In this document: piece by piece, positions 1 to 44,209 of the stretch
Position numbering within the stretch: position 1 is the stretch's first letter
Layout of the letters: the number at the start of each line of letters is the position of its first letter
Virus genome (UHGV): UHGV-0377591
Origin: a virus
DNA: 44,209 nt
Strand: one strand, 5' to 3'
The notes under the pieces: generated by a model
Seen by the model: only the letters and a program-made list of their open reading frames with translations
Database searches by the model: none
What the model was told of the DNA's origin: nothing
Made by a program: the position numbers and the translations under genes

Positions 1-2
1 AA

Positions 3-44
3 CCGAATGAAATGCTGGTAGTGACAGAAGAGGATTTGGAATAG
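3..44 (+). CDS. 3' end of an ORF entering from the left edge (…PNEMLVVTEEDLE*); probably the wrapped end of the primase/helicase gene
   Basis: Open frame from the window edge to TAG at 42-44. Codon phase matches ORF 42013..44209 if position 44209 joins position 1. Confidence 0.4.
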   Translation, partial: PNEMLVVTEEDLE

Positions 45-46
45 GT

Positions 47-76
47 AAAAAAAAAGAAAGGGGCGTTAAGCCCCTT
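47..76 (-). terminator. Rho-independent terminator after the HTH gene (also closes the rightward ORF ending at 44)
   Basis: Stem GGGGC-GTTA-GCCCC at 60-74 preceded on the plus strand by A9 (47-55), which is a T-run on the minus strand. Confidence 0.7.
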
Positions 77-281
77 CACCGAACGCCAGCCACTTGGCGT
101 CTACTTGCAGCACTTCCGCCAGTTTAAACAGCGTCGCCGGGCGGACGTCCTGAGTTACCCCAAGTGCCAGTTGGTTAATCGCGCCCTGGGAAACGCCAGT
201 CAGGACAGCCAGACGGCGCTGGGAGATGCCGAGTTCTTTGCGGCGTTGTTCTACACGGATGCCTAGTTCAGATGGTTGCAT
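66..281 (-). CDS. XRE-family helix-turn-helix transcriptional regulator (Cro/CI-like), 71 aa
   Basis: ORF track; HTH signature ELGISQRRLAVLTGVSQGAINQL; GGAG ribosome-binding site upstream; diverges from the early operon. Confidence 0.8.
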   Translation of the reverse strand: MQPSELGIRVEQRRKELGISQRRLAVLTGVSQGAINQLALGVTQDVRPATLFKLAEVLQVDAKWLAFGEGA

Positions 282-311
282 GTCAATTACTCCTTAGTCA
301 GTTGATATGTG

Positions 312-325
312 AATAGTACCATATT
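312..325 (-). promoter_or_regulatory. Imperfect operator palindrome AATAG-TACC-ATATT upstream of the HTH gene
   Basis: Minus-strand reading gives TACTATTCACAT about 30 nt upstream of the HTH start, the same core as the class II promoters below; no good -35. Confidence 0.4.
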
Positions 326-345
326 AATTATTTTAGAAAAGCCCA

Positions 346-374
346 TTGACATGTGAATAGTTCGCTATTATAGT
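346..374 (+). promoter_or_regulatory. Early sigma70-like promoter (class I) with operator palindrome in the spacer
   Basis: TTGACA (346-351), 17-bp spacer, TATAGT (369-374); AATAG-TTCG-CTATT at 356-369 lies inside the spacer. Confidence 0.6.
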
Positions 375-405
375 TAGTCCATACAAAACGAGAGGAGAGA
401 AACAA

Positions 406-903
406 ATGTTAGAACAATTTCTGAAATTACTGGAACGTTTCGTAGTTGCACACGAACTGATTGCAGCGAACAGTGCAAAACAAGTTGTTCATGCCGACGC
501 GCCGCTGGAAGTAGAGACAGTAGTGTATACCAAAAAAGCGGCGGGCGAGTGTGCCGAAGAAGCAAAAGAAATCACGGTTGAAGGTGAAGACGTCGTTGAC
601 ACTAAACCTGCGGAGGAAGAGAAGCCGAAACGCAAGACGCGTAAAGCTAAAGCAGAGGAACCGACGCCAGAGCCGGAAGAAGAGAAAAAAGAAGTAGATT
701 ACCAATCTCTGCGTGACCAGATTCAGGCTATCGACGATGCAATTAACGAAGGCCCGAGCGATGCCGCGTGCGATGATTCGGATGAACTGCTAGAAGAGTT
801 CACTGGCAAGAAGATGAAGATTGCCGCGATTAAAGACGAAGACCTGGCCGAATACCTGGAACGCCTGACGGCAATCAAGAACAAGTATTTCGAAGAAGAA
901 TAA
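406..903 (+). CDS. Highly acidic early protein, 165 aa, function unknown (candidate DNA mimic)
   Basis: ORF track; strong ribosome-binding site GAGAGGAGAGA; very high Glu/Asp content with a central Lys-rich stretch; ends KYFEEE. Confidence 0.7.
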   Translation: MLEQFLKLLERFVVAHELIAANSAKQVVHADAPLEVETVVYTKKAAGECAEEAKEITVEGEDVVDTKPAEEEKPKRKTRKAKAEEPTPEPEEEKKEVDYQSLRDQIQAIDDAINEGPSDAACDDSDELLEEFTGKKMKIAAIKDEDLAEYLERLTAIKNKYFEEE

Positions 904-910
904 CTATCTC

Positions 911-930
911 GCGGCCTTCGGGCCGCTTTA
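911..930 (+). terminator. Hairpin terminator or attenuator
   Basis: GCGGCC-TTCG-GGCCGC followed by TTTA; short T-run. Confidence 0.45.
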
Positions 931-946
931 ACTGAGGGTCGTAATT

Positions 947-1219
947 ATGATTTACCAACTCTACCGCGCCGTTGACTGGCGGGATAACGCAGAGGCGCTA
1001 TGGCTGTTGCGCGCTCCGTCCGGCGCACACCAGATGGAAGAGATGGCGTACTTAGGCAAAGTACCGCGGCCTAAAGACATAGGCCGTCACGTGTCGCAGA
1101 TTAAGCGCACGACTTTTGCCAAGCCTGACTTTTATGTCTTCGAGTCGATGTATGGGTGGGTCATGCATTGCCATCACCAGACACGGCATTTGATTGACCA
1201 GTGGGAGAACAGGGTATGA
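947..1219 (+). CDS. Hypothetical protein, 90 aa
   Basis: ORF track; stop overlaps the next start (ATGA at 1216-1219). Confidence 0.6.
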   Translation: MIYQLYRAVDWRDNAEALWLLRAPSGAHQMEEMAYLGKVPRPKDIGRHVSQIKRTTFAKPDFYVFESMYGWVMHCHHQTRHLIDQWENRV

Positions 1220-2457
1220 TTCTAAAAGAACGTGGCGGCAATAACGATGTGCACGCCTTACTGTCACCGTCAGGCGCTAAAAAGTGGCTAAGCTGCGCCG
1301 CATCGCTGGCCTGTGAAAAAGATATTCCTAACACATCTGGTAAAGACGCCGTTACAGGGACCGCGTGTCACACCATAGCCGAGGTCCATTTAAATCAGTA
1401 CATCAAAGGCACTGCGTTGCCGTTAGAGCGTGAAGTCGGTGCTTACGTGCTGGATGAAGGCAAAGGCCAGATTAAGGCGTTAATCAGCCCTATGAAAGGT
1501 GCGGTACTTATTACGGCGGACATGATTGAGCAGGTGCGTAAGTACACCGACTACTGCAAACCGATTATCGACGTAGCGACTTACGCCAAGCTGGAAATGC
1601 GCGTCAATCTTACAGAGGTGCTGCATCCGGGATATGAAGGCGTTGAGACGTTCGGGACCGCTGACCTTGTTGCCGTGCAGGAACTGGCGAACACCGACGA
1701 GCACATGCTCATTATTGGAGACCTTAAAACAGGACGGCACCGTGTTGAAGCGAAAGAAAACAAGCAGCTTATGCTTTATGCTCTCGGTGTTTATCGCCGA
1801 CTCAAGAGACGATATAACATCACAGTTGTTCGTCTGGTCATCTTCCAGCCGTACGCTGGGGGCGCGTCGGAGTGGGACATCTCGGTTGAAGGTCTGGAAC
1901 TGTTCGCTAAGTTCGCACGGAAACGTGCACTGTTAGCATTAGATGCGTATTTCCGTGGTAAAAAGAACCTTAAAGCGTCGGACTTCAAGCCGTCAGTAGA
2001 TGGTTGCCAGTGGTGTCGGTTCTCTGAACAGTGCGCCGCGCGTACAAAAACCGTTAACTCTGTACTGGCGGAAGAACTGGAAGATGACTTTGCGCCGGAG
2101 CTTACGCCGGAGCAACTCGTAACCGAGTATGAGAAGTTGCCGTTGTTGCGTCAACACATCGACAAGGTTGAGAAAGCTATGGCTGCCGCGTTGCATTCCG
2201 GTAAGAAAGTTCCGGGGTACAAGCTGGTCGAGGGTCGTCCTGGTAATCGTGCGTGGAAAGATGCAGAGAAAGTAGCAGAACTCTACGGCGACAAGCTGAC
2301 TAAAGAAGTGCTCATGACGCCGACAGAAGCTGTTAAAGTTATCCCGGAAGAAGAACTGAAAGACTTCATTACCCGTAAGCCGGGAGCGCCATGCGTCGCC
2401 GCGGCAGACGATAAACGGCCTGAGTGGGACAGTGTAACAGAGGAGGATTTAGAATGA
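1216..2457 (+). CDS. PD-(D/E)xK Cas4/RecB-like exonuclease with Fe-S cysteine cluster (DUF2800-type)
   Basis: Start moved to ATG 1216 (GGAG upstream). Motifs IGDLKTGR and QLMLYALG; C-terminal CQWCRFSEQC plus N-terminal Cys; ends VTEEDLE. Confidence 0.75.
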   Translation: MILKERGGNNDVHALLSPSGAKKWLSCAASLACEKDIPNTSGKDAVTGTACHTIAEVHLNQYIKGTALPLEREVGAYVLDEGKGQIKALISPMKGAVLITADMIEQVRKYTDYCKPIIDVATYAKLEMRVNLTEVLHPGYEGVETFGTADLVAVQELANTDEHMLIIGDLKTGRHRVEAKENKQLMLYALGVYRRLKRRYNITVVRLVIFQPYAGGASEWDISVEGLELFAKFARKRALLALDAYFRGKKNLKASDFKPSVDGCQWCRFSEQCAARTKTVNSVLAEELEDDFAPELTPEQLVTEYEKLPLLRQHIDKVEKAMAAALHSGKKVPGYKLVEGRPGNRAWKDAEKVAELYGDKLTKEVLMTPTEAVKVIPEEELKDFITRKPGAPCVAAADDKRPEWDSVTEEDLE

Positions 2458-2954
2458 GTTTAGTCCGGGAGCGTTTCATTTATGACAACGGGAAACTAAT
2501 CTATCGCCACAATACAAAAAGAATGTTAGCGGGTCATGAGGCAGGAAGCCTCCACCATTCAGGGTATGTGCAGATATACATTAATCGTAAGTCCTACCAA
2601 AGAAGCCGTTTAATATGGGAGTACCACAACGGCCCTATACCTGAAGGGTTTGAGGTGGACCATATAAATGCGATAAGAAATGATGACAGGATAGAGAATC
2701 TCCAGTTAATCGCCCATAGTGATAATGTGGCTAAAGGTGGTATTCAAACCGGAAGAAGTCATAACAAAAGTGGGTACACTGGCGTGTTTTGGCGCAAAAG
2801 CCACGGTAAATGGCAAGCTGGAATTACCGTAAACGGGCAATATCGTTACCTTGGACTATTCGAAACTCCTGAACATGCTAACGTGGCAAGAAAGAATTTT
2901 GAAAGTAATTTGCTAAAAGAAGTTGACTACCGAATAGCGAACTATTATAGTTAA
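2454..2954 (+). CDS. HNH homing endonuclease with AP2-like DNA-binding domain
   Basis: Start moved to ATG 2454 (AGGAGG upstream, ATGA overlap). HNH core EVDHIN…NDDRIENLQL; AP2-like GYTGVFWRKSHGKWQAGITVNGQYRYLGLFETPEHA. Confidence 0.8.
   Translation: MSLVRERFIYDNGKLIYRHNTKRMLAGHEAGSLHHSGYVQIYINRKSYQRSRLIWEYHNGPIPEGFEVDHINAIRNDDRIENLQLIAHSDNVAKGGIQTGRSHNKSGYTGVFWRKSHGKWQAGITVNGQYRYLGLFETPEHANVARKNFESNLLKEVDYRIANYYS
2923..2951 (+). promoter_or_regulatory. Early sigma70-like promoter (class I) embedded in the 3' end of the HNH gene
   Basis: TTGACT (2923-2928), 17-bp spacer, TATAGT (2946-2951); AATAG-CGAA-CTATT at 2933-2946. Confidence 0.55.
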
Positions 2955-2980
2955 ATCACTGGCCGGGCAGTTCCCGGAGT

Positions 2981-3015
2981 AAACTTAAAATCTAAACTTA
3001 AAATCTAAACTTAAT
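2981..3015 (+). repeat. 13-bp tandem direct repeat AAACTTAAAATCT, about 2.7 copies
   Basis: Two exact units at 2981-2993 and 2994-3006 plus a partial third; sits between the promoter and the SSB-like gene. Confidence 0.8.
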
Positions 3016-3027
3016 GAGGGCTGAACT

Positions 3028-3654
3028 GTGGGACTGAAATTAAATCTGCGTAAAGTAAACACTGCATGGGTTAACGTATTCGAACGCGAAAAAGACCGTG
3101 AAAACGATGATGGCTCAATCACTAAAGGCCAGTACAGCGCAACGATTATCCTGCCGTCTGACCATGCTCAAATCGATGCGCTCTACGACACCGTTTACGC
3201 GGTAGTTGAAGAAGCATTGGGCGCCGCCGCTGCCGAGAAGTGGATGAAATCCAACTACGGCGAAGGTAAGCACATGGATAAATGCGCGATTAAAGACATT
3301 GCCGAGCGCGACAATCCGTTTGAAGACTTCCCGGAAGGATTCTACTTCAAAGCGAAGGCGCAGAAACAGCCACTAATTGTAACCTCTAAAAAAGGTGAGA
3401 CACAGGTAGAGCAGGACTTCAATGCAGACGGCGAGCAGATTGAAGGTGAACAGGTTTACAGCGGCTGTGTTGCCAACGTAAGCGTTGAAATCTGGTTCAG
3501 CCAGAAATACAAAGTTCTCGGTGTTAACCTGCTGGCGATTAAATACGTCGGTGAAGGTAAGGCGTTCGGGGGTTCTAAAGTAGCCGCCAGCGTCGACGAC
3601 CTGGAAGACGACGAAGAGGGTGAAGCACCGCGCCGCGAACGTCGCCGCCGCTAA
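3028..3654 (+). CDS. Putative single-strand DNA-binding protein (DUF2815-like), 208 aa
   Basis: ORF track (GTG start after GAGGG). Sits between the Cas4-like exonuclease and the DNA polymerase; acidic C-terminal region DDLEDDEEGE. Function assigned from context and memory only. Confidence 0.5.
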   Translation: MGLKLNLRKVNTAWVNVFEREKDRENDDGSITKGQYSATIILPSDHAQIDALYDTVYAVVEEALGAAAAEKWMKSNYGEGKHMDKCAIKDIAERDNPFEDFPEGFYFKAKAQKQPLIVTSKKGETQVEQDFNADGEQIEGEQVYSGCVANVSVEIWFSQKYKVLGVNLLAIKYVGEGKAFGGSKVAASVDDLEDDEEGEAPRRERRRR

Positions 3655-3673
3655 TATCTGAATCAATTTAACT

Positions 3674-3697
3674 AAGGCCCTTCATTGGGCCTTTTTA
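3674..3697 (+). terminator. Hairpin terminator or attenuator ahead of the DNA polymerase gene
   Basis: AGGCCC-TTCATT-GGGCCT followed by TTTTT. Confidence 0.6.
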
Positions 3698-3715
3698 CTA
3701 AGGGTCGAAAATAAT

Positions 3716-5890
3716 ATGCAAGACTTACTGTTTAAAGATACTGAAACTTTTAGCGAAGCCGATTTGAAAAAGGTTGGGGCTTACCGGTACTCGGAAGACC
3801 CATCAACAGAGATTATTCTCGCCACTTACGCGTTTAACGATGAACCAGTGGAGGTTTACGACCCTACAAAAGGCCGAAATATACCTAGAGAACTGCGACG
3901 TTGCCTTGCTGGCCTTGAAAAGCCGAATTACGGGTTGAAACTTGTTGGTCACAATTTCCTTCAATTTGACAGACTCGTCATAGAGCGCTGCTGGGGTTAC
4001 AAAATTCACCCAACTAACATCATTGATACGATGCTTCTTGCGTTTCGACACGCGCTGCCCGGGTCACTGGCGGCGTTGTGTGAAGTACTTGGGGTGTCAG
4101 CAGAAAATGCGAAGGATAAACGCGGCAAGGCTCTGATTCAGCGTTTTTCTAAACCGACGCCGAAGAACTACAAAATACGTCGCTACACCGCGGATACACA
4201 CCCGGAAGAGTGGGCCTGGTTTATTAAGTACGGTATTAGCGACATTACATCGATGCGTGAAGTCTTCCATAAGCTGCCGCGTTGGGGTAACTCAGAGTTC
4301 GAGGACCGGGTACTGGAACTGGACCAATTAATCAACGACCGCGGGTTTAAGGTTGACGTCGCACTGGCGGAAGCCGCGATTGAAGCCGTGGAGAAGCACA
4401 AAGCGCAGTTACAGGAAGAAGCCCAGCGCAAATACGGCGGCTCGCTTACTGGTAAAGACTTCCTTCCTATTCTGCGTGAACTGGCCCCTGCGCATCGCAT
4501 CCATAACGCACAGAAGTCTACTCTTAACGACCTGCTGGCTGACGAGGATTTACCCGACGATGCACGCATGATTATCGAAATGCGCCTCGGGGCCGCGTCA
4601 ACTGCGTCAACGAAATATAACCCGCTGTTGCTAGGCCGCTCGTCTGACGACCGCCGTCGTGGTTGCATCCAGTACGGCGGAGCTAAGCGTACATTACGAT
4701 TTGCCGGTAAAGGCTTCCAGCCGCAGAACCTGGCGCGCGGGTATTATCATGATGAGGAACTGGATAAAGGCATTTCAGCGTTACTTAAGGGGCGGGCGCA
4801 CCGACGATTCGATGTCGCTAAATTAACGGCATCGACGGTGCGTAGCTGCATTATACCGGAAGCTGGGCATAAGTTTGTCGTTGCCGATTACTCTAACGTC
4901 GAAGGTCGTGGGTTGGCGTGGCTGGCTGGCGAAGACGATTTAATAGAAGTATTTGTAAACGGGGTTGATGTGTATAAGAAACTCGCATCAACCGTGTTCA
5001 ACGTGGCGTATGAAGACGTAACAAAGGACCAAAGACAAATAGCCAAAGCAATGGTTCTGGGCCTCGGCTACGCGGGGGGTGTCGGTGCTTTCGTCACGTT
5101 TGCTAAAAACTTAGGTCTTGATTTGAATGATATGACACGCACTTTAGACGGAACTTTCCCGGACCATATTTGGGCCGCTACCGCACGCGGTTACGAGTGG
5201 GCGCGTATCCAGGAAGCAAAGCGACCGCCGCATCCTGGTGAGAAGGATGACCGACCATCGTATATTCTTGATAAGAAAGTGTGGCGTACCTGTGATGCGT
5301 TAAAACGTATGTATCGGGAAGCTAATCCTGCAATAGTCCAATTCTGGCGAGATATTGAAGACGCGGCAATGGCAGCTATCCGCAATCCAGGTAAAGAGTT
5401 CACCGCAGGCCCGCGCGGCGTTAAGTTTTCGCGTAACGTAGAAACAGACAACAACGGCAACAAGGTCGCCGGTTGGTGGTTGCGTATGACGTTGCCGTCG
5501 GGCCGCGTTATGTCTTACCCTGGCGTCGGGTTAAGCGTGTCGAAAGAGACAGACGAAGACGGAAAGGTGTCTACTAACGTGCGCATCAAGTACCAGGGCG
5601 AAAACCAGTTAACCCGTCAGTGGGGCTTCCAGTACACCTACTCCGGTAAACTGGTGGAAAACTGCACGCAGGCGCTGTGCCGCGATTTGCTGGCTAATGC
5701 GCTGCTGAACGTTGAAGCAAACGGCTATCCAATTGTACTTCATGTTCACGATGAGATTATCTGCGAGACCCCAGATTTACCGGAATACAATGTAGCTGAA
5801 CTGGAACGATTGATGTGCGAATTACCGAAGTGGGCAGAGGGTTTCCCTCTTGTAGCGGAAGGTGCGGAGATGAAGCGTTATGCTAAGTAA
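3716..5890 (+). CDS. Family A (Pol I-like) DNA polymerase with 3'-5' exonuclease domain, 724 aa
   Basis: Exo I motif DTETFS near the N-terminus; polymerase motif C HVHDEIICE near the C-terminus. Confidence 0.9.
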   Translation: MQDLLFKDTETFSEADLKKVGAYRYSEDPSTEIILATYAFNDEPVEVYDPTKGRNIPRELRRCLAGLEKPNYGLKLVGHNFLQFDRLVIERCWGYKIHPTNIIDTMLLAFRHALPGSLAALCEVLGVSAENAKDKRGKALIQRFSKPTPKNYKIRRYTADTHPEEWAWFIKYGISDITSMREVFHKLPRWGNSEFEDRVLELDQLINDRGFKVDVALAEAAIEAVEKHKAQLQEEAQRKYGGSLTGKDFLPILRELAPAHRIHNAQKSTLNDLLADEDLPDDARMIIEMRLGAASTASTKYNPLLLGRSSDDRRRGCIQYGGAKRTLRFAGKGFQPQNLARGYYHDEELDKGISALLKGRAHRRFDVAKLTASTVRSCIIPEAGHKFVVADYSNVEGRGLAWLAGEDDLIEVFVNGVDVYKKLASTVFNVAYEDVTKDQRQIAKAMVLGLGYAGGVGAFVTFAKNLGLDLNDMTRTLDGTFPDHIWAATARGYEWARIQEAKRPPHPGEKDDRPSYILDKKVWRTCDALKRMYREANPAIVQFWRDIEDAAMAAIRNPGKEFTAGPRGVKFSRNVETDNNGNKVAGWWLRMTLPSGRVMSYPGVGLSVSKETDEDGKVSTNVRIKYQGENQLTRQWGFQYTYSGKLVENCTQALCRDLLANALLNVEANGYPIVLHVHDEIICETPDLPEYNVAELERLMCELPKWAEGFPLVAEGAEMKRYAK

Positions 5891-6011
5891 ATTAATTATC
5901 GCAGTACTGGCGGGATTCGCCGCAGGTGTCTACTGTCACGAGGGTCAATACGGATTGATGGTCGCTGTATTGGGTATGTTTATTGCAATTTATCTGTGGG
6001 TGTTGGAATGA
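5880..6011 (+). CDS. Small membrane protein, 43 aa (not in the ORF track)
   Basis: Manual translation MLSKLIIAVLAGFAAGVYCHEGQYGLMVAVLGMFIAIYLWVLE; two hydrophobic segments; overlaps the polymerase stop. Confidence 0.35.
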   Translation: MLSKLIIAVLAGFAAGVYCHEGQYGLMVAVLGMFIAIYLWVLE

Positions 6012-6106
6012 AAATTTACTGGTTATACGAGGAAGACTGTCGAATCTGTCCGCGCTGCGGGATTGAGCATACGAAACGTGAGGGGTGCGTAGATGAGTAC
6101 GCCTGA
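6008..6106 (+). CDS. Small four-cysteine zinc-ribbon-like protein, 32 aa (not in the ORF track)
   Basis: Manual translation MKIYWLYEEDCRICPRCGIEHTKREGCVDEYA; overlaps both neighbours. Confidence 0.3.
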   Translation: MKIYWLYEEDCRICPRCGIEHTKREGCVDEYA

Positions 6107-6380
6107 GGGGCGCGTGCAGAAATACGCAAAAGACCGATTCGAGGCCATCGGTGGCCTCGTACGCAAATTGTCGTACGAAAATAGAGTGGGTGCCCCTGAC
6201 CTGCTGGTAATTCTCCCCGGCGGCATTGTCTGGTTTATCGAGGTTAAGAAAGACGAAAACACGAAGCCAGACCCGCACCAGCTACGTGAACACGAGCGGA
6301 TGCGTAAACGCGGCGCGAATGTTTTTGTCGTTGGTTCGATAAAACAGGTTGACGACCTAATAGCGAACTATTATAGTTAG
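6093..6380 (+). CDS. VRR-NUC family PD-(D/E)xK nuclease, 95 aa
   Basis: Motifs GAPDLLVI and FIEVKKDEN; C-terminus IANYYS is encoded by the promoter/operator element. Confidence 0.75.
   Translation: MSTPEGRVQKYAKDRFEAIGGLVRKLSYENRVGAPDLLVILPGGIVWFIEVKKDENTKPDPHQLREHERMRKRGANVFVVGSIKQVDDLIANYYS
6349..6377 (+). promoter_or_regulatory. Early sigma70-like promoter (class I) embedded in the 3' end of the VRR-NUC gene
   Basis: TTGACG (6349-6354), 17-bp spacer, TATAGT (6372-6377); AATAG-CGAA-CTATT at 6359-6372. Confidence 0.55.
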
Positions 6381-6410
6381 TCACACACCAACAATATAAG
6401 GAATTGAGAA

Positions 6411-6605
6411 ATGAAACACGAATATGACCGCAAACCAGCACGTGACATCGTACCTGGCGATATGATTTTCAACGTTAAGACCCGTCGTCCTGTTGCCGTT
6501 GATACGGTGTTCGTCGAGTCGAACGGTAAACTGGTTATCGAAGACGTAACGGGTAATGTTACGGCGTTTGGGCGGAAGGAATTGGTACTCTACGTTAAGG
6601 GTTGA
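6411..6605 (+). CDS. Hypothetical protein, 64 aa
   Basis: ORF track; ribosome-binding site AAGGAATTGAGAA upstream. Confidence 0.6.
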   Translation: MKHEYDRKPARDIVPGDMIFNVKTRRPVAVDTVFVESNGKLVIEDVTGNVTAFGRKELVLYVKG

Positions 6606-6607
6606 TT

Positions 6608-8032
6608 ATGTCTAAATTTATCCGTCGAGAGTACCAGAAGCTCATGACTTCGTTCATGCTGCAACACCCGCGCTGTAATATTTGGGCCTCGATGGGCGCG
6701 GGCAAAAGTTCCGCAACGATGTGGGTTCTAAACCGCCTGTTCCGCAACGGGCAGCTTACGGAAGAGGACCGCGTGTTAATCCTCGCCCCGTTACGTGTTG
6801 CATCCGGTACGTGGCCCGCAGAACAAACTAAGTGGGGTTTCCCTTGTCTGAGTGTCGTCGATGCGACCGGTAGCGAGAGGCGTCGCATCGCGGCGCTGGA
6901 GTCGGACGCTAACGTGGTATGCACCAACTACGAAGTTATCGAGTGGCTGATTGACTACTACGGCAAAGACGACTGGCCTTTTACGGTTATCGTTGCCGAT
7001 GAGAGCACGAAACTGAAATCATTCCGCAGTCGTTCAGGCGGCAGCAAGCGGGCAAAGGCGCTTAGCAAGGTTGCGTTCGGTAAGGTCAAGCGTTTTATAA
7101 ACCTGACGGGAACGCCATCACCTAACGGCCTCAAAGACTTGTGGGGCCAGAACTGGTTTATCGACGCGGGCGAGCGCCTCGGCTCATCGTACACGGCATT
7201 CACCGACCGCTGGTTCAACTCGGTACAGAAAGGCAAATCGGCTATGGCGCGCGAATACCACGCTCGCCCTGGTGCGGATAATGAAATTCACCAGAATATG
7301 AAAGACATCAGCCTGACGATTGACGCCGCCGAGTGGTTTGGTTGTGAAGCACCTATTATCGTGCCGATGGAAATTGACCTGCCGAAGAAAGCGCGTCAGG
7401 CGTACATAGATATGGAGGAGAAGCTATTCGCAGAACTGGAAAGTGGGGAAGTTGAAGCGGCTAACGCCGCGGCGAAGACGTCGAAGTGCTTGCAGATTGC
7501 ATCTGGTGCCGTATATGTGTCAGGGCCGGACGGAGAAGCAACGAAAGACTGGGAGAAAGTGCACGACACGAAACTGGATGCGCTTGAGTCAATTGTTGAG
7601 GAGTTACAAGGTGCGCCGTTGCTGGTGGCCTATCAGTTCAAGCACGAACTGGAGCGCATCCTTAAGAGATTCCCACAAGCCCAGGCGTTCGCCAAAGGCG
7701 CGAATGGCAATAAGCAGATGGAAGCGTGGAACCGTGGTGAAATCGAAATCCTATGCGTGCACCCTGCGTCAGCCGGGCATGGTCTCAATTTACAGGACGG
7801 TGGCCATCATCTGGCGTTTATTTCGCAAGGGTGGAACCTTGAGCACTATTTGCAGGTTGTTGAGCGTATAGGTCCAGTCCGACAAAAACAGGCGGGCCAC
7901 GAACGACCGGTATTTCTCTACCACATCGTTGCTAAAGACACGCTGGATGAGGTTGTTGCCGCGCGTACAGACGAGAAGAAATCGGTCCAGGAAGAGTTGC
8001 TTAATTACATGAAGAGACGAGGTAAGAAATGA
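6608..8032 (+). CDS. SF2 (SNF2/DEAD-like) DNA helicase
   Basis: Start moved to ATG 6608 (AAGGG upstream). Walker A SMGAGKSS; motif II VIVADESTKLKS. Confidence 0.8.
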   Translation: MSKFIRREYQKLMTSFMLQHPRCNIWASMGAGKSSATMWVLNRLFRNGQLTEEDRVLILAPLRVASGTWPAEQTKWGFPCLSVVDATGSERRRIAALESDANVVCTNYEVIEWLIDYYGKDDWPFTVIVADESTKLKSFRSRSGGSKRAKALSKVAFGKVKRFINLTGTPSPNGLKDLWGQNWFIDAGERLGSSYTAFTDRWFNSVQKGKSAMAREYHARPGADNEIHQNMKDISLTIDAAEWFGCEAPIIVPMEIDLPKKARQAYIDMEEKLFAELESGEVEAANAAAKTSKCLQIASGAVYVSGPDGEATKDWEKVHDTKLDALESIVEELQGAPLLVAYQFKHELERILKRFPQAQAFAKGANGNKQMEAWNRGEIEILCVHPASAGHGLNLQDGGHHLAFISQGWNLEHYLQVVERIGPVRQKQAGHERPVFLYHIVAKDTLDEVVAARTDEKKSVQEELLNYMKRRGKK

Positions 8033-8214
8033 AACTTAATGTTGACGATGAAATATACAGCATACACTCATTCAATACTTTCACCATCGAGTACATATCG
8101 AAAGACGGCAACAGCTTTGTTTTGGTAAGCTCGGACGGTAAATACGAAAAGTCACGATGCTACACGCTGCCGGACATAAAGCGCAGTTTCAAGAAAAGCG
8201 AAGGTAAGAAATGA
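8029..8214 (+). CDS. Hypothetical protein, 61 aa
   Basis: ORF track; ATGA overlap with the helicase stop. Confidence 0.55.
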   Translation: MKLNVDDEIYSIHSFNTFTIEYISKDGNSFVLVSSDGKYEKSRCYTLPDIKRSFKKSEGKK

Positions 8215-8348
8215 ACATCACAGCCCCGATTCCAGCATTGCAAAAACGTATCAAGGAACTCGAAGAGGAGGTTCTACGACTACGGCAGCAAAGAGACGCC
8301 GCTAATGCTCAACTGGCGTTTGTACTGGAGAAGTTATCAGAAGAGTAG
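8211..8348 (+). CDS. Small coiled-coil protein, 45 aa (not in the ORF track)
   Basis: Manual translation MNITAPIPALQKRIKELEEEVLRLRQQRDAANAQLAFVLEKLSEE; ATGA overlap. Confidence 0.4.
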   Translation: MNITAPIPALQKRIKELEEEVLRLRQQRDAANAQLAFVLEKLSEE

Positions 8349-8350
8349 AG

Positions 8351-8378
8351 AAAAGGCCCCGTTTGGGGCCTTTTGTAT
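8351..8378. terminator. Bidirectional rho-independent terminator between the convergent early and late operons
   Basis: AAAA-GGCCCC-GTTT-GGGGCC-TTTT. Confidence 0.8.
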
Positions 8379-10751
8379 TTAAATGACGAATTGAGATGAA
8401 GATTTAACCGTTATTGTGTTACCGGAAGCCCCCTTGTTAATCAGGGCTATCTTGCCGCCAGAGTGACCAGTAACAGTTTGTTGAACAGTGCCGCCGGTAG
8501 TGGGTTTAACTGTTATTGTAGGTACTGAAGGTGCCAGGCCGGCTGTGAGCATGACTTCGCCGGTCACATCGCAAGTCAAGGTGCCGATAACAGTAAGTGC
8601 GCCAAAAAGCATCGTCGAGATCTCGATGCCAGTCGCCACTCGCTTGGCGACAACTCCACTTTGTGACGTGGGTTTGTAGTAAAAAACAACACCACAACCA
8701 ACGGGCAAAGCTGACAGGACAACATTTTGAACATTTGATGACTTAGTAGCGCCGTACATATCCGGTGCTTCATCATTTGCGGTTTCAGCCGCATATGACA
8801 ATAACAGATCAGCTTTATCCCTTAATTGACCGTAAACACCCTTTATCGCATTTGCAGCCAGGTATACAGAGGCGTTCTGAGAACATGATTCGTTCAGCTC
8901 TCCTCTGAATAACAGAGCGGGAGGGTATACTTTTGACGGCGTACCATCGTAAATAATCTCAATCTGATTCAGTCCTTTTCTAAGGATCCCAGTTCGTGTG
9001 GTGAGTTTGTTCGTAAACGATGAGACGCCATTACTCGCGATATTACCGGAGCTATATGCTGTATTACGGGTATCTTGTTGGCGTATTGATACAGTATTTG
9101 CGCGCCTGGAACCAATGTAAGTAGGGTTATATGGCTCAAAAATAACCATTGATATGTCAGAAGTATCACACCAGACAAAATATCGTATGGTTAAATTTTC
9201 AGTAGCGGGCTTAACCACGCCCCATCCGGTAAGCCCATCCAGGTATGAATTTCCGCTAAGTCGCTCCATAGAAACGTCATATGTACTGCCGGAAGGGTAC
9301 CCGAATGGTTGGATATCGTTAGGCGACACAGGCAGGAAATTATTCCCTTTTGTGGCCTTATGGACGCGATAAGGCATAACCTTGGTCGCGGCATAAGCGC
9401 CAATATATTGGTGACCAAGGGGCGCAAAGTGCGTGTAGTCGAAAGAGCCATCGGTAGGACGACGGCAAATTTCTCCTAAGGTGTAGCTACCGACATCTCT
9501 GTACATCTCAGTTACTGCCTGAGAGAGATCGAGGAACTCTACCGCGGGGAACAGGCGTTCAATATGCTTCTTGATTGATGCCTCGAGAGCCGCCCGTTGT
9601 GAGCCATTCTGGTTCATTGAAACAACGCAGACAGCACATCCATAGCCCCATGCTTTACGGATAAACTGCTCAAAACGGAATAAGTACTGATCGAACCCTA
9701 ACGTATCCAGTTGGCCGTTATCGTTAACGCCCATAGACATAAAGCAGACATCCGGTGGAACATTCCCGTATGCAGTGTTTTTGAAAAAGCCATGGTCGAA
9801 ATTACGATTAGCCCACCCGTCAATAAGTCGCTTTCCAGAAGATGCGCAGTTTTCTGCTTTAAAGATGAAAGCACCATTTTTTGTAAATCGGTTAAGCCAG
9901 TCCGTGAAGGTACGGAACCAGGAACCTGCGCCACCATTGCCATTGTGGTCGTAATTAGTCGAAGAAAGGTCCCCGTTTGAATCAGTTGGGTTGGCTACCC
10001 AGTCGGTTCCGTATGCGCCGTCTGTGATTGAGTCACCAATGATACCAACACGACATAGCGTATTGCGGCGAGCGAACTGGTTTATTACGTTGAATGCAGT
10101 GTATTTGCTCCCATGAGTTGCCAGTGAAACGTCGAAAATGTGCTCGTTACCCCATGGGTCGCGCGTGAGAATTTTTCCTTCACCAGTAAATTTTGTTACA
10201 TCATCATCTGGCAGGAAATTACAGCGTAGCTGGACGTCTTTTGGGATATAAACTTTGCCAGGGAATGCATACAATGCGGCCCGGTTATCTGTTGTGCTGT
10301 TTATAACCACCCCAGGAACATATTTAACGGCGGTTGCGTCCGTTCTGTACATGCCATTTTCAAGGTCATTGCGTAGATTCGGGTCTGTTTGCGGTTTCCA
10401 ATTTGTGTCCAGTAACGGGTTAGTTTCCGCGGGGACAACCTTTGGTAAAGAACCGCCCCATGAATACCAGGCCATGCTTACTGGGTCATAAACGACCTTA
10501 TTGCGGTCTGTAGCCGATAATGTCCCGCCGGTAGTGAAATCAAAAGATGCCGGGAAGAACCCCGCATCTCGCAACACGGCAGGGAGAGTCTTCTGCATCT
10601 GACCAGTAACCGCGTTGGTCGCATAATCGATATCCGCACCACCGGTTACGCCGCCGGATTTACCGGTAATAACCTCGGCTTCGAAAATCTGGTGCTTCTT
10701 GGCGGTTTGTAAATCCGCCAGGCTTAAAACGTCACCGCATCCGCTTGACAT
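8379..10751 (-). CDS. Tail fibre/spike protein with internal SGNH (GDSL) hydrolase-like domain, 790 aa
   Basis: GDSL block RVGIIGDSITDGAYG; last gene of the tail module; Ser/Thr/Gly-rich C-terminus. Confidence 0.75.
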   Translation of the reverse strand: MSSGCGDVLSLADLQTAKKHQIFEAEVITGKSGGVTGGADIDYATNAVTGQMQKTLPAVLRDAGFFPASFDFTTGGTLSATDRNKVVYDPVSMAWYSWGGSLPKVVPAETNPLLDTNWKPQTDPNLRNDLENGMYRTDATAVKYVPGVVINSTTDNRAALYAFPGKVYIPKDVQLRCNFLPDDDVTKFTGEGKILTRDPWGNEHIFDVSLATHGSKYTAFNVINQFARRNTLCRVGIIGDSITDGAYGTDWVANPTDSNGDLSSTNYDHNGNGGAGSWFRTFTDWLNRFTKNGAFIFKAENCASSGKRLIDGWANRNFDHGFFKNTAYGNVPPDVCFMSMGVNDNGQLDTLGFDQYLFRFEQFIRKAWGYGCAVCVVSMNQNGSQRAALEASIKKHIERLFPAVEFLDLSQAVTEMYRDVGSYTLGEICRRPTDGSFDYTHFAPLGHQYIGAYAATKVMPYRVHKATKGNNFLPVSPNDIQPFGYPSGSTYDVSMERLSGNSYLDGLTGWGVVKPATENLTIRYFVWCDTSDISMVIFEPYNPTYIGSRRANTVSIRQQDTRNTAYSSGNIASNGVSSFTNKLTTRTGILRKGLNQIEIIYDGTPSKVYPPALLFRGELNESCSQNASVYLAANAIKGVYGQLRDKADLLLSYAAETANDEAPDMYGATKSSNVQNVVLSALPVGCGVVFYYKPTSQSGVVAKRVATGIEISTMLFGALTVIGTLTCDVTGEVMLTAGLAPSVPTITVKPTTGGTVQQTVTGHSGGKIALINKGASGNTITVKSSSQFVI

Positions 10752-10763
10752 ATAGAGTCCTCT

Positions 10764-13394
10764 TTAATTAAAACCATCGCTGAATCCGTCGGAGAAATCG
10801 CTGCCGTATGGCGCGACGCCGTCGTATTTATAGAAATCTGCTTCATAGTTAATCCCGGTAATCTTAACCGTTCTGTCGTCTCCGGGGTCAACTGTAGAAA
10901 CAAGAATCATCTGAGCATTATGCCTTGCTTCGTTACCGAATGAAAACTCAGTTTTTAGTGCGCTATTCCCTGTGTATATCGCCTCTTGAGGCGCAGAGAG
11001 CATAACCACTTCACGGTCGTGGCTTCCAGGCACAACAGCAACACTTTGAACTCCGCCGTCTCTCTTCTTAAGAATCAGTGAGTGGTCATCCCCCGGAGTA
11101 AACGTAACCGGCTGAGAAAGAGTAAGGGTAAGCCCATTAACGGCAACGACATAACCATCTTGAGGTGCTACTCGCGAGCCTTTAACTACGCTTATTGCCC
11201 GTCCTGGAAGCACAAAAACCCCTTCTTCTGTCGCCGTGAATGATACCGTCACCTTCTTCAACAGGTTCTTCTGGTACCGACGGTACGCCGCCCAGTACGC
11301 CTGACGATAATTACGTATACCTTTAGAGTCATACGTTTCTGTGTTAACACCACCCTCGGCGGGAATGCTGATGGTCTCTTTTACGTTAGTATCTGGGTTG
11401 ATGTAGGAGAACTTAAGACTATCGTATACCTGAGCGTCGTTGAATGTGCGCGTCCACTTTTCCGAAGCTGTTGTCTTACTTCGATGTGTGAATACCATTT
11501 CCGGCCCCATACGCGGGCGCTCGAAATCCAGTAATATGTCTTGCCCTTTACGATATGGAGTGCAGAAAATAGCATCGGCTATTGTGCTGATGATATCCTG
11601 CATGGTCATTTTATAGTCGTCAAAAGTGTAGCAGAATTGACCCGCCTCCACGTTACCGAAATAATTCTCAATCTCGGTCTGAGTCGCTAACAACTTGTCC
11701 ATATTGGATGTTGTTAGGTTGAGATTACCTACTACTGGGTCACGGGCGAGACGTATTAATGATTGAATGGCCTGAGTATTCGGTGTCATTACGGTGTCGA
11801 ATACACCATTACCGAGGTATTTGTACACCATCTCTGTGGCGACCATACGTAACTGTGGTTGCTTAATCTCTGCGGCCCGCGGCGTCTGCTTACGTGCCGA
11901 GTGTACGGTAGTACGATTGCCGTAATGTGGCGTAGTGTCACGGACCTGACCGTAAAGGTTGATATAGGAAACCTCGTCTACCACGGTGCCCTTGAAATCA
12001 AGGTCCAGGTTGGTAACACGACGGGCACGTACCCTAACTTTCGACCTCATGGGCAAGTCGGCGTAAATAGTAACTCCGGTGTAGTCGGCGGACCGACCAG
12101 ATATAACGGCCTGTTTTGAATAGATACTCCCGTATGGGGCACCGGTTTCATCGAGTAGTTGGTATTGGAGTTCAATAGTTACCGACGTACGCAATTTACT
12201 GCCGTTGTCTTTATACATACCGTTAGCGGCAGCGATGTTGGCTACTACGCGTTCAACTTCCAGGCGGTTTAAGGTGGTCCAGTCGGTTAATGTTCTTTCA
12301 TACGTATCCACGGGGCCTACCCACGTGTCACTTCTCTGGGAAAGTGAATAGGTGGTTGAGCCTAAAGCAGCCCAATTAGACGCGCCGCCGGTGTCGACCC
12401 GCAGCTCGAAGTTATCGACATAAAGAACACGAAAGTTGCCGTTGGTATTTGTTACGTCCGGAACGTCAAAGTTATTGAACGACGCGGTGTCACCAACAGA
12501 TAATATTTCCGCGAAGCCAGAATCCCCCGTGTCGTCATACAGGTATCCAATTTTTGTAGCAGAGTCATATCTCACGCGGCCCGTGTCGCTTGGGTTGACC
12601 CGAATATCGTTCTGGGCTTTAAGAACGGCTCCATCTACTTCATTAGACGCGATAGTTATATAAAGATTCTGATTGATAGGTTCCCCCACCAGAAGCTGCG
12701 GGGTATTTGTATTGTTGGGGGATGTAAACGGCGCGTACACCGCGACAGAGGTCCCCGTAATCTCCTGTACCTTAGTATCGCCGTCGGTAATATCTTCGGC
12801 CTTGATGTCCAGATACCCACGACCGGCATCGTAGTATCCGTATTCAATAATGCGACCAGATTCATCGAATATTTTATAGGTAGTCATGAGGTCATTAGGG
12901 ATAGTCTGGACTCTGCCGCAAATATCATACGACCGTTCATATGGACGGGGTTTATTGTTTCGGTCCGTCAGGCTGTTGTTGGGGGACTCAGCCTGCTGGT
13001 TCGCTAAACTCGTTTTAGGCGTTTTCTGCGACGGAGAAATCAACTTGGTAACAAATTTAAGCACACCCAAAGGGTCCAGGAGTTTACCCAGAAAACCGCC
13101 ACCGCCACCAGCGCCTTCGATAATATGGAAAACATCGTCTTCTTTCAGCGCTTCGAAATCTTCAGTTACTTCCGTGTCCTCGCCGATCTCGCCACGGTAA
13201 ATACGTACAGGCACCCCGTCGGGGATGTTAGCGACGACGTATTCCATCGGCGGTACGTTGTGCCGTTCGCGGTCGAAAGTACCGTCTTCGTTACGGGTGT
13301 AATGTAATGTCAGCGCCAAAATTCTATCTCCGCATAAGTTTCGCGCAAGTCTTCCAGACGGTCTAACCGTACCTGGCGACTCGCCAGCTCGCAA
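10764..13394 (-). CDS. Tail tip / host-specificity protein (lambda J-like), N-terminus may include an I-like segment
   Basis: 876-aa ORF after the K-like gene. Start uncertain: the first codon overlaps the K-like gene by 85 nt; an internal ATG lies at 13250. Confidence 0.7.
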   Translation of the reverse strand: MRAGESPGTVRPSGRLARNLCGDRILALTLHYTRNEDGTFDRERHNVPPMEYVVANIPDGVPVRIYRGEIGEDTEVTEDFEALKEDDVFHIIEGAGGGGGFLGKLLDPLGVLKFVTKLISPSQKTPKTSLANQQAESPNNSLTDRNNKPRPYERSYDICGRVQTIPNDLMTTYKIFDESGRIIEYGYYDAGRGYLDIKAEDITDGDTKVQEITGTSVAVYAPFTSPNNTNTPQLLVGEPINQNLYITIASNEVDGAVLKAQNDIRVNPSDTGRVRYDSATKIGYLYDDTGDSGFAEILSVGDTASFNNFDVPDVTNTNGNFRVLYVDNFELRVDTGGASNWAALGSTTYSLSQRSDTWVGPVDTYERTLTDWTTLNRLEVERVVANIAAANGMYKDNGSKLRTSVTIELQYQLLDETGAPYGSIYSKQAVISGRSADYTGVTIYADLPMRSKVRVRARRVTNLDLDFKGTVVDEVSYINLYGQVRDTTPHYGNRTTVHSARKQTPRAAEIKQPQLRMVATEMVYKYLGNGVFDTVMTPNTQAIQSLIRLARDPVVGNLNLTTSNMDKLLATQTEIENYFGNVEAGQFCYTFDDYKMTMQDIISTIADAIFCTPYRKGQDILLDFERPRMGPEMVFTHRSKTTASEKWTRTFNDAQVYDSLKFSYINPDTNVKETISIPAEGGVNTETYDSKGIRNYRQAYWAAYRRYQKNLLKKVTVSFTATEEGVFVLPGRAISVVKGSRVAPQDGYVVAVNGLTLTLSQPVTFTPGDDHSLILKKRDGGVQSVAVVPGSHDREVVMLSAPQEAIYTGNSALKTEFSFGNEARHNAQMILVSTVDPGDDRTVKITGINYEADFYKYDGVAPYGSDFSDGFSDGFN

Positions 13395-13675
13395 TGACTA
13401 ACCATACCGTCATAGTATACTCCGGCGTGCCAGATTACACGGTTTCTGTGCCGTGTTGCCATCAGCACGGCATCGAAGTTTTGCGGAGTTTCTACGCGTA
13501 CAAGGCCTTTAGTATCTTTATGGCCTTCTTCGAAGGCGTCGTTAATCTGTGTTGGCGAAGCGACGTTAAACTCAGGCGTAAAGAGGCCTACATCCGCACG
13601 AACGTTACGGACATGGTGCCAGCAATTACGACGGCGAAAGTCGTACGGCAACCCTGTATAAGAATTAATATTCAT
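13310..13675 (-). CDS. Tail assembly protein, K-like NlpC/P60 peptidase domain
   Basis: Cys-His pair in RRNCWHHV; position between the L-like and J-like genes; ATGA overlap upstream. Confidence 0.55.
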   Translation of the reverse strand: MNINSYTGLPYDFRRRNCWHHVRNVRADVGLFTPEFNVASPTQINDAFEEGHKDTKGLVRVETPQNFDAVLMATRHRNRVIWHAGVYYDGMVSHCELASRQVRLDRLEDLRETYAEIEFWR

Positions 13676-14187
13676 GTGGACAAAACGCCCCGTAACAATG
13701 GGATTACTGAAGGGGTCATTAGTTCACCAGTGGACCTTTGGTTCAACATAGGAACGCCAACGTCGGCGGTAAATAGCCCCTTTTCCTGGTTTATCGACTG
13801 CAACTCGTACACAACAGGCCCGTCAGCCGGGTAAGACAAATCAGTACCAACAAAACGGCGGAATATGAATTTAGGTAGCACGGTATTATCAGGCGGTATC
13901 CTGTCCATCTCATCATCTAACTGGTTACCAATATCAGGTAATGCGAACGACGCCCGCTGGTCCATGTCGTTATTGTTGGCGGCCCCTTTAGCCTCCATAG
14001 GGGTAGCCTCAAACGTTACGACTTCTCCGGTCTCTAACGTCGCCGTCAGGTCGGAAGTTCCGCGCACAAGCAAATACCGCTTTGAAAGAAGCGGGTGTAC
14101 TATCTCCAGCGTCGTGTAGTCAATTTCGCCGTCGGGATTTGAGGCCAGCTTACGGCGATAGGCAGCTTCTACTGATTCCTGGCTCAT
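13672..14187 (-). CDS. Minor tail protein (L-like by position)
   Basis: ORF track; gene order tape measure - M-like - L-like - K-like - J-like. Confidence 0.45.
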   Translation of the reverse strand: MSQESVEAAYRRKLASNPDGEIDYTTLEIVHPLLSKRYLLVRGTSDLTATLETGEVVTFEATPMEAKGAANNNDMDQRASFALPDIGNQLDDEMDRIPPDNTVLPKFIFRRFVGTDLSYPADGPVVYELQSINQEKGLFTADVGVPMLNQRSTGELMTPSVIPLLRGVLST

Positions 14188-14190
14188 AAA

Positions 14191-15591
14191 TTAACCGTCC
14201 ACATTAAAGTCGATACGAGTGATGTATTTACTACCCCACGCCGAATCCGCTTGGGGTATGGAGGCATAACCGTCAACAGACGGAACGTTTACCACAGAGT
14301 CGTCGGAATATGTAATGTCGATGCTTGTTGCTCCGCTCATTACTACTTTTGCCGAGGCTGTAGGGCGTGTAATTAAATTTTCTTCGGTTTTAATATACGA
14401 CGATGAATTAGTAGATTTCTCCATTTGGGCACCAAAAACTGATATAGCACTAACACCATCACTTGGGAAAGACGTGTTGTTAGCAGCGTCAGAGGCCCAC
14501 ACAGACGCGTTTATACTTGTCGGGGAGGAATTAGTAATAACTCGCACCCATACTCTAAACCAGCCATCACCTACTGCTATTATACCGCATCTTGAATAGT
14601 CCTTAGCTGATGTTATCACCCCCGTAGATAGGTCTACATAAACAGGATTACTTGCCACCTGACTAGCAAATACTCCGATCTGAACAAGAGCATTATTGTA
14701 CCCATTTGCTTTCACAAAAACAGAATAGGTGTATGCCGTAGATGCTTCCGGGGTTATCAATTGTAAAACGTTATGAGTACCAGTGGTTGTTGTTGGGACT
14801 AGTTTGGATGCGCCCGTTCCGCCGGTAGGGTCTTGCGTTCCACCGTAGGTAACAGTAGTCCTTGTTTTCGCCCATACGGGATCCGATAAGTCCTCTGACA
14901 TTTTTAGTAGGTTTAGACCACCAACCTCCGGCGGCACACGCCCAACGGCAACACTATCAATAAATGTTAGAGGCCATTCATTAGTGGCTGATTGCACAAG
15001 ATTGCCGTTGCGGTTGATGTAATAAACCTGCGGCCCGTCGTACACAATGCGGCTATCCAGGGCGGACGCCAGAAGGTTAATCGGCGGGTATCCTGCGGGC
15101 CCTTCATCGCTCCAGATGCGCGGGAACGTAGTCTCATAGTTCGCGTATATTTTCAGGAAACTACCCAGACAATCCCCGTAGCAACCATACAAATCTGGCA
15201 GATTCTTAGTAAGACATGTGTCTTCCTGAATTGCTGTGCGCTCTGCTGTAGCCGTAAACGTAATGACCCAGTTCTTGCCGTCGTCTGTGCTATCGCTAAT
15301 ATCAGACGTAATAAGAACCTGGTGGTCTTCGATACCTAAACCGGTATCATGAGGCATGATGAACGAAGATGCCCCGCCGTCTATGTTATTCAGGAAGCTA
15401 TAGAAAGCCTGACGGCCTAGTGACGATACGACCAGGGTAACGCTAATAGGTACCGGTTCGAAGTATGTATCACGTCCCTGTCGAGGCACGCCACCTTGCA
15501 CTTCTGTACGCCAGATATTACTCCCTCGCGTTTGGGAGTACCCCTTCGACACTATTGGTCGAAGGGACATAGGGAATCTCAAATCACTCAT
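14191..15591 (-). CDS. Minor/distal tail protein (M-like by position) with a Thr/Ser-rich C-terminal extension
   Basis: ORF track; immediately downstream of the tape measure gene. Confidence 0.5.
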   Translation of the reverse strand: MSDLRFPMSLRPIVSKGYSQTRGSNIWRTEVQGGVPRQGRDTYFEPVPISVTLVVSSLGRQAFYSFLNNIDGGASSFIMPHDTGLGIEDHQVLITSDISDSTDDGKNWVITFTATAERTAIQEDTCLTKNLPDLYGCYGDCLGSFLKIYANYETTFPRIWSDEGPAGYPPINLLASALDSRIVYDGPQVYYINRNGNLVQSATNEWPLTFIDSVAVGRVPPEVGGLNLLKMSEDLSDPVWAKTRTTVTYGGTQDPTGGTGASKLVPTTTTGTHNVLQLITPEASTAYTYSVFVKANGYNNALVQIGVFASQVASNPVYVDLSTGVITSAKDYSRCGIIAVGDGWFRVWVRVITNSSPTSINASVWASDAANNTSFPSDGVSAISVFGAQMEKSTNSSSYIKTEENLITRPTASAKVVMSGATSIDITYSDDSVVNVPSVDGYASIPQADSAWGSKYITRIDFNVDG

Positions 15592-15594
15592 TGG

Positions 15595-17931
15595 TTAATA
15601 CCCCGGCTGGTTTCGTGTAGCCCGGCGGGACTTGGAGATTGCACTGTTGCTGTCTTGTAACGCCGCCGATACTGTTTCGCTGATGATAACACGTAACCGC
15701 CCTTCGTCGTCACGCTCTGTAACGGCGGAATCAACTCGTCCGGTGGTGTTGTTGACGATTGTCACGCTGTCACCGCCTGACTTGTTGCCGTTCTCGCCCA
15801 TAATCTGGCGCATCTGTTCCGCGGTACGTACGCGTGACGCCCCCGCAGGCATAATAACTTCCGGCTTGTTACGTTCTGCAATGGTGGATAGCTGCCCGGC
15901 AGCTAAGTTACCACCCTGCTCACGGGCCGAACGAATCTTGCTGATGTTAGCGAGACCTGCCGCTACCGCTGTAGCTGCTGCTATCGGCCCAAGTATCCAA
16001 CCAACAAAAGGAATCGCGGACGCAGATTTATAAGCCTCGATGGCGGATGTGTATGTGGCGATGGTGGCCTGGGCGATAGCAAACGCTTTATAAGCGGTAG
16101 ACGCTTCGCCAAGCGACGATTTAATATTATCCGCCATCATGCCGAAAGCGTTACCTGTAGCGTTGGCGCGTTTTAACGCGTACTGGTCGTTTATAGCATT
16201 AACCGCAGCCTGGTACTGTTCCTCGTTAATAAGATTCTGTTCACGGTATCGGTCCGCAACGTCCAGTTTTTGTTGTTCCTGAATTTCCAGAAGCTCAAGC
16301 TCGGTGGCATTCTGACCCATAATCTGAGCCATGAAGTCTTCGCCTTTCTGGTTCTTCTCCTGTCGTTCTTTCTCCCGCTTGGCGAGTTCTTCCTGGCGAG
16401 CGGTGTCCGCCTCCAACATAATCTGAGTTTTAGCGTTCTCGTATTGCTGGTCGCTAAGAAGCTGATTGCCGTAAAACTCCTGTAGCTTGGTTAGCTGCTG
16501 TTCCTGGTTGGCTTCTATTTTCTGGAATACGTCATCATTGAGATGAATCGACTGGTAGTAGAAATCCTCAGCGGCTTTCTTCTGGCGCTCGAACGCATCC
16601 GCAGCTTTCTTGGCGGCTTTTGCACTAGCGTTATCATCTTCTGACCCGCCACCGGCACCAGTTACCTTAAACTTACTAAGCCCTTCTTCCTTAGCGGCTT
16701 CTTTGTCGATGTCATATGCCGCGCGTTTAAGCGCGACGATATTTTGCTGAGCCTCCACCTGTTCGCGGAAACTTTTACGGGTCAGGTCCGCAACATCGCG
16801 CTGAGTATCCAGTGCCATCCCTAACTGGAAGTTAATGTTTTTTGCTACGTCTACAGATTCCCCTGGTGTGAAGGCAGCTTTCACCAACCGGCCAGCGTCC
16901 TGTGCCCCTTTAACCATATCTTCAAAGAATCGCTCCATCGCGGTAAATTCTTCCGCTATGAAATCGAGCGCATCGGCAGCTGATTCCGCGATGGTTGTCG
17001 CCGTTTGTTCGCCACTGTCGGTGATACTTTTACTGCTAAAATCCCAAAGTTCATTCAGCCCGTTTATTGCGTCGCCTACGAAACCAAATGCCGCGTCGAA
17101 CGACATCTCTATCGCGCTGCCCACTTCTGACGCGATGTCACCCCACATACGCATCTCAGCGGTGAGTTCGCCGGATGCTACCTGTGCGTTAAGTTCCTGG
17201 ATTAAATCATCGATGTACCGGATAGGTTCCGCAAGAGCACCAACATCAAGGCTGGTGGCCAGTGTCATTTTTAACTGCGACCATGAGTCGCTGGCACTGG
17301 CGATGGCCCCGTTAAGTGTGTTGGCCTGGTCCGCCATAGCCCCCGCGAAGTTTACGTTACCAATGTTGAGCAGGTATTGCTCGATGTCGGCAGCGCTCTT
17401 CTTAACTACCGTAGTGGTGCCCTGGAATGTAAATTCAACATCGTTTTTGTTCTGCTTGGCCTTGATACCAAATTCTTTAAGGCGCTCAAATTCAAATGTA
17501 CTAGCGTCCGCAACGGCCTCAATCATCTGATTAAGGTCTTTACCCATAGCAGCGGCAGTGTTGCCATAGGAGCGCAACGCTTCTTCTGAGGGGGTAAGGC
17601 CGAGAGCCACCAGTTTACGGAATCCCTCTACCGCCTGTTCAAGGCCATACGGAGTGTCGCGCGCGAAGTCTTGCAGGATGCTTAACGCCTGTCTTGCCCC
17701 CTGCGTGCTTCCGGTTAGCGTTTTCAGGCTGGCGGACATCTTGTCCAGTTGCCGTTGGGAGTCTACCAGTTCCTGTGCGGCCTTGTACGCTGTCGCGGCG
17801 ATAATTGAAGCGAGTCCAGCTACGGCTGCCCCCGCTACTTTTGCCGACTTGGAGAGATTATCAAGACGGTCCGATGTAGCTTTCGCGCCTTGCTCTGATA
17901 CCTTTACAACTAAACTAGCTACATCAGCCAT
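15595..17931 (-). CDS. Tail tape measure protein, 778 aa
   Basis: Long, Ala/Gln/Glu-rich, helical, low-complexity protein after the chaperone genes; Gly-rich hydrophobic segment near the C-terminus. Confidence 0.85.
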   Translation of the reverse strand: MADVASLVVKVSEQGAKATSDRLDNLSKSAKVAGAAVAGLASIIAATAYKAAQELVDSQRQLDKMSASLKTLTGSTQGARQALSILQDFARDTPYGLEQAVEGFRKLVALGLTPSEEALRSYGNTAAAMGKDLNQMIEAVADASTFEFERLKEFGIKAKQNKNDVEFTFQGTTTVVKKSAADIEQYLLNIGNVNFAGAMADQANTLNGAIASASDSWSQLKMTLATSLDVGALAEPIRYIDDLIQELNAQVASGELTAEMRMWGDIASEVGSAIEMSFDAAFGFVGDAINGLNELWDFSSKSITDSGEQTATTIAESAADALDFIAEEFTAMERFFEDMVKGAQDAGRLVKAAFTPGESVDVAKNINFQLGMALDTQRDVADLTRKSFREQVEAQQNIVALKRAAYDIDKEAAKEEGLSKFKVTGAGGGSEDDNASAKAAKKAADAFERQKKAAEDFYYQSIHLNDDVFQKIEANQEQQLTKLQEFYGNQLLSDQQYENAKTQIMLEADTARQEELAKREKERQEKNQKGEDFMAQIMGQNATELELLEIQEQQKLDVADRYREQNLINEEQYQAAVNAINDQYALKRANATGNAFGMMADNIKSSLGEASTAYKAFAIAQATIATYTSAIEAYKSASAIPFVGWILGPIAAATAVAAGLANISKIRSAREQGGNLAAGQLSTIAERNKPEVIMPAGASRVRTAEQMRQIMGENGNKSGGDSVTIVNNTTGRVDSAVTERDDEGRLRVIISETVSAALQDSNSAISKSRRATRNQPGY

Positions 17932-18283
17932 CGTTTCTACCCTCGAAAATAGCGTCTAAGCTCATGATGATGTCAGATTCGAACATGCCTATATTCTGGC
18001 CTGAAACGGTGCTGTATGCCACTAAATCCGACCATCTTAACTGTTCGCGCGGGTACATCTTGATGCCATCATCGTCCACTCGGCGGGTGAATTTGATTTC
18101 CCTGTACTTCTCGAAGGTGGTTAATAGCTCAGGGGGGCATTCCGGCCCTGTGTCCTGCGTTGCTTCCGGCGCGTCTTGCATAACCCCCATAGCAATTAGC
18201 GCGGCTTTATGCCCGTCGGCGATACTGTCAAACTCCCGCCGTTTGTGGCGGGTTATGAAGTTCCAACGGGCAAACTGGAGCAA
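17924..18283 (-). CDS. Tail assembly chaperone T-frame segment, expected as a G-T fusion by -1 frameshift
   Basis: The -1 frame is open from 18316 across the stop of the G-like ORF; candidate shifty sequence CAG-GAA-AAG-TAG (complement of 18289-18300). Confidence 0.5.
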   Translation of the reverse strand: MLQFARWNFITRHKRREFDSIADGHKAALIAMGVMQDAPEATQDTGPECPPELLTTFEKYREIKFTRRVDDDGIKMYPREQLRWSDLVAYSTVSGQNIGMFESDIIMSLDAIFEGRNDG

Positions 18284-18288
18284 CGCGT

Positions 18289-18705
18289 CTACTTTTCCTG
18301 CAATTGGTGAAGCTGTTCATTGTGGAAAACAACAACGTGTTCAGCGAGTCGTTTATATTGTGAGAAAAGAGTATTCAGGTTCTCTTTATTAAATTCATCG
18401 TCGAGACTCCAACCGTTAACCAGTTCAAGCGCTAACTGGCGGTTAAGGTCCGTTGCGGCGTCTTCCATCTTGATGTTGTATTCCGAGAAATCTTTCAGTT
18501 CCTCGCATTTATCGCGAAGCGGTTTCAATTTACCTAATGCCGCGCGGTACGCAAGTGTAAACGCCCTCATAGCTTTAACAGCAACGTCTGCCTCCGGTGA
18601 AACAACGTTCAGCCACTCCCCTGAATCGGTGCCGTCTTTCAGTGGTATCGGCATACGGGCGCCTTTTTCTGCCTCAGCTTCGTAATAAAAATCAGAAAGT
18701 TTCAT
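18289..18705 (-). CDS. Tail assembly chaperone (G-like)
   Basis: ORF track; immediately upstream of the tape measure gene; ribosome-binding site AAAGGA. Confidence 0.65.
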   Translation of the reverse strand: MKLSDFYYEAEAEKGARMPIPLKDGTDSGEWLNVVSPEADVAVKAMRAFTLAYRAALGKLKPLRDKCEELKDFSEYNIKMEDAATDLNRQLALELVNGWSLDDEFNKENLNTLFSQYKRLAEHVVVFHNEQLHQLQEK

Positions 18706-18813
18706 TCTTTAATCCTTTGGTTAAGAGGTTACAGGTTAATGGTAAATGCGCCAGACGGGAACCACCCGCTTTTCGTGTGCGACACTAGGCGCAAAATTAT
18801 TCTATCACATTAC

Positions 18814-18842
18814 TTGCGCACCCCAACATAATAGGATACTAT
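18814..18842 (+). promoter_or_regulatory. Class II promoter with operator palindrome overlapping the -10
   Basis: TTGCGC (18814-18819), 17-bp spacer, TACTAT (18837-18842); AATAG-GATA-CTATT at 18830-18843. Confidence 0.5.
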
Positions 18843-18883
18843 TCACTTACACCAACAATGTTAACTCAAACAGGATCTACACC

Positions 18884-19075
18884 ATGACAGGTATTACTAT
18901 GTTCTTCTTAATCATTATCGTTTTAGTTTATTTTATCCCATTTCTCGTGGCGCATATGCGCAACCATAAAGCTAAATTAGCGATATTCATGGCTAATCTG
19001 TTTCTCGGTTGGGTTCTGCTGCCGTGGGTATTTATTTTAATCTGGGCGTGCAACTCGAATGTCAAAGAGAAGTGA
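18884..19075 (+). CDS. Small two-transmembrane protein, 63 aa (candidate superinfection-immunity or holin-like)
   Basis: MTGITMFFLIIIVLVYFIPFLVAHMRNHKAKLAIFMANLFLGWVLLPWVFILIWACN; AGGA ribosome-binding site; first gene of the rightward insert. Confidence 0.55.
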   Translation: MTGITMFFLIIIVLVYFIPFLVAHMRNHKAKLAIFMANLFLGWVLLPWVFILIWACNSNVKEK

Positions 19076-19114
19076 GCTAGTATAGGACAAATCCTAAACA
19101 CGAGGAAGTAAAGC

Positions 19115-20245
19115 ATGGCTCATAAGAAAATAACCGACGAACAGTTACGGGAAGAATTGAACGCCGGAACAAAAATTATTGATATCGCACGTAAGTATGG
19201 AATCTCAGACCGCGTTATCCGTATCCGTAAAGCGAAGCTGGCTAAGAAAGGTGTAGGCCACGGTCGCGACGTTAGTCACCTTGTGCCTGACGGCTACAAG
19301 ATTAAAGGTACGTCGTCTCTGGTGGACGAGTTCGGCAACACTAAACTGCAATGGGTTAAGACCGACACTGACGCAGAACGTCAGGTCGAGTTGATGAAAG
19401 CTGTAATCGAGGGCATGAAGTCAGAGATTACGCCGATTGCGCCTGTTAAAGCCGTTCGCGCCAAACGTGACGATAAACTACTTAATCTTTACACTGTATC
19501 TGATTTCCATCTCGGTATGCTGGCCTGGGCCGACGAGAGCGGCGACGACTGGGACATGAAGATTGCAGAAGACCTGTTCTCCCGATGGTTCGATGCGGCG
19601 TTTCAGAAAGCACCAGATGCAGGAACTGGGGTTATTAACCTGCTGGGTGACTTCGCGCACTTCGATAGTCTGGATGCGGTTACGCCAGCGAGTGGTCATG
19701 TTCTTGATGCGGACACTCGTTATCAGAAACTGGTCCGCTACATGATTCGTATGGTACGCCGTGTTGTCGGTATGGCGCTGGTTAAGCATAAAAATGTTCG
19801 CTTGCTTATCGTGCAAGGGAATCACGACGAAAGTGGCATGATTTGGTTAGCTGAGATGTTTAGTACGCTGTACGACAATGAGCCGCGTGTGTTCGTAGAT
19901 ACGTCGCCGGATGTTTACAAGATGGTTCAACACGGCAAAACGACGCTGTTCTTTACACACGGCCATAAATGCAGGTTTGAGGTGGTCGAACCGATTATGA
20001 TTGCCAAGTTCCGCAAAGCGTTCGGCGAGAGCGTTTACAGCTACGCCCACGTAGGCCACCTGCACCATCAGAAGATTGTAGAAAGCCGTAACATGATTGT
20101 TGAGCAACACCGCACCTTAGCGGCTAAAGACGCCTACGCCTCGCGCGGCGGATGGATGTCGGGCCGTAGTGCAAATGTAATTACTTATAGCGCCGAATAT
20201 GGCGAGGTCGCACGTTTAACTATTTCACCGGAGATGCTGGGATGA
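19115..20245 (+). CDS. Calcineurin-like (Mre11/SbcD-type) metallophosphoesterase with N-terminal HTH-like domain, 376 aa
   Basis: Motifs VSDFHLG, LLGDFAHFD, VQGNHDE, FTHGHK, HVGHLHH; N-terminal TKIIDIARKYGISDRVIRIRK. Confidence 0.75.
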   Translation: MAHKKITDEQLREELNAGTKIIDIARKYGISDRVIRIRKAKLAKKGVGHGRDVSHLVPDGYKIKGTSSLVDEFGNTKLQWVKTDTDAERQVELMKAVIEGMKSEITPIAPVKAVRAKRDDKLLNLYTVSDFHLGMLAWADESGDDWDMKIAEDLFSRWFDAAFQKAPDAGTGVINLLGDFAHFDSLDAVTPASGHVLDADTRYQKLVRYMIRMVRRVVGMALVKHKNVRLLIVQGNHDESGMIWLAEMFSTLYDNEPRVFVDTSPDVYKMVQHGKTTLFFTHGHKCRFEVVEPIMIAKFRKAFGESVYSYAHVGHLHHQKIVESRNMIVEQHRTLAAKDAYASRGGWMSGRSANVITYSAEYGEVARLTISPEMLG

Positions 20246-20730
20246 AAGATATTGTGATTTTCGATTTAGACGGGACATTGGCGGACGGTACTCATCGTTT
20301 ACACCTGCTACCGAAAGATAACTACAACGAAACATGGGCGTGGAAGCCATTTAACATGGCGTGCAAAGATGATTCGCCGATATATGACAACATCCACTTG
20401 TGCAACACGCTGTGACATACCGGGATGACCATAATCATCCTTACCGGGCGAAGCGACGACGCCGAGGAAGAAACTCGTGAGTGGTTACGTAAAAACAATG
20501 TCAAGTTCGACGTTCTGTTAATGCGCAGCAAGCACGACAACAGAAAAGACATCGTAATTAAAGAAGAGGTGTTACGTGCTATCGGGCTGGAGAGAATATT
20601 GTGTGCGTTCGACGACTCTCCAGCGGTAATAAAGCATTTCCGCGGACTCGGTATAACCACTCACGCGGTTACTGAATACGACTGTAACGGGAACTCTACA
20701 CACTTAAAATCACACGGGAGCGATAAATAA
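20242..20730 (+). pseudogene. HAD-superfamily phosphatase (polynucleotide 3'-phosphatase-like) interrupted by an in-frame TGA at 20413-20415
   Basis: Motif I VIFDLDGTLA lies before the stop; motifs ILTGRSDD, HDNRKD and AFDDS lie after it in the same frame. By recollection resembles the phosphatase domain of T4 polynucleotide kinase. Confidence 0.6.
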
Positions 20731-21284
20731 TGGCTAAGGTAATTATTCTTAATGGCCCTGCGGGCTGCGGGAAAGACACACTTGCTATGGCGCTGGTAGA
20801 AATGGGCTTTGCGAAAGGAACTACCAGTTTCAAGAATCCAATGTTCAATATCGCTCTGGCGGCGTTAGGCCCGGATGCTTACCACGAGTTTCTCGACGGC
20901 TACGACGACCGGGCGCGGAAAGAAAAGCCAGAAGGCTTCCTTAATGGCTTGTCGCGGCGTCAGTTCATGATTGCTATATCTGAGCAATTCATTAAACCGG
21001 TACTTGGTAGTGATTATTTCGGTAAGTATCTTGCTGGAAACTTGCCAGACGGCGACGAAGTTTTTGTAGTGTCCGATGGCGGGTTCGCCAGCGAAGTAGC
21101 CCCTATCGTCGCCGCGGGTCATGATGTAAGAATCGTCCGCTTGCACCGAGAAGGCTATACGTTTGAGGGGGACAGCCGTGGTTATCTGTATGGCGTTGAT
21201 GGTGTAAAAGATTGCGACACCTACATCATACCGGGGGACATTAAATCGAACGTTATAGACATTGCTTTAAAATTAGGTTTGTAA
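20730..21284 (+). CDS. P-loop kinase (dNMP kinase-like or polynucleotide 5'-kinase-like), 184 aa
   Basis: Walker A ILNGPAGCGKDT; ATGA-type overlap with the HAD gene stop. Confidence 0.65.
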   Translation: MAKVIILNGPAGCGKDTLAMALVEMGFAKGTTSFKNPMFNIALAALGPDAYHEFLDGYDDRARKEKPEGFLNGLSRRQFMIAISEQFIKPVLGSDYFGKYLAGNLPDGDEVFVVSDGGFASEVAPIVAAGHDVRIVRLHREGYTFEGDSRGYLYGVDGVKDCDTYIIPGDIKSNVIDIALKLGL

Positions 21285-21285
21285 G

Positions 21286-21312
21286 AAAAAGGCCCCTTTC
21301 GGGGCCTTAGTT
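21286..21312. terminator. Bidirectional rho-independent terminator
   Basis: AAAAA-GGCCCC-TTTC-GGGGCC-TTAGTTTTA between the convergent kinase and major tail protein genes. Confidence 0.8.
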
Positions 21313-22479
21313 TTATGCGTAACTAATACGTTGAATTACGATAGACGACTGGTATTGGTTGCCTGTGGACTGCCCTTCTATACTTTGGGTAATTGATTCC
21401 GGGCCGGATATTTCTGGTGTAACCGCCGTAAGCTCTGCACGTTTCAAACTGAAAGACATAGCCCCGTTTACCCCCGCCAGAATAGAGTTAATCTCTACCT
21501 GCTGTTCGTTGATAAACTTCTGAATCATAGCCATGTCATACAGCTTGCCGGAGATGGAGAAGGTGTTAGCCGCGCGGCTACGTTCCACAAACGCTACGTT
21601 AGTGTTACCAAGTTCGAACTGCGCGGATGCACTGTTGTCGTTGGTGATGGTCAGGCTGTCACACCGCAACGGAGTAGAACCGTCGAACACAGAGACGTCA
21701 ACGGAGGAGAACGGCTCGTCACCAAACGTAACAGAAGAGAAATCAGAGCCGGACGGCGGCGTAGCGAGAATCTCCTGGCTGCGCCCGATGAACGGGAAGC
21801 TGCCCGTTACCATCGCGTTAACGGCCTGCTCCACGGTAAAACCGGAAACTTCCACACCTTTGGTCAGTGTGTACGCGTCGGCCCCACCGCACTGGCCTTT
21901 GTACCAGGTGAGGATAGAGAACGTCTTACACGCGTTACCAGTTTCCAGTTTATCGCCGGTTTTAGCGTCGGTTGTTACGGTCTCGGTGGTCAGAGTATGT
22001 TGGATCCCAGCACCGGTGACAACAGTCGCACTTACCTCGGTTACGATAAACGGTTTAGCGTTATCGCCCGTTAAGCCAGTAAACGCAATCAGGTCGCCTA
22101 CTTCAACGCCATCCGTAATGAAGCTACCGTCGGCACGAGTGAACGTCTTGCCCACCGGTGCGACGGTAATCGACAGCCCCGACAGAGAAACACCGGATTG
22201 CCACGTAGAGCCTAAAGCCCCCGCCAGCCAGTCGTCCTGGCTTTTCGAGCTAAGCTCGATGGCGTATTCTCCGCTAACCTGTTTGTTACCGGTGCGGATG
22301 GACGTAGTTTCACGGCTGCCGTCCAGTTCATTGGAGGTCAGCGTGTCGCGGGTAATAGCGGGAACGCCACCTGTGTTGCGCAACGGCGACCAGACCGGGT
22401 TGGTCGGTGTTACGCCCGGGGTCACTTCCGCCACATAGAATTGCGCGGTATTCGCGCCCTTAAAAGGAGTTGTAGCCAT
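21313..22479 (-). CDS. Major tail (tube) protein
   Basis: Start moved to ATG 22479 (AGAGG upstream); large protein followed by a strong terminator; position before the chaperones. Confidence 0.7.
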   Translation of the reverse strand: MATTPFKGANTAQFYVAEVTPGVTPTNPVWSPLRNTGGVPAITRDTLTSNELDGSRETTSIRTGNKQVSGEYAIELSSKSQDDWLAGALGSTWQSGVSLSGLSITVAPVGKTFTRADGSFITDGVEVGDLIAFTGLTGDNAKPFIVTEVSATVVTGAGIQHTLTTETVTTDAKTGDKLETGNACKTFSILTWYKGQCGGADAYTLTKGVEVSGFTVEQAVNAMVTGSFPFIGRSQEILATPPSGSDFSSVTFGDEPFSSVDVSVFDGSTPLRCDSLTITNDNSASAQFELGNTNVAFVERSRAANTFSISGKLYDMAMIQKFINEQQVEINSILAGVNGAMSFSLKRAELTAVTPEISGPESITQSIEGQSTGNQYQSSIVIQRISYA

Positions 22480-22481
22480 AT

Positions 22482-22898
22482 TCACAGCCTCTTGGTGAAT
22501 GCAATAAAGTTAATTGACAATGGTTTTTTGGCCCATCCGTTTTCTACAATCAGCGGCCCCAGGCTAACCGATTGAACCTCGGCGCAGATGTCGTTACGCG
22601 AAAATGACTTACCTGCTTTAAACGCCGTGTTAAGTAAGTCTGCCATTTTATTGATTGGCGCGCTACCTTTCACCGATGCGTAGTTAATATCTACCTGATA
22701 GACGCCCGCACGTTGTTCCGTGAAGAACAAATCAGCCTGTTCCGTATCCGCCAGCAACATGTAACTTGCCAGATACGGCGTATCGGTTGACGTCGGCGCA
22801 TCGATGTTTTCAAGCGCAACCTTGATGCCGTTGGCGGTTCCGAAGGCTACCAGCGGTACATCAAACGCTTTTGTTAAGTCCTCAAAGTAGCCCATCAT
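22482..22898 (-). CDS. Tail terminator / tail completion protein (by position)
   Basis: ORF track; ATGA coupling on both sides. Confidence 0.45.
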   Translation of the reverse strand: MMGYFEDLTKAFDVPLVAFGTANGIKVALENIDAPTSTDTPYLASYMLLADTEQADLFFTEQRAGVYQVDINYASVKGSAPINKMADLLNTAFKAGKSFSRNDICAEVQSVSLGPLIVENGWAKKPLSINFIAFTKRL

Positions 22899-23290
22899 TT
22901 CACCTTGTTGGCTTCTTCGTTAATGAGTTGCTGGAAGCGTGACACATTAGTCCTGACCATGCCTTGCGGCGCTTGTTGCGACCAGCCATACTCCAGCCGT
23001 TGTGCATACGGCAGGTTATTTGTCAGCGTGAACTCGCGCCAGTCGGCAGCTTTCAGTACGAAACTTGTAGCATTTCCGATTGCTATGTTTCCTGATTTAT
23101 CCGTAGCATCTGTAATCCCGGAGGTAGGAGTACCTCCAGATGCCATCCAGTTCATACGGAATCGACCAGTATCCACCGGGCTCGCCTTTATGATAGCGGA
23201 AAACAGCTTGATAGACACCTGACGCATCACCTTCTCAGGGTTCTTCTTCGCCTTTTCCACGAACTTAGAGACATCAAGCGCGAAACTCAT
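22895..23290 (-). CDS. Neck / head-tail adaptor protein (HK97 gp10-like by size and position)
   Basis: ORF track; translationally coupled. Confidence 0.45.
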   Translation of the reverse strand: MSFALDVSKFVEKAKKNPEKVMRQVSIKLFSAIIKASPVDTGRFRMNWMASGGTPTSGITDATDKSGNIAIGNATSFVLKAADWREFTLTNNLPYAQRLEYGWSQQAPQGMVRTNVSRFQQLINEEANKVK

Positions 23291-23646
23291 TTTCTCACCT
23301 GAATAAAGTATGCCACGACATCATCATTAACCATCTTCTTCTCTATGGCTACAACAGACCATTGCGCGTCGCCGAATTGCACCTTGTCTTCCATCTTAGG
23401 AGCGACACTGCAATCGGCTTTAACAATCATGTCGCCCGCCTGAATTGTAGTACCGTTCACCAGTCCTGCGTTAACAGGAACCGGAACGGCCTTCAACGGC
23501 AACACTTCATCGTCAGACCAGACGTACTCGCCGAGAACTTCATCCCACACTTTCGAGCCAGCACGAACCAGAGATACCGTGCTACCGAATTTGGTTAGCA
23601 GGCGTGTACCCACGCCTTGCATACGTTTACTGAAAGCAGTACCCAT
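23287..23646 (-). CDS. Neck protein, hypothetical
   Basis: Start moved to internal ATG 23646, which overlaps the upstream stop as TAATG. Confidence 0.45.
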   Translation of the reverse strand: MGTAFSKRMQGVGTRLLTKFGSTVSLVRAGSKVWDEVLGEYVWSDDEVLPLKAVPVPVNAGLVNGTTIQAGDMIVKADCSVAPKMEDKVQFGDAQWSVVAIEKKMVNDDVVAYFIQVRK

Positions 23647-24260
23647 TACGCGGCCTCCAGTCTCGAAATAACCAGTAGCGCGGATGGTGCGGTCCCCCAT
23701 GCAGTTACGGTAGCCGCTTGTAGGTATACTCCGCCGAAGTCACTCCCGGCGCTATCCCGCATAATCTGAACGGCAAACGTCTGGCCTGCGGTTGGGTTAA
23801 TAACGACGCGGGACTCAATCGGGATTGTGGTGTCGGCACTTACCAGTTTCGTAGCTGCCGGTGAGCCGTACTGAGCACCGTTTACCAGAATGCGTGATAA
23901 CAAAATAGACGTGCCGCTTGCTCCAGTGCGCCCGGCCTGTAACTTGATGCGAACGGCGTAGTTACCTGCGGTGTTGAACGTAACCAGCCCGGCCGCATTA
24001 ATCATTACCGGGTCGGATGCACTATCCTGAGCAGAGCCGAACGATAACTGCAATGCCGTATCTACAGCGGAAGGAGCTTGTGTCACGGTTGACGCGGCAC
24101 GGAGAACTTCAACCTCTTTAACACCAGGAGTGGCGTAAATAGGCGAGTCCGCCATCTGTGTTAGCACCCCGCGTAACTTCGCTGGCGTGATAAGCCCGGT
24201 TGTGTTGTCGGGTAGCTCGGATCCGATTAGCGTAAATATCTCTGTCTTAGTCTTCGCCAT
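23646..24260 (-). CDS. Structural protein, hypothetical, 204 aa
   Basis: ORF track; lies in the head-tail joining region. Confidence 0.5.
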   Translation of the reverse strand: MAKTKTEIFTLIGSELPDNTTGLITPAKLRGVLTQMADSPIYATPGVKEVEVLRAASTVTQAPSAVDTALQLSFGSAQDSASDPVMINAAGLVTFNTAGNYAVRIKLQAGRTGASGTSILLSRILVNGAQYGSPAATKLVSADTTIPIESRVVINPTAGQTFAVQIMRDSAGSDFGGVYLQAATVTAWGTAPSALLVISRLEAA

Positions 24261-24262
24261 TT

Positions 24263-24775
24263 TTAACCCCGGTACACGTTAAATGAGAAGCCATTGTTAA
24301 GACCACCACACAGTAACGGGCGCAAGGCGTCATCGGCTGCGGTAATTGCAGTAGTAGCTCCGCTGTTGCCATTGTTGAAGTAGGTCACTGTTACCGCACC
24401 CTCGACACGCTCAGTCTGCACGGCGCGGCCGTCTGAGTTAGCCCGGACTTCGGTGCCCTCGCCATATGTAGCGGCAGCGATTACCTGCGCAAGAATCACC
24501 TGTTTCGGAATGGCGTTGTTGGCCACCGCGAACCCGTTTAACGTAACGCCGGTGCGGGGGTATGCAAGAGACTGTTCGGCGGATACTCGACGACCGCACA
24601 TCTGCGGTTCTGCAAGCCCTACATAAGTAGCACCGTTGCGTAAGGCCACCTCTGCTGCGGTATCGTCTTCCGGCAGCTCAAGGCCATAATTAGCCGCTAA
24701 CGCGCGGGCGTCAGCCAGACTAATGTAACTGTCGGCATTTGGGACGATCACCCCAGTTTCCACGATTAGCGGCAT
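24263..24775 (-). CDS. Head completion / head-tail connector protein (putative)
   Basis: ORF track; position after the capsid genes. Confidence 0.45.
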   Translation of the reverse strand: MPLIVETGVIVPNADSYISLADARALAANYGLELPEDDTAAEVALRNGATYVGLAEPQMCGRRVSAEQSLAYPRTGVTLNGFAVANNAIPKQVILAQVIAAATYGEGTEVRANSDGRAVQTERVEGAVTVTYFNNGNSGATTAITAADDALRPLLCGGLNNGFSFNVYRG

Positions 24776-24778
24776 AAA

Positions 24779-24958
24779 TTATTCCTCTGACTTACGGCGA
24801 CGACGCTTAGTACCACCGCCGTTGTTGTGCCCTTCTTCGTTGTCCGGTTGAGTCGCAACCAGTTCATCCGCTTCTACAACACCGCGAACGGGCATCACCT
24901 GACCGTCAATAATATCAACGTGGGTGTACTTTTCGCGTATTACATAATTATCTGCCAT
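24779..24958 (-). CDS. Small protein with basic C-terminus, 59 aa (not in the ORF track)
   Basis: Manual translation MADNYVIREKYTHVDIIDGQVMPVRGVVEADELVATQPDNEEGHNNGGGTKRRRRKSEE. Confidence 0.4.
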   Translation of the reverse strand: MADNYVIREKYTHVDIIDGQVMPVRGVVEADELVATQPDNEEGHNNGGGTKRRRRKSEE

Positions 24959-24994
24959 GACCTTTCCTTATTACGACCCCGAAGGGCCGTTGTA

Positions 24995-25339
24995 TCAAGA
25001 CACAGTTGCTACAGTGCTGCTGGAGATAATATTACCATACACATCGTGAACAACCACTTTATACGTGCCGGAGTCGACAGACGCGACAGTGGTGGCTTTG
25101 GTGTAGGTAGCCGCGGTAGCGCCCGCGATAGCGTTGTTGTTCTTGTACCACTGGTAAGTGTACGGAGCCAGACCGCCAGTAGCCTCAACGGTAAGCGTCA
25201 ATGCGTAGGGCGCACTAACAGTGGTGGTGGCATTGAGTGGGGTAGAGAAAGATGCAGGGGCGATATTTGCCATATCGATTTTAGCGCCTACGGTATCAGC
25301 GGACACACCGGTAATACGACGTTTGATTACATCAACCAT
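24995..25339 (-). CDS. Ig-like domain virion protein (decoration-type)
   Basis: Motif APYTYQWYKNNNAIAG and all-beta Thr/Ser/Val-rich composition. Confidence 0.55.
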   Translation of the reverse strand: MVDVIKRRITGVSADTVGAKIDMANIAPASFSTPLNATTTVSAPYALTLTVEATGGLAPYTYQWYKNNNAIAGATAATYTKATTVASVDSGTYKVVVHDVYGNIISSSTVATVS

Positions 25340-25350
25340 TTTTAATCTCC

Positions 25351-25722
25351 TCAGGATGCGATGATTTTAGCGGCACGAAGCTGTGCCAGTAAGGCGTTAA
25401 GTTGCGACGCCACGTTGTTGACTGCGGTCTGTGCGGATGTAGCAACCGCGGCGGCCTCTTCACCAGTAATGGTCTGCGTGCCGACGTCGGGAACCGCGGT
25501 GCCCTGAACGAACTTATCGCCCGCCATCGCGGTAGTCGAAGTTGTTCCGATAACAAGGCTTGACGTACCCGCGCCAATAGCAGTACGCGCCGCCTCTTGG
25601 CTTTCCCCCGAGGCGATTACCGCGGGTTTGCCTGTTACTTCTTCCCATCCTACGCTGATATCCAGGTCGCTAAAGTCAACGTTCTGGAGACTACGCGGTA
25701 GGCCTTTTCCGGTCTTAGCCAT
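25351..25722 (-). CDS. Structural protein, hypothetical (possible head decoration)
   Basis: ORF track; immediately downstream of the major capsid gene. Confidence 0.5.
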   Translation of the reverse strand: MAKTGKGLPRSLQNVDFSDLDISVGWEEVTGKPAVIASGESQEAARTAIGAGTSSLVIGTTSTTAMAGDKFVQGTAVPDVGTQTITGEEAAAVATSAQTAVNNVASQLNALLAQLRAAKIIAS

Positions 25723-25747
25723 AATTTACCTCTTAGTAAATGAAAAG

Positions 25748-25768
25748 AGGGACCGAAGTCCCTCTCGA
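25748..25768 (-). terminator. Hairpin terminator/attenuator just after the major capsid gene
   Basis: GAGGGAC-CGAA/TTCG-GTCCCTC followed on the minus strand by TTTTCATTT. Confidence 0.55.
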
Positions 25769-25781
25769 TTATATCTTAACC

Positions 25782-26831
25782 TTAAGCCACTACACCAGTT
25801 ACCAGGAAGGCAATCGGTACATGCTTACGGTCGACAACACGGTTCCAGTTGGAGGCGTTCGCCAGATCCTGCCAGGAAGCGGAGCGTGCAACAGTCTCGG
25901 TGCCGTTACCGGTGATTACTGCGCTGGTGAAGCTGTAGCCCAGCGGGTGCAGCAACCAGGTCTTACGGGTCCACAGGGTTTCGACACCACCACCGTTACC
26001 ACGAGACGCTTCGCGTTCGTATTCCAGCGGGTTAGACGGGTTGCCTTCGCCGTAACCGATAGCGCCGTTGCCGAAGATGATAGAAATGAACTTACGGCTA
26101 CCGCCAGTACCAACTACGGTCATGCTGTCGTCAACAATCACACGGTAACCCTGGTAGGTGGCGAACAAGGTGTCGTTGTCCGCGTCTTTGATGAAGTCAA
26201 TAAGCTGCTGCTTACGCGCCTGCGCATAAACGAAGCTGTGCATCGCGATAGCGCCCAGCACTTCACCGCCGTTACCCATCAGAGCATCACCCATAGTCTG
26301 GGTAGCGTCGATGAATGCGCCTGCGTCGAAGCCCAGAGTAGCGGACACGTCGATAACCATGTCGTTCTGCTCGTGGTATGCATCGGTAGCGGCTACGTTG
26401 TCGTTGTACAGACCGAGCGCGGTAGCAATCAGACGACGTTGTGCCTGGCGCTGCCAGAAGTTATCAAGACGAGAAGCCACGGATTGCAGCGGATTCTGAC
26501 TGGTCAGTTCGACAGTCAGGTCAGCCTGGCCAAAACCTTCGTTCAGGTAGGCAACGCGCGCCATCATCTCACCAGTCTGCACATTACGCGGGGTTGCGAT
26601 ATCCTGGTATACATCGTTCGAGTAGTTCGGCTCGATAGAAGTATCAATCGCTTTCCAGAAAGGAATGTTTGCGATGTTGGACGGGCCGCGGGCAATCTCA
26701 GCGGCGTACGGAGTCGGGGTCAGGATACCGGACTGGAAGAACGCGGTTTTTTCTACCGGGTCCTCGGTCATATAAGACGCCAGGACCGGGATGTTGCCAG
26801 TTACGATATCGCCGATAGTGGTAATTGCCAT
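25782..26831 (-). CDS. Major capsid protein, 349 aa
   Basis: Follows the scaffold gene and is followed by a terminator; typical size; the long antisense ORF 25740..27329 is low-complexity and was rejected. Confidence 0.85.
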   Translation of the reverse strand: MAITTIGDIVTGNIPVLASYMTEDPVEKTAFFQSGILTPTPYAAEIARGPSNIANIPFWKAIDTSIEPNYSNDVYQDIATPRNVQTGEMMARVAYLNEGFGQADLTVELTSQNPLQSVASRLDNFWQRQAQRRLIATALGLYNDNVAATDAYHEQNDMVIDVSATLGFDAGAFIDATQTMGDALMGNGGEVLGAIAMHSFVYAQARKQQLIDFIKDADNDTLFATYQGYRVIVDDSMTVVGTGGSRKFISIIFGNGAIGYGEGNPSNPLEYEREASRGNGGGVETLWTRKTWLLHPLGYSFTSAVITGNGTETVARSASWQDLANASNWNRVVDRKHVPIAFLVTGVVA

Positions 26832-26833
26832 TA

Positions 26834-27535
26834 TTATTTCCTCAGGGCTTTAAGTTGCCGTTCAAATTCGGCAGGGTTCGATTTATACAGAGCTAAACGC
26901 TCCGCTTCACTCATGTCTTTAAACGCTGGTGCGGCCCCGCCGCCTTTGCCACCGGAAGCCCCGCCGCCGGAAGCTGCATTTGCTTTAATCAAATGCGAAA
27001 ACGCTTTGTGTTCACGCAGGTATTTGCGGAACTGTTCCGGGTCAGTCGTGATTACATTACCGTCTGCGCCCACAAACTTAGTAACCACATCATCACCTTC
27101 GAACTCAGTCTTAACGAACGGAGCAAGAATGTCTACTGCTTCCGGGGTAATAAAGTCACCTGCGAAAGAGCCTAACACCGCTTTACGTTCGCTGCCGAGG
27201 ATGCGCTCAGCCATTTTGGTGATGCGACCATCTTTCTCGGCTAACACCGGGTCATACTGGCTACGAATCGTCTTTTCGAACTCGTCCATCTTACCAGCGG
27301 CTTTTAGCGCCTCCTGGTGCGCGCGCTGACGTTCCTCTTCGGCCTCTTTTGCTTTACGGGCGGCTTCTTTCTTCTCCGCCAGCAATGCTTCCTGATTGGC
27401 CTTAAGTCCGGCAACTTCTTTCTCAATCATCGCCTGAACTTCTTCAGCGGTGAACATTTTTGGAGCGTCGCCACCGCCAGATTTATCTTCTGCCCCAGCT
27501 TCTTCCTGGAACGGATAGTGTAAAAAACGATTCAT
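26834..27535 (-). CDS. Scaffolding protein
   Basis: Start moved to ATG 27535 (the track start is TTG). Lys/Glu/Ala-rich coiled-coil EEVQAMIEKEVAGLKANQEALLAEKKEAARKAKEAEEERQRAHQEALKAAG. Confidence 0.7.
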   Translation of the reverse strand: MNRFLHYPFQEEAGAEDKSGGGDAPKMFTAEEVQAMIEKEVAGLKANQEALLAEKKEAARKAKEAEEERQRAHQEALKAAGKMDEFEKTIRSQYDPVLAEKDGRITKMAERILGSERKAVLGSFAGDFITPEAVDILAPFVKTEFEGDDVVTKFVGADGNVITTDPEQFRKYLREHKAFSHLIKANAASGGGASGGKGGGAAPAFKDMSEAERLALYKSNPAEFERQLKALRK

Positions 27536-27617
27536 AGTCAGTATGTCCCCTGGACGTTGGAATCCGGGCCTCCCGGATTTACATGTCAAGAATAAATTAT
27601 TCCAACATACAAGGCAA

Positions 27618-27881
27618 CTATTCCAGAATATTCCTCACGTAATCCTGCAACATGAACACTTTCAGTCTCAGTTGCCGTACACATTCGGCGTTCTGAACAT
27701 CGATAGCTAAATCCTCGTCAGCGTCGATACTTGGCGGTGCCAGTTTGCACGGCGGCTGCATCATCGTCGTATCCGGGGATGGAATTGGCGTTGGCAACGG
27801 CGTGGGACTTGAGCAGGACGCGAGCATCGTCGAAAGTGCACACGCTGCGGCCAGGCGTTTTAATGTACTTAACGACTTCAC
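27618..27881 (-). CDS. Outer-membrane spanin (Rz1-like lipoprotein), 87 aa
   Basis: GTG start with GAGG ribosome-binding site; lipobox LASC with Cys at position 23; proline-rich mature region SSPTPLPTPIPSPDTTMMQPP; starts inside the i-spanin gene in another frame. Confidence 0.7.
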   Translation of the reverse strand: MKSLSTLKRLAAACALSTMLASCSSPTPLPTPIPSPDTTMMQPPCKLAPPSIDADEDLAIDVQNAECVRQLRLKVFMLQDYVRNILE

Positions 27882-28113
27882 GGGTAATCACCTCTGATTT
27901 CGTCTTGCCTTCGTTGTCAGCGGCGGCGGCCTTAGATTCGTCCTGCTGCTGCCGTTGTGTTTTCTTCGCTAACTCAGCCTGTGCTTTCTGCTGTTGCTGC
28001 GAAACGAGATTCGCCCGGCCTTCGTTCCAGCCGCTGCGATACTGGTAGATTCCGTAGCCGTATGTCAGGAGAATGAAACATGCTCCAGCTACGACAGTTG
28101 CGTTAAGATTCAT
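27718..28113 (-). CDS. Inner-membrane spanin (Rz-like), 131 aa
   Basis: N-terminal transmembrane segment ATVVAGACFILLTYGYGIY followed by Gln-rich helical region QQQQKAQAELAKKTQRQQQ; strong AGGGGA ribosome-binding site. Confidence 0.7.
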   Translation of the reverse strand: MNLNATVVAGACFILLTYGYGIYQYRSGWNEGRANLVSQQQQKAQAELAKKTQRQQQDESKAAAADNEGKTKSEVITREVVKYIKTPGRSVCTFDDARVLLKSHAVANANSIPGYDDDAAAVQTGTAKYRR

Positions 28114-28363
28114 GTTTCCCCTTTCTCGATAAGTAAAGCCCCGCTTTAAGGCGGGGCGCTAGTCCTTATCATTTAAACATAGAAACGGCGTAATCTCAGT
28201 AAACCAGTTACTTTTTACACAAGCAATAGAGTATGGCCCTTCCGAACGCGTCAGCGTAACTACACTCAGGACTTACGTCCCGCTCCGTTACCTGCCCGCG
28301 CCGCGGTCGCTTGCTCATACTTCACAAGCTCAGGTGGAGCTTATCATATTTTCAGTGAAAAGT

Positions 28364-28379
28364 CAACTATTCGAATAGT
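28364..28379. promoter_or_regulatory. Perfect 16-bp palindrome AACTATTCGAATAGTT (everted operator half-sites)
   Basis: CTATT-CG-AATAG core; 55 bp upstream of the class II promoter. Confidence 0.5.
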
Positions 28380-28432
28380 TTATTCCAACGTTTACAATTG
28401 AGTGGAATAACTGGAATACGTAAATAAATAGT

Positions 28433-28461
28433 TTGCGCGCACCAACATAATAGGGTACTAT
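28433..28461 (+). promoter_or_regulatory. Class II promoter with operator palindrome overlapping the -10
   Basis: TTGCGC (28433-28438), 17-bp spacer, TACTAT (28456-28461); AATAG-GGTA-CTATT at 28449-28462. Confidence 0.5.
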
Positions 28462-28488
28462 TCAGTTAACTTAAACAGGAGATGAGAA

Positions 28489-29010
28489 ATGGTTACTACA
28501 GTAATTACTTTCCCTGCGTATGTAGGGGCGAAAATATGCAGGGCTAAAAATGATGTTCGCTACTATTTGAACGCTTTTTACATAGACCCTGAAGGATTGA
28601 TAGTGTCTACGGACGGTCATAGATTGTTCTGCGACAATGTGAAGACCAACGTTGAGAAAGGGACTCTCATAGACATCAAAGGGAGAGAGCCTTCTAAATT
28701 TAACTACGCGGAGGTAAACCACGACAACGGCAGTGTATCTTTCTATAACGATAATCGTGCGCTTATATGTACACTTCCGGTAGATGTTGTAGAAGGAAAC
28801 TTTCCTGACTGGAGACGCGTGGCGCACATCACACCGGGTGTTGTCGATAGTATAGGGTTCACCCTGCGTTATTTGGCAGACGCGTACAAGATTTCTAAGG
28901 CATACAAAAATGAAATTGCTCGTTTCGATTTCCAGGACCAAACCAGAGGATGCAAAATACAATTTTCAAACACGGCCTTTATGGTGTTAATGCCTGCGCG
29001 ATTTAAATAA
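28489..29010 (+). CDS. Hypothetical protein, 173 aa, encoded on the opposite strand inside the head-gene module
   Basis: ORF track; own promoter and AGGAGATGAGAA ribosome-binding site; own terminator. Confidence 0.65.
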   Translation: MVTTVITFPAYVGAKICRAKNDVRYYLNAFYIDPEGLIVSTDGHRLFCDNVKTNVEKGTLIDIKGREPSKFNYAEVNHDNGSVSFYNDNRALICTLPVDVVEGNFPDWRRVAHITPGVVDSIGFTLRYLADAYKISKAYKNEIARFDFQDQTRGCKIQFSNTAFMVLMPARFK

Positions 29011-29015
29011 AACTA

Positions 29016-29040
29016 AGGCCCCATTATGGGGCCTTTTATC
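29016..29040. terminator. Bidirectional rho-independent terminator
   Basis: AGGCCCC-ATTAT-GGGGCCT-TTTTAT. Confidence 0.75.
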
Positions 29041-29497
29041 ATCCTGGTTTAGAGACCTTCGCCGCTTTGCTTACGGCCTCCGCACCATCGGCATCAGTAA
29101 CTTTAACGAAGTATTCACCAGCCGCATTAACAGTCAGAGACAGAGCCTCTTCCGGGGCGTTCACCACTTCCTTCCCGTCTTTGTACCAGGTCAGTACATA
29201 CGGCGCTTTACCCGCCTTAACTTCGACAGTGATGGTGGCGCTACCGTCGACCAGCTCGGTGTCTTTCGGTTGCACAGAGAAATACACATCGCCAGCATCT
29301 GCCAGATACGGAATCTCATAAAGCATACCTGCCGCTGGAAGTGCAATACCGGTTTTATCTGCAAACGGCATATCATCTACCGGCGTACCCAGTACACTTT
29401 CGTCCTCAATAAATACCACGTTCTCACCAGAGCCAGACACGCGGGCGTACTGGACTACGCGTCGCGACGGTACATCAGTTACTTTGAAAAAGCACAT
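29039..29497 (-). CDS. Ig-like domain virion protein
   Basis: Motif APYVLTWYKDGKEV, paralogous in style to the 24995..25339 protein. Confidence 0.55.
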   Translation of the reverse strand: MCFFKVTDVPSRRVVQYARVSGSGENVVFIEDESVLGTPVDDMPFADKTGIALPAAGMLYEIPYLADAGDVYFSVQPKDTELVDGSATITVEVKAGKAPYVLTWYKDGKEVVNAPEEALSLTVNAAGEYFVKVTDADGAEAVSKAAKVSKPG

Positions 29498-29500
29498 AAA

Positions 29501-30124
29501 CTAAACCTCTTTCATTGAGTTAATCTTACGTAAGACGCCTTCGAAAAGGCGTGGGTCTATGCTATCGCAAAGACCTTTGTATTCATATGCTAATTCAATT
29601 TTTCTATGAAACCATGCTACGTGTGCCTCTTGAGCGGTTTCGTAAGCGCCTATTTGTTCAGATACGCCATCCACGGATACTTGAGCGATGAATCTTTTCT
29701 TTTGTTTATGGAAATGTACGCCGAGTGGGTGTTCGCCTCGAAGAGCGTCGTGGGCTGTTAGGAAAGTATTGAGGGATTTAGGGATAAAAACACAGTTAGA
29801 AGCATCGTAAACCTTATTTCCCGGGTTAAGTAAATCCTTATCTATCTGCCACCCAGGTACATAAAAATCATCAAACCAGACCTTGAAATTACTGAACACC
29901 AACCAATCGTCCGACACGCGGCAACCTATATAAGTTCTGTTTCTTTGCTGCCATTTCTTGTCGTAGCACCTCTTTAACATGTTCTTCCATACGGCGTAGG
30001 ACGCTATATGCACCCCTCCGCAACTTATTGGTGAAACATCGTTAATACCCACACCAAAAACAATTCCCATATTAAACCCTATAAGAAAACCCCATGAAGA
30101 TTGGTCGATGCCAGAGATAGGCAT
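29501..30124 (-). CDS. Putative homing endonuclease-like protein with AP2-like DNA-binding domain
   Basis: C-terminal AP2-like GVHFHKQKKRFIAQVSVDGVSEQIGAYETAQEAHVAW; N-terminal catalytic domain not assigned; true start probably internal. Confidence 0.45.
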   Translation of the reverse strand: MPISGIDQSSWGFLIGFNMGIVFGVGINDVSPISCGGVHIASYAVWKNMLKRCYDKKWQQRNRTYIGCRVSDDWLVFSNFKVWFDDFYVPGWQIDKDLLNPGNKVYDASNCVFIPKSLNTFLTAHDALRGEHPLGVHFHKQKKRFIAQVSVDGVSEQIGAYETAQEAHVAWFHRKIELAYEYKGLCDSIDPRLFEGVLRKINSMKEV

Positions 30125-30194
30125 ACCTTCATGGGGTTATATTCTTTCTCTATTTTTAGTAGTTCACCGACCAAAGCTAGCTACTAGATATACT

Positions 30195-31271
30195 TTATAC
30201 CGACCTAAGATATTCAGCAACCCTGTTATCTAACGCCGCCATCTCCTTCAAGGTTAAAGGTCTACCAAAAGCGTCGACGGATATTACCCGGAATTCCTCT
30301 GGGGATATCCCACTATTCCTGAATATAGCACCGCGGGTAGGTCCGAGTGCTTCATCCACGAACCATGCCGGTTGCTGTTTCAGGAACTCGTAATAGGTGG
30401 TGTCTGCGCTTACCTGCATACCGCCGTCCGCACCCTTAGCCGCGCGTTTTGCACCTTTATCTAGGAAGTCGAACTCCGAACTGATTACCGGTGCAGTGGT
30501 ACTTCGACATCCAAAATGGGCGGGGGGCATCGGACCTTTACCGATTTCCCACGTCATCCCGTCTCTGGCCCTGCAAATCGTACTGGTACGGCTGTCCAGC
30601 GTTGACACCCATTCGTATTTCTCGATGATGTCGTCGTTCTGGCGGTATGTCTCGTTGCGGGCTTCGTTGGATACGTGAGACAGCGCGGTGCGGATTACCG
30701 TAGCCGCGTTGCGTTCAGAGATGTCCGCCAGCCCACCAGCGCCTACGACATTTTTAACAATCTGCCGTGTGGTTTGGCCCTGAACAAACCCCATCTTAAC
30801 GCCAGTTACGAGGCGCGCGGCCTCCGTTTCACCCCAGCCTGCCATCAGCTTAGTGAAATCGACGGGCTTGTCGCTTAACGACAGCGGCTGAAACTCGGCA
30901 GCAGCCCACACCTGTTCGGCGGTAGGCGTAACAAATTCCGCGTCAACGTTGGCGGTCAGTGTTTTTACGTTCCACTCAGCCTCATATGCGGCCAGTTCCT
31001 TAAGGTCTTCTGTCAGCTTTGTTTGCCAGTCACCTGTAAGCCCCGTCAGTGCTTCTTCAAGGTCGCGTAACAGTTTATTCAGTCGCGCAGTGCTTCGCCC
31101 GTCGTCACCGAATAACAGCACCTGCCGTTTGATTTCGTCCCGCATCTCCTGAATGAACGGTGCGAGGTCTTTCACTTCACCGGACGCGGTGCGTTGCAGC
31201 CATATCTGGTGGCTGATTAGGGATGTAAGTAAGCTCATAGATAAACCCTGTGGCGCTAAAGTTAATAGCAT
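30195..31271 (-). CDS. Head morphogenesis protein (SPP1 gp7 / Mu F-like, by position and size)
   Basis: ORF track; immediately downstream of the portal gene. Confidence 0.65.
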   Translation of the reverse strand: MLLTLAPQGLSMSLLTSLISHQIWLQRTASGEVKDLAPFIQEMRDEIKRQVLLFGDDGRSTARLNKLLRDLEEALTGLTGDWQTKLTEDLKELAAYEAEWNVKTLTANVDAEFVTPTAEQVWAAAEFQPLSLSDKPVDFTKLMAGWGETEAARLVTGVKMGFVQGQTTRQIVKNVVGAGGLADISERNAATVIRTALSHVSNEARNETYRQNDDIIEKYEWVSTLDSRTSTICRARDGMTWEIGKGPMPPAHFGCRSTTAPVISSEFDFLDKGAKRAAKGADGGMQVSADTTYYEFLKQQPAWFVDEALGPTRGAIFRNSGISPEEFRVISVDAFGRPLTLKEMAALDNRVAEYLRSV

Positions 31272-31277
31272 ACTATA

Positions 31278-31300
31278 AGAAAGCCCCTTTCGGGGCTATA
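31278..31300 (-). terminator. Weak hairpin terminator/attenuator after the portal gene
   Basis: AGCCCC-TTTC/GAAA-GGGGCT followed on the minus strand by TTTCTTA. Confidence 0.4.
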
Positions 31301-31307
31301 GGCGAAC

Positions 31308-32789
31308 TTACTGCTGAGCGGTGTCTTGTTGCTGCGCCGACTGCGGAATCTCTCCTGCTACCCGAGCAACAGCACCTAACGGCAGCGGTGTATCCTCGAT
31401 AGCGTTCTGAATGTCTTCATCAGTCCAGTCGGTTACGCCAGCCTTACGCAGCGCGGCGTAATAAGCAGTGGCGGGTAACAAGCCAGCGTTAATATCCGCC
31501 ATCCACTGCGCGCGGTCCTGAGCGGTCATAGGTTGCAGGAAGAACTCCATATTCAGTTTGAACTCAATCTCTGTGCCTTCACGCAACCCTAGCATCGCAG
31601 CTACCCAGCGCAGCGCATCGGTATACGCCATGCTTACGTTACGTGCGATTGTCGCCATAACAGACGTATCAGCGCCACGTTGCAGACGGGCCGATTCAGC
31701 GGTGATTTGCTGAGTCGGGGTGATAAGCTGCGCGCCAATCTGGATGGCTTGGTTCTCTTTATCCAGCATGTTCTGCTTAGCGAGGTTGTTCTCTCCGGCC
31801 TGAACCAGAAACGCATTGCCGCCGTAACCGATGTTATGGCCCGAACGTGAACCCATTCGCACGCCGTGGGGGTTGGCCTCTTTCCACTGCTCCATGCTCA
31901 TATTCTCACCCGGGGCGATGAACAAAGTAGGCTGGCCTACTACGAAGCTGGATTCCTCATTGTCCGCGCTGTTGCGGAAATGCCCGATATTAAGTTCAGC
32001 CAACGGCAGCAAAGGCGCATCGTCTACAGTGGCGTCGTTGTTGCTTGCTCCGATGAACGTGAACGGGATTTTGCCGCGTAACTGTTCGCCAAGTTCCGGG
32101 AATATTTCGATTACTTCATCCTGGGCACCACCTCCGGCATCGAAGCGATAGATTCGCTGGCGATAGCGGCTGTCAATCAGGTCAAGGACACGGTATTGCT
32201 CACCGAACTTGGTTTCAAACTCTGCGCCAGGTTCTGAGTATTCCCACACCTCACGCAGCACGACCATTGTCACACGGTTAACCGAACCGATGCGGGTCAG
32301 TCGCCAGTTGATGATGTTCTCCGCAGTGTAGAACGCGATTACCGGGTTTAATAATCCTGCGTTCTGCTCTGCTGCCGTTGCCGCTGCTGTCTCCGGCGCG
32401 TCCACCAGCAGCCCGCCACGGCCAACCGAGTCAATCTCCATCAGCGTGTCCTGCGCGTGCTGCCACAGCCCAACACCGGAACCGTCGGCATTGTGCAACA
32501 GGTACTCCAGTTCAGGTGGAATAATTTGCTCGGGGTCTTTGCGCATGACACTGCCGACCATCCCGGCCAGGGTACGTTTAGTGAAGTTGTAGCAGATAGC
32601 GCCGTTCTCATATTCTTCCTGTCGCTGGGCTGCGTAGGTCGGGTCGGGTTCGTTCTTACCGACGTTGCGCAGATAGCTAATAAGGTCACCTTCCAGCGCA
32701 TGACGTACCTTCTGCCATTTATCGAAGTGGTGCAGCCATTCCCGGTGTTTTGTCTTAACACCTTGATTCTGACCGTTCATAGTTAACAT
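31308..32789 (-). CDS. Portal protein, 493 aa
   Basis: Size and position immediately after the large terminase gene. Confidence 0.85.
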   Translation of the reverse strand: MLTMNGQNQGVKTKHREWLHHFDKWQKVRHALEGDLISYLRNVGKNEPDPTYAAQRQEEYENGAICYNFTKRTLAGMVGSVMRKDPEQIIPPELEYLLHNADGSGVGLWQHAQDTLMEIDSVGRGGLLVDAPETAAATAAEQNAGLLNPVIAFYTAENIINWRLTRIGSVNRVTMVVLREVWEYSEPGAEFETKFGEQYRVLDLIDSRYRQRIYRFDAGGGAQDEVIEIFPELGEQLRGKIPFTFIGASNNDATVDDAPLLPLAELNIGHFRNSADNEESSFVVGQPTLFIAPGENMSMEQWKEANPHGVRMGSRSGHNIGYGGNAFLVQAGENNLAKQNMLDKENQAIQIGAQLITPTQQITAESARLQRGADTSVMATIARNVSMAYTDALRWVAAMLGLREGTEIEFKLNMEFFLQPMTAQDRAQWMADINAGLLPATAYYAALRKAGVTDWTDEDIQNAIEDTPLPLGAVARVAGEIPQSAQQQDTAQQ

Positions 32790-32801
32790 TGAATAATCCT
32801 C

Positions 32802-34052
32802 TTAAAGTGCGAAAGTCACCGGGATGTTGATTACTGGTTTAACCACCGGCATCTCGTAAACTACAGGATAGCCCAGGGCATCTGCCATATGGTCGATGAT
32901 GCCGTCTTTGGATGGCTCCCCGTTATCGTCATATGCCTGCTGCTCCAGCGTCTTCGCTATCTCAGGGCATAAGTGGTCGTTAACCCACAGCTTACCTTTT
33001 TCCAGTGCGGTATTCACCGCTAAAACACGGTCTTTAACCGGCGGGTTGGCAGATTTAGCGCGAACATCGAACCCCGCCTGCTGTAGTAAGGCAATATCGG
33101 AGATTGATGCCGAGTTTGTCTTGCGGTTCTTGCCGCTGGCGTCGGGGTACACGACGATGCGGTGGCCCTGCGACTTCCACTTCTCTGTAATTACGCGCAC
33201 GGTATCCGGCGTATCGAACAGGCCTTTCAGTTCTGCTACCGCGTGCCAGCCGTCTTTACGTTGCACATACACGGCGCTGGCGTTCTTCGTAACGTTGAAG
33301 TCCTGCCCGATGTACAGCGTGTCGCCCGGTTGGATTGTCTCTTTGCTGCGATGCTTACGTCGGTCGTAGGCGTAGTAGACGCTGCCGTATGTCAGGTTAA
33401 CGAACTCCCCATTCAGGTACGCGTTAATCAGTTGCGCTGGGTAAGTCTCGGTCAGCGAGCTAATGTAGTCAGGCGGCAGGAATCGCGCGTTCTCGTGGGT
33501 GGAAGCCTGCACCATTGAGTAACTCGGTGTCGGGTTCTCTTTGAACTTGGCGTAGACGAACTTGAACCCTTCCGGCGTCGTGGTGACGGAGATGTGGTTG
33601 GTTACACCAGGGATAACCAGACGCATACGGGCGACGATTTTGTTCCATGCCAGTTCAGCTTTTTCTCGGCTCAGTACGTCCAGTTCATCCACGACCGCGG
33701 CGGCGATTTTGAAACCCACAATCGAACCGGGGTTATCCATAGAACGACAGATAACCGTTCCGAGCACCGTCTTACCGCGAGTAACCACGACCTCTTTGTC
33801 TCCGGATTTAACCAGCACATCAAGGCCGAGCAGGTTAGCCGCTTCCTCGAATGTCGGGTAGAAGATGTCACGGATGGCGGGATAGGTAGGGCCGAAGTAG
33901 CCCAGGCGCGTACCAGGGTGCTTGAGCATAAACGTAAGCAGGTCAAGGCAGCCGACAAACGTCTTGCCACTACCGAAGCCGCCTACGTAGGCCTTGTATT
34001 TGTTGTCACAATTCAGGAACAGTGCCTGCGGCGCGGATAGCTGAATACTCAT
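32802..34052 (-). CDS. Terminase large subunit, 416 aa
   Basis: Walker A YVGGFGSGKT; Walker B AAVVDELD; followed by the portal gene. Confidence 0.9.
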   Translation of the reverse strand: MSIQLSAPQALFLNCDNKYKAYVGGFGSGKTFVGCLDLLTFMLKHPGTRLGYFGPTYPAIRDIFYPTFEEAANLLGLDVLVKSGDKEVVVTRGKTVLGTVICRSMDNPGSIVGFKIAAAVVDELDVLSREKAELAWNKIVARMRLVIPGVTNHISVTTTPEGFKFVYAKFKENPTPSYSMVQASTHENARFLPPDYISSLTETYPAQLINAYLNGEFVNLTYGSVYYAYDRRKHRSKETIQPGDTLYIGQDFNVTKNASAVYVQRKDGWHAVAELKGLFDTPDTVRVITEKWKSQGHRIVVYPDASGKNRKTNSASISDIALLQQAGFDVRAKSANPPVKDRVLAVNTALEKGKLWVNDHLCPEIAKTLEQQAYDDNGEPSKDGIIDHMADALGYPVVYEMPVVKPVINIPVTFAL

Positions 34053-34594
34053 TCCTCTACCTCACCCATGTTCGTTGTTACAATTTTACCTACAGGCTCC
34101 GCAACACTGAAAATAATCTCAGTCGGTGCCGTTTCTTCGGCGGATTCAACTGGTTTCTCTTTGCCAAGGCCAAGTTTCGCAGCGGCAAACGTAGCAGAGA
34201 TACCTGCGGCCCCTGTCTCAGTGAAGTATGCCTCTTCCAATGCCTGCGCTGTCTCCCATGCTTCTGCGAATGCGGGAATCTCGCGCAGCCACAGCTTAAT
34301 AATCGGGATAGTGACGCCGATGCGTAAGGCAAAGCGGGCCAGTGACGGCGGTTTGTCCTGAATCAGCGGGCGTTCGTCGCCTTTGGAGGTAGGCACAAGC
34401 TCCCACGACGTGCGGTCGAAGAAACGAATCAATTCGTCGCAATAGTCCGGGTCCCACAACGCGGCGGAATTACGGGATGATTGATAAAGGCTCTGTTTAC
34501 CGAGCGGTCGTTTACGGCGACGGTTTGCGCTAACAGCTTCTTCATGTGCAGCTTGCACCACCTCTGGCGATGGCTGCTTGAGTTTCAGCTTCAT
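34049..34594 (-). CDS. Terminase small subunit (putative)
   Basis: Start moved to ATG 34594 (AAGGGG upstream); ATGA overlap with the large terminase start. Confidence 0.55.
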   Translation of the reverse strand: MKLKLKQPSPEVVQAAHEEAVSANRRRKRPLGKQSLYQSSRNSAALWDPDYCDELIRFFDRTSWELVPTSKGDERPLIQDKPPSLARFALRIGVTIPIIKLWLREIPAFAEAWETAQALEEAYFTETGAAGISATFAAAKLGLGKEKPVESAEETAPTEIIFSVAEPVGKIVTTNMGEVEE

Positions 34595-34685
34595 ATAATC
34601 CCCTTGCATATGCGTCTGACCATCAGAGCGCACCAGACGCGCCCTACGCGTCTAAAGGGATTATATAAGGGGATTGGGCGGGATG

Positions 34686-34712
34686 TACAGAAAAGCCCTC
34701 CGTAGAGGGCTT
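34686..34712 (-). terminator. Rho-independent terminator
   Basis: GCCCTC-CGTA/TACG-GAGGGC followed on the minus strand by TTTTCT. Confidence 0.6.
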
Positions 34713-34804
34713 GTATCAGTTATACAGGCCGTGTCGTGGTGCTCTTTTACCATCGCCGCCGTAATGGTTGTTAGCTACAGCGATAGCCCAGACGTTAGGG
34801 ATGA

Positions 34805-35047
34805 TTAGTAGCCGCATTCGTTCTCCTCTTTAGCAATACGTTGCTCTGTTTTAGTGATACCCCGGCGCGTGAATAACACCGGGCTTGTCTTAACGTGCGT
34901 CATCAGACGATTGTTATAAATTACGTGGCGCTCGCAATCAACGTCTTTGCTGTACTTCGCAATCGTCATTTCGTTGATGCCGGTTTGTCGGCATGTCTCA
35001 GCCATCGTGCCGTATTCTTTAATCAGGTTCGGAATGCTGGTAATCAT
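34805..35047 (-). CDS. Small HTH-containing protein, 80 aa
   Basis: Start moved to ATG 35047 (GAGGAA upstream; ATGA coupling); helix-turn-helix-like MAETCRQTGINEMTIAKY. Confidence 0.5.
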   Translation of the reverse strand: MITSIPNLIKEYGTMAETCRQTGINEMTIAKYSKDVDCERHVIYNNRLMTHVKTSPVLFTRRGITKTEQRIAKEENECGY

Positions 35048-35214
35048 CCTAAGAAATTCCTCGTTGTCCACATCGCATTCGGATATTTGTTATCACGGTC
35101 CTGCACTACGGCAATCATGTTTCCTCGTTGCACAAGACAGAAGTGCCGCTGTTGCTCGCCGTTGTATCGACGCCAGATTGCTTCTTCTATTGCGGCGTTG
35201 ATGTCACTGAACAT
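35044..35214 (-). CDS. Hypothetical small protein, 56 aa (not in the ORF track)
   Basis: Manual translation MFSDINAAIEEAIWRRYNGEQQRHFCLVQRGNMIAVVQDRDNKYPNAMWTTRNFLG. Confidence 0.35.
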   Translation of the reverse strand: MFSDINAAIEEAIWRRYNGEQQRHFCLVQRGNMIAVVQDRDNKYPNAMWTTRNFLG

Positions 35215-35301
35215 TAATATCTACCCCACAGAAATCCAACCAATAACCCAATGAAGTAACTAAGACCGACCAGACCAATAACCACCTCAAGACTCATACT
35301 C

Positions 35302-35484
35302 TCACCCCACTATCTCATCACCAAGCCACGCCGTTTCTCGTATATCGTCGACCACACAGGCGGCGTGCTCCCGGCTGATTGCAAAAATGTAGAAGCTGAA
35401 CTTCTTCCCGTCGGCGTCGATGTGGTTAACCGAGTAGGGTTTCCATAGGACGCCATCAATAACTACCGGTTCAGGCGCTTTCAT
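35302..35484 (-). CDS. Hypothetical protein, 60 aa
   Basis: Start moved to ATG 35484 (GGGTGG upstream); the track start is TTG. Confidence 0.45.
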   Translation of the reverse strand: MKAPEPVVIDGVLWKPYSVNHIDADGKKFSFYIFAISREHAACVVDDIRETAWLGDEIVG

Positions 35485-35749
35485 CTGGCGACCACCCAAG
35501 GCCACTAAGCATGTTAGTAATCTCCGACTCAAGCCGTTGGCCTAACTCTGATTTAGTGCAATGCTCTGACCATTCTCCTGACTCCAGCAAGCCGAGCATA
35601 TTTTCTATGTCCGCCGTGAGTGCGAGTAACAACTTAAACGCCTCCAGTTGAAATTCACCGTTAATCGACAGTTGCCCGCCTAACGTCTGTTTCTCTGACT
35701 CAAGAACCTGAATACGGCGTTCGAGCGATGCGATTGTGATTTTAGGCAT
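35471..35749 (-). CDS. Hypothetical coiled-coil protein, 92 aa
   Basis: Start moved to ATG 35749 (AGGGTG upstream). Confidence 0.5.
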   Translation of the reverse strand: MPKITIASLERRIQVLESEKQTLGGQLSINGEFQLEAFKLLLALTADIENMLGLLESGEWSEHCTKSELGQRLESEITNMLSGLGWSPDESA

Positions 35750-35915
35750 TGGTATCACCCTTGTTCAGGTTGAAACGGTTGATAAGTTCGCGGCGGTGCT
35801 CTTGCCACTCTGCGAGTTGTTTTTCCAGGTGTTCGATCATCTCGTCCGCGCCTTTAAGCCACGCTTGCCCGGTCGCAGATTCGACGCATGCTTTTTCATA
35901 TTCGTTGTTAGTCAT
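35742..35915 (-). CDS. Hypothetical small protein, 57 aa (not in the ORF track)
   Basis: Manual translation MTNNEYEKACVESATGQAWLKGADEMIEHLEKQLAEWQEHRRELINRFNLNKGDTNA. Confidence 0.35.
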   Translation of the reverse strand: MTNNEYEKACVESATGQAWLKGADEMIEHLEKQLAEWQEHRRELINRFNLNKGDTNA

Positions 35916-36060
35916 TCTTTACGCTCTCCCCACATGCGATTTAGATACTTGTCCGGCCCCGGGAAACTGTTACGTTTCATCAGTTCCTCGCGTGTCGGGA
36001 ACGGGGTGTGACTGACTTTACGTCCTACACGTAATGGCTTGCTGGACCTTGTTCGCTCAT

Positions 36061-36086
36061 TTCTTCTCTCCTGCATAAGCTGCTTT
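36061..36086. repeat. 26-bp exact direct repeat TTCTTCTCTCCTGCATAAGCTGCTTT, second copy at 36323-36348
   Basis: Identical strings at both sites; each spans the end of an MKITDT-type small ORF. Confidence 0.85.
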
Positions 36087-36124
36087 CAGTTGCTTGTTTT
36101 TGAAGGCTTTGGTATCTGTGATTT

Positions 36125-36322
36125 TCATTCGTAGCCCTCAAACTTACGTAAATCGCCTTTAGTGATATACTTACGGCGGGCCAATATCGTGTCCACGTCA
36201 TAATCCATTAGTGCGCCCGTTTCTTCCCCATCTGGCGTCATACTCGGCCCGTAAACAGAGAGACCCATCTCATTAAGGTATGTCATGAACTTCTCTACCG
36301 TTTTCTTCTGGTAACGCTTCAT
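36125..36322 (-). CDS. Hypothetical protein, 65 aa
   Basis: ORF track; ATGA coupling on both sides. Confidence 0.5.
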   Translation of the reverse strand: MKRYQKKTVEKFMTYLNEMGLSVYGPSMTPDGEETGALMDYDVDTILARRKYITKGDLRKFEGYE

Positions 36323-36468
36323 TTCTTCTCTCCTGCATAAGCTGCTTTAAGTGCCTTCATCGCCGCGGTCCAGAACGCGTCCGCTGGAATATTGCTGCTC
36401 AGGTTACTTACGGCGATACGTGCCATCAGTTGTGCGTCTTCGAATGCTTCGGTGTCTGTGATTTTCAT
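36319..36468 (-). CDS. Hypothetical small protein, 49 aa (not in the ORF track); a truncated 23-aa copy lies at 36057-36128
   Basis: Manual translation MKITDTEAFEDAQLMARIAVSNLSSNIPADAFWTAAMKALKAAYAGEKK; the short copy reads MKITDTKAFKNKQLKAAYAGEKK. Confidence 0.35.
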   Translation of the reverse strand: MKITDTEAFEDAQLMARIAVSNLSSNIPADAFWTAAMKALKAAYAGEKK

Positions 36469-36473
36469 ATTCA

Positions 36474-36686
36474 TTATCCCGCGTTGAAGGAGCCAAGTAC
36501 GATTCCGCTTTCTTTCGGTTTCTTGATTTCGGTAACTTTTACGTCATCGTTGAAGTTATTCATGGTTATTGGGTCGTCCTTAGCGCGAACCAGGCACAAG
36601 GCTTCTTCTGGCGACTTAGCCCACACCACAAAAGAATCGTATTGGTCGTAATCACACCAGCTGGCTTCTACTAAATATAATTTCAT
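36474..36686 (-). CDS. Hypothetical protein, 70 aa
   Basis: ORF track; GGAG ribosome-binding site; TTGACT-17-TATATT promoter-like sequence on the minus strand at 36720-36748. Confidence 0.5.
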   Translation of the reverse strand: MKLYLVEASWCDYDQYDSFVVWAKSPEEALCLVRAKDDPITMNNFNDDVKVTEIKKPKESGIVLGSFNAG

Positions 36687-36769
36687 CTTCTCTACTCCGT
36701 TCTCGTTGTCGATGGAGTAAATATAGTAGGGTCGCAGGTAATAGTCAACTAGTCATTGCAGAAAATAGA

Positions 36770-36803
36770 TAAAAAAAAATCCCGGCTGGGTCAGGGCCGG
36801 GAT
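36770..36803 (-). terminator. Strong rho-independent terminator after the endolysin gene
   Basis: Stem ATCCCGGC/GCCGGGAT with a 9-nt loop, followed on the minus strand by T9. Confidence 0.85.
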
Positions 36804-36867
36804 AAAACTGGAGAGCAGAGGGATGGAACAGGAGGTGATTTAAGTATCGTCGGATTAGTCTTAGGTG

Positions 36868-37365
36868 TTAACCTTTCACCGCTCGCCCGATAGCCTCCGC
36901 CTCCTGCCACGGCTTACCATCGAACAGCGCCAGACGACCAGCGGTACGGCGCCGGAGACCAAGCAGTTTCCTGCCTTTCTGGTAGACAAACTGACCCATA
37001 ATCCGACGGCACTCCGCTACATTTCCCAGGCGCACCGCGTCATCGAAGTCGGCTAGCTGGTTATCTTTCTCTATAACCCCTGTACCCACGTTGAAACAAA
37101 GGTCACAAATTGCGTCGAACTGCGCTTGATTGAATATCGGGTGCACTAATTCGTCGGCTTTCCTGACGGCCCTAGCCATATCGCGATTAAGTAGCAGGAG
37201 GCCTTGTCCGGGAGTGATGGTCTTGCCCGGTGTTACGTCCGGTCCGTAGTGGCCGTAGCCTATCGTCAGGTACTTCTCGTTTGACGTAGCACGATACGCA
37301 GTTCCGCGGAATCCCTCGAACGCGGCGGTGAAATGCAGTCCATTATCTGAAATGTTTCGAGACAC
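36868..37365 (-). CDS. Endolysin, GH24 (T4-lysozyme-type) muramidase
   Basis: Start moved to GTG 37365 (GGAGGA upstream). Catalytic signature FEGFRGTAYRATSNEKYLTIGYGH. Confidence 0.8.
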   Translation of the reverse strand: MSRNISDNGLHFTAAFEGFRGTAYRATSNEKYLTIGYGHYGPDVTPGKTITPGQGLLLLNRDMARAVRKADELVHPIFNQAQFDAICDLCFNVGTGVIEKDNQLADFDDAVRLGNVAECRRIMGQFVYQKGRKLLGLRRRTAGRLALFDGKPWQEAEAIGRAVKG

Positions 37366-37615
37366 GCTTATGTCCTCCGTATGACAGCCACGCCTGTCGA
37401 ATCTGACGCAGCGCAACTAATGTGATTAACGTCTCTGGCAGCGTTGGTGACATGCTGCCCTGTAACAGGTGGATACATCCGGCGGCGCAGACGATAGCAG
37501 TCAGGATATAGAGCACCCGGCCGAACAGCCCGTCGTCAACGCTGGGGTGATACACATTAAACAGCGATGTACCCCCGATTGCCAGCATACCGCCGAACCA
37601 GAATAACTCATTCAT
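37343..37615 (-). CDS. Two-transmembrane lysis-cassette protein (antiholin or second holin)
   Basis: Start moved to ATG 37615 (ATGA overlap with the holin stop); transmembrane segments LFWFGGMLAIGGTSLF and VLYILTAIVCAAGCIHLL. Confidence 0.45.
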   Translation of the reverse strand: MNELFWFGGMLAIGGTSLFNVYHPSVDDGLFGRVLYILTAIVCAAGCIHLLQGSMSPTLPETLITLVALRQIRQAWLSYGGHKRVSKHFR

Positions 37616-37916
37616 CCGGGCCCCCTCGACGTGCGATGTATTCTCCGGCAACGATACCGGAGAGACGGGAATAAATAGGCATCCAGAGAACGGCGATGAT
37701 AAAGCCCAGGCCAGCTATCTCGCGCTCCCCGGTAATACCGAACCATTGGGCTGCGAGAGGTGCACCAAATACGGCGCAGGTGAAGCCAGTTACGATAAAG
37801 AAGAAGCCGTCGATAGGGCCGGAAATAACGGACTTATGTTGTCGTAGTCCGATGACCCCTCCGGCGAGTGCGGCAGCCAGAAGCCAGCCTGTCACTGTTT
37901 CAGTAAATTTATCCAA
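37608..37916 (-). CDS. Holin (three predicted transmembrane segments)
   Basis: Hydrophobic segments WLLAAALAGGVIGL, FFFIVTGFTCAVFGAPLAA and LGFIIAVLWMPIY; first gene of the lysis cassette. Confidence 0.6.
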   Translation of the reverse strand: MDKFTETVTGWLLAAALAGGVIGLRQHKSVISGPIDGFFFIVTGFTCAVFGAPLAAQWFGITGEREIAGLGFIIAVLWMPIYSRLSGIVAGEYIARRGGPDE

Positions 37917-37975
37917 GATGAATCCTCCAGGTGCGTATTAAGTATGCAGTAACTGGAGGATACCACGGGTAGGAA

Positions 37976-38416
37976 TTATCCTAATAGTTGTTTGGTAATA
38001 ATCTTGCCGCCGTTGTTGGTGTCGAACTTCGATGCAACGGCTACGCCACCATGTGCCGAATACTCACATTCCATGGCCGCTAGTGCATAGGGTGCGCCAG
38101 ACCCAACGGCGGCAAAGCTATCGGCAACAGGAATAACAGAACTTAGTGCGCAATCCCATGATTTATAAAACGCGACTTTATACACCTTTTCTGTGTCTTT
38201 CACAAACACCAGGGCTTCGAAATCGAAGTCATAGTGCTTAGGCACTAAAATTCCCCGGTCACCAACGAGAATATCCCCTACCCCAGCATCGCCAGCGACC
38301 CCAATGACAGCGAAATAATTCTCGTATATCTTGGTATCTGTGTTGTAGCAGTTACTTCCGCACACAACACGGGTGTCACAGGCCATCGTCTTTCCGTCGA
38401 ACGCGATAGTAGTCAT
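37976..38416 (-). CDS. HslV / proteasome-beta-like N-terminal nucleophile hydrolase, 146 aa
   Basis: Thr right after the start Met (MTTIAFDG); AVIGVAGDAGVGD and AAVGSGAPYALAA blocks parallel bacterial HslV as recalled; GGAG ribosome-binding site. Confidence 0.6.
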   Translation of the reverse strand: MTTIAFDGKTMACDTRVVCGSNCYNTDTKIYENYFAVIGVAGDAGVGDILVGDRGILVPKHYDFDFEALVFVKDTEKVYKVAFYKSWDCALSSVIPVADSFAAVGSGAPYALAAMECEYSAHGGVAVASKFDTNNGGKIITKQLLG

Positions 38417-38706
38417 TTGCGTCTCCAGATGTATTGTCGTCTCTGCGGTTTCGTCGGAATATCATCGTATCCCAGCGATTTCCAGTAATTAAATAGCCGA
38501 TTAGCGATAGCGGCGCGCTCCTTTGTTTTAAACTCACCGAGATTCACGGCCTTCCCGTTCTGGAATCCACAGGCGCGGACCGCTTTGCGTCTGGCCTGAA
38601 TCTCAGGGTACATCGCGTTACCCCGACGCTTGTATATCCGGGTGTTCGCTCTCGGCGACAGCGGCGCAAGGCCGCTTCGTTCCAGGATGTCAGTTGCGAG
38701 GCTCAT
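38413..38706 (-). CDS. Hypothetical basic protein, 97 aa
   Basis: Start moved to ATG 38706 (ATGA coupling; the track start is TTG). Confidence 0.45.
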   Translation of the reverse strand: MSLATDILERSGLAPLSPRANTRIYKRRGNAMYPEIQARRKAVRACGFQNGKAVNLGEFKTKERAAIANRLFNYWKSLGYDDIPTKPQRRQYIWRRK

Positions 38707-38897
38707 ATTCCGAGAATCTCGCGGGCCATTTCTTCTGTAACTTTCGAACAAGGTGCGTACATTACCTGTTCGGCGAATTCACGTAACTTTGCTTCAAGTT
38801 TCAGATAAGCGTCGTATTCTACATAATCGCCGTATGCATACTCAGCCATCTCAGGCTCTGGCAGACCCCACGCTTTTACCTCATATCTCTGCACCAT
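38703..38897 (-). CDS. Small hypothetical protein (paralog A), 64 aa
   Basis: Start moved to ATG 38897 (TGATG coupling). Shares YVEYDAYLKLEAKLREF with paralog B. Confidence 0.5.
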   Translation of the reverse strand: MVQRYEVKAWGLPEPEMAEYAYGDYVEYDAYLKLEAKLREFAEQVMYAPCSKVTEEMAREILGI

Positions 38898-39079
38898 CAA
38901 TCCACCCCTTCCACATGTGTAACCGACCCACAGTTCGCGCACTCGACGTAATCCGGAAACTGGTCTTTGTATTTCTGTAACTCGGCTTCGAGTTTCGCGT
39001 AGTCTTCATAACTTACGTACTCCCCGTTTACTTTGCTATCGAAGTGGCCATCTTCATAAAAGCCTTTGCGAACAGCCAT
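38897..39079 (-). CDS. Small hypothetical protein (paralog B) with C-terminal CxxC, 60 aa
   Basis: ORF track; YVSYEDYAKLEAELQKY; ends ECANCGSVTHVEGVD. Confidence 0.5.
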   Translation of the reverse strand: MAVRKGFYEDGHFDSKVNGEYVSYEDYAKLEAELQKYKDQFPDYVECANCGSVTHVEGVD

Positions 39080-39081
39080 AA

Positions 39082-39285
39082 TTATCTCTCCTGTTTACCA
39101 AGTCGCTTAGGTGAGCAGATAGCGCGTACCTCTGAATCGTTGGGCTTGTCGCCCTGAAACAGGAAGTGCGCGTTCTCTGCGGCGCGTGCCGCTGACTGGC
39201 ACGCCTCCATCGAGTAAAACGTTTCTGATGCCGCCAGTTGCATCTGGCCTGCGGTAAGTGTCCAGATAAATAAGATGCTGGTCAT
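39082..39285 (-). CDS. Small protein with N-terminal hydrophobic segment, 67 aa
   Basis: Start moved to ATG 39285 (ATGA coupling); begins MTSILFIWTLTAGQMQLAAS. Confidence 0.45.
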   Translation of the reverse strand: MTSILFIWTLTAGQMQLAASETFYSMEACQSAARAAENAHFLFQGDKPNDSEVRAICSPKRLGKQER

Positions 39286-39620
39286 TTCTTTAGTCCGCAT
39301 ATTCTGCACATCATTGCGGAAGGTGACTTACGACTCCCAACGAATCGCCAGTGATGGGAACATTCCGACGTATCCCCCTTGCAGCAACCAGATTGCTCGG
39401 ACACTTGCGCGCACTTGCGGATAAGTTTGTACGCCTCCACGTCACCTGTAGCCAACGCCTTATGCAACTCCTTAATATGTTCTGACGCATCACGTAACTG
39501 ATTCTTGAGTGACAACACCTCGTGCGCCAGGTCTTCGCACTGTTGCTTGTACGGGCTGTTGTTCACCTGCTGCCGTAGTTGGTCGATCAGGTACTCGAAT
39601 ACTTCGTTTTTGTTACTCAT
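39282..39620 (-). CDS. Hypothetical protein with Cys-rich C-terminus, 112 aa
   Basis: ORF track; C-terminal CCKGDTSECSHH…CRIC. Confidence 0.5.
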   Translation of the reverse strand: MSNKNEVFEYLIDQLRQQVNNSPYKQQCEDLAHEVLSLKNQLRDASEHIKELHKALATGDVEAYKLIRKCAQVSEQSGCCKGDTSECSHHWRFVGSRKSPSAMMCRICGLKK

Positions 39621-39763
39621 CAGCTACCTCCAGTTCGCCGTAAACATGCTCGTTGTCGCCGCTGCATACACTGCAAACTCGCAACTCAGCATAAAGCTGT
39701 TCCAGTTTCTCAACCGTCAGATACTTATACATCTTCCGTCTCTCCTCTCGTTTGTGTAAATGA

Positions 39764-39792
39764 ATAGTAGCCTATTCTATCTTAATGTGCAA
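39764..39792 (-). promoter_or_regulatory. Class II promoter (leftward) with operator palindrome
   Basis: Minus strand TTGCAC, 17-bp spacer, TACTAT; plus-strand AATAG-TAGC-CTATT at 39763-39776. Confidence 0.5.
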
Positions 39793-40024
39793 GTAAATTT
39801 TATTGGTGTTTTAAAGATAATCGTTCACTGCGAATCCAGTAGTACCTCGGGCGTCGTACCCACTGACGCCATCGCATAACACGGTACTTGTTGCCGTCTG
39901 ACACAACAATAAGCCCGAATCGCTTTTCTCCGTTTCTACCGTCCAGGTTACGATGTCATTCGGTTTCATTGTTGCATCTCCTGCAATAGTCGCTTCGATT
40001 GTTGCGTTTGGTGAAATAGAACAA

Positions 40025-40060
40025 AAATGAGAAAAATGATACGCTGCTGTGTAGCAGCGT
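40025..40060 (-). terminator. Rho-independent terminator
   Basis: Perfect 8-bp stem ACGCTGCT-GTGT-AGCAGCGT (40041-40060) followed on the minus strand by a T-rich run. Confidence 0.6.
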
Positions 40061-40106
40061 AAGTCACTCAGTAAAATCTTAAACTATTGACCTGTTACAC
40101 CACCTG

Positions 40107-40319
40107 TTACACCAGCGATGGCGTCTTAGGCAGCGGCATCCAGTGGGTTACATCTTCAAGGGTATTTCCGGATAAATACGTGAAACCTCTATATTTCTTA
40201 TAATCGATTGGGCTTACAACCCAGTTCCAATATGCTGCCACGATTTCACCTTGACTAAATGCAAGTAACATTTGCGTATATTCCGGCATCCGCCCACTAC
40301 ACTTAATCCACTCGCCCAT
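40107..40319 (-). CDS. DUF551-like phage protein, 70 aa
   Basis: N-terminal EWIKCSGRMPE and C-terminal VTHWMPLPKTP match the family hallmarks as recalled. Confidence 0.55.
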   Translation of the reverse strand: MGEWIKCSGRMPEYTQMLLAFSQGEIVAAYWNWVVSPIDYKKYRGFTYLSGNTLEDVTHWMPLPKTPSLV

Positions 40320-40322
40320 ATC

Positions 40323-40514
40323 TCACTTCTGATTCGCTATAAACAACACACCAGCTTTCCACGCCCGCCACGCGAGACGCGTCTTAACGTTCAGGTACTC
40401 TTTCTTAGAGCCCTTGTTAACAGGCAGACCCTCGACGACGGCCCACCGTTCAAATGCTTCTCTCATAACTAATAACTCCGATAACTTTAGATTTCTCGCG
40501 CCTGGCGCAACCAT
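40323..40514 (-). CDS. Hypothetical protein
   Basis: ORF track; start uncertain. Confidence 0.4.
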   Translation of the reverse strand: MVAPGARNLKLSELLVMREAFERWAVVEGLPVNKGSKKEYLNVKTRLAWRAWKAGVLFIANQK

Positions 40515-40705
40515 GTTCTATGTAGTAGCGCGCCTGCTTGACGCTTTCGCAACGCGTCAGAGTAACCCACCAGAAAAAAGCCAACGCGAACCTGCACGGC
40601 AGGTGTAATTCGTTTCTCACCGAAGGCGGTAACCCACTCTTCGCTAACTATGCGGTATTTACTTAACACGGCAACCTCCCTGGGAGTCGTCGGCACGAGC
40701 ATCAT
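40487..40705 (-). CDS. Hypothetical protein
   Basis: ORF track; overlaps both neighbours, start uncertain. Confidence 0.4.
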   Translation of the reverse strand: MMLVPTTPREVAVLSKYRIVSEEWVTAFGEKRITPAVQVRVGFFLVGYSDALRKRQAGALLHRTWLRQAREI

Positions 40706-40868
40706 GATTCGATGCCGTTCGTATTGCTCGTAAACTATTTAACATTCTCTCACTAGTAGATGTAATAACCGTTATACCATCCACCAGGTGGATCTCGTAA
40801 CGTTCGGCTACGAAGTATATTTCCTCGAATTCATGATGTTTCAGTTCTTCAAATAATTCTTCCATCAC
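40659..40868 (-). CDS. Hypothetical acidic protein
   Basis: ORF track; start uncertain. Confidence 0.4.
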   Translation of the reverse strand: MMEELFEELKHHEFEEIYFVAERYEIHLVDGITVITSTSERMLNSLRAIRTASNHDARADDSQGGCRVK

Positions 40869-41056
40869 TTCGCCCCTTTGAATTTAAAATTGTTGCCGAT
40901 GAGTTCTAAATCTCCCCCAGGCATGCGTATTACCGAGTTTACTCCTCCCACATTTTGCACAATCACGATGTACTCCCCTGGAAATAAATCAGATTTTAAT
41001 TCAATTATGCCGTGGCTACCGTCGGCACATTTCACCAACTGACCCTCCTTAAACAT
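40865..41056 (-). CDS. Hypothetical protein, 63 aa; first gene of the leftward accessory operon
   Basis: ORF track; class II promoter about 35 nt upstream. Confidence 0.5.
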   Translation of the reverse strand: MFKEGQLVKCADGSHGIIELKSDLFPGEYIVIVQNVGGVNSVIRMPGGDLELIGNNFKFKGAK

Positions 41057-41090
41057 AACCCTAACTCCTCTGTCTCGTTTCGATAAGTGA

Positions 41091-41119
41091 ATAGTATCCT
41101 ATTATATTGGGGTGTGCAA
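41091..41119 (-). promoter_or_regulatory. Class II promoter (leftward) with operator palindrome
   Basis: Minus strand TTGCAC, 17-bp spacer, TACTAT; plus-strand AATAG-TATC-CTATT at 41090-41103; extra half-site GAATAGTT at 41122-41129. Confidence 0.55.
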
Positions 41120-41492
41120 GAGAATAGTTACGTTGCCGTTGTGATTCTTTAGGGAAGGTTGTGCCTTTATTCTTATTACTTGGTAACTAAAGGGCAGGCC
41201 TTAAGCCTGCCCAATAATCGTTACATTTTTACGGTTGCGAATCTACGGCACATTAAGAAAATCAGATACTTAAGATATATGCTGCCGATGAGAATAGAGC
41301 TTGCCCAAGGCAACCGGAGATACTAAGAAAGGAAAGTTACTATAATTCTCATGTTCAGTAAACTGCCGCCTAACACTTCGCGTTGGGCGCTCGTTTTCGG
41401 CGGGTTTTACAAGGTGAACAGGAATCAAAGTAACTAAGATATAGAAGCACCTTAAACGAAGATTTTCATAATGTCAATAGTTGAGATTATGT

Positions 41493-41521
41493 TTGATTTC
41501 CCATTATTCGCAATGTATACT
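41493..41521 (+). promoter_or_regulatory. Sigma70-like promoter for the rightward regulator/primase operon
   Basis: TTGATT (41493-41498), 17-bp spacer, TATACT (41516-41521); no operator palindrome. Confidence 0.5.
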
Positions 41522-41553
41522 TGGTTTCGTTAACTGATGATGAGGGGTTGAGA

Positions 41554-41724
41554 ATGACACAGAATGAAGTAGCTGAGCGTATTGGGGTTACTCGCCGCAC
41601 GCTTAATAACTGGTTAAAGAGTGGGAAGTTCCCGGATTGTTGTATCCGCATTATGGGCCGCCGGCAGCCGGGTACGTTTGACCCGGAGAAAGTGGAAGCG
41701 TGGATTAAGGAGAACGTGAAATGA
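41554..41724 (+). CDS. Small HTH DNA-binding protein (AlpA/excisionase-like fold), 56 aa
   Basis: Start moved to ATG 41554 (GAGGGG upstream). MTQNEVAERIGVTRRTLNNWLKSGKFP. Confidence 0.6.
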   Translation: MTQNEVAERIGVTRRTLNNWLKSGKFPDCCIRIMGRRQPGTFDPEKVEAWIKENVK

Positions 41725-41954
41725 CCGAATTTCAGTCGCGCGTATTTACGGCAGTCGTTTCCTTAACACGTAAAAAAGGGTCGTGCAGCGTTATCGACTT
41801 GCGCCGCAGTTATTTTACGTACTATAGTTCTGCCATTATTGAAGGGTCGTTGAAAGTGCTGGTTAAATCCGGTGTCGTGAAAAACGTTGGCGGGAAATAT
41901 AGCGCTGTTGCTGAAGTTCGCGGAATGATCGCTACTTTAGAAGACCTGGAATAA
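41721..41954 (+). CDS. Hypothetical protein, 77 aa
   Basis: ORF track; ATGA coupling. Confidence 0.55.
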   Translation: MTEFQSRVFTAVVSLTRKKGSCSVIDLRRSYFTYYSSAIIEGSLKVLVKSGVVKNVGGKYSAVAEVRGMIATLEDLE

Positions 41955-42012
41955 AAGAAAGCCCCGACGCGGTGAACGCCGAGGCCAAATTACTTGCTGA
42001 AGGAAATACAAC

Positions 42013-44209
42013 ATGTCCGATGTAATTTTATCCTACTCGTGGTCACGTCGCAACGCGCGGGCAGAGAAAAAGGATATAAACGTCAGAACCACACACACGG
42101 CAACACTGGACGACCTGAAAGAGCTAATTCAGCCGCTTGATGCTGTTCGTGACGGAATTAACCCGAAGACCGCGCCGGGGTATATCACTGCCGCGTGTGA
42201 CTCTACGCACAGCACCGTAAAAGACCCTGAAACCGCTGACTTTAAGCAAGCACGTAAAGGCTTCTTCTATCGCTGCGACGCGTCTGTAAGCAAATCGTCG
42301 CTCGCCTATCTGGACTTCGACAGCGCAACACCGGAAGAGTATCAGGAAGCTGTGCGCCTGGTTAAGCGCAGCCGCCTGGCTATGTGCCTCTACACCACGG
42401 CATCCCATACCGATGAGTCACCACGCTTTCGCGTCGTCATGCCGATGGCCCGTCCTGTTGAGGGTGGTGACATCATCCGTGTTCGTCATGGCTTGCTTGA
42501 GCACTTCTTCAAAGGCATGGGCGCTGACCGCAGCGGGTTTACTCTGTCACAACCGATGTACCTGCCGCCGGTTGGCTCTACGGTTATCTGGTCGCGCCGC
42601 AACGACCTGATTGACCCGGACGAGTTACTGGAAGGTATCCCCGCCGTTGACGTTAGCAGCGCATCGGATTACCAGATACCGGAAGAACTGCGTACCGCGT
42701 TTACTGATGCGTTTGAGGCGCTGGCGTTTGAGTACGGCGGTGTTATGACGCCCCGCGGCCTTAAGATGCCAGCTACGCCGGAACATGCAGAAAATTACAG
42801 CGACCCTACGCCGCGGCCGGACGACTTCCTGCTGTGCTTCCCGCGCGAGGGCTACGAAGCGCCGAACGTAACCATGATCCACGACACTGACATTACGGCA
42901 ACCGAAGGCATGTCGCCGAAAGAGGTGTGGAAGTATGCGTGTGATGCGACCGGGCTGCCGTTCAGTGAAGTCGCCGAGGCTATCGGATGGGGTGCGCGTG
43001 AATCTGTTTCATGCAGCCTGGACGACCTGGAAGACGATGATGGCTCAGAGGAGGACGAGCTACCGGAACCGGTAAAGGCTGATTTCGTCGTTGAAGGTTA
43101 TATGCCGTCAGACTGCATCTGGGATATCGTCGGGGAGTCGGGCACATACAAATCGTTCTATACGCTGGGGATGATGTATCTTAGCGCCGCCGGATACCGG
43201 TTCGCCGGGGCGGACACCCAGCGTTGCCATCACTTCTATATCGACGGTGAGGGTGGCGCGGCTACACGCACACGTATTGACGCACTCGCGGCTAAATACG
43301 GCGAGGAAGGTAAAGATTATGTACATGTCATCGACATGGGCGAAGTCGGAAAACTGAAAAGCCTGATTAAGTTAATGCGCGAAACTGCGGGGGATGAACC
43401 TATTGGCATGGTTGCGTTTGACACCCTCAACCAGACGCTGGCCCTGACGATCGATAAGTTCGACGAGAACAGCTCATCAACGGCAATCGGTATGGGTAAA
43501 GTTATCGCCATCCTGAAAGAAGTACGCGACGCAACTAAAGCTGCGGTGGGTGTTGTCCACCATACACCGAAGGGCGGAAAGAAAGCCCGTGGTAGCGGGG
43601 CACTGTATGCTGGCGTCGACGTGGAACTGACAATCGAACGTGCAACCGTCCGCCAGATAAACGTATACCACTCTAAATTCAAACATGGGCCTCAACAGAA
43701 AACGGTTGGCATGGTGCTGGAGTCTGTACAGTTCCGTGAAGCACCACCGCCGAAAGAGTACCGTGCTGTCGAGTTCCTGGGTAGCACAGAGGAGTACGGC
43801 ACAATCGTAAACCTGGACCTGCCTGAGCCGCACAAGGCGCTTGTGCTGATGCCGTGGGGCTTCGAGCCGTTCAAGACTGACGAGGAGAAAGAGCGGGAAG
43901 AAGGGCTGACAAAGGAAGGTAAAGAAAACGTAAAGAATGCTGTAAAACGTGGGAAGGATGAAGGGCGTAAGGAATCGATACTCGCCGCGCTTGAAGACCT
44001 GCAACAGTCAGATGACACAGGTCGCGGTTTTACTCAGCAGCAGATAGTGGCCCGTTCCGGTGACTTTTCTGTGACTAACACCCATCTTGATAAAATGCTG
44101 AAAGATGGTGAACTAATGCTAGGCTGTGATGCTAATGGCGAAGTAGTACCGAGAACGTATCGTATGCCTGAAAGAATAGGGGATAGACTAAGACCGAAGA
44201 CAATATACG
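42013..44209 (+). CDS. Primase/helicase: AEP (Prim-Pol) N-terminal domain plus RecA-like helicase domain; 3'-truncated by the window edge
   Basis: Open frame from ATG 42013 to the window end (732 codons; absent from the track because it has no stop). AEP-like LAYLDFDS and TASHTDE; Walker A IVGESGTYKS; Walker B MVAFDTLN. Confidence 0.8.
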   Translation, partial: MSDVILSYSWSRRNARAEKKDINVRTTHTATLDDLKELIQPLDAVRDGINPKTAPGYITAACDSTHSTVKDPETADFKQARKGFFYRCDASVSKSSLAYLDFDSATPEEYQEAVRLVKRSRLAMCLYTTASHTDESPRFRVVMPMARPVEGGDIIRVRHGLLEHFFKGMGADRSGFTLSQPMYLPPVGSTVIWSRRNDLIDPDELLEGIPAVDVSSASDYQIPEELRTAFTDAFEALAFEYGGVMTPRGLKMPATPEHAENYSDPTPRPDDFLLCFPREGYEAPNVTMIHDTDITATEGMSPKEVWKYACDATGLPFSEVAEAIGWGARESVSCSLDDLEDDDGSEEDELPEPVKADFVVEGYMPSDCIWDIVGESGTYKSFYTLGMMYLSAAGYRFAGADTQRCHHFYIDGEGGAATRTRIDALAAKYGEEGKDYVHVIDMGEVGKLKSLIKLMRETAGDEPIGMVAFDTLNQTLALTIDKFDENSSSTAIGMGKVIAILKEVRDATKAAVGVVHHTPKGGKKARGSGALYAGVDVELTIERATVRQINVYHSKFKHGPQQKTVGMVLESVQFREAPPPKEYRAVEFLGSTEEYGTIVNLDLPEPHKALVLMPWGFEPFKTDEEKEREEGLTKEGKENVKNAVKRGKDEGRKESILAALEDLQQSDDTGRGFTQQQIVARSGDFSVTNTHLDKMLKDGELMLGCDANGEVVPRTYRMPERIGDRLRPKTIY

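What the first reader, a model, noticed from the sequence alone, without database searches (positions are those of the whole stretch)
27618..28113. Spanin pair sits inside the head-gene module, about 9 kb from holin and endolysin
The 27718..28113 product has an N-terminal transmembrane segment and a Gln-rich helical region like an inner-membrane spanin. The 27618..27881 ORF starts inside it in another frame and encodes a lipobox (LASC) plus a proline-rich region with MMQPP, like lambda Rz1. Holin, a second membrane protein and endolysin sit together at 36868..37916 without spanins. The spanin pair lies between the Ig-like/insert genes and the scaffold gene, bracketed by a hairpin at 27561-27579 and a 375-bp noncoding stretch, which suggests independent acquisition or relocation.
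Basis: partly seen in the sequence, partly recalled or inferred. Interest (0 to 1): 0.6.

Follow-up and report, generated by a model that had tools for sequence, protein, structure and literature searches.

The report
Known unlinked spanin pair, Jersey family
The two overlapping genes are a real outer-membrane-disrupting "spanin" pair lying among the head genes, far from the other lysis genes. This layout is shared by the whole phage subfamily and is already published, so the finding is correct but ordinary.

Summary
The window is a Kagunavirus (Guernseyvirinae) genome, 97.6% identical to Escherichia phage Schulenburg across the 2-kb stretch compared (27000-29000). On the minus strand, 27718..28113 encodes a 131-aa i-spanin. 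27618..27881 (GTG start, strong Shine-Dalgarno site) encodes an 87-aa o-spanin lipoprotein with lipobox LASC, Cys23 and Ser at +2. The genes overlap by 164 nt, the "overlapped" architecture.

Both products match PHROG spanin families (E = 2e-55 and 3e-18). They belong to the "Jersey" spanin family of Kongari et al. 2018. They do not belong to the lambda Rz/Rz1 families.

Of 88 related loci, 87 keep a start codon, signal peptide and lipobox in the o-spanin frame. The position between the Hoc-like and scaffold genes holds in every Guernseyvirinae-like locus examined and in Dhillonvirus. Homologues at about 40% identity in lambdoid phages sit directly behind holin and endolysin. Any relocation is therefore ancient. 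The Schulenberg genome announcement already reports the separation from holin and endolysin.

The most interesting result lies outside the finding. The "375-bp noncoding stretch" carries a conserved promoter, a roughly 200-nt structured RNA with strong covariation and no Rfam match, and a GC hairpin abutting the i-spanin ribosome-binding site.

The parts
27718..28113 (-). i-spanin gene (131 aa): N-terminal membrane anchor, Gln/Ala/Lys-rich periplasmic domain, invariant Cys92
   Evidence: ORF. phrog_2536 'Rz-like spanin' E = 2.1e-55 over the full length. Hydrophobic segment at residues 5-23. Cys92 and the ITxEVVKY motif are invariant across six divergent homologues. 524 phage records carry homologues.
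27618..27881 (-). o-spanin gene (87 aa, GTG start): SPII signal peptide, lipobox LASC with Cys23, Pro-rich linker, conserved C-terminal domain with Cys45 and Cys67
   Evidence: ORF. phrog_1267 E = 2.8e-18 (residues 8-86) and phrog_5672 E = 6.9e-29 (residues 41-87). It is the only lipoprotein-signal ORF in the window. Start, signal peptide and lipobox are kept in 87/88 related loci, and GTG and ATG interchange at the same codon. Kongari 2018 reports Cys45 and Cys67 as constant in the Jersey o-spanin family.
27887..27894 (-). Shine-Dalgarno site GAGGTGAT for the o-spanin, inside the i-spanin coding sequence
   Evidence: Sequence read directly. It lies 5 nt before the GTG. It is kept as GAGGTGAT or GAGGTAAT in Kagunavirus-type loci and as GGAGGC in Jerseyvirus-type loci.
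28114..28124 (-). Ribosome-binding region AAAGGGGAAAC of the i-spanin
   Evidence: It is conserved in Kagunavirus and Jerseyvirus alignments.
28138..28157 (-). GC-rich hairpin (GCCCCGC-CTTAAA-GCGGGGC) followed by TTTACTTAT: an intrinsic-terminator-like element 13 nt upstream of the i-spanin ribosome-binding site
   Evidence: Terminator scan. Compensatory changes CG<->GC<->UA and GC<->AU occur in the stem across relatives. The U-tract is poor in Jerseyvirus-type sequences.
28235..28331 (-). Core of a conserved structured leader RNA: a 5' hairpin plus a rod of three stacked helices capped by a GUAA loop
   Evidence: Covariance model R1 was built on Kagunavirus-type sequences and recovers Jerseyvirus-type ones. 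95.4% of cells are paired and 15 of 27 pairs changed on both sides, against 28-37% paired in slid controls. G-U pairs fix the strand as minus. No Rfam match.
28338..28366 (-). Promoter-like element TTGACT-N14-TGa-TAAGCT (extended -10) that would start the leader RNA near 28331
   Evidence: Read from the sequence. Conserved as TAGACT..TGtTACGCT in Jerseyvirus. The identical promoter precedes the second RNA copy in relatives. The strict sigma-70 scan did not flag it, so it is inferred.
28365..28380 (.). Perfect 16-bp palindrome AACTATTCGAATAGTT abutting the -35 element; candidate regulator-binding site
   Evidence: It overlaps a GGAATAAWYTATTC motif that occurs at 5 sites in the window (8 strand-matches against 0.9 expected).
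27589..27617 (-). Candidate promoter TTGCCT-N17-TATTCT between the o-spanin stop and the scaffold gene; it contains the palindrome GGAATAATTTATTC
   Evidence: Identical in Kagunavirus and Jerseyvirus loci. Coordinates. It is below the threshold of the sigma-70 scan, so it is inferred.
27562..27578 (-).
   Evidence: repeat I1. Compensatory changes give CACCGGG/CCCGGUG in Jerseyvirus and a U-G wobble in Bas70 and MC04. No U-tract follows, and the scan does not list it as a terminator.
37608..37916 (-). Holin or antiholin (partner lysis gene, 9 kb away)
   Evidence: phrog_2359 holin, E = 3.1e-28. Schulenburg annotates the homologue as antiholin/holin class II.
37343..37651 (-). Second holin or antiholin
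   Evidence: phrog_2508 holin, E = 2.6e-33. Schulenburg annotation.
36868..37416 (-). Endolysin (glycoside hydrolase, lysozyme family)
   Evidence: PF00959, E = 5.4e-24. phrog_7 endolysin.
28489..29010 (+). Opposite-strand insert gene (173 aa, sliding-clamp-like) in a variable slot upstream of the spanin leader
   Evidence: phrog_3007 E = 6.5e-36, and weak DNA pol III beta hits. Related phages carry a methyltransferase, a 67-aa ORF or nothing in this slot. Its own promoter-like motif ATAATAGGGTACTATTC is at 28447-28463.

Best explanation
These two genes encode a two-component spanin of the "Jersey" family in the overlapped gene arrangement.

How it works:
- The i-spanin is anchored in the inner membrane by its N-terminal segment and reaches into the periplasm.
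- The o-spanin is exported, lipidated on Cys23 and sorted to the outer membrane, because Ser rather than Asp sits at +2.
- The two C-terminal domains bind each other across the periplasm, probably stabilised by disulfides through the conserved cysteines.
- Once the distant holin and endolysin have removed the peptidoglycan, the complex fuses or breaks the outer membrane and completes lysis.

How it is expressed:
- The pair is expressed with the head genes. It forms the first two cistrons behind a conserved promoter, structured leader RNA and hairpin module.
- It lies just upstream of the scaffold and capsid genes, so it needs no linkage to holin and endolysin to be made late.

What is shown: the ORFs, their signals, family membership, conservation, synteny, and the RNA structure.

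What is inferred: membrane topology, complex formation, lysis function, the promoter assignments, and any role of the leader RNA.
For: - Profile matches to spanin families: E = 2e-55, 3e-18 and 7e-29.
- 91-97% identity to Kagunavirus proteins annotated as spanins, including K1ind2. K1G, K1H, K1ind1-3, SETP3, HK578 and SO-1 are listed members of the Jersey i- and o-spanin families.
- The o-spanin has an SD site, a start codon and a lipobox, and is the only lipoprotein-signal ORF in the genome.
- 87 of 88 loci, at 40-98% identity, keep the start, signal peptide and lipobox, and never have Asp at +2.
- Conserved cysteines: i-spanin C92, o-spanin C45 and C67.
- All 17 homologues at about 40% identity lie directly behind an endolysin homologue, with a holin homologue also detected upstream in most.
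- In phage MC04 an HNH endonuclease insertion in the overlap brings a replacement i-spanin C-terminus and a new lipoprotein signal, so both products stay intact.
- No other spanin candidate sits near the endolysin.
- The published statement for phage Schulenberg describes the same arrangement.
Against: - I found no experimental test of any Jersey-family spanin.
- The N-terminal hydrophobic segment scores slightly below the usual Kyte-Doolittle cut-off (1.54 against 1.6).
- Synonymous-site variation in the i-spanin frame is not lower in the overlap (0.193 against 0.197), so that test gives no independent support for dual coding.
- There are no Pfam or NCBIfam hits.
- There is no similarity to lambda Rz.
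Confidence: 0.9

Rival explanations
1. The pair is a recently acquired or relocated mobile cassette. On this view the hairpin at 27561-27579 and the 375-bp noncoding stretch are the junctions of the insertion.
For: - Short direct repeats flank the pair: 17 nt at 88% identity, 22 nt at 82% and 13 nt at 92%.
- The same spanin family sits in canonical cassettes in lambdoid phages.
- The neighbouring slot is a hot spot for opposite-strand inserts.
Against: - The position is identical in all 63 Guernseyvirinae-like viral contigs and in SETP3, S103 and Bas70. It is also between the head-morphogenesis and scaffold genes in Dhillonvirus.
- The 375-bp stretch is conserved in the 50 Kagunavirus- and Jerseyvirus-type loci that nhmmer detected, and it carries a promoter and a structured RNA.
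- The hairpin is conserved with compensatory changes.
- The flanking repeats are copies of GAATA/TATTC motifs that recur elsewhere in the genome, so they look like regulatory sites rather than target duplications.
Confidence: 0.05
2. The two products form a membrane protein and lipoprotein pair with another role. Candidates are superinfection exclusion (like lambda Bor, or Cor/Llp-type lipoproteins) or membrane-associated head assembly. On this view outer-membrane disruption is achieved some other way.
For: - The genes sit among head genes, not lysis genes.
- No experimental data exist for the family.
- Phage lipoproteins often act in exclusion (general knowledge).
Against: - Homologues sit immediately after an endolysin homologue in 17 lambdoid contigs.
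- The overlapped two-gene architecture, the cysteine pattern and the Pro-rich o-spanin linker are spanin hallmarks.
- The genome has no other spanin candidate.
- The pair survives an HNH insertion with both products repaired.
Confidence: 0.05
3. Only the 131-aa protein is real. On this view the 87-aa overlapping ORF is a chance open frame, or begins at the internal ATG as annotated in several GenBank records (48 aa, no signal peptide).
For: - Schulenburg, Bas70 and S103 annotate only a 47-48-aa ORF starting at MMQPPC, and PHROG 5672 is built on that short form.
- Synonymous rates show no extra constraint in the overlap.
Against: - The frame upstream of MMQPPC is open and begins with ATG or GTG at the same codon behind an SD site.
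- It encodes a signal peptide plus lipobox Cys in 87 of 88 loci, although the peptide sequence itself varies in about 45 ways.
- phrog_1267 matches residues 8-86.
- SETP3 annotates the 87-aa form.
- A 48-aa product without a signal sequence could not reach the periplasm (inference).
Confidence: 0.02

Closest known systems
Jersey i-spanin/o-spanin family (Kongari et al. 2018, PMC6139136), including the annotated pair of Escherichia phage Schulenberg (MK931438; PMC6763661)
   Same: - Same proteins: 97% (i-spanin) and 99% (o-spanin) identity to Schulenburg and 91% to K1ind2.
- Same overlapped architecture.
- Same Cys45 and Cys67 in the o-spanin.
- Same position between the Hoc-like and scaffold genes.
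- The Schulenberg paper states that the pair is genetically separate from holin/antiholin and endolysin.
   Different: There is no biological difference. The Schulenburg record starts the o-spanin at the internal ATG (48 aa, no lipoprotein signal).
Lambda Rz/Rz1
   Same: - Both consist of an inner-membrane subunit plus an outer-membrane lipoprotein encoded in a different frame of the same DNA.
- Both o-spanins are Pro-rich with an MQPP motif.
- Both have periplasmic cysteines.
   Different: - Rz shows no detectable sequence similarity, and Rz1 only E = 0.027.
- No Pfam hit.
- Lambda Rz1 is fully embedded and the pair follows S and R directly. Here the pair is overlapped and 8.8 kb away from the endolysin.
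T4 PseT.3/PseT.2 spanins
   Same: [quoted passage not shown]
   Different: T4 has the separated architecture, an unrelated sequence family and a different genomic neighbourhood. I made no direct sequence comparison here.
Klebsiella phage 2b LV-2017-type lambdoid spanins
   Same: They are homologous: about 40% (i-spanin) and 46% (o-spanin) identity, with the same overlapped arrangement and cysteines.
   Different: They are encoded in a canonical Q / holin / lysozyme / spanin / terminase order.
T5 versus Shivani spanins with a homing endonuclease between them (Kongari 2018)
   Same: The HNH-split pair seen here in Kagunavirus MC04 and fEg-Eco19 shows the same phenomenon. An endonuclease gene converts an overlapped pair into a separated one while keeping a lipoprotein signal.
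   Different: It involves a different spanin family and phage group. It does not occur in this window.
Lambda PR'-6S RNA-tR' late leader, and the HK022 put antitermination RNAs (from my own knowledge, not tested here)
   Same: - A constitutive-looking promoter is followed by a roughly 200-nt untranslated RNA and a terminator-like hairpin directly ahead of lysis and head genes.
- In some relatives a paralogous copy with the same promoter heads a second operon, as putL and putR do.
   Different: - There is no sequence or Rfam similarity.
- No Q- or N-like protein was found among the 10 ORFs scanned or in the Schulenburg annotation.
- The U-tract is poor in Jerseyvirus-type sequences.
- The function is entirely untested.

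Membership tests
Two-component spanin (functional class) | i-spanin with a single N-terminal transmembrane segment and a periplasmic C-terminal domain | tested here: met
   Hydrophobic segment at residues 5-23 (mean Kyte-Doolittle 1.54), and the rest of the protein is polar. An equivalent hydrophobic N-terminus is present in all six aligned homologues. This rests on a simple hydropathy test only.
Two-component spanin (functional class) | o-spanin with an SPII signal peptide, a lipobox Cys and no Asp at +2 (outer-membrane sorting) | tested here: met
   LASC with Cys23 and Ser at +2. It is the only such ORF in the window. The signal and lipobox are kept in 87/88 loci, with +2 as S, Q, A, G, V, K, Y or N and never D.
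Two-component spanin (functional class) | o-spanin gene embedded in, overlapping or adjacent to the i-spanin gene | tested here: met
   The o-spanin starts at 27881 inside the i-spanin gene (27718..28113) in another frame and ends at 27618. The overlap is 164 nt.
Two-component spanin (functional class) | Periplasmic cysteines available for intermolecular disulfides | tested here: met
   i-spanin C92 is invariant. o-spanin C45 and C67 are conserved in all eight lineages compared and are reported as constant in the family.
Two-component spanin (functional class) | Location in a lysis cassette next to holin and endolysin (usual but not obligatory) | tested here: not met
   The pair lies 8,755 bp from the endolysin gene, with packaging and head genes in between. 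T4 is a published precedent for unlinked spanins.
Two-component spanin (functional class) | Required for outer-membrane disruption; complements a lambda Rz/Rz1 defect | not testable with these tools
   This needs genetics. I found no published test for this family.
Jersey i-spanin/o-spanin family (Kongari 2018); PHROG 2536, 1267 and 5672 | Significant sequence similarity to family members over the periplasmic domains | tested here: met
   phrog_2536 E = 2.1e-55, phrog_1267 E = 2.8e-18, phrog_5672 E = 6.9e-29. tblastn gives 91% identity to K1ind2 and 63% to SETP3, both listed members.
Lambda Rz (PF03245) / Rz1 (PF06085) | Match to the Pfam models or to the lambda proteins | tested here: not met
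   No Pfam hit at E <= 0.1. BLASTP against lambda Rz gives no alignment, and against Rz1 E = 0.027 over 38 residues.
Unimolecular spanin (T1 gp11 type) | [quoted passage not shown] | tested here: not met
   The o-spanin C-terminus (LRLKVFMLQDYVRNILE) is not a membrane segment. The best 19-residue hydropathy window lies in the signal peptide. No other lipobox ORF exists in the window.
Any Rfam RNA family (for the leader RNA at 28130..28331) | Covariance-model match at or near the gathering score | tested here: not met
   The best local hits have E = 0.7-1.5 and fall far below gathering scores. The whole window gives no match at gathering thresholds.

The most novel reading that the evidence does not exclude
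The spanin pair may be the promoter-proximal cargo of an undescribed RNA-based control module. The module is a promoter, a conserved structured RNA of about 200 nt, and a hairpin.

In some Kagunaviruses a paralogous copy, with the same promoter, heads the operon that runs into holin and endolysin. The RNA would then act in cis, either as a put-like or attenuator-type antitermination element or as a processing element. It would coordinate expression of the physically split lysis genes and the head genes in phages that have no recognisable Q or N protein.

The RNA structure itself is well supported. The regulatory role is speculation.
Probability: 0.25. Interest if true: 0.55.

Novelty: already known. 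Interest (0 to 1): 0.17.

Why it matters
The spanin finding itself matters little. It confirms a published annotation and completes the lysis gene set of a phage group that is widely proposed for therapy.

Two practical points follow:
- **Annotation error.** Many GenBank records, and PHROG 5672, carry the o-spanin as a 47-48-aa fragment without its lipoprotein signal. The GTG/ATG start 39 codons upstream is the conserved one.
- **Origin of the arrangement.** The arrangement is ancestral to Guernseyvirinae and shared with Dhillonvirus. The same family sits in canonical cassettes in lambdoid phages. This is a clear example of a lysis gene pair detached from its cassette.

The conserved structured leader RNA in front of the pair is the only element here that could open a new question.

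Tried and rejected
- **Pfam and NCBIfam scans of both proteins.** There were no meaningful hits.
- **BLASTP against lambda Rz and Rz1.** Rz gave nothing and Rz1 was marginal.
- **Synonymous-site test for dual coding.** The overlap and non-overlap parts of the i-spanin frame gave 0.193 and 0.197, so there is no signal and the test is uninformative.
- **Strict sigma-70 scan.** It flagged none of the minus-strand promoters I propose. They rest on conservation and an extended -10 element.
- **Rfam.** A permissive scan of 27400-29100 and a gathering-threshold scan of the whole window found nothing. ARAGORN found no tRNA or tmRNA.
- **Covariance models R1 and R2 on other groups.** Both were run against the more divergent Guernseyvirinae-like loci, Dhillonvirus and the lambdoid loci; R2 was also run against lambda. 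The only hit was one weak R1 match in L070 (E = 0.19). The RNA family as modelled is therefore confined to Kagunavirus- and Jerseyvirus-type genomes.
- **R1 on window 40500-42500 with filters off.** It found no second copy in this genome.
- **The 10-mer TTATTCCAAC flanking the pair.** It is not significant on its own.
- **PHROG scan of 10 early-region ORFs.** It found no Q- or N-like antiterminator.
- **Literature.** Anany et al. 2015 is not held. A search for work on phage MB78 promoters returned nothing useful. The K1B4 transcriptome paper does not mention spanins.
- **The 36-aa ORF at 28208..28318.** It is annotated in relatives, but I rejected it as a gene because Jerseyvirus and second-copy sequences differ from it by indels that break the frame.
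Full report
**What the window is.** The stretch 27000-29000 is 97.6% identical to Escherichia phage Schulenburg (Guernseyvirinae, Kagunavirus). It also matches some 370 other phage records, mostly Escherichia and Salmonella siphophages. In most of the best-matching records the features under the match are annotated as i-spanin, o-spanin, "putative spanin" or "Rz-like spanin". All genes discussed below lie on the minus strand.

- 27718..28113 encodes 131 aa, with a hydrophobic N-terminal segment (residues about 5-23) and a Gln/Ala/Lys-rich remainder.
- 27618..27881 encodes 87 aa. It starts with GTG in another frame inside the first gene. The start lies 5 nt downstream of GAGGTGAT, an 8-nt match to the anti-Shine-Dalgarno complement.
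- Its product begins MKSLSTLKRLAAACALSTMLASC|SS. This has a basic N-region, a hydrophobic core, the lipobox LASC, and Ser at +2. A Pro-rich linker with MMQPPC follows.
- I ran a lipoprotein-signal pattern over every possible ORF start in all six frames of the 44-kb window. It returned this ORF and no other.
- The genes overlap by 164 nt, and the o-spanin gene continues 100 nt past the i-spanin stop. This is the "overlapped" class, not lambda's embedded class.
- Two holin-family genes and a PF00959 endolysin occupy 36868..37916. No lipoprotein ORF lies near them. They are 8,755 bp from the i-spanin start.

**Family membership.**
- PHROG profiles annotated as spanins match both proteins: phrog_2536 at 2e-55, phrog_1267 at 3e-18, and phrog_5672 at 7e-29.
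- Pfam and NCBIfam give nothing.
- Lambda Rz shows no BLASTP similarity. Lambda Rz1 shares only the MQPP region (E = 0.027).
- Kongari et al. 2018 defined a "Jersey" i-spanin family and a matching o-spanin family of 27 members, with overlapped architecture. Members include K1G, K1H, K1ind1-3, SETP3, HK578 and SO-1. They note that Cys45 and Cys67 of the o-spanin are constant.
- The window's o-spanin has cysteines at exactly positions 45 and 67. Its i-spanin is 91% identical to that of K1ind2.

**Is the overlapping ORF real?**
- I compared eight lineages at 36-99% o-spanin identity. Each has a start codon at the equivalent site (ATG or GTG), a signal peptide and a lipobox Cys.
- Across 88 loci, 87 keep these features, with about 45 different signal-peptide sequences and never Asp at +2.
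- One natural experiment supports this. In Kagunavirus vB_VIPECOMC04 (and, by annotation, fEg-Eco19) an HNH endonuclease gene sits in the middle of the overlap. The insert supplies a divergent replacement i-spanin C-terminus and a new lipoprotein signal (MRLPILLLVIGCYGC). The result is i-spanin / HNH / o-spanin with both products intact. Kongari et al. describe the same phenomenon for T5 versus Shivani.
- A synonymous-site test gave no signal (0.193 against 0.197). I read this as uninformative, because the overlapped part of the o-spanin is its weakly constrained signal peptide and linker.

**Is the position unusual or recent?**
- The order is Hoc-like gene, a variable opposite-strand slot, leader, i/o-spanin, scaffold, major capsid. 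I found it in Schulenburg, SETP3, S103 and Bas70 (SaI_NFG_5577 carries extra opposite-strand ORF calls overlapping the scaffold region), and in all 63 IMG/VR loci whose i-spanin is at least 45% identical.
- Dhillonvirus SO-1 and SECphi18 also carry the pair between the head-morphogenesis and scaffold genes; in SO-1 the same clamp-like opposite-strand gene lies next to it.
- All 17 loci with about 40% identity are lambdoid. There the pair directly follows an endolysin homologue, with a holin homologue also detected upstream in most.
- So one spanin family lives in two contexts. The head-module position is ancestral to a whole subfamily rather than a recent event in this genome.
[quoted passage not shown] T4 is a textbook precedent for unlinked spanins. 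The finding is therefore already known.

**The two "brackets".**
- *The hairpin (27562-27578).* It is conserved with compensatory changes: AUCCGGG/CCCGGAU becomes CACCGGG/CCCGGUG in Jerseyvirus, and a U-G wobble in Bas70 fits only the minus-strand RNA. No U-tract follows it, and the scan does not call it a terminator.
- *A candidate promoter.* The hairpin lies just downstream of a conserved promoter-like TTGCCT-N17-TATTCT (27589-27617). I infer it is a 5'-terminal hairpin of the scaffold/capsid mRNA.
- *The 375-bp stretch.* It is conserved in the 50 Kagunavirus- and Jerseyvirus-type loci detected by nhmmer. On the spanin strand it contains, in order:
  - a perfect 16-bp palindrome (28365-28380);
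  - a promoter-like TTGACT-N14-TGa-TAAGCT (28338-28366);
  - a GC-rich structured RNA core (28235-28331);
  - an AU-rich stretch;
  - a 7-bp all-GC hairpin with a TTTACTTAT tail (28138-28157), 13 nt before the i-spanin ribosome-binding site.

**The leader RNA.**
- I drew a structure from Kagunavirus-type sequences: a 5' hairpin, then three stacked helices ending in a GUAA loop. I built a covariance model from it.
- The model recovered the Jerseyvirus-type sequences (30-36 bits, E about 1e-4 to 5e-6).
- On 25 distinct sequences, 95.4% of cells pair and 15 of 27 pairs show changes on both sides. No shuffle out of 500 reached these values. Sliding the partners by 1-3 columns drops pairing to 28-37%.
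- One caveat applies. The alignment is fitted to the model, which favours the structure. However, the structure was derived from one group and tested on another.
- The terminal hairpin stem also covaries (CG, GC and UA at one pair).
- Rfam has no match.
- The 36-aa ORF annotated here in Schulenburg and Bas70 is not conserved in frame.
- Some relatives carry a second, diverged copy (62-103 bits) with the same promoter. It sits at the position equivalent to window 41150-41560, next to a divergent HTH gene. That is the head of the leftward operon that runs through small genes into holin and endolysin.
- This window has no second copy. At that site it has a non-homologous leader of the same build: TTGACA-N17-TAAGGT, about 270 nt, then a GC hairpin with TTTAGTT.

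**Mechanism.**
- *Shown:* the ORFs, their signals, family membership, conservation, synteny, and a covarying RNA structure in front of the pair.
- *Inferred from established spanin biology:* the i-spanin spans the inner membrane. The o-spanin is lipidated and sorted to the outer membrane. Their C-termini interact. The complex destroys the outer membrane once holin and endolysin have acted.
- *Inferred from anatomy:* every transcript that reaches the spanin genes must pass the GC hairpin. The pair is therefore co-transcribed with, and upstream of, the scaffold and capsid genes. That alone would give it late timing without linkage to holin and endolysin. A Kagunavirus transcriptome places lysozyme, MuF-like and capsid genes in the same "middle" class, which is compatible but not specific.
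- *Speculative:* the leader resembles lambda's PR'-6S-tR' arrangement or the HK022 put RNAs (my own knowledge). I found no Q- or N-like protein. The U-tract is poor in Jerseyvirus-type sequences, so the hairpin may be a stability or processing element rather than a terminator.

**Verdict.** Its start-codon call for the o-spanin is better than several database annotations. The arrangement is the published norm for this phage subfamily, so the finding is ordinary.

Noticed in passing
window 28130..28366 (-): A promoter-like element, a structured RNA of about 200 nt (core 28235..28331) and a GC hairpin sit directly upstream of the i-spanin. The RNA shows strong covariation (95% paired, 15/27 pairs with double changes), has no Rfam match, and is conserved in Kagunavirus- and Jerseyvirus-type genomes.
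   Followed up: partly
L151 12251..12349 (-), L112 11819..11917 (-), L168 6743..6839, L155, L108, L156, L163, L114; equivalent to window ~41150..41560 (-): Some relatives carry a second, diverged copy of the same RNA with the same promoter. It sits at the head of the leftward operon that leads into holin and endolysin. The window has no copy there. Instead it has a non-homologous leader of like build: TTGACA-N17-TAAGGT, about 270 nt, then the hairpin GGGCAGGC-TTAA-GGCCTGCCC-TTTAGTT.
   Followed up: partly
L009 (PQ423993) 2119..3183; also NC_073314 fEg-Eco19: An HNH homing endonuclease gene is inserted in the middle of the i/o-spanin overlap. The insert brings a replacement i-spanin C-terminus and a new o-spanin lipoprotein signal, which turns the overlapped pair into a separated one.
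   Followed up: partly
window 27618..27764 versus 27618..27881; L001 12619..12765, L007 3350..3496, L008 3119..3262: Schulenburg, S103 and Bas70 annotate the o-spanin as a 47-48-aa ORF starting at MMQPPC, without a signal peptide. PHROG 5672 (47 positions) is built on this truncated form. The conserved start is 39 codons upstream (GTG or ATG).
   Followed up: yes
window 311-327, 355-371, 39762-39778, 41089-41105 (-); 18828-18844, 28447-28463 (+): The promoter-like motif ATAATAGGRTACTATTC occurs six times, against 0.18 expected. One copy lies just upstream of the opposite-strand clamp-like gene and another just after the early leader. It has no properly spaced -35 element, so it may be a phage-specific promoter class.
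   Followed up: no
window 27589-27603, 28372-28386, 24771-24785, 23301-23314, 32518-32531: The palindromic motif GGAATAAWYTATTC (GAATA-N3-TATTC) occurs at five sites: 8 strand-matches against 0.9 expected. Two of the sites flank the spanin pair and overlap the proposed promoters, so it may be a regulator-binding site. This also explains the short direct repeats that bracket the pair.
   Followed up: no
window 28489..29010 (+) and equivalents in L002, L005, L007, L008: The slot between the Hoc-like gene and the spanin leader holds different opposite-strand genes in different phages. It carries a clamp-like protein here and in Schulenburg and SaI_NFG_5577; SO-1 carries the same gene in a different slot, between the spanins and the scaffold gene. 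S103 has an adenine methyltransferase, Bas70 a 67-aa ORF, and SETP3 nothing. PHROG labels the clamp-like protein 'RusA-like resolvase', while Pfam and TIGRFAM weakly suggest a DNA pol III beta domain, so the annotations disagree.
   Followed up: partly
L043 2501..3086: A contig with a Kagunavirus-type backbone (99% clamp-like gene, 96% scaffold) carries a divergent spanin allele: i-spanin 76% identical, and an o-spanin with the signal peptide typical of the more distant group. This suggests recombinational exchange of spanin alleles within the subfamily.
   Followed up: no
window 28208..28318 (-): A 36-aa ORF annotated as a hypothetical protein in Schulenburg and Bas70 lies inside the structured RNA. 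It is not kept in frame in Jerseyvirus-type or second-copy sequences, so it is probably not a gene.
   Followed up: yes
window 29015..29035: A perfect 10-bp-arm hairpin (AAGGCCCCAT/ATGGGGCCTT) lies between the Hoc-like gene and the convergent clamp-like gene. Schulenburg annotates it as a bidirectional terminator. It splits the structural genes into two transcription units.
   Followed up: no

What the first reader, a model, noticed from the sequence alone, without database searches (positions are those of the whole stretch)
28433..29040. Promoter-gene-terminator insert on the opposite strand within the late operon
A 173-aa protein of unknown function (MVTTVITFPAYVGAKICRAKN…) is encoded rightward between leftward head genes, with its own class II promoter, a strong ribosome-binding site and a bidirectional terminator. 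This is the classic layout of an acquired accessory gene, typically for superinfection exclusion, host takeover or anti-defence. I could not assign a fold from the sequence.
Basis: partly seen in the sequence, partly recalled or inferred. Interest (0 to 1): 0.55.

Follow-up and report, generated by a model that had tools for sequence, protein, structure and literature searches.

The report
Mobile phage cassette encoding a mini-clamp
A self-contained 620-base gene cassette that sits at different places in related E. coli phages encodes a half-size copy of the bacterial DNA sliding clamp. The copy keeps the clamp's partner-docking pocket but lacks the parts that close the ring, so it probably captures or redirects host replication and repair proteins, and I found no paper that tested it.

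Summary
Window 28418-29037 is an autonomous, rightward promoter-RBS-ORF-terminator unit lying between leftward spanin and head-decoration genes of a Kagunavirus, an E. coli siphovirus.

It behaves as a mobile accessory cassette. It is absent in K1ind3. It lies between the portal and head-morphogenesis genes in fBC-Eco01. Its GC is 42% against 50-53% around it.

- Fifteen of the 18 residues that line the clamp-binding-motif pocket are identical to E. coli beta.
- Across 200 family representatives, 12 of the 14 most conserved positions are pocket residues.
- Domain I and residues 254-311, which hold all ring-interface residues, are missing.

Best reading: an early-expressed, ring-incompetent "pocket-only" clamp mimic that binds clamp-binding-motif proteins, most likely host ones, and sequesters or redirects them. 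That mechanism is inferred, not shown.

GenBank already labels the gene "DNA polymerase III sliding clamp", or wrongly "RusA-like resolvase". I found no functional study. I rate it a new variant of a known kind, of moderate to good interest.

The parts
28418..29037 (+). Mobile cassette (moron): promoter, leader and RBS, mini-clamp ORF, and terminator hairpin
   Evidence: K1ind3 has 14 bp in place of window 28419-29014. In fBC-Eco01, 28418-29037 (96.8% identical) lies between the portal and head-morphogenesis genes. GC is 0.423 against 0.504 for the window, and GC skew flips sign across it.
28433..28461 (+). Sigma-70-like promoter: -35 TTGCGC (28433-28438), 17-nt spacer, -10 TACTAT (28456-28461). 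It contains the palindrome AATAG-N4-CTATT (28449-28462), which may be an operator.
   Evidence: The core motif at 28447-28465 is one of 6 copies in the window, against 0.01 expected and 0 of 100 shuffles reaching 6. The aligned copies share the TTGCRC-N17-TACTAT architecture. Function as a promoter is inferred and no transcript data exist.
28466..28488 (+). Short leader carrying the Shine-Dalgarno sequence AGGAG (28477-28481), 7 nt before the ATG
   Evidence: Read directly from the sequence. The leader TAACTTAAACAGGAG is kept upstream of the 66%- and 43%-identical genes of W5_chr3 and PhiSTP2, although their promoters differ.
28489..29010 (+). CDS of 173 aa (19.7 kDa, pI 8.6): a mini beta-clamp made of DnaN domain II plus the C-terminal half of domain III
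   Evidence: Against close relatives the differing codons are mostly synonymous: 4 synonymous to 1 non-synonymous, and 7 to 5.
29015..29041 (.). Bidirectional intrinsic terminator, AAGGCCCC-ATT-ATGGGGCCTT plus T-rich tails. It also ends the leftward decoration-protein gene.
   Evidence: Found by the terminator scan on the - strand. Folding gives -15.8 kcal/mol on + and -16.3 on -, z about -2.5. Schulenburg annotates terminators on both strands at the same place.

Best explanation
Window 28418-29037 is a mobile, independently transcribed accessory cassette of a Kagunavirus. Host RNA polymerase probably transcribes it early. Its promoter belongs to the same six-copy class that lies upstream of where the closest relative's map places the phage's Cro/DicA-like repressor gene and its early small-gene block, and inside the long ORF of the superinfection-immunity gene.

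The product is a miniaturised beta sliding clamp, made of DnaN domain II plus the C-terminal half of domain III. It preserves the hydrophobic pocket that docks clamp-binding motifs (Q-L-x-L-F type). It has lost domain I and the half-domain that carry every ring-closing contact. As a soluble protein that cannot close the canonical ring, it most likely works by binding proteins that carry clamp-binding motifs. No convincing partner is encoded by the phage, so these are most probably host proteins such as the clamp-loader delta subunit, Pol III alpha, Hda, translesion polymerases or MutS/L. It would then either titrate them away from the host clamp (host replication or repair shut-off) or redirect them to phage DNA.

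Shown here: the cassette anatomy, its mobility, the fold, pocket conservation and loss of the interface. Inferred: the timing of expression, peptide binding, the identity of the ligand and the direction of the effect.
For: Fold and homology:
- hhalign of the family against E. coli DnaN gives probability 99.65% and E 4e-25. It aligns DnaN 140-253 and 312-366 and skips 254-311. phmmer against the PDB gives the same two blocks.
- The AF2 model has pLDDT 95.1 and pTM 0.90.

Pocket:
- The review PMC11139829 lists 18 pocket residues. The window protein has 15 of them identical, with N320T, V344T and M364A as the differences.
- In 200 family representatives, 12 of the 14 positions conserved at 90% or more are pocket residues. 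Mean conservation is 0.80 for pocket positions and 0.33 elsewhere, and none of 100,000 permutations reached this.

Ring interface:
- The interface residues I78, F106, R103, I272, L273, E298 and E304 all lie in segments the protein lacks.
- Monomeric beta cannot support processive synthesis, yet it binds delta about 50 times more tightly than the dimer does.

Partner and status:
- No canonical clamp-binding motif occurs in the phage PolA, helicase or primase.
- The cassette is present in only a minority of Guernseyvirinae, at three different sites. It therefore cannot depend on a co-inherited partner gene.
- The family is large and dominated by phage and prophage sequences. It has 416 clusters at 50% identity with E of 1e-30 or better, nearly all 170-260 aa, and occurs in 232 phage records.
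- It occurs in phages with their own PolA and in phages without any DNA polymerase. The one thing common to all of them is the host's repertoire of clamp-binding proteins.
Against: - No binding, expression or phenotype data exist for any family member.
- The pocket motifs are also the most conserved parts of all beta clamps, so their conservation is partly what makes these homologs detectable.
- A pure sequestration role would harm phages that must use host Pol III, such as Sf11-like phages. One mechanism may not fit the whole family.
- In several phages the gene lies in or next to replication, recombination or DNA-modification operons. This fits a constructive role in phage DNA metabolism at least as well as host shut-off.
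- The oligomeric state could not be predicted here, so a non-canonical ring is not excluded.
- The promoter is weak by consensus and its activity is untested.
Confidence: 0.5

Rival explanations
1. It is a non-ring tethering or processivity factor, analogous to herpesvirus UL42 or UL44. The mini-clamp would bind DNA through its channel-side helices and hold a polymerase or a DNA-modifying enzyme, of phage or host origin, on phage DNA through the pocket.
For: - The gene is adjacent to or co-oriented with replication or modification genes in other phages. In a Serratia prophage it is the first gene after the CI repressor, upstream of a DUF2800-ssDNA-binding-PolA module. In a Vibrio phage it lies next to Dam and SSB. 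In Dhillonvirus it is co-oriented with Nmad5.
- Kagunavirus and Dhillonvirus share that PolA module.
- The protein has pI 8.6, and Lys134 on the last helix is 87% conserved in the family.
Against: - No canonical clamp-binding motif occurs in the phage PolA, helicase or primase. The PolA N-terminal MQDLLF overlaps the ExoI motif (DTET) and so is probably a buried strand.
- This subfamily has lost the second channel-facing helix of domain II.
- The family median pI is 6.8.
- The cassette is dispensable, since most Guernseyvirinae with the same PolA module lack it.
- Monomeric beta does not confer processivity.
Confidence: 0.2
2. It is a true sliding clamp with a new architecture. Four 1.5-domain protomers, or a dimer of half-domain-swapped dimers, would close a six-domain ring.
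For: - The arithmetic fits: 4 x 1.5 = 6 domains.
- Each clamp domain is an internal duplication of a beta-alpha-beta-beta-beta unit (established knowledge), so a lone half-domain could pair with another copy.
- From memory, E. coli beta* (domains II-III only) was reported to act as a clamp.
Against: - All known interface residues are deleted.
- AF2 models the monomer with pTM 0.90 and pLDDT above 90 through the half-domain, with no sign of an unsatisfied fold.
- The phage encodes no clamp loader.
- No multimer prediction was possible with these tools.
Confidence: 0.07
3. It is an anti-defence or defence-related accessory protein whose activity does not depend on docking clamp-binding motifs. 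For example, it could be a decoy for a host immune sensor, or part of the Nmad5/Tmn interplay seen in Dhillonvirus.
For: - It has moron anatomy and a sporadic distribution.
- In Dhillonvirus its operon partner nmad5 is the gene in which escape mutations from Tmn immunity arise.
- The mini-clamp domain is fused to a polyvalent-protein LPD29 domain in an integrase-linked element. A 1394-aa polyvalent-type viral protein also scores as a fold match, though weakly (TM 0.41).
Against: - The protein has no hit in PADLOC.
- The Tmn paper's anti-Tmn is a different protein, ORF35, and the paper never mentions the clamp gene.
- The strongest constraint in the family is on the pocket itself.
Confidence: 0.13
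4. It is a decaying or selfish remnant of a captured host dnaN with no function for the phage.
For: It is a fragment of a host-type gene and Bcep781 gp15 is annotated as a 'DNA Pol III b subunit fragment'. It is dispensable in relatives.
Against: - The same truncated architecture is conserved in more than 400 clusters at 50% identity, with intact ORFs.
- Pocket residues are 93-100% conserved at 25-30% overall identity.
- Differences between close copies are mostly synonymous.
- The gene has its own promoter, a strong RBS and a terminator.
Confidence: 0.03

Closest known systems
Bacterial beta sliding clamp (DnaN, Pol III beta subunit; e.g. E. coli 2POL/1MMI)
   Different: It is 173 aa rather than 366 aa. 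It has no domain I and lacks residues 254-311, so none of the dimer-interface residues is present. In this subfamily the second channel helix of domain II is also lost. It scores far below the family cut-offs: TIGR00663 21 bits against 137.65, and PF02767 17.7 against 27.
E. coli beta* (UV-inducible short form of DnaN translated from an internal start; domains II-III). Recalled from memory (Skaliter and Paz-Elizur, 1996); not checked here.
   Same: It has an N-terminal truncation at about the same domain I/II boundary. The mini-clamp's residue 1 corresponds to about DnaN 129, and beta* is thought to start near Met135.
   Different: Beta* keeps the whole of domain III and was reported to oligomerise and support processivity. 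The phage protein lacks the half-domain that carries the interface.
Monomeric beta mutant I272A/L273A
   Same: It is a ring-incompetent clamp that still presents the pocket. It binds the clamp-loader delta subunit about 50 times more tightly than the dimer does (KD about 7.5 nM) and cannot support processive synthesis (PMC11139829). It is the best experimental proxy for what a pocket-only clamp could do.
   Different: It is an engineered three-domain protein, not a natural 1.5-domain one.
Phage inhibitors of the host clamp or clamp loader: Staphylococcus phage Twort Gp168 (PDB 7EVP); phage G1 ORF240 and N4 gp8, which targets delta (the last two from memory)
   Same: The target is the same host hub, the clamp and clamp loader, attacked by small early phage proteins.
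   Different: Those proteins bind the clamp or the loader and are unrelated in fold. This protein would act by imitating the clamp.
Herpesvirus processivity factors UL42, UL44, PF-8 and BMRF1
   Different: They have two full domains, bind DNA through a basic face and dock the viral polymerase C-terminus. The similarity is in fold only (4-9% identity).
Morons of lambdoid phages (Juhala and Hendrix, 2000; from memory)
   Same: It is a promoter-gene-terminator unit inserted between late genes, present or absent among relatives and deviant in base composition.
   Different: The host phage is virulent-type, not a prophage. The promoter belongs to the phage's own early promoter class.

Membership tests
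Beta sliding clamp (DnaN; TIGR00663; Pfam PF00712 + PF02767 + PF02768) | Three-domain chain of about 366 aa that scores above the curated cut-offs | tested here: not met
   The protein is 173 aa. TIGR00663 scores 21.4 bits against a cut-off of 137.65. Only PF02767 is hit, at 17.7 bits against 27, with no N- or C-terminal domain hit.
Beta sliding clamp (DnaN) | Clamp fold (beta-alpha-beta-beta-beta repeats) | tested here: met
Beta sliding clamp (DnaN) | Head-to-tail dimer interface (I78, F106, R103 / I272, L273, E298, E304) that closes the ring | tested here: not met
   The alignment covers DnaN 140-253 and 312-366 only, so all interface residues fall in absent segments.
Beta sliding clamp (DnaN) | Hydrophobic pocket, subsites I and II, that binds clamp-binding motifs | tested here: met
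   At the sequence level, 15 of 18 residues are identical, and 12 of the 14 most conserved family positions are pocket residues. Actual peptide binding cannot be tested with these tools.
Beta sliding clamp (DnaN) | Encircles DNA after loading by a clamp loader and confers processivity | not testable with these tools
   No clamp-loader gene is annotated in the closest relative's genome. No multimer or DNA modelling was available.
Moron (autonomous accessory transcription unit in a late operon) | Own promoter and terminator flanking a single gene | tested here: met
   It has a promoter-class motif, an RBS and a bidirectional hairpin terminator. Transcription itself was not measured.
Moron | Present or absent among otherwise collinear relatives, or found at different sites | tested here: met
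   It is absent in K1ind3, relocated in fBC-Eco01 and at a third site in PhiSTP2. Only 21 of 302 related records hold it at this site.
Moron | Base composition differs from the surrounding genome | tested here: met
   GC is 0.423 against 0.504 for the window and 0.52-0.53 for the flanks.
RusA-like Holliday junction resolvase (the label of PHROG 3007 and 12598, copied into many GenBank records) | RusA fold or sequence family | tested here: not met
   The protein belongs to PHROG 3007 (E 6.5e-36). However, Pfam gives only the DnaN central domain and no RusA hit. All the leading structural matches are sliding clamps. The label is a misannotation.
Known anti-phage defence components (PADLOC-DB, a library of defence systems only; no anti-defence library was searched) | A match to a defence-system profile | tested here: not met
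   There were no hits at E of 1 or better.
T7-type 'class II' phage-RNAP promoter | A phage-encoded single-subunit RNA polymerase and its conserved 23-bp promoter | tested here: not met
   No RNA polymerase gene is annotated in the fully annotated near-identical genome. The motif has sigma-70 architecture, TTGCRC-N17-TACTAT.

The most novel reading that the evidence does not exclude
Phages have evolved a widespread family (more than 400 clusters at 50% identity) of 'pocket-only' clamp mimics. These would be soluble sponges that imitate the docking site of the host's central replication hub and trap the clamp loader (delta), Pol III alpha or repair and translesion factors. That would shut down or reprogramme host DNA replication and repair by hub mimicry rather than hub inhibition. 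A still bolder variant, with probability of about 0.07 or less, is a four-subunit ring of 1.5-domain protomers, which would be a new sliding-clamp architecture.
Probability: 0.3. Interest if true: 0.8.

Novelty: new variant of a known kind. Interest (0 to 1): 0.58.

Why it matters
The beta clamp pocket is the single docking site for the known clamp partners in bacterial replication, repair and translesion synthesis, and it is an antibiotic target.

- A natural, stable 19.7-kDa module that keeps only this pocket would reveal a new phage strategy: mimicry of a host hub, as opposed to the known phage proteins that bind the hub.
- It could explain how small siphoviruses with their own PolA silence host replication.
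- It would give structural biologists and drug screeners a minimal monomeric pocket scaffold.

There are two practical corrections.

- Annotation pipelines label the family either as a full 'DNA polymerase III sliding clamp' or as a 'RusA-like resolvase'. At least 25 of the 60 sampled phage records carry the latter label. Neither label describes the protein correctly.
- One phage paper (PMC9825357) already reasons from the first label as if the phage encoded a processivity clamp.

Tried and rejected
- Phage-encoded partner. I scanned all six frames of the window for clamp-binding motifs. Hits in real genes are QADLF in a tail protein (22739-22725, - strand), QMLLAF in a small early ORF (40274-40257, - strand), QQLIDF in the capsid protein and QLALEL in a tail chaperone. 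There is none in the PolA, helicase or primase. The PolA N-terminal MQDLLF looked attractive, but it directly precedes the ExoI DTET motif and is probably a buried strand. Operon neighbours in EP23, Skate, ZCKP8 and a Vibrio phage have no motif either.
- Domain fusions as Rosetta stones. Most longer homologs contain only the DnaN central domain. The exceptions are one LPD29 fusion next to an integrase and one weakly matching polyvalent-type viral protein. These are suggestive but too few to rely on.
- Conjugative plasmids. The tblastn hit I examined (H96) turned out to be a full-length 425-aa DnaN paralog next to DinG, not a mini-clamp, and the other plasmid hits look alike.
- E. coli chromosomes. 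There is no DNA match to the cassette.
- Charge as a DNA-binding indicator. This was uninformative: pI is 8.6 here, the family median is 6.8 and E. coli beta is 5.25.
- Rfam on 27600-29600. The only hit is a sub-threshold chance match to the terminator.
- Literature. Seven searches for functional work on truncated phage clamps found none. The Dhillonvirus anti-Tmn protein is a different gene.
- The overlapping 163-aa ORF on the - strand (28471-28962) was rejected, because all homology is to the + strand frame.
Full report
**What the window is**

The 2-kb region around the finding is 97.9% identical to Escherichia phage vB_EcoS_fPoEco01 and matches about 300 Guernseyvirinae records. The window is therefore a Kagunavirus, an E. 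coli siphovirus of about 44 kb. The fully annotated relative has terminase, portal, head, tail and lysis genes on one strand. On the other strand it has a family-A DNA polymerase, helicases, a primase-helicase, a DUF2800 nuclease and a DUF2815 ssDNA-binding protein. It has no RNA polymerase and no clamp loader.

**Checking the observation**

ORF 28489-29010 (+) encodes exactly the 173-aa protein quoted. It is the only rightward gene between leftward genes: capsid, scaffold and spanins on one side, and Ig-like decoration, HNH, head-morphogenesis, portal and TerL on the other.

- An AGGAG Shine-Dalgarno sequence lies 7 nt before the ATG.
- Downstream, a hairpin with a 9-bp stem and 3-nt loop (29015-29035) folds at -15.8 kcal/mol on the + strand and -16.3 on the - strand, with T-rich tails on both sides. 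It also terminates the convergent decoration gene. Schulenburg's annotators marked terminators on both strands there.
- The promoter is TTGCGC-N17-TACTAT (28433-28461). It is weak by sigma-70 consensus and the generic scan missed it.
- However, its 19-nt core recurs six times in the window (309-, 353-, 18828+, 28447+, 39760-, 41087-) against 0.01 expected. The aligned copies share CTTGCRCACCCCAAYATAATAGGNTACTATTCAC, including a palindrome AATAG-N4-CTATT.
- By rough coordinate mapping onto the fPoEco01 annotation, three of the other copies lie upstream of the DicA/Cro-like repressor gene and the early small-gene block. The copy at 39760 falls between two small genes of that block. The copy at 18828 lies inside the long ORF that contains the Imm_superinfect domain, so that gene probably starts downstream of it.

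The cassette therefore carries a member of the phage's own early-type promoter or operator class. It is read by host RNA polymerase and is not a T7-style "class II" promoter.

**It is a mobile cassette**

- K1ind3 is collinear on both sides but has 14 bp where the window has 28419-29014.
- In fBC-Eco01 the same unit (window 28418-29037, 96.8% identical, hairpin included) lies between the portal and head-morphogenesis genes instead.
- In Cornellvirus W5_chr3, a 66%-identical gene lies at the window's site. In PhiSTP2, a 43%-identical gene lies at a third site, between the scaffold and lysis genes. Both are on the opposite strand.
- Both cassette types are sporadic. Only 21 of 302 related records hold this one at this site, and only 4 of 19 matching records hold the PhiSTP2 type.
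- GC is 42.3% in the cassette, 50.4% in the window and 52-53% in the flanks. GC skew flips sign across it.
- Differences between close copies are mostly synonymous.
- The 5' leader TAACTTAAACAGGAG travels with the gene even at 43% protein identity, while the promoter upstream differs. PhiSTP2 has a near-consensus TTGACA-N17-TAATAT.

**What the protein is**

The fold is assignable.

- Pfam gives a sub-threshold hit to the DnaN central domain.
- PHROGs places the protein in phrog_3007 (E 6.5e-36) and, more weakly, in a processivity-factor family.
- phmmer against the PDB aligns residues 16-116 to E. coli beta 144-252, and residues 117-171 to beta 312-365.
- A profile of 63 homologs aligns to E. 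coli DnaN with 99.65% probability and E 4e-25. It covers 140-253 and 312-366 and skips 254-311.
- AlphaFold2 with that alignment gives pLDDT 95.1 and pTM 0.90.
- The top 50 listed Foldseek PDB hits are beta clamps.

The protein is thus domain II plus the C-terminal half of domain III, in the same mutual arrangement as in the clamp. In this subfamily the second channel-facing helix of domain II has also been replaced by a loop. The PHROG label "RusA-like Holliday junction resolvase", copied into many GenBank records, has no support.

**What is kept and what is lost**

A 2024 review (PMC11139829) lists the pocket that binds all known clamp partners.

- Subsite I: R152, L155, T172, G174, H175, R176, L177, P242, R246, V247, V360, M362.
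- Subsite II: H175, N320, Y323, V344, M362, P363, M364, R365.
- Dimer interface: I78, F106, R103, I272, L273, E298, E304.

The window protein has 15 of the 18 pocket residues identical, within the motifs RYYLN, TDGHRL, FPDWRRV, GF..Y and MPAR. In an alignment of 200 family representatives, 12 of the 14 positions conserved at 90% or more are pocket residues. Mean conservation is 0.80 for pocket positions and 0.33 for the rest, and none of 100,000 permutations reached this. Every interface residue lies in a segment the protein lacks.

All domain III contributions to the pocket come from its C-terminal half. The protein is therefore, quite precisely, the minimal piece of DnaN that still forms the pocket.

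One caveat applies. These motifs are the most conserved in all clamps, so part of the signal comes from the way homologs are detected.

**The family and its contexts**

An exhaustive profile search found 416 clusters (50% identity) at E of 1e-30 or better, nearly all 170-260 aa. tblastn found homologs in 232 phage records from Escherichia, Salmonella, Klebsiella, Vibrio, Proteus, Burkholderia, Serratia and other hosts. BFVD holds many short viral homologs.

| Phage or element | Position of the gene |
|---|---|
| Dhillonvirus EP23 | Opposite-strand island among head genes, followed on the same strand by Nmad5 |
| Skate, Sf11, ZCKP8 | Ends an operon with a ParB/KorB-like regulator, convergent on the capsid operon |
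| Bcep781 | gp15, "DNA Pol III b subunit fragment", antisense among head genes |
| Serratia prophage | First gene after the CI repressor, upstream of a DUF2800-ssDNA-binding-PolA module |
| Vibrio phage | Next to Dam and SSB |

The family occurs in phages with their own PolA and in phages with no DNA polymerase at all. One homolog is fused to a polyvalent-protein LPD29 domain next to an integrase. A polyvalent-type viral protein also scores as a fold match, but weakly. The plasmid hit I inspected is a full-length DnaN paralog, and the others look alike. There is no match in E. coli genomes or in PADLOC.

**Mechanism**

Shown here:

- an autonomous, mobile cassette carrying an early-class promoter;
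- a stable 1.5-domain clamp fragment;
- an intact and strongly constrained partner-docking pocket;
- loss of all ring contacts.

Inferred: the protein binds clamp-binding-motif peptides off the ring. I found no convincing phage partner. There is no canonical motif in the PolA, helicase, primase or operon neighbours, and the PolA MQDLLF overlaps the ExoI motif. The cassette also comes and goes independently of the rest of the genome. The ligands are therefore most likely host proteins.

The review provides a useful experimental proxy. Monomeric beta (I272A/L273A) cannot support processive synthesis but binds the clamp-loader delta subunit about 50 times more tightly than the ring does. A pocket-only mimic could thus trap delta, or Pol III alpha, Hda, translesion polymerases or MutS/L, while the phage replicates with its own PolA.

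The direction of the effect, sequestration or recruitment, is open. Phages that need host Pol III also carry family members, which argues against a purely inhibitory role across the whole family. The gene's frequent placement near replication and DNA-modification genes keeps a UL42-like tethering role alive. A non-canonical tetrameric ring cannot be excluded without multimer modelling or SEC-MALS.

**Comparison with what is known**

The protein fails the membership tests for a bona fide sliding clamp on length, curated scores, domain count and interface. It passes on fold and pocket.

In seven literature searches I found no functional study. One genome paper simply treats the gene as a processivity clamp. 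The Dhillonvirus Tmn paper concerns the neighbouring nmad5 gene and a different anti-Tmn protein.

**Verdict**

The "acquired accessory gene" reading is supported. The "unknown fold" is resolved. The specific function remains an inference.

The gene is known as an annotation but not as biology. I rate it a new variant of a known kind. Interest is about 0.58, rising to about 0.8 if the hub-mimic mechanism is demonstrated.

Noticed in passing
window 309-327(-), 353-371(-), 18828-18846(+), 28447-28465(+), 39760-39778(-), 41087-41105(-): There is a six-copy phage-specific promoter or operator class, CTTGCRCACCCCAAYATAATAGGNTACTATTCAC, made of TTGCRC-N17-TACTAT with the palindrome AATAG-N4-CTATT. 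By rough mapping to fPoEco01, two tandem copies lie upstream of the DicA/Cro-like repressor gene. This suggests autoregulated early promoters. No experimental data exist.
   Followed up: partly
window 29501-30124 (-): The HNH-endonuclease-like gene one gene away from the cassette is absent in fBC-Eco01. It is also low in GC, at 0.415-0.43, so it is a second mobile element in the head module. Whether its cutting promotes movement of the neighbouring cassette is unknown.
   Followed up: partly
window 18746-21308 (+): A second opposite-strand island lies inside the tail genes. It holds an Imm_superinfect protein, a metallophosphoesterase and a 184-aa P-loop-like protein with no Pfam hit. The last of these appears to replace an oppositely oriented HNH-like gene of fPoEco01. 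The same promoter motif lies near the island's start, inside the listed Imm ORF. The island ends in a bidirectional hairpin, AAGGCCCCTTTCGGGGCCTT (21289-21308), whose stem is identical to that of the cassette's terminator.
   Followed up: partly
window 21289-21308, 29015-29035, 31282-31297, 28138-28157: GC-rich hairpins of the type (A)AGGCCCC-loop-GGGGCC(TT) recur at gene-module junctions. Cassette insertions in K1ind3 and fBC-Eco01 begin or end at such hairpins. This suggests that terminators serve as recombination joints for moron exchange.
   Followed up: no
window 28466-28481; L017 about 2470-2490; L018 about 2465-2485: The leader TAACTTAAACAGGAG upstream of the mini-clamp ORF is conserved between cassettes whose proteins are only 43-66% identical and whose promoters differ. 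It may be a translational enhancer or another RNA element.
   Followed up: no
PHROG 3007 and 12598; at least 25 of the 60 sampled phage records carry the label: The label 'RusA-like Holliday junction resolvase' for this family is a propagated misannotation. Sequence and structure both say DnaN fragment.
   Followed up: yes
L004 4101-4865 (Shigella phage EP23 p07), downstream of the mini-clamp homolog: In Dhillonvirus the mini-clamp lies immediately upstream of nmad5, on the same strand (Pfam Nmad5, E 2e-58). This is the gene in which K-to-E mutations let phages escape the Tmn defence system. It is toxic when cloned (PMC11846954). The paper does not mention the clamp gene.
   Followed up: partly
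L010 2722-4764 (soil metagenome contig, protein P0179): A 680-aa protein fuses an N-terminal mini-clamp to a polyvalent-protein LPD29 domain and lies next to a phage-type integrase. A 1394-aa LPD-containing viral protein also scores as a fold match, but only weakly, at TM 0.41.
   Followed up: partly
window 3716-3733 (+) and 22739-22725 (-): The PolA N-terminus reads MQDLLF, which is clamp-motif-like but directly precedes the ExoI DTET motif. A tail or connector protein contains QADLF, identical to an optimised clamp-binding peptide. Both are probably chance.
   Followed up: partly
window 28114-28418: A 300-bp non-coding stretch between the spanin start and the cassette is 95.7% conserved in K1ind3. 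It contains a strong terminator-like hairpin (28138-28157, - strand) immediately upstream of the spanin gene. Schulenburg annotates a 36-aa ORF there. Its role is unknown.
   Followed up: no
window 3716-5890 compared with fPoEco01 27185-30283 and EP23 29110-32298: The family-A DNA polymerase is 724 aa in the window but 1032-1062 aa in fPoEco01 and EP23. In fPoEco01 the Pol A matches are split between residues 373-446 and 950-1029. This suggests an intein or another insertion that the window's phage lacks.
   Followed up: no

What the first reader, a model, noticed from the sequence alone, without database searches (positions are those of the whole stretch)
29501..30124. Two free-standing homing-endonuclease-like genes at module boundaries
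One (2454..2954) has a clear HNH core and AP2-like domain and lies between the exonuclease and SSB-like genes. The other (29501..30124) has an AP2-like DNA-binding C-terminus and an unassigned N-terminal domain (YAVWKNMLKRCYDKKW…) and lies between the head morphogenesis and Ig-like genes. Both are the sort of selfish insertion whose presence varies between relatives; the first also carries an early promoter in its 3' end.
Basis: partly seen in the sequence, partly recalled or inferred. Interest (0 to 1): 0.4.

Follow-up and report, generated by a model that had tools for sequence, protein, structure and literature searches.

The report
Two mobile endonuclease genes, one with RNA leader
Both genes are real, sporadically present selfish nuclease genes of known kinds in an E. 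coli phage. The second one lacks the usual catalytic histidine and sits behind a conserved folded RNA leader that matches no Rfam family.

Summary
The window is a Kagunavirus (Guernseyvirinae) coliphage genome. Both ORFs exist.

**Gene 1 (2454..2954, +)** is a canonical HNH_3 + AP2 gene. It lies between the exonuclease and SSB genes and reads through a conserved promoter-like site.

**Gene 2 (29501..30124, − strand)**
- It has an AP2 C-terminus. Its "unassigned" N-terminus is a divergent HNH (ββα-metal) domain.
- The catalytic His is replaced by an invariant Lys (D-K-D…Y…C…N).
- It belongs to the "IPA-HNH" family named in 2023. Its closest solved fold is PacI, a His-less HNH enzyme.

**Mobility.** Gene 2 is present in only about 5 of roughly 280 related phage records. 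It lies in a ~695-bp insert between the MuF-like head gene and the decoration gene. Mosaic flank identity fits co-conversion. Cleavage was not tested.

**Corrections and additions**
- The true start of gene 2 is probably 30070, not 30124. The first 18 codons lie inside an RNA hairpin.
- The insert carries a ~130-nt leader with two hairpins. Their stems show compensatory changes and their loops are complementary.
- A covariance model of this leader finds similar leaders directly upstream of unrelated IPA-HNH genes. Rfam has no match.

**Verdict.** These are ordinary homing-endonuclease genes of known kinds. The leader RNA and the His-less active site are the points worth following.

The parts
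29501..30070 (-). Probable true CDS of HEG 2 (189 aa), an IPA-HNH family protein: divergent HNH domain plus AP2 domain.
   Evidence: PHROG 953, 3e-79. Most of the closest homologues are 189-194 aa and start at the equivalent Met. The Schulenburg annotators use this start with an RBS. In the AF2 model, residues 1-16 of the long form have pLDDT <50.
30071..30124 (-). 5' extension of the mechanical ORF. Probably non-coding, because the ATG at 30124 sits inside leader hairpin HP2.
   Evidence: The conserved nucleotides GGCATCGACCAA are read in different frames in different lineages, and the upstream ATG is out of frame in L008.
30066..30194 (-). Structured 5' leader of HEG 2, made of two hairpins with complementary loops. 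It matches covariance model R1.
   Evidence: 99.1% of cells paired, 10 pairs with compensatory changes, 0/500 shuffles reach this. R1 hit of 149 bits. No Rfam match.
30158..30185 (-). Leader hairpin HP1: a 5-bp variable stem (AGUAG/CUACU) around an invariant 18-nt loop, CUAGCUUUGGUCGGUGAA.
   Evidence: All 5 stem pairs change on both sides across 8 leaders.
30088..30138 (-). Leader hairpin HP2: a 12-bp outer stem (AACCCCAUGAAG/CUUCAUGGGGUU), an inner AUGCC/GGCAU hairpin and a 3' internal loop CGACCAAU. A U-rich tract follows, so it looks like a terminator.
   Evidence: 5 of 12 outer pairs covary. It appears in the MFE folds.
30101..30107 (-). 3' partner (CGACCAA) of the proposed loop-loop pairing with UUGGUCG at 30168..30174 in the HP1 loop.
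   Evidence: Invariant within the MuF-site lineage. Different complementary pairs occupy the same places in unrelated leaders.
29768..29842 (-). HNH-like (ββα-metal) motif D95-K96-D97 ... N103 ... Y106 ... C111 ... N119, numbered on the 207-aa form. Lys stands where the catalytic His normally is.
   Evidence: Invariant columns. hhalign puts D95-K96 on D-H and N119 on the metal-binding Asn of canonical HNH_3. The motif carries Lys at the His position in 141 of 148 diverse representatives.
29585..29728 (-). AP2/ERF-type DNA-binding domain of HEG 2 (about residues 133-180).
29515..30208 (-). The ~695-bp insert relative to empty alleles. It supplies a new 4-codon MuF end plus stop, the leader, and the HEG ORF minus its last 14 nt.
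   Evidence: Alignment with the empty alleles fFiEco03 and Ivi. Boundary strings located. GC is 41.8% against 50.4% for the whole window.
30209..30350 (-). 3' end of the MuF gene that travels with the HEG. It is a putative co-conversion tract and may hold the target or immunity region.
   Evidence: Against HEG-minus Ivi, codons 301-354 differ at 37 of 162 nt (21 synonymous and 7 non-synonymous codons), compared with 2.9% over codons 1-300. Against HEG-plus K1ind3 there are 0 differences here, compared with 9.2% elsewhere.
29300..29497 (-). 5' part of the decoration gene, with raised divergence from HEG-minus Ivi. This is the weaker, downstream side of the exchanged segment.
   Evidence: 6-13 mismatches per 50 bp here against 0-1 further on.
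30195..31271 (-). Phage_Mu_F-like head morphogenesis gene, the upstream neighbour.
   Evidence: Pfam PF04233, 1.2e-12; PHROG 241.
29039..29497 (-). Hoc-like, Ig-like head decoration gene, the downstream neighbour. Its RBS lies in the last 14 nt of the HEG ORF.
   Evidence: PHROG 3945, 8e-85. The RBS GAAAGAGG is homologous to GAAAGGGG of empty alleles.
2454..2954 (+). HEG 1: a canonical HNH_3 + AP2 free-standing endonuclease gene (166 aa). Its start overlaps the exonuclease stop (ATGA).
   Evidence: Pfam HNH_3, 9.4e-18; AP2, 1.4e-4. D-H...N...N is invariant in homologues. Absent from most relatives.
2923..2951 (+). Sigma-70-like promoter match (TTGACT-17-TATAGT) inside the 3' end of HEG 1, upstream of the SSB gene.
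   Evidence: Scan gives 10 of 12 matches. The same element is conserved in empty and differently occupied alleles.

Best explanation
Both ORFs are free-standing homing endonuclease genes (HEGs) that have invaded intergenic junctions of a Kagunavirus genome.

**HEG 1 (2454..2954)** is a canonical HNH_3 + AP2 enzyme. It is inserted between the exonuclease stop codon and the promoter of the SSB gene.

**HEG 2 (probable CDS 29501..30070, minus strand)** belongs to the IPA-HNH family. It has an N-terminal ββα-metal (HNH-type) nuclease domain and a C-terminal AP2 domain.
- The metal ligands are retained (Asp95, Asn119).
- The general-base His is replaced by an invariant Lys96.
- An invariant Tyr106 sits in the loop between the two strands.
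- The AP2 domain supplies sequence-specific DNA binding.

**Inferred mechanism.** During co-infection the enzyme nicks or cuts the HEG-less allele in or near the conserved 3' end of the MuF gene. Recombinational repair then copies the ~695-bp cassette plus about 150-200 bp of flank on each side into the recipient. The HEG-bearing allele escapes because its copy of that flank differs at about a quarter of positions, mostly synonymously.

**Leader.** The cassette brings its own 5' leader, two hairpins whose loops can kiss. The second hairpin ends in a G+C-rich stem followed by U's, just before the ribosome-binding site. The most likely role is a cis-acting attenuator or expression throttle that keeps nuclease dosage low inside the late structural operon.

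**Shown versus inferred.**
- Shown: gene presence, domain homology, motif conservation, insertion boundaries, mosaic flanks, RNA covariation.
- Inferred: cleavage, the target site, the Lys/Tyr chemistry, and the leader's function.
For: **Taxon and site polymorphism**
- The flanks match 283 Guernseyvirinae records, but the HEG 2 protein is found at >=95% identity in only 7 records, i.e. 5 phages.
- In empty alleles the MuF stop overlaps the decoration-gene start.

**Horizontal transfer with flanks**
- K1ind3 and 536P11 differ from the window by about 8-12% in the flanks, but by 1-2 nt over about 900 bp that cover the HEG, the leader and the last ~190-220 bp of MuF.
- Ivi (HEG-minus) is 100% identical to the window over ~450 bp of MuF, then identity falls to 63-85% in 60-nt windows, 23% divergence over the last 54 codons.
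- Diverged homologues (60-71% aa identity) occupy the same MuF/decoration junction in more distant phage contigs.
- Both HEGs have about 42% GC against 50% for the genome.

**Family**
- PHROG 953, 3e-79.
- BLASTP 6e-18 to an ICP1 ORF of the same architecture and motif.
- The IPA-HNH family is defined in PMC10448857.
- 6,173 clusters at E<=1e-30. Several genomes carry multiple copies.

**Nuclease domain**
- hhalign 97.2% to the canonical HNH_3-AP2 family, aligning D95-K96 with D-H and N119 with the metal-binding Asn.
- The D-K-D...Y...C...N motif carries Lys at the His position in 141 of 148 representatives.

**AP2 domain:**

**Leader**
- 99.1% of cells paired, 10 compensatory pairs, 0/500 shuffles.
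- Model R1 finds leaders ending at the AUG of unrelated IPA-HNH genes: L252 at 6e-8, L283 at 2e-6, L238 at 1e-5, and others.
- Loop-loop complementarity recurs with different sequences.

**HEG 1:**
Against: **No activity data.** Nothing has been measured for this protein and, as far as I could find, for any IPA-HNH member. Barth et al. call them putative.

**Mobility.** The presence/absence pattern and mosaic flanks could arise from ordinary homologous recombination between co-infecting phages, without targeted cleavage. The strongly diverged flank may simply reflect a distant donor rather than selection for cleavage immunity.

**Leader.**
- Within the MuF-site lineage the loop-loop pairing never varies, so support for it comes only from unrelated leaders.
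- Single 6-nt complements there are individually weak: 0.10-0.24 of shuffles do as well.
- Only about 10-14% of sampled family loci show the leader under strict criteria.
- Cultured-phage members JD001, ZK22, VIPECOTH07, SeKF_64 and ICP1 lack it.
- A strong terminator upstream of the decoration gene would be costly, which argues against efficient termination.
Confidence: 0.7

Rival explanations
1. HEG 2 is a domesticated, nuclease-dead DNA-binding protein. It would act as a regulator or site-specific binder that uses AP2 and a degenerate HNH scaffold, kept by the phage for its own benefit rather than as a selfish mobile nuclease.
For: The catalytic His is lost. There is no Pfam HNH hit. His-Me fingers that lost catalysis and kept DNA binding are known, for example SMAD MH1 (PMC5714182). 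HEG-derived repressors such as CapR exist (PMC10448857). Related phage records annotate homologues as 'putative DNA binding protein'.
Against: The would-be metal ligands and a Lys/Tyr pair are essentially invariant across more than 140 clusters that are <=50% identical to each other. A pure DNA binder has no need for this. The gene is sporadic, low in GC, multi-copy in some genomes, and has moved with its flanks between diverged phages. A useful regulator of head assembly would be expected to be conserved across the genus.
Confidence: 0.15
2. Both genes are ordinary accessory 'morons'. They were gained by illegitimate or homologous recombination and are often lost by deletion, with no targeted cleavage involved. 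The mosaic flanks would simply reflect general phage recombination.
For: Guernseyvirinae genomes are mosaic elsewhere in this region too. The neighbouring clamp-like ORF 28489..29010 is also absent from K1ind3. No cleavage has been shown.
Against: Both proteins belong to families whose architecture (HNH + AP2) is that of homing endonucleases. The exchanged tract is short and centred on the gene. The junctions are precise and recur with different occupants, and three different inserts all start at the exonuclease stop. Diverged homologues hold the same site.
Confidence: 0.1
3. The 'leader' is no more than a Rho-independent terminator plus an unrelated upstream hairpin, both carried on the cassette. 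The loop-loop complementarity would then be chance or a by-product.
For: HP2 has a G+C-rich base and a U-tract. Six-nt complements are matched by 10-24% of shuffles individually. The pairing never varies within the one lineage that is well sampled.
Against: HP2's loop is 28-40 nt with a conserved inner hairpin and a conserved internal loop, far larger than typical terminator loops. The loop sequences are more conserved than the stems. Complementary segments recur at the same two places (HP1 loop, and HP2 internal or apical loop) with six or more different sequences, including 7-8-nt matches that 0.4-7% of shuffles equal. These segments are left unpaired in independent MFE folds.
Confidence: 0.25

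Closest known systems
[quoted passage not shown]
   Same: The N-terminal HNH-like domain is too divergent for the Pfam HNH_3 model but is detectable by profile-profile comparison. The C-terminus is an AP2 domain. The gene is free-standing and sits next to essential or structural phage genes. An ICP1 ORF is directly homologous (BLASTP 6e-18) and has the same LDKD...GNK.Y...C.F.P...N motif.
   Different: This copy is in a small coliphage (Kagunavirus), at a MuF/decoration junction. The passages of the paper I searched (term searches) do not mention the His-to-Lys substitution or any conserved 5' leader RNA; I did not read the whole paper. I did not map the ICP1 homologue to the paper's gp numbers.
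[quoted passage not shown] 2004)
   Same: HEG 1 is a plain member: Pfam HNH_3 at 9.4e-18, D-H...N...N invariant, AP2 at the C-terminus. HEG 2 aligns to this family over both domains (hhalign 97.2%).
   Different: HEG 2 has Lys instead of the general-base His, a 3-residue insertion carrying an invariant Tyr, and a different N-terminal extension (a β-hairpin plus helices with the Y..W..M..RC motif).
R.PacI, a His-less HNH restriction endonuclease (PDB 3M7K)
   Different: Sequence identity is 13%. PacI is a homodimeric restriction enzyme with two Cys4 zinc sites and no AP2 domain. HEG 2 has no equivalent zinc ligands. Whether Tyr106 or Lys96 plays PacI's Tyr role is unknown.
Regulatory RNA hairpins upstream of T4-type free-standing and intron-encoded HEGs (I-TevI, mobE; my own knowledge of Gott et al. 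1988 and Gibb & Edgell 2007, not checked here)
   Same: RNA secondary structure immediately upstream of an HEG embedded in a phage operon, thought to limit or delay endonuclease expression.
   Different: In the T4 cases a single hairpin sequesters the RBS, or a terminator-like hairpin is present, and no shared motif exists. Here a two-hairpin fold with complementary loops recurs upstream of homologous HEGs in unrelated phages, and the RBS lies outside the stems.

Membership tests
HNH / His-Me finger nucleases (Pfam HNH_3, PF13392): HEG 2 | Recognised by the family's sequence model | tested here: not met
   No Pfam or NCBIfam hit at E<=1. The domain is reached only by profile-profile comparison: hhalign 97.2%, E 3.7e-11, against an HNH_3-AP2 alignment.
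HNH / His-Me finger nucleases: HEG 2 | ββα-metal fold | tested here: met
HNH / His-Me finger nucleases: HEG 2 | Catalytic general-base histidine (the first H of HNH) | tested here: not met
   The position aligned to His is Lys96. It is invariant in 35 homologues, and Lys fills it in 141 of 148 representatives matched by the motif.
HNH / His-Me finger nucleases: HEG 2 | Metal-binding Asp before the His position, and Asn or His in the helix | tested here: met
   D95 and N119 are invariant and align with D and N of canonical HNH_3.
HNH_3 + AP2 homing endonucleases: HEG 1 (2454..2954) | HNH_3 model above threshold, D-H...N...N motif, C-terminal AP2 | tested here: met
   HNH_3 scores 64 bits against a cut-off of 24.8. 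AP2 scores 22.6 bits, below its cut-off of 33.3, but the AP2 pattern is conserved in the alignment.
IPA-HNH HEG family (PMC10448857) | Atypical HNH domain missed by Pfam HNH_3 plus a C-terminal AP2 domain, with homology to the ICP1 representatives | tested here: met
   For the architecture. BLASTP gives 6e-18 and 27% identity over 156 aa to ICP1_2006_B ORF ADX88704, which carries the same motif. tblastn hits many ICP1, Barbavirus (Rheinheimera) and Pseudomonas phage records, the lineages the paper names.
AP2/ERF DNA-binding domain (PF00847): HEG 2 | Three-stranded sheet packed on a helix, with the sequence pattern GV...(K/R)(F/W).A.I....G....LG.F.T.eeAa.AY | tested here: met
Free-standing homing endonuclease gene (functional definition) | Sporadic presence at one fixed site among close relatives, with a precise empty site | tested here: met
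   for HEG 2; for HEG 1.
Free-standing homing endonuclease gene (functional definition) | Co-conversion of flanking markers with the gene | tested here: met
   Identity mosaics centred on HEG 2. Not examined in the same detail for HEG 1.
Free-standing homing endonuclease gene (functional definition) | Site-specific cleavage of the HEG-less allele, and super-Mendelian inheritance | not testable with these tools
   This requires enzyme assays and phage crosses.
PacI-like His-less HNH enzymes (His-Me finger group 20) | A loop Tyr acting in place of His, and two Cys4 zinc sites | tested here: inconclusive
   An invariant Tyr106 lies in the loop between the two strands, but its geometry could not be inspected. 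The Cys4 sites are not met: only Cys111 is invariant, and Cys53 and Cys68 vary.
Intrinsic (Rho-independent) terminator: leader hairpin HP2 | A G+C-rich stem with a short loop, followed directly by a U-tract | tested here: inconclusive
   The G+C-rich base and U-rich tail are present in nearly all leaders. The enclosed region is 28-40 nt and structured, so the consensus scan did not call it.
Any described RNA family (Rfam 15) | A match to a curated covariance model | tested here: not met
   There was no meaningful match in window 29900..30400; the best was mir-454 at E 0.46, 17 bits against a gathering score of 60. Six unrelated leader-bearing loci gave none at E<=1.

The most novel reading that the evidence does not exclude
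The ~130-nt leader may be a previously undescribed class of cis-acting structured RNA that travels with IPA-HNH homing-endonuclease cassettes. It has two hairpins joined by a loop-loop (kissing or pseudoknot) helix. The second hairpin is terminator-like and abuts the ribosome-binding site. On this reading it controls the dose or timing of the nuclease.

Separately, the nuclease itself may use a Lys/Tyr-based chemistry instead of the near-universal His of ββα-metal enzymes.
Probability: 0.4. Interest if true: 0.6.

Novelty: new member of a known kind. Interest (0 to 1): 0.42.

Why it matters
**The genes themselves are routine.** HNH-AP2 homing endonucleases are common in phages, and this exact protein is already annotated as a putative HNH endonuclease in phage fPoEco01.

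**Two points go further.**
1. IPA-HNH is a very large family: more than 6,000 clusters at 50% identity with E<=1e-30. It has no biochemical characterisation, and it has swapped the hallmark catalytic His for an invariant Lys next to an invariant loop Tyr. Showing that it cuts DNA, and how, would extend the known chemistry of His-Me finger nucleases. It would also validate thousands of annotations.
2. A conserved folded leader recurs upstream of homologous HEGs in unrelated phages. It would be a compact, testable example of how a selfish nuclease gene carries its own expression control into host operons.

**Practical consequence.** Kagunavirus phages are used as therapy and synthetic-biology chassis. 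These cassettes are dispensable and mark recombination hot spots.

Tried and rejected
**Searches that found nothing useful**
- Pfam and NCBIfam gave nothing for HEG 2.
- A sequence search of the PDB with the single protein gave only a spurious hit.
- Foldseek against the PDB returned only AP2 domains, all with E>0.06.
- The PacI structure paper (PMC2886031) is not held, so PacI's residue roles are taken from two reviews.
- Literature searches for 'IPA-HNH', for Kagunavirus plus homing endonuclease, and for RNA motifs near HEGs found only Barth et al. 2023 and nothing on a leader.

**Scans that returned only chance matches**
- The metagenome scan with the 15-nt loop sequence GCTTTGGTCGGTGAA returned 120 hits. 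None had the second hairpin nearby, so that scan was wasted.
- The viral scan with the HP2 pattern added one locus, L028. It is a chance match inside a coding region of an unrelated 120-kb contig.

**Hypotheses rejected**
- A leader peptide, or a longer N-terminus starting at 30124. The conserved nucleotides are read in different frames in different lineages, the upstream ATG is out of frame in L008, and the AF2 model is disordered over residues 1-16.
- An own sigma-70 promoter for HEG 2 in the window. The scan found none. Some unrelated leaders do have a TATAAT just upstream of HP1 (by eye).
- A known ribozyme or riboswitch class. Rfam gave no match.

**Limits of the leader's distribution.** Model R1 found no leader upstream of the family members in the cultured phages JD001, ZK22, VIPECOTH07, SeKF_64 and ICP1.

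**Test deliberately not run.** I did not count the pseudoknot on a hand-made alignment of picked complementary segments, because that would be circular. Shuffle tests were used instead.
Full report
**What the window is.** A 3-kb stretch around the finding matches 283 phage records, nearly all Guernseyvirinae (Kagunavirus of E. coli, Jerseyvirus of Salmonella). The best match is Escherichia phage vB_EcoS_fPoEco01, at 98.8% identity. The window is therefore essentially a whole Kagunavirus genome.

**Checking the observation.**
- The ORF at 29501..30124 exists, but on the minus strand (207 aa).
- Upstream, in gene direction, is a Phage_Mu_F head-morphogenesis gene at 30195..31271. Downstream is an Ig-like, Hoc-like decoration gene at 29039..29497.
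- The ORF at 2454..2954 (+) is the ATG form of the mechanical ORF 2424..2954. Its homologues are 157-166 aa.
- It carries Pfam HNH_3 (9.4e-18) and a sub-threshold AP2 match (1.4e-4). D-H, N and N are invariant in its homologues.
- It lies between the exonuclease (1201..2457, whose stop overlaps its ATG) and the SSB-like gene (3028..3654).
- In an alignment of five alleles this element is conserved whether the site is empty (ST20), holds this gene (window, Esher4), holds a different HNH-AP2 gene (Ivi) or holds a short unrelated insert (Sciku). The promoter therefore belongs to the SSB gene, and the HEG ORF has simply extended into it.

**What HEG 2 is.**
- Pfam and NCBIfam see nothing. PHROG 953 ('HNH endonuclease') matches at 3e-79.
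- Thirty-four homologues align over the full length. The invariant residues are W46, R52, Y65, D95, K96, D97, Y106, C111, N119, G135 and K175.
- A profile-profile comparison with the canonical HNH_3-AP2 family of HEG 1 gives 97.2% probability across both domains. It puts D95-K96 on the canonical D-H and N119 on the metal-binding Asn. Y106 falls in a three-residue insertion in the loop between the two strands.
- The 'unassigned' N-terminal domain is therefore a divergent ββα-metal (HNH) domain in which Lys replaces the catalytic His.
- This is a family trait, not decay. A profile search of 1.84 billion representatives finds 6,173 clusters at E<=1e-30. Of the 148 best, all <=50% identical to each other, 143 match the D-x-D…Y…C…N pattern and 141 carry Lys at x.
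- AlphaFold models are confident: full length pLDDT 89.5 with residues 1-16 disordered, N-domain alone 92.9.
- PacI is the textbook His-less HNH enzyme. Asp and Asn hold the metal, and a loop Tyr takes the place of His (PMC4081073, PMC5714182, PMC3384342).
- That gives a precedent for an active site built from D95, N119 and Y106 and/or K96. I could not inspect the geometry, and PacI's zinc sites are absent.

**Relation to the literature.**
- Barth, Dunham & Seed (2023, PMC10448857) described 'IPA-HNH' HEGs in Vibrio phage ICP1 and other phages. These have HNH domains too divergent for the Pfam profile plus C-terminal AP2 domains, are often next to essential genes, and are abundant in Barbaviruses and some Pseudomonas phages.
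- HEG 2 hits those same groups by tblastn. It aligns at 6e-18 with an ICP1 ORF that carries the same LDKD…GNK.Y…C.F.P…N motif. It is a member of that family.
- The identical protein is annotated 'putative HNH endonuclease' in fPoEco01.
- I found no biochemical study of any member.

**Evidence that HEG 2 is mobile.**
- Only 7 records (5 phages: fPoEco01, fFiEco02, Schulenburg, K1ind3, 536P11) hold the protein at >=95% identity. All other phage hits are below 60%.
- In empty alleles the MuF stop overlaps the decoration-gene start.
- The alignment places a ~695-bp insert at window 29515..30208.
- The insert supplies four new MuF codons and a stop, then a leader, then the HEG ORF. The last four codons and stop of that ORF (ATG AAA GAG GTT TAG) are homologous, in frame, to the old MuF end (CTG AAA GGG GAT TAA). 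This preserves the decoration gene's RBS.
- Mismatch maps show the signature of transfer with flanks:
  - K1ind3 and 536P11 differ from the window at 4-13 positions per 50 bp on both sides, but at only 1-2 positions over 29495..30384/30417.
  - HEG-less Ivi is identical to the window over 30350..30800, yet differs at 11-18 per 50 bp in the last 150 bp of MuF and at 6-13 per 50 bp in the first 200 bp of the decoration gene.
- By codon:

| Comparison | MuF codons 1-300 | MuF codons 301-354 |
|---|---|---|
| Window vs Ivi (HEG-minus) | 26 nt differences | 37 nt differences (21 synonymous and 7 non-synonymous codons) |
| Window vs K1ind3 (HEG-plus) | 83 nt differences | 0 |

- Homologues at 60-71% identity sit at the same MuF/decoration junction in more distant phage contigs, including ~43-kb contigs in Salmonella assemblies.
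- The insert has 41.8% GC, and the HEG 1 segment (2454..2990) 42.3%, against 50.4% for the genome.
- All this fits homing with co-conversion, and a target in the conserved MuF 3' end. It does not prove cleavage.

**HEG 1 mobility.**
- Only one phage (MirsaeidiM_Esher4) has it at 96% identity. Eight records fall at 60-80%; the seven listed, Salmonella phages such as FSL SP-031, have a 66.5% version next to the exonuclease.
- The exonuclease/SSB junction is a hot spot. Window-type, Ivi-type and Sciku-type inserts all begin at the same GAATGA, where the exonuclease stop overlaps a start codon.

**The leader (not part of the original finding).**
- Comparing the MuF-to-HEG spacer across diverged HEG-bearing loci showed invariant segments separated by stems that change in a compensatory way.
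- The elements, on the minus strand, are:

| Element | Window coordinates | Description |
|---|---|---|
| HP1 | 30158..30185 | 5-bp stem around an invariant 18-nt loop, CUAGCUUUGGUCGGUGAA |
| HP2 | 30088..30138 | 12-bp outer stem, inner AUGCC/GGCAU hairpin, internal loop CGACCAA(N), then a U-rich run |
| RBS and start | AUG at 30070 | Lie downstream of HP2 |

- On eight leaders, 99.1% of cells pair and 10 pairs change on both sides: all five of HP1 and five of twelve in the HP2 outer stem. No shuffle of 500 reaches this, and sliding the partners collapses pairing to 20-43%.
- The ATG at 30124 lies in the inner hairpin. The conserved GGCATCGACCAA is read as GIDQ in the window but as RHRP in L011, and the upstream ATG is out of frame in L008. 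These 18 codons are therefore RNA structure, not protein, and the start is 30070. The Schulenburg annotation uses the same start.
- The HP1 loop segment UUGGUCG is complementary to CGACCAA in HP2. Within this lineage neither varies, so it is untestable there.
- A covariance model without the loop pairing (R1) was run over 142 loci encoding diverse family members. It found matches only on the coding strand and ending at the start codon of the HEG:
  - L252 at 6e-8, L283 at 2e-6 and L238 at 1e-5.
  - L154, L228 and L173 at about 0.004-0.014.
  - L167 at 0.06.
- In these unrelated leaders the same two places carry different complementary sequences:
  - UGAGACG : CGUCUCA
  - UGAUGC : GCAUCA
  - UGGAAC : GUUCCA
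  - GUGGAAA : UUUCCAC
  - GCCAGAAA : UUUCUGGC
  - GUACGAG : CUCGUAC
  - GUACCAG : CUGGUAC
- Independent MFE folds leave those segments unpaired in loops.
- Against shuffled upstream sequence, 8-nt matches are equalled in 0.4-1% of shuffles, 7-nt matches in 4-7% and 6-nt matches in 10-24%. The case is cumulative rather than decisive.
- With strict rules, 19 of 136 family loci have an HP2-like hairpin just upstream, against 5 of 136 control regions. Thirteen of those also have a loop complement.
- Family members in the cultured phages JD001, ZK22, VIPECOTH07, SeKF_64 and ICP1 lack the leader.
- Rfam 15 has no match.

**What the leader probably does.**
- My best reading is a cis-acting attenuator or expression throttle for the nuclease, carried on the cassette.
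- A plain terminator plus chance complementarity is the main rival.
- Efficient termination would also starve the downstream decoration gene, so partial attenuation, RNA stabilisation or protein binding remain open.

**Verdict.** The genes are ordinary members of known HEG kinds, and one is already annotated as such. The invariant His-to-Lys active site with PacI-like fold affinity is worth a specialist's follow-up, and so is the recurrent structured leader. Both need experiments.

Noticed in passing
window 30066..30194 (minus strand); also L006, L008, L011, L020, L024, L027, L017, L252, L283, L238, L154, L157, L167, L173, L228, L233, L288: A conserved two-hairpin 5' leader with complementary loops lies upstream of HEG 2 and of unrelated IPA-HNH genes. 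It has no Rfam match. It is described in the main report because it belongs to the cassette.
   Followed up: yes
L019 (phage Snoke, MK931441) 1601..3460; also fEg-Eco06 (PQ141284): In some relatives the same MuF-like head morphogenesis gene is interrupted by an annotated intein. This gene therefore hosts two different kinds of selfish element within the genus. The window has no intein.
   Followed up: no
window 28489..29010 (+): This ORF has weak DNA-pol-III-beta-like and 'RusA-like' PHROG matches. It sits on the opposite strand between the decoration gene and the spanin genes. It is missing from K1ind3 and 536P11, whose match starts only at window ~29018, so it is another variable accessory gene.
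   Followed up: partly
window 2440..2460 and L013-L016: The exonuclease/SSB junction is an insertion hot spot. At least three unrelated inserts all begin at the same GAATGA, where the exonuclease stop overlaps a start codon: the window-type HNH-AP2 gene, an Ivi-type HNH-AP2 gene of low similarity, and a ~190-bp Sciku-type segment.
   Followed up: partly
window ~2975..3010 (+): Between the promoter-like site and the SSB start, the window has an extra 14-nt direct repeat (AAACTTAAAATCT repeated) compared with its closest relative at this locus, Esher4.
   Followed up: no
window 29494: A window-specific substitution lies in codon 2 of the decoration gene: ATG TGC (Cys) here against ATG GGC (Gly) in all six relatives compared.
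   Followed up: no
P0013, P0014, P0017 (alignment A1): These homologues are only ~47-54% identical to HEG 2 overall, yet their last ~40 residues (LAWFNRKIELAYEYKALCDSIDPRLFEGVLRKIHSMKEV) are almost identical to the window's. This suggests domain-level recombination between HEG lineages that share a site.
   Followed up: no
L288 ~2310..2365: In this viral contig the leader and its IPA-HNH gene lie directly downstream of what looks like the 3' half of a tRNA gene (GGTTCGAGTCC...CCA).
   Followed up: no
L158-L161 (Pseudomonas agarici LMG 2112); L217/L218 and L233/L250 (single viral contigs): The family is multi-copy. Four equally scoring copies lie on separate contigs of one bacterial genome, and two copies lie a few kb apart on single viral contigs.
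   Followed up: no
L154, L157, L167 (upstream of HP1): In these unrelated leaders a TATAAT box, with a TTGCAT -35 in L157, lies a few nt upstream of HP1. The order would be promoter, HP1, HP2, RBS, AUG, as in attenuators and riboswitches. This was seen by eye only.
   Followed up: no

What the first reader, a model, noticed from the sequence alone, without database searches (positions are those of the whole stretch)
34805..36686. Dense run of translationally coupled small genes, several missed by the 60-aa ORF track
Between the small terminase gene and the lysis cassette nearly every gene overlaps its neighbour by ATGA or TAATG. Manual translation adds ORFs of 56 aa (35044..35214), 57 aa (35742..35915), 49 aa (36319..36468) and a 27-aa hydrophobic peptide (35214..35297, MSLEVVIGLVGLSYFIGLLVGFLWGRY), and further downstream 39 aa (39613..39732) and 51 aa (39814..39969). 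Such small-gene blocks in virulent phages are a frequent home of host-takeover and anti-defence factors.
Basis: seen in the sequence. Interest (0 to 1): 0.4.

Follow-up and report, generated by a model that had tools for sequence, protein, structure and literature searches.

The report
Kagunavirus small accessory-gene operon
This is the ordinary, already-sequenced block of a dozen tiny, overlapping accessory genes that Kagunavirus coliphages carry between their lysis genes and their DNA-packaging genes; the small ORFs are real genes under selection, but nothing here shows what they do.

Summary
The window is a ~44 kb Kagunavirus (Guernseyvirinae) coliphage. The finding lies on the minus strand.

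**Observation holds.** Twelve ORFs tile 36686→34716 (1971 nt; shuffles reach at most 522). Junctions are ATGA ×4, TAATG ×2, longer overlaps ×4 and one 4-nt gap. The block looks like one operon: a predicted sigma-70-like promoter (36748-36720) after the endolysin terminator, and its own predicted terminator (34711-34687) before terS.

**The small ORFs are genes.** All but the 27-aa ORF and the g23 remnant match whole PHROG families of unknown function. Eleven tested ORFs have pN/pS of 0.02-0.25 in the claimed frame, including the 27-aa peptide (0.11).

**Corrections.**
- ORF 36128-36057 is an internally deleted copy of the 49/51-aa gene.
- The DUF2737 gene carries a private 4-nt deletion.
- The "51-aa" ORF (39969-39811) is a frameshifted phrog_9384 gene; only its first 10 codons are genuine.

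**Function.** One gene is a divergent NinH homologue and one resembles P22 NinZ. A relative's "T7 Gp2-like RNA polymerase inhibitor" label for the 60-aa gene is not supported. The host-takeover/anti-defence reading is untested: no direct evidence, only weak positional hints. Ordinary and already known; low interest.

The parts
36770..36803 (-). Predicted intrinsic terminator closing the lysis cassette: 8-bp G+C-rich stem, 9-nt loop, U9 tract.
   Evidence: RNAfold -13.8 kcal/mol. The stretch is 94-99% identical in 35-39 of 41 related loci. The consensus scan missed it because its loop limit is 8 nt.
36720..36748 (-). Sigma-70-like promoter of the small-gene operon: TTGACT, 17-nt spacer, TATATT.
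   Evidence: 10 of 12 consensus matches. Aligned in 39 of 41 relatives at 88-98% identity. Predicted only; not mapped experimentally.
36474..36686 (-). g70, 70 aa, phrog_5444. A rare cassette.
   Evidence: PHROG E 4e-8. Found in L009 (1 of 41 loci) and in EP-B-K_E2. pN/pS 0.13.
36319..36474 (-). g51/g49, phrog_2180. It is 51 aa from the TAATG-coupled ATG at 36474, or 49 aa from the ATG at 36468 that is conserved in all relatives.
   Evidence: PHROG E 4e-25. Present in about 39 of 41 loci. pN/pS 0.25 from 36 variants. Annotated as 150 nt in relatives.
36125..36322 (-). g65, 65 aa, phrog_35106. A rare cassette, ATGA-coupled at both ends.
   Evidence: PHROG E 4e-15. Found only in L026 and EP-B-K_E2. 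pN/pS 0.14.
36057..36128 (-). g23, 23 aa: an internally deleted second copy of g49 (N-terminal MKITDT fused to C-terminal KAAYAGEKK). It keeps the ATGA coupling at both ends.
   Evidence: Direct repeats D1 (48 nt, 79%) and D2 (39 nt, 92%) match g51's two ends. L026 has the order g65 then an intact g49. An intact 23-aa ORF is also present in EP-B-K_E2. Selection could not be tested.
35912..36076 (-). g54, a DUF2737 / phrog_4684 gene with a private 4-nt deletion at about 36038/36037. The canonical ATGA-coupled start (36060) now ends after 11 codons. The conserved frame is reachable only from an upstream ATG (36076) that has no Shine-Dalgarno sequence.
   Evidence: Pfam DUF2737 29.4 bits against a cut-off of 25. 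Alignment to five relatives shows the deletion. SD duplex -0.6 kcal/mol. The closest relative lacks the deletion.
35742..35915 (-). g57, 57 aa, phrog_1402. Resembles P22 NinZ. Highly allelic across relatives.
   Evidence: BLASTP against P22 NinZ: 35% identity over 52 aa, E 5e-7 against a 23-protein set. Relatives are 41-92% identical. pN/pS 0.12.
35471..35749 (-). g92, 92 aa from the ATG at 35749. Conserved N-terminal half (probably coiled coil) and a swappable C-terminal half.
   Evidence: phrog_9023 and phrog_10200 match the N-terminus. The N-terminal half aligns in about 30 of 41 loci, the C-terminal half in 5 of 41. pN/pS 0.17.
35302..35484 (-). g60, 60 aa from the ATG at 35484, phrog_10509. 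The most widely shared core gene of the block.
   Evidence: All 41 loci, 71-100% identical. pN/pS 0.05. AF2 pLDDT 82, three strands plus a helix. 81 cluster representatives at E<=1e-3. Homologues sit in the lysis-terminase slot of lambdoid (pro)phages.
35214..35297 (-). g27, a 27-aa single-span hydrophobic peptide with a G17xxxG21xxxG25 glycine zipper and its own Shine-Dalgarno sequence. A present/absent cassette.
   Evidence: Found in 66 phage records, almost all unannotated at that position. Present in 19 of 41 loci. pN/pS 0.11 from 12 variants. Variable sites by codon position 12/4/21, p=0.003. No PHROG hit.
35044..35214 (-). g56, 56 aa, phrog_5407. The most constrained gene in the block.
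   Evidence: PHROG E 2e-25. pN/pS 0.02 from 30 variants. A 93-aa allele of the same family occupies the slot in some relatives.
34805..35047 (-). g80, 80 aa from the ATG at 35047 (ATGA-coupled). A divergent NinH homologue with an N-terminal helix-turn-helix.
34716..34817 (-). g33, 33 aa, phrog_32259. Strong Shine-Dalgarno sequence (GAGGAG), a 13-nt overlap with g80, and a stop codon 5 nt before the terminator stem.
   Evidence: PHROG E 1e-15 over 33 of 33 positions. pN/pS 0.17 from 26 variants. SD duplex -9.1 kcal/mol. Annotated in relatives.
34687..34711 (-). Predicted intrinsic terminator of the operon: AGCCCUC-UACG-GAGGGCU followed by UUUCUGU. The next promoter-like site (34689-34660, TGTACA, 18-nt spacer, TATAAT) precedes terS.
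   Evidence: RNAfold, promoter scan, 91-99% identity in 32-39 of 41 loci.
39613..39732 (-). u39, 39 aa. First gene after the predicted promoter TTGCAC-17-TACTAT (39792-39764), overlapping the next gene.
   Evidence: Diverse alleles share Y..L...L...Y.......(V/I)C(D/N)GD directly upstream of u112 homologues. pN/pS 0.16. Codon-position bias p=0.012.
39811..39969 (-). One G is lost from a GGG run at about 39940, so only the first 10 codons are in the ancestral frame.
Evidence: Relatives encode MKLNDIVTWTGRNGEKRFGLIV.... The ORF as read hits only positions 1-11, E 0.0065. The ORF-sized cassette is absent from many relatives.

Best explanation
The region is the accessory small-gene operon that Kagunavirus phages carry between the lysis cassette and the small terminase gene.

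**Shown.**
- Twelve same-strand ORFs (70, 51/49, 65, 23, 54, 57, 92, 60, 27, 56, 80 and 33 aa) tile 36686-34716 with stop/start overlaps.
- Eleven have detectable relatives. Ten of them are under purifying selection in the claimed frame. The eleventh, g54, could not be scored.
- Gene content is mosaic. There is a conserved core (g49, DUF2737, g60, g56, NinH-like g80, g33). There are also swappable cassettes (g70, g65, g27, the C-terminal half of g92, and alleles of g57).

**Inferred.**
- Host RNA polymerase starts at the sigma-70-like promoter at 36748-36720, just after the endolysin terminator, and stops at the hairpin at 34711-34687.
- Ribosomes pass from gene to gene by termination-reinitiation at the ATGA/TAATG and longer overlaps. 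Most starts also have their own Shine-Dalgarno sequence.
- The repeated junction sequence (SD + ATGA; GCAGGAGAGAAGAAATGA occurs twice) offers short homologies for cassette exchange. This would account for the g65 insertion and the truncated g49 copy.

**Function.** g80 is a divergent NinH (Fis-like helix-turn-helix) homologue and g57 resembles P22 NinZ, so the block is partly related to lambdoid nin-region genes. The other products have no known function. My best guess is that they are dispensable modulators of infection, expressed together with the lysis and packaging genes rather than as immediate-early takeover factors.
For: - **Identity.** About 90% DNA identity to more than 100 Kagunavirus records, with the same synteny.
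- **ORF chain and junctions.**
- **Family matches.** PHROG families for all but g27 and the g23 remnant.
- **Selection.** pN/pS 0.02-0.25, lowest in the claimed frame. Third-position bias.
- **Regulatory elements.** Promoter and terminators are predicted and are more conserved than the flanking endolysin gene: 94-95% against 76%.
- **Mosaicism.**. Junction repeats.
- **Homology.** NinH and NinZ.
- **Timing.** In Kagunavirus vB_Eco_K1B4 RNA-seq the NinH gene is classed as 'middle', together with lysozyme and structural genes (PMC12645636).
- **Position.** g60 homologues occupy the same lysis-to-terminase slot in lambdoid (pro)phages.
Against: - There are no transcription or translation data for this phage.
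- The promoter and terminators are consensus or folding predictions, and the scan found no more promoter-like sites than shuffles do (9 against 7.5).
- The RNA-seq paper has coarse time classes and only 57 gene models, so most small ORFs were not scored.
- Dispensability is inferred from presence/absence among relatives, and only for the cassettes. The core genes (g60, g56, g80) are nearly universal and strongly constrained, so they may matter more than 'accessory' suggests.
- g54 (frameshifted 5' end, no Shine-Dalgarno sequence) and g23 (a remnant) may not yield functional proteins here.
Confidence: 0.8

Rival explanations
1. Anti-defence / host-takeover island. One or more of the small proteins, most plausibly the conserved g60, g56 or g27, binds and inhibits a host factor or an immune system. 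The cassette turnover would then reflect an arms race.
For: - Cassette turnover at fixed slots.
- The g60 family is widespread: 81 cluster representatives.
- In lambdoid (pro)phages it sits in the lysis-terminase slot. In L083 it lies one gene away from a product carrying PF24729, Acb2_Tad1_hairpin, an anti-CBASS/anti-Thoeris sponge family.
- One GenBank record labels the g60 homologue 'RNA polymerase inhibitor, similar to 2LMC_A'.
- g60 is small and acidic, with a 3-strand + helix fold.
Against: - No block protein matches any characterised takeover or anti-defence family in PHROGs, Pfam, NCBIfam or PADLOC.
- Kagunaviruses are reported to be highly RM-sensitive and variably Old-sensitive (PMC11990801).
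- The NinH gene is not in the earliest expression class.
- Neighbourhood association rests on a single locus.
Confidence: 0.15
2. Several of the shortest ORFs are not functional genes. They would be decaying remnants or chance ORFs kept open because they overlap real genes or regulatory sequence.
For: - g23 is a deletion derivative of g49.
- g54 lost its coupled start to a 4-nt deletion.
- The '51-aa' ORF is a frameshift chimera with pN/pS 1.38.
- g27 has no PHROG family, is absent from about half of relatives, and one variant carries charged or polar substitutions in the membrane span.
- The ORF at 34753-34661 shows no coding signal (pN/pS 1.19).
Against: - For g27, g33, g49/51, g56, g57 and u39 the claimed frame has the lowest pN/pS of the six frames (0.02-0.25), with synonymous divergence of 0.2-0.4.
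- These ORFs show third-position bias.
- They have Shine-Dalgarno sequences.
- A g27 variant with an in-frame 15-nt deletion keeps the frame.

So this rival holds only for g23, the window's copy of g54, and the 51-aa ORF.
Confidence: 0.05

Closest known systems
Homologous lysis-to-terS small-gene blocks of published Kagunavirus/Jerseyvirus phages (for example K1G, vB-Eco-KMB36, EC3-1, fEg-Eco06, BASEL Bas70-76, EP-B-K_E2)
   Same: Same position and strand, the same conserved promoter and terminator regions, and the same PHROG families. DNA identity is about 90%. EP-B-K_E2 has the same g70-g49-g65-g23-DUF2737 order.
   Different: No single record covers more than 83% of the block, so the cassette combination differs. 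This genome has private frameshifts in the DUF2737 and phrog_9384 genes. In most records the 27-aa gene is not annotated.
nin regions of lambda (ninB-ninI) and P22 (ninA-ninZ)
   Same: A run of small ORFs with overlapping stops and starts. It contains a NinH homologue (E 4e-10) and a NinZ-like gene (E 5e-7). P22 NinA is a 26-aa hydrophobic peptide ending in WGR, like g27. Content is mosaic between phages.
   Different: The nin region lies between the replication genes and the Q antiterminator and is read by antitermination from pR. This block lies after the lysis cassette and has its own predicted promoter and terminator. It has no NinB/Orf, NinG/Rap, NinC or NinI counterpart and no DNA-level match to E. 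coli prophages. The host phage is virulent.
Lysis-to-terminase accessory slot of lambdoid phages (P22 rha/orf25/orf80/orf59c; prophage loci L082-L084)
   Same: Same position relative to the lysis and packaging genes. The g60 family (58% identity) occurs there. Content is variable and includes DUF2560, DUF551 and an Acb2/Tad1-like gene.
   Different: Only g60 is shared. In lambdoid phages the slot is part of the Q-dependent late operon, an established fact about those phages. Here separate promoter and terminator elements are predicted.
T7 Gp2, inhibitor of E. coli RNA polymerase (PDB 2LMC, 2WNM)
   Same: Similar size (60 against 64 aa), net acidic, a small beta-sheet-plus-helix fold, and a local resemblance (FSFYIFAISREHA against SFEVPIYAETLDEA).
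   Different: - No significant sequence or profile similarity.
- The predicted strand order is beta-beta-beta-alpha. From my own knowledge of the Gp2 structure, its order is beta-beta-alpha-beta.
- There is no counterpart of Gp2 Arg56/Arg58 in g60's C-terminal tail (my own knowledge plus inspection of the sequence).

Membership tests
Kagunavirus lysis-terS accessory operon | Lies between the endolysin and terS on the same strand, with the conserved flanking regulatory regions. | tested here: met
   (synteny); intergenic regions are 94-95% identical in 35-39 of 41 loci.
Kagunavirus lysis-terS accessory operon | The gene products belong to the same protein families as those in the relatives' blocks. 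| tested here: met
   PHROG hits for 10 of 12 ORFs, plus tblastn presence of g27. Core genes are in 34-41 of 41 loci.
Lambdoid nin region | Contains NinH and other nin-family genes. | tested here: met
   g80 against lambda and P22 NinH: E 4e-10 in the direct pairwise comparison and E 2e-8 / 1e-7 in the 23-protein nin-set BLASTP. g57 against P22 NinZ: E 5e-7. NinB, C, D, E, F, G and I have no counterpart.
Lambdoid nin region | Located between the replication genes and the Q antiterminator, and read by N-antiterminated pR transcription. | tested here: not met
   The block lies between the endolysin and terS and has its own predicted promoter and terminator. So it works like a nin-type small-gene run and is partly homologous to one, but it is not a nin region by position.
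NinH (Pfam PF06322), Fis-like DNA-binding protein | Sequence membership in PF06322. | tested here: inconclusive
   g80 scores 25.9 bits against the gathering cut-off of 29.8. Pairwise E is 4e-10 against lambda NinH, and close relatives carry precomputed PF06322 hits.
NinH (Pfam PF06322), Fis-like DNA-binding protein | N-terminal three-helix HTH followed by a beta hairpin. | tested here: met
NinH (Pfam PF06322), Fis-like DNA-binding protein | Residues shown to be needed for DNA binding in lambda NinH: N18, R30, T32, K35, H45, H55, R56 (PMC7166090). | tested here: not met
   Using the alignment: T32, K35, H45 and H55 are conserved. N18 becomes T, R30 becomes E (invariant in the Guernseyvirinae clade), and R56 becomes V. 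DNA binding in the lambda NinH manner is therefore uncertain.
NinH (Pfam PF06322), Fis-like DNA-binding protein | Homodimer that binds and bends DNA. | not testable with these tools
   Needs EMSA and analytical ultracentrifugation, as in PMC7166090.
T7 Gp2 RNA polymerase inhibitors | Detectable sequence or profile homology to Gp2. | tested here: not met
   BLASTP E 0.16. phmmer and hmmsearch against PDB sequences find no Gp2. hhalign probability is 0.3% with the shallow profile and 1.9% with the 34-sequence profile.
T7 Gp2 RNA polymerase inhibitors | The Gp2 fold. | tested here: inconclusive
T7 Gp2 RNA polymerase inhibitors | Binds the beta-prime jaw of E. coli RNA polymerase. | not testable with these tools
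   Needs a pull-down or an in-vitro transcription assay.
DUF2737 (PF10930) | Pfam score above the gathering cut-off. | tested here: met
   29.4 bits against a cut-off of 25. phrog_4684 E 1e-24. However, the 5' end is frameshifted in this genome.
P22 NinA-like micro membrane peptide | About 26 aa, a single hydrophobic span, a C-terminal WGR, and sequence similarity beyond composition. | tested here: inconclusive
   Length, hydrophobic span and WGR are shared. The Smith-Waterman score beats composition-preserving shuffles only at p about 0.01-0.02.
Known anti-defence proteins | Homology to a characterised anti-defence family. | tested here: not met
   No such hit in PHROGs or Pfam, and nothing in PADLOC or NCBIfam. 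No dedicated anti-defence library was available, so this test is incomplete.

The most novel reading that the evidence does not exclude
The strongly constrained core products, above all the g60 family, may be uncharacterised inhibitors of host factors or immune systems. The g60 family (phrog_10509) has no Pfam model, is found in Kagunaviruses and in the lysis-terminase slot of lambdoid prophages, and in one locus lies one gene away from an Acb2/Tad1-like gene. The almost never annotated 27-aa glycine-zipper membrane peptide is a second candidate. On this reading the lysis-terminase slot would be a shared counter-defence locus that acts late in infection.
Probability: 0.15. Interest if true: 0.55.

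Novelty: already known. Interest (0 to 1): 0.2.

Why it matters
As it stands this is a routine feature of a well-sampled phage genus, and its practical value is mainly for annotation.

- A 27-aa gene under purifying selection is left out of almost all of the 66 public records that carry it.
- Two accessory genes in this genome are frameshifted and would be mis-called by an ORF finder.
- Two labels on relatives' genes lack support. 'RNA polymerase inhibitor' failed the tests made here. 'Host nuclease inhibitor' is an unsupported automatic label on the same family; none of the searches made here gave that family a function.

If the core proteins (g60, g56, g27) turned out to target host factors, Kagunaviruses would be a convenient system to study them. 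They are small, engineerable and now part of the BASEL collection.

Tried and rejected
2. **Solved-structure relatives** of g70, g56, g92, g65 and g80 by sequence: none.
3. **NCBIfam and PADLOC** for the block proteins: no hits.
4. **Rfam** across 34000-41000: only sub-threshold hits on the terminator hairpin.
5. **DNA-level counterpart in 5,426 E. coli genomes**: only an 87-nt piece of the g92 C-terminal half, in ~110-kb plasmids. The block is therefore not a recent prophage acquisition.
6. **Exact-match scans of IMG/VR for the two frameshift alleles**: none found. Real mutation and assembly error cannot be told apart.
7. **ORF 34753-34661 (30 aa)**: no coding signal (pN/pS 1.19).
8. **Literature on Kagunavirus CM001 gene essentiality**: nothing usable found.
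9. **The 1913-aa hit (P0068)** in the g60 profile search is an ankyrin/kinase protein with odd short hits to many small families. I treated it as spurious or chimeric and did not follow it.


Full report
**What the window is.** A 4.5-kb query around the finding matches 372 phage records, best at about 90% identity. The best matches are Escherichia phages of genus Kagunavirus (Guernseyvirinae), with Salmonella Jerseyvirus further off. No record covers more than 83% of the block itself, which already points to mosaic content. All genes of the finding are on the minus strand.

**Checking the observation.** With start codons chosen by comparison with annotated relatives, the chain is:

| Gene | Coordinates (minus strand) | Note |
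|---|---|---|
| g70 | 36686-36474 | |
| g51 | 36474-36319 | 49 aa from 36468 |
| g65 | 36322-36125 | |
| g23 | 36128-36057 | |
| g54 | 36076-35912 | |
| g57 | 35915-35742 | |
| g92 | 35749-35471 | |
| g60 | 35484-35302 | |
| g27 | 35297-35214 | |
| g56 | 35214-35044 | |
| g80 | 35047-34805 | |

Junctions are TAATG x2, ATGA x4, overlaps of 8, 13, 14 and 20 nt, and one 4-nt spacer. The chain spans 1971 nt. Dinucleotide shuffles give a mean of 272 and a maximum of 522, and the plus strand gives 225. Ten of twelve starts have an anti-SD duplex of -4.3 kcal/mol or stronger, against a mean of -2.7 for the other ATGs on the strand.

**Are the small ORFs genes?** Ten of the twelve match PHROG families, mostly over their full length, and all of those families are of unknown function. 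Pfam adds DUF2737 for g54 and a sub-threshold NinH hit for g80.

I fetched 38 related loci from IMG/VR plus GenBank records and computed Nei-Gojobori pN/pS against the window in all six frames.
- In the claimed frame the values are: g70 0.13, g51 0.25, g65 0.14, g57 0.12, g92 0.17, g60 0.05, g27 0.11, g56 0.02, g80 0.10, g33 0.17 and terS 0.07.
- The claimed frame is always the lowest of the six.
- Variable sites are enriched at codon position 3. For g27 the counts are 12/4/21, p=0.003.

So the sub-60-aa ORFs in the block are protein-coding genes under purifying selection. That is the strongest evidence available without expression data.

**The 27-aa peptide.** tblastn finds it in 66 phage records, 60 of them Escherichia phages. 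The match lies under 'none' in nearly all annotated records, RefSeq entries included. It is a present/absent cassette, found in 19 of 41 loci. In relatives that have neither it nor another insert, g60 is followed directly by g56.

The same slot elsewhere holds one of two other genes:
- a 76-aa protein of phrog_986 (category 'RNA-binding protein');
- an 85-aa protein that looks like a coiled coil with a glycine-rich C-terminal membrane span. That span loosely resembles g27.

All but one of the full-length g27 variants keep G17xxxG21xxxG25, a glycine zipper, which suggests helix-helix packing in the membrane. The exception, L016, has R at position 17. This is inference from the sequence. The nearest annotated analogue is P22 NinA (26 aa, MTIYITELVTGLLVIAGLFIWGRGKT). 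It shares length, the hydrophobic span and the C-terminal WGR, but the alignment score beats shuffles only at p about 0.01.

1. g33 (phrog_32259, strong GAGGAG Shine-Dalgarno sequence, pN/pS 0.17) was missed. It extends the operon to 5 nt before the terminator.
2. g23 is made of the 5' end (48 nt, 79% identity) and the 3' end (39 nt, 92%) of a g49 gene. Locus L026 has g65 followed by an intact g49. EP-B-K_E2 has the same g70-g49-g65-g23 order with an intact 23-aa ORF. The window therefore carries a g65 cassette together with a collapsed second g49 copy, which still preserves ATGA coupling on both sides.
3. g54 (DUF2737) has a 4-nt deletion relative to five relatives. The canonical ATGA-coupled start at 36060 now gives MSEQGPASHYV-stop. 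The conserved frame is reachable only from an ATG at 36076 that has no Shine-Dalgarno sequence. The closest relative lacks the deletion.
4. The '51-aa' ORF at 39969-39811 is a chimera.
   - Relatives encode a 55-aa protein, MKLNDIVTWTGRNGEKRFGLIV....
   - The window has lost one G from a GGG run.
The ORF as read matches only its first 11 positions.
   - This ORF-sized cassette lies between a predicted terminator (40061-40040) and a predicted promoter (39792-39764), and it is absent from many relatives.
5. The 39-aa ORF is supported. Divergent alleles share a motif directly upstream of the next gene, and pN/pS is 0.16.

**Operon structure (inferred).** A G+C-rich hairpin with a U9 tract follows the endolysin (36803-36770, -13.8 kcal/mol). 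A TTGACT-17-TATATT site (36748-36720) precedes g70. A second hairpin with a U-rich tail (34711-34687) follows g33. A TGTACA-18-TATAAT site precedes terS. These intergenic stretches are 94-95% identical in 35-39 of 41 loci, more conserved than the adjacent endolysin gene at 76%.

Between these elements conservation is blocky. g70 and g65 align in 1-2 loci, the g92 C-terminal half in 5, g27 in 18, and the core genes in 34-41. The sequence GCAGGAGAGAAGAAATGA (SD + stop/start) occurs at both g49-type junctions. Such junctions are plausible crossover points for cassette exchange.

**Function.**
- *g57.* It resembles P22 NinZ (E 5e-7).
- *g60 family.* An exhaustive profile search shows the family is wider than first seen: 81 cluster representatives, mostly 60-70 aa, with a conserved W...DG..FSF.IYAIS.EHA core, no Pfam model, and all in phrog_10509. 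A 58%-identical homologue lies between the lysis cassette and the terminase in lambdoid (pro)phages. In one of these loci it lies one gene away from an Acb2/Tad1-hairpin family gene. That is a positional hint that the slot can host counter-defence genes, and no more than a hint.

**Timing and phenotype from the literature.** RNA-seq of Kagunavirus vB_Eco_K1B4 places the NinH gene among 42 'middle' genes, with lysozyme and structural genes, not among the four earliest genes. The time classes are coarse and there are only 57 gene models (PMC12645636). The BASEL extension reports Kagunavirus isolates as highly sensitive to restriction-modification systems and variably sensitive to Old (PMC11990801). 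This argues against a broad anti-restriction function in the genus, but it says nothing about other defence systems.

**Verdict.** The small ORFs are genes, apart from one frameshift chimera, one remnant and one damaged gene. The block is the known, already deposited accessory operon of Kagunaviruses. It is partly related to lambdoid nin genes and sits in the lysis-terminase slot that lambdoid phages also use for accessory genes. The host-takeover/anti-defence interpretation is neither supported nor excluded by anything computable here. Interest is low. The only under-described items are the conserved but almost never annotated 27-aa membrane peptide and the widespread, uncharacterised g60 family.

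Noticed in passing
window 36025-36076 (minus strand): The DUF2737 gene has a private 4-nt deletion at about 36038/36037. The ATGA-coupled start at 36060 now gives an 11-codon peptide. The conserved frame is reachable only from an SD-less ATG at 36076. The deletion is absent from the closest relative and from IMG/VR, so it could be a real mutation or an assembly error.
   Followed up: yes
window 39811-39969 (minus strand): One G is missing from a GGG run at about 39940, which frameshifts a phrog_9384 gene. The whole ORF-sized 156-bp cassette is absent from many relatives. It lies between a predicted terminator (40061-40040) and a predicted promoter (39792-39764).
   Followed up: yes
window 35214-35302, and the same slot in L003-L041: The g60/g56 junction is a hotspot for cassette exchange. 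In relatives it is empty or holds one of three genes: g27, a 76-aa phrog_986 protein (category 'RNA-binding protein'), or an 85-aa protein that looks like a coiled coil with a C-terminal membrane span. Further genes also appear between g56 and the NinH-like gene in some relatives.
   Followed up: partly
window 38897-39079 (minus strand): A 60-aa ORF (phrog_29624) also gives a weak hit (E 0.007) to phrog_3592, 'Lar-like restriction alleviation protein'. It has a C-terminal CxxC. This was the only takeover-category PHROG hit seen near the finding.
   Followed up: no
window 37976-38416 (minus strand): An HslV-family peptidase homologue (phrog_1040) lies directly upstream of the two holins. It is conserved in relatives and its role is unclear.
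   Followed up: no
window 35517-35603: An 87-nt piece of the variable g92 C-terminal half matches, at 78-81% identity, ~110-kb plasmids in 141 E. coli records. It is the only part of the block with a DNA match in E. coli genomes.
   Followed up: no
window 39746-39793; L044, L048, L057, L061: The promoter-bearing 48 nt upstream of the 39-aa gene recurs at about 77% identity elsewhere in several relatives' early regions. This suggests a repeated promoter module.
   Followed up: no
L083 3343-3624 (lambdoid prophage, GCA_036235075.1): A 93-aa product with a precomputed PF24729 (Acb2_Tad1_hairpin) hit lies one gene upstream of the g60-family homologue, in the lysis-terminase interval.
   Followed up: partly
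phrog_268 profile against window g57 and g80: One PHROG profile (119 positions) matches g57 over its positions 1-46 and the NinH-like g80 over positions 44-117. This could mean fused NinZ-like/NinH-like proteins exist somewhere, or it could be an artefact of how the family was clustered.
   Followed up: no
window 34634-34804 against L026, L080: Several relatives carry an extra ~60-aa two-span membrane protein gene between the NinH-like gene and g33. It is absent here, so g33 overlaps g80 directly.
   Followed up: partly

What the first reader, a model, noticed from the sequence alone, without database searches (positions are those of the whole stretch)
36057..36470. Partial tandem duplication marked by a 26-bp exact direct repeat
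TTCTTCTCTCCTGCATAAGCTGCTTT occurs at 36061-36086 and 36323-36348, and GGT(A/G)TCTGTGATTTTCAT at 36107-36124 and 36453-36470. They define a 49-aa ORF (MKITDTEAF…KAAYAGEKK) and a 23-aa copy missing the middle (MKITDTKAFKNKQLKAAYAGEKK), on either side of the 65-aa gene 36125..36322. The short copy is followed by a fragmented reading frame, so this looks like a recent duplication/deletion hotspot.
Basis: seen in the sequence. Interest (0 to 1): 0.4.

Follow-up and report, generated by a model that had tools for sequence, protein, structure and literature searches.

The report
Decayed gene copy from phage recombination
The repeat is real: it is the scar of an old recombination that put two alternative versions of the first gene module of a small-gene operon in tandem in an E. 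coli phage, leaving a shrunken, decaying second copy of one gene, which is an ordinary product of phage genome mosaicism.

Summary
The window is a Kagunavirus (an E. coli siphophage). All genes at this locus are on the minus strand, in one operon. The repeats are confirmed, with 0 expected by chance. The gene order is promoter, g70, g51, g65, g23, DUF2737.

g23 is a copy of g51 that lost 78 nt in frame between two ACTGA pentamers. In 9 distinct relatives g65 is the first gene after the operon leader and is followed by a full-length g51. I infer that a non-allelic exchange joined the 3' end of g51 (GGAGAGAAGAA-ATGA) to the similar leader junction (GGAGTAGAGAAG-ATGA) in front of g65.

The event is not recent. 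The same 72-nt relic occurs in 8 loci (5 distinct sequences) with four different upstream contexts. Positions that are invariant in 49 full-length g51 alleles are mutated in the relic.

The exact 30-nt repeat reflects conservation of the Shine-Dalgarno/ATGA junction, which has 0-2 mismatches in all 40 surveyed loci. It does not reflect youth.

The "fragmented frame" is a separate 4-nt slippage deletion (GCCAGCCA to GCCA) in the DUF2737 gene, plus a 6-nt in-frame deletion.

This is an ordinary mosaic scar of low interest, but it is unusually well resolved.

The parts
36720..36748 (-). Sigma-70-like promoter of the small-gene operon (TTGACT, 17 nt, TATATT). It lies just downstream of a hairpin plus T-run at about 36771-36803 that is annotated as a terminator at the homologous site in phages Schulenburg and Snoke.
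   Evidence: 10 of 12 consensus matches; terminator annotation in relatives; sequence read.
36687..36700 (-). Operon leader ribosome-binding junction, ACGGAGTAGAGAAG followed by ATG. In this window it precedes g70. In g65-first relatives the same leader directly precedes g65.
36474..36686 (-). g70, a 70-aa accessory gene (phrog_5444, function unknown). It is one of at least 8 alternative occupants of the slot between the leader and g51.
36319..36474 (-). g51, the full-length core gene (49 aa from ATG 36468, or 51 aa from ATG 36474; phrog_2180, function unknown). It is present in 590 phage records.
36319..36348 (.). 30-nt exact repeat, copy A. It comprises the last 9 codons of g51 (KAAYAGEKK), the GGAG Shine-Dalgarno sequence, and the ATGA stop/start overlap with g65. 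This is the recombination joint g51|g65.
36125..36322 (-). g65, a 65-aa accessory gene (phrog_35106, function unknown). In 9 distinct relatives it is the first gene after the leader and is followed by a full-length g51.
36057..36128 (-). g23, the relic of a second g51 copy. It consists of 14 N-terminal codons plus 9 C-terminal codons and has lost 78 nt in frame. Its start overlaps the g65 stop (ATGA), and its stop overlaps the canonical DUF2737 start (ATGA).
36086..36090 (-). Deletion junction, the pentamer ACTGA. Full-length alleles that use CTG for the second Leu carry ACTGA at nt 39-43 and nt 117-121 of the gene, exactly 78 nt apart.
   Evidence: alleles of NRG857CP3, Schulenburg, L046, L047, L054, L056.
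36057..36086 (.). 30-nt exact repeat, copy B. It is the 3' end of the relic and carries the Shine-Dalgarno sequence and ATGA overlap for the DUF2737 gene.
36111..36128 (.). 18-nt 5' repeat (start of g23). Its partner is at 36451-36468 (start of g51). The repeat extends to 48 nt at 79% identity.
36451..36468 (.). 18-nt 5' repeat (start of g51), the partner of 36111-36128.
36025..36060 (-). Truncated N-terminal fragment of the DUF2737 gene read from its canonical start (MSEQGPASHYV*). One GCCA unit of a GCCAGCCA tandem is missing at about 36035-36038, which shifts the frame.
35912..36076 (-). 54-aa ORF carrying the conserved DUF2737 body (PF10930, 29.4 bits against a cut-off of 25). It is now in frame with an ATG inside repeat copy B that has no canonical SD sequence. 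It also lacks 6 nt (ACAAGAACAAG shortened to ACAAG, about 35948-35952).

Best explanation
The repeat marks a fossil non-allelic recombination joint in the accessory small-gene operon of a Kagunavirus. This operon resembles the lambdoid nin region.

In this phage group the core order is promoter/leader RBS, [variable slot], g51, [variable slot], DUF2737 gene. All the genes are chained by ATGA stop/start overlaps. g65 is normally an upstream-slot gene, giving leader-g65-g51-DUF2737.

Inferred steps:
1. An exchange, probably between co-infecting phages, joined the g51 3' junction of one genome (...GGAGAGAAGAA-ATGA) to the similar leader junction of a g65-first genome (...GGAGTAGAGAAG-ATGA). The crossover lay in the shared ATGA, next to the shared AGAGAAG. 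This produced ...g51-g65-g51-DUF2737.
2. The second, redundant g51 then lost 78 nt in frame by slippage or microhomology deletion between two ACTGA pentamers. That gave the 23-codon relic g23.

What has happened since:
- The 5' half of the relic has drifted without protein-level constraint.
- Its 3' 18-30 nt stay invariant, because they are the Shine-Dalgarno/ATGA initiation region of the DUF2737 gene.
- The module then spread to several upstream contexts by ordinary homologous exchange.

In this particular phage the DUF2737 gene later suffered two further slippage deletions: 4 nt, which shifts the frame, and 6 nt, which is in frame.

Shown directly: the anatomy, both parental arrangements, the breakpoints, the single origin and the relaxed constraint. 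Inferred: the direction and mechanism of the exchange, and the reason for 3' conservation.
For: - The repeats are real and non-random.
- The window is a Kagunavirus. Its closest backbones are Snoke and Schulenburg at about 94%.
- Slot architecture. In 40 loci, 19 have g51 directly followed by DUF2737, and the other 21 carry some 10 unrelated gene types there. The upstream slot is empty or holds g70, g65, or one of several 25-77-aa genes.
- g65-first arrangement with a full-length g51: Schulenburg, IMG/VR L007, and L046, L047/48, L050-52, L053, L054, L055, L056.
- Relic arrangement: the window, EP-B-K_E2, L043, L044, L045, L049, L057 and L058, always as a 72-nt relic.
- Clean breakpoints. All relic-type loci read ...GCAGGAGA(G/C)AAGAA|ATGA-g65. 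All g65-first loci read ...ACGGAGTA(G/T)AGAAG|ATGA-g65.
- Collinearity with Schulenburg apart from a 78-nt gap.
- ACTGA direct repeats lie exactly 78 nt apart in full-length alleles.
- Relaxed constraint. I3, D5, E7, A8, D11 and A12 are invariant in 49 distinct full-length alleles, and each is changed in at least one of the 5 distinct relic alleles. D11N and A12E/K occur in all five.
- The last 9 codons of the relic are invariant at the protein level, and the junction motif shows 0-2 mismatches in 40 loci.
- g65 genes of the relic type cluster at 94-100% nt identity. L049 is the exception at 90-92%. They are 94-95% identical to the g65-first locus L054.
Against: - No intermediate with two full-length g51 copies flanking g65 was found in INPHARED, in IMG/VR or among the 12 look-ups in Logan/ENA assemblies.
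- The direction of change (g65-first to tandem) rests on parsimony, not on a rooted phylogeny.
- The microhomology at the joint is short: ATGA plus a 7-nt AGAGAAG that is offset by 2 nt. The exchange may therefore have been essentially illegitimate and only filtered by selection for preserved translational coupling.
- The relic ORF is intact in all 5 distinct sequences, which leaves room for some function. With 11 variable sites, however, this is also expected by chance (I estimate about a 0.6 probability of no stop codon arising).
- No canonical single-strand-annealing recombinase was found among the 10 window ORFs scanned. Only a PD-(D/E)XK/DUF2800 nuclease and an Enc34-type ssDNA-binding protein turned up.
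Confidence: 0.78

Rival explanations
1. Intragenomic tandem duplication. In this reading g51 was duplicated within one genome by slippage or unequal sister exchange, and g65 was later inserted between the two copies. One copy then decayed.
For: Two g51-derived segments flank g65. The locus shows several slippage-type deletions.
Against: - The g65-to-g51 adjacency, with the same ATGA junction, already exists in 9 distinct relatives where g65 is simply the first gene after the leader. A separate insertion of g65 is therefore unnecessary.
- No genome with adjacent duplicated g51 and no g65 was seen in 40 + 16 loci.
- The sequence immediately left of g65 switches cleanly between leader and g51 3' end, right at the ATG.
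Confidence: 0.07
2. g65 is a mobile cassette, such as a homing-endonuclease-like, transposon-like or integron-like element. On this reading it inserted at the g51/DUF2737 junction and generated a 30-nt target-site duplication.
For: A 30-nt exact direct repeat flanks the inserted segment. Three other downstream-slot genes in relatives also end in the g51-derived GCAGGAGAGAAGAAATGA (L021, L034, L038).
Against: - The segment between the repeats also contains the 5' 42 nt of g51, which a target-site duplication cannot explain.
- g65 has no nuclease, transposase or integrase domain: Pfam gives only a sub-threshold DUF4406 hit and PHROGs gives 'unknown function'.
- No terminal inverted repeats are present.
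- Most slot genes in relatives carry no such repeat.
Confidence: 0.04
3. g23 is a maintained functional element rather than junk. It would act as a short 'relay' ORF that keeps ribosomes translationally coupled from g65 to the DUF2737 gene, or as a micropeptide. This is compatible with the recombinational origin given above.
For: In all 8 loci (5 distinct sequences) the ORF is intact and in frame. Its ATG overlaps the g65 stop, and its stop overlaps the DUF2737 start. The last 9 codons and the SD sequence are invariant. The deletion was in frame.
Against: - The N-terminal 14 codons show about 7 nonsynonymous and 2 synonymous variable sites. Changes fall at positions that are invariant in 49 full-length alleles, which indicates neutral drift at the peptide level.
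- Survival of an open 23-codon frame through 11 substitutions is likely by chance.
- In the window itself the downstream gene is frameshifted, so the coupling has no intact target.
- The 3' conservation is equally explained by the SD requirement alone.
Confidence: 0.1
4. Assembly artefact. On this reading a mixed population of g70-g51 and g65-g51 variants was mis-joined at the shared g51 sequence.
For: Repeats of this kind can cause chimeric assemblies.
Against: The same arrangement occurs at 90-97% nt identity, not as identical sequence, in an independent isolate genome (EP-B-K_E2) and in contigs from at least five further sequencing projects. The relic carries its own lineage-specific substitutions.
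Confidence: 0.01

Closest known systems
Mosaic module junctions of tailed phages: exchange at gene boundaries by illegitimate recombination or by recombination at short conserved flanking sequences. Reviewed in Martinsohn, Radman & Petit 2008, PMC2327257; read.
   Same: The breakpoints lie exactly at gene boundaries. Short conserved sequences sit at the joints. Alternative unrelated genes occupy the same slot in related phages. Both parental arrangements are still found in circulating relatives.
   Different: The exchange here was non-allelic: a leader junction paired with an internal inter-cistronic junction. It therefore created a tandem partial duplication instead of a replacement. The host is a virulent Guernseyvirinae siphophage, not a temperate lambdoid. 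The shared sequence is a ribosome-binding/ATGA junction of about 15 nt.
Lambdoid nin-region operons: strings of small, translationally coupled accessory genes upstream of the late genes.
   Same: The operon contains DUF2737. Relatives are annotated with NinZ-like and NinH-like genes (Phage_NinH is a weak hit). The genes are 50-90 aa long and chained by ATGA overlaps, and gene content is highly variable between relatives.
   Different: Membership as a true nin region was not tested. No NinB, NinG or antiterminator-dependent arrangement was examined. The operon has its own sigma-70-like promoter and lies between the lysis and terminase genes.
Microhomology/slippage deletions between short direct repeats (replication slippage). 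This comparison rests on general knowledge.
   Same: All three deletions here lie between or within short direct repeats: 78 nt between ACTGA pentamers, 4 nt as loss of one GCCA of GCCAGCCA, and 6 nt as ACAAGAACAAG shortened to ACAAG.
   Different: Nothing unusual. The mechanism is inferred from the end-points only.
Morons and promoter/stem-loop cassettes of T4-type phages (PeSL). Recalled from memory and not checked in a paper.
   Same: Small accessory genes that come and go at fixed intergenic positions.
   Different: g65 has no promoter or terminator of its own. The repeat shows no significant RNA structure (z = -0.75). g65 is embedded by stop/start overlaps.

Membership tests
Phage mosaic junction produced by non-allelic recombination between related genomes | Both putative parental arrangements exist in related genomes. 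| tested here: met
   leader-(g70)-g51-DUF2737 occurs in L011, Snoke and others. leader-g65-g51-DUF2737 occurs in Schulenburg, L046 and L054.
Phage mosaic junction produced by non-allelic recombination between related genomes | The breakpoint is sharp, lies at a gene boundary, and has sequence similarity between the two partner sites. | tested here: met
   left of the g65 ATG the sequence is either the g51 3' end (8 loci) or the leader (9 loci). The two sites share AGAGAAG and ATGA.
Phage mosaic junction produced by non-allelic recombination between related genomes | Direct observation of the exchange, or of an intermediate with two full-length copies. | tested here: not met
   No such intermediate in INPHARED, IMG/VR or the assemblies looked up. 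A cross experiment is not possible with these tools.
Decaying redundant gene copy (pseudogene relic) | Loss of the purifying selection seen in functional homologues. | tested here: met
   six positions invariant in 49 full-length alleles are substituted in the 5 relic alleles. Each relic lies 4-9 differences from the nearest full-length allele over 42 nt, against a maximum of 6 and a mean of 2.9 among full-length alleles.
Decaying redundant gene copy (pseudogene relic) | Disrupted reading frame (stop codon or frameshift). | tested here: not met
   The 23-codon ORF is open in all 8 loci. The deletion is in frame. The sample is too small to tell selection from chance.
Mobile element with target-site duplication (IS, transposon or homing endonuclease gene) | Encoded transposase, integrase or homing nuclease, or terminal inverted repeats. 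| tested here: not met
   Pfam, PHROGs and PADLOC give no such domain for g65, g51 or g70. No inverted repeats at the ends.
Mobile element with target-site duplication (IS, transposon or homing endonuclease gene) | The duplicated flank is a single contiguous target sequence. | tested here: not met
   The duplicated material consists of two separated parts of g51, the 5' 42 nt and the 3' 30 nt.
Tandem repeat array | Head-to-tail copies detectable by TRF. | tested here: not met
   no array at a minimum score of 30.
Pfam PF10930 (DUF2737), for the gene downstream of the relic | Score above the gathering threshold. | tested here: met
   the 54-aa ORF of the window scores 29.4 bits (cut-off 25), and the intact relatives score 39 bits. 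The canonical start-to-body frame is broken in the window.
Known structured RNA or regulatory element | Rfam match or significant folding. | tested here: not met
   No Rfam family reaches its gathering score anywhere in the window. The fold z-score is -0.75.

The most novel reading that the evidence does not exclude
The conserved 15-18-nt junction GCAGGAGAGAAGAAATGA (SD sequence plus ATGA) may be more than a translation signal. It could act as a recurrent recombination 'linker' through which Guernseyvirinae phages swap small accessory genes.

Variants of this junction occur at the operon leader, at the end of g51, at the end of three unrelated slot genes (L021, L034, L038) and at the end of DUF2737 in some relatives.

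On this reading the 23-codon relic is kept open by selection, as a relay ORF that passes ribosomes from g65 to the DUF2737 gene.
Probability: 0.12. Interest if true: 0.45.

Novelty: new member of a known kind. Interest (0 to 1): 0.2.

Why it matters
This is a clean natural example of how phage mosaicism arises. Both parental gene orders, the recombinant, the exact breakpoint at a ribosome-binding/ATGA junction and the later decay of the redundant copy can all be read from extant genomes.

Three practical points follow:
- The 23-aa ORF should be annotated as a remnant of g51, not as an independent gene.
- The DUF2737 gene of this phage should be flagged as frameshifted.
- The 30-nt perfect repeats, 262 nt apart, predict a low-frequency deletion of g65 in phage stocks. 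That matters if such phages are used as engineered or therapeutic chassis.

None of this changes what is understood about phage biology.

Tried and rejected
- Exact search for the deletion junction CAACTGAAAGCAGCYTATGC(AGGAGA). IMG/VR gave 0 hits. JGI metagenomes gave one hit, which proved to be an unrelated chance match with no homology to any gene of the locus.
- Rfam over the whole window: nothing.
- RNA folding of the relic region: not different from shuffles.
- Tandem Repeats Finder: nothing.
- PADLOC: no defence or anti-defence family for g70, g51, g65 or DUF2737.
- Pfam and PHROGs: no function for g70, g51 or g65. g65 has only a sub-threshold DUF4406 hit at E = 0.1, which I disregard.
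- pN/pS between the window and EP-B-K_E2: g23 0.36 against 0.17-0.25 for the neighbouring genes. With only 5 differences this is uninformative. It was replaced by the multi-allele comparison.
- Search for a phage-encoded annealing recombinase. Only a DUF2800/PD-(D/E)XK nuclease and an Enc34-type SSB were found among the 10 ORFs scanned, so the enzyme behind the exchange is unknown.
- Distant g65 homologues in Queuovirinae (JenP1 and similar, about 54% aa identity) sit in an unrelated context and say nothing about the repeat.
- Not done: structure prediction or fold search of g51 and g65, since they would not bear on the repeat; the genome-contig scan; and a rooted phylogeny.

Full report
**Observation**

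The region was read directly and scanned for repeats.
None is expected by chance.
- The perfect repeat is 30 nt long, at 36057-36086 and 36319-36348.
- The 18-mer GGTRTCTGTGATTTTCAT is also present twice, but at 36111-36128 and 36451-36468.
- That second repeat extends to 48 nt at only 79% identity.

All the relevant ORFs are on the minus strand:
- g70: 36686..36474
- g51: 36474 or 36468..36319
- g65: 36322..36125
- g23: 36128..36057
- next, a broken gene, described under "The fragmented frame"

Every junction from g51 to the gene after the broken one is an ATGA stop/start overlap. g70 and g51 overlap as TAATG.

**Identity of the window and of the genes**

The window is a Kagunavirus (Guernseyvirinae), a virulent E. 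coli siphophage.
- Over the first 25 kb the best matches are phages Snoke and Schulenburg at about 94%.
- For this locus the best match is EP-B-K_E2 at 92%.

The locus opens an operon of small genes. A sigma-70-like promoter lies at 36748-36720, just after a hairpin plus T-run that is annotated as a terminator in Schulenburg and Snoke. The operon lies between the lysis genes and the terminase genes. In relatives it contains genes annotated as NinZ-like and NinH-like.

Family assignments:
- g51 is phrog_2180.
- g65 is phrog_35106.
- g70 is phrog_5444.
- All three are of unknown function.
- The gene after g23 belongs to Pfam DUF2737.

There is no Rfam family, no significant RNA structure, no tandem array and no PADLOC hit.

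**Architecture in relatives**

g51 is found in 590 phage records. I assembled 40 loci from INPHARED and IMG/VR and oriented them alike.

- In 19 of them g51 is followed directly by the DUF2737 gene, through the junction GCAGGAGAGAAGAAATGAGC.
- In the other 21, one of about ten unrelated 50-94-aa gene types sits in between.
- Upstream, g51 is either the first gene after a conserved leader (CGACAACGAGAACGGAGTAGAGAAG-ATG), or it is preceded by g70, by g65, or by one of several other small genes.

So g51 and DUF2737 are core genes flanked by two variable slots.

**Where g65 normally sits**

g65 is rare.
- In INPHARED it occurs only in EP-B-K_E2 and Schulenburg, plus distant homologues in Queuovirinae.
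- In IMG/VR it occurs on one contig.
- The large protein collection holds 29 homologues, of which I looked up 12.

In Schulenburg, the IMG/VR contig and seven further assemblies (L046, L047/48, L050-52, L053, L054, L055, L056), g65 is the first gene after the leader and is followed immediately by a full-length 49-aa g51.

Eight loci show the order g51, g65, 72-nt relic, DUF2737. They are the window, EP-B-K_E2, L043, L044, L045, L049, L057 and L058.

**The joint**

Left of the g65 start codon, the sequence is the g51 3' end (...GCAGGAGAGAAGAA|ATGAAGCG) in all eight relic-type loci. It is the leader (...ACGGAGTAGAGAAG|ATGAAGCG) in all nine g65-first loci.
- The two sites share AGAGAAG, offset by 2 nt, and the ATGA.
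- The exchange point must therefore lie in or at the ATGA.

This pattern fits a non-allelic exchange between the g51/DUF2737 junction of one genome and the leader/g65 junction of a g65-first genome. Such an exchange would give ...g51-g65-g51-DUF2737. The exchange itself is an inference. I found no intermediate with two full-length copies.

**The relic**

Relative to Schulenburg the window is collinear through g65 and into g51, except for a 78-nt gap.
- Full-length alleles that use CTG for the second leucine carry ACTGA at nt 39-43 and nt 117-121, exactly 78 nt apart.
- The relic reads CAACTGAAAGCAGC across the junction, at window 36090-36086.
- This is the signature of a slippage or microhomology deletion, and it happens to be in frame.

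All eight relic loci share the same 72-nt length and junction. All also share the derived changes D11N and A12E/K, which indicates a single origin.

**The event is not recent**

- The relic exists as five distinct sequences.
- It has four different upstream contexts: g70-g51; 46-aa gene-g70-g51; an 82-aa fusion protein containing g51; and g51 directly after the leader.
- In 49 distinct full-length alleles, residues I3, D5, E7, A8, D11 and A12 are invariant. Each is substituted in at least one relic allele.
- Over the first 42 nt, the relics lie 4-9 differences from the nearest full-length allele. Full-length alleles differ from each other by 2.9 on average.
- By contrast, the last nine codons of the relic are unchanged at the protein level.
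- The 24-nt 3' motif shows 0-2 mismatches in all 40 surveyed loci.

The perfect 30-nt identity inside the window therefore reflects constraint on the SD/ATGA initiation region and the conserved g51 C-terminus. It does not reflect a recent copy.

The relic ORF is intact in all cases. With only 11 variable sites that is not evidence of selection. A role as a relay ORF for translational coupling cannot be excluded.

**The "fragmented frame"**

In 37 of 39 other loci the DUF2737 gene is an intact ORF of about 51-55 codons beginning MSE (mostly MSEQG), and it starts at the ATGA. Alignment shows two deletions in the window:
- It lacks one GCCA of a GCCAGCCA tandem at about 36035-36038. This shifts the frame and gives MSEQGPASHYV*.
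- It lacks 6 nt of ACAAGAACAAG at about 35948-35952. This deletion is in frame.

The conserved body is now in frame with an ATG at 36076 inside the repeat, giving a 54-aa ORF that still scores above the Pfam threshold. No canonical SD sequence precedes that ATG (read directly), so the gene may be dead.

The same two deletions occur in L043, a Logan assembly of SRR3313046 that is near-identical to the window. The other relic-bearing phages have an intact gene. The frameshift is therefore independent of the duplication.

**Verdict**

There is a partial duplication with an internal deletion in a hypervariable locus. It is not recent, and it is not a simple duplication. It is an old, inherited and horizontally spread scar of non-allelic recombination between alternative gene modules.
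- This is a well-known kind of event in phage evolution (context: PMC2327257; Kagunavirus background: PMC11990801).
- Interest is low. The value lies in correct annotation and in a tidy, testable example of mosaic formation at a ribosome-binding junction.

Noticed in passing
window 35912-36076 (minus strand): The DUF2737 gene carries a 4-nt slippage deletion (GCCAGCCA shortened to GCCA, about 36035-36038) that shifts the frame, and a 6-nt in-frame deletion (about 35948-35952). The conserved body has come into frame with an upstream ATG inside the repeat, so the gene may be rescued or may be dead. The same state is seen in Logan assembly SRR3313046 (L043).
   Followed up: yes
L008 (IMG/VR UViG_3300045988_013548), about 1647-1660: In this relative the DUF2737 gene has a stop codon at codon 3 (ATGAGCTAA). 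The gene therefore appears to be dispensable or repeatedly inactivated in this phage group.
   Followed up: partly
L003 (Bas70) 1619-1867; also L019, L030 and L045: An 82-aa ORF fuses the N-terminal 33 residues of another upstream-slot gene (MSNVQTIAITEELEAKCIA...) to a complete g51. This is a second deletion or fusion scar at the same locus.
   Followed up: partly
L021, L034, L038 (IMG/VR), ends of the genes between g51 and DUF2737: Three loci carrying two unrelated slot-gene types end with the g51-derived ...AGEKK* / GCAGGAGAGAAGAAATGA. The same junction is therefore repeated on both sides of other inserted genes. In some relatives (L012, L023, L036) the DUF2737 gene itself ends in GGAGAGAAGAAATGA.
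   Followed up: partly
phage collection: Many phage records match only residues 3-32 of g51 (for example Bas74, Golestan and Salmonella phages). This suggests chimeric genes that share the g51 N-terminus but have a different C-terminus.
   Followed up: no
window 2424-2954 (plus strand): A 176-aa ORF with HNH_3 and a sub-threshold AP2 domain (a putative homing endonuclease). It lies between a DUF2800/PD-(D/E)XK nuclease gene (1201-2457) and an Enc34-type ssDNA-binding protein gene (3028-3654). Its presence or absence in relatives was not checked.
   Followed up: no
window 36319-36468 compared with L001 2278-2427: g51 differs by 12% at the nucleotide level between the window and EP-B-K_E2, whereas the flanking g70 and g65 differ by 4.2% and 2.5%. 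This suggests allele replacement inside g51 after the tandem formed.
   Followed up: partly
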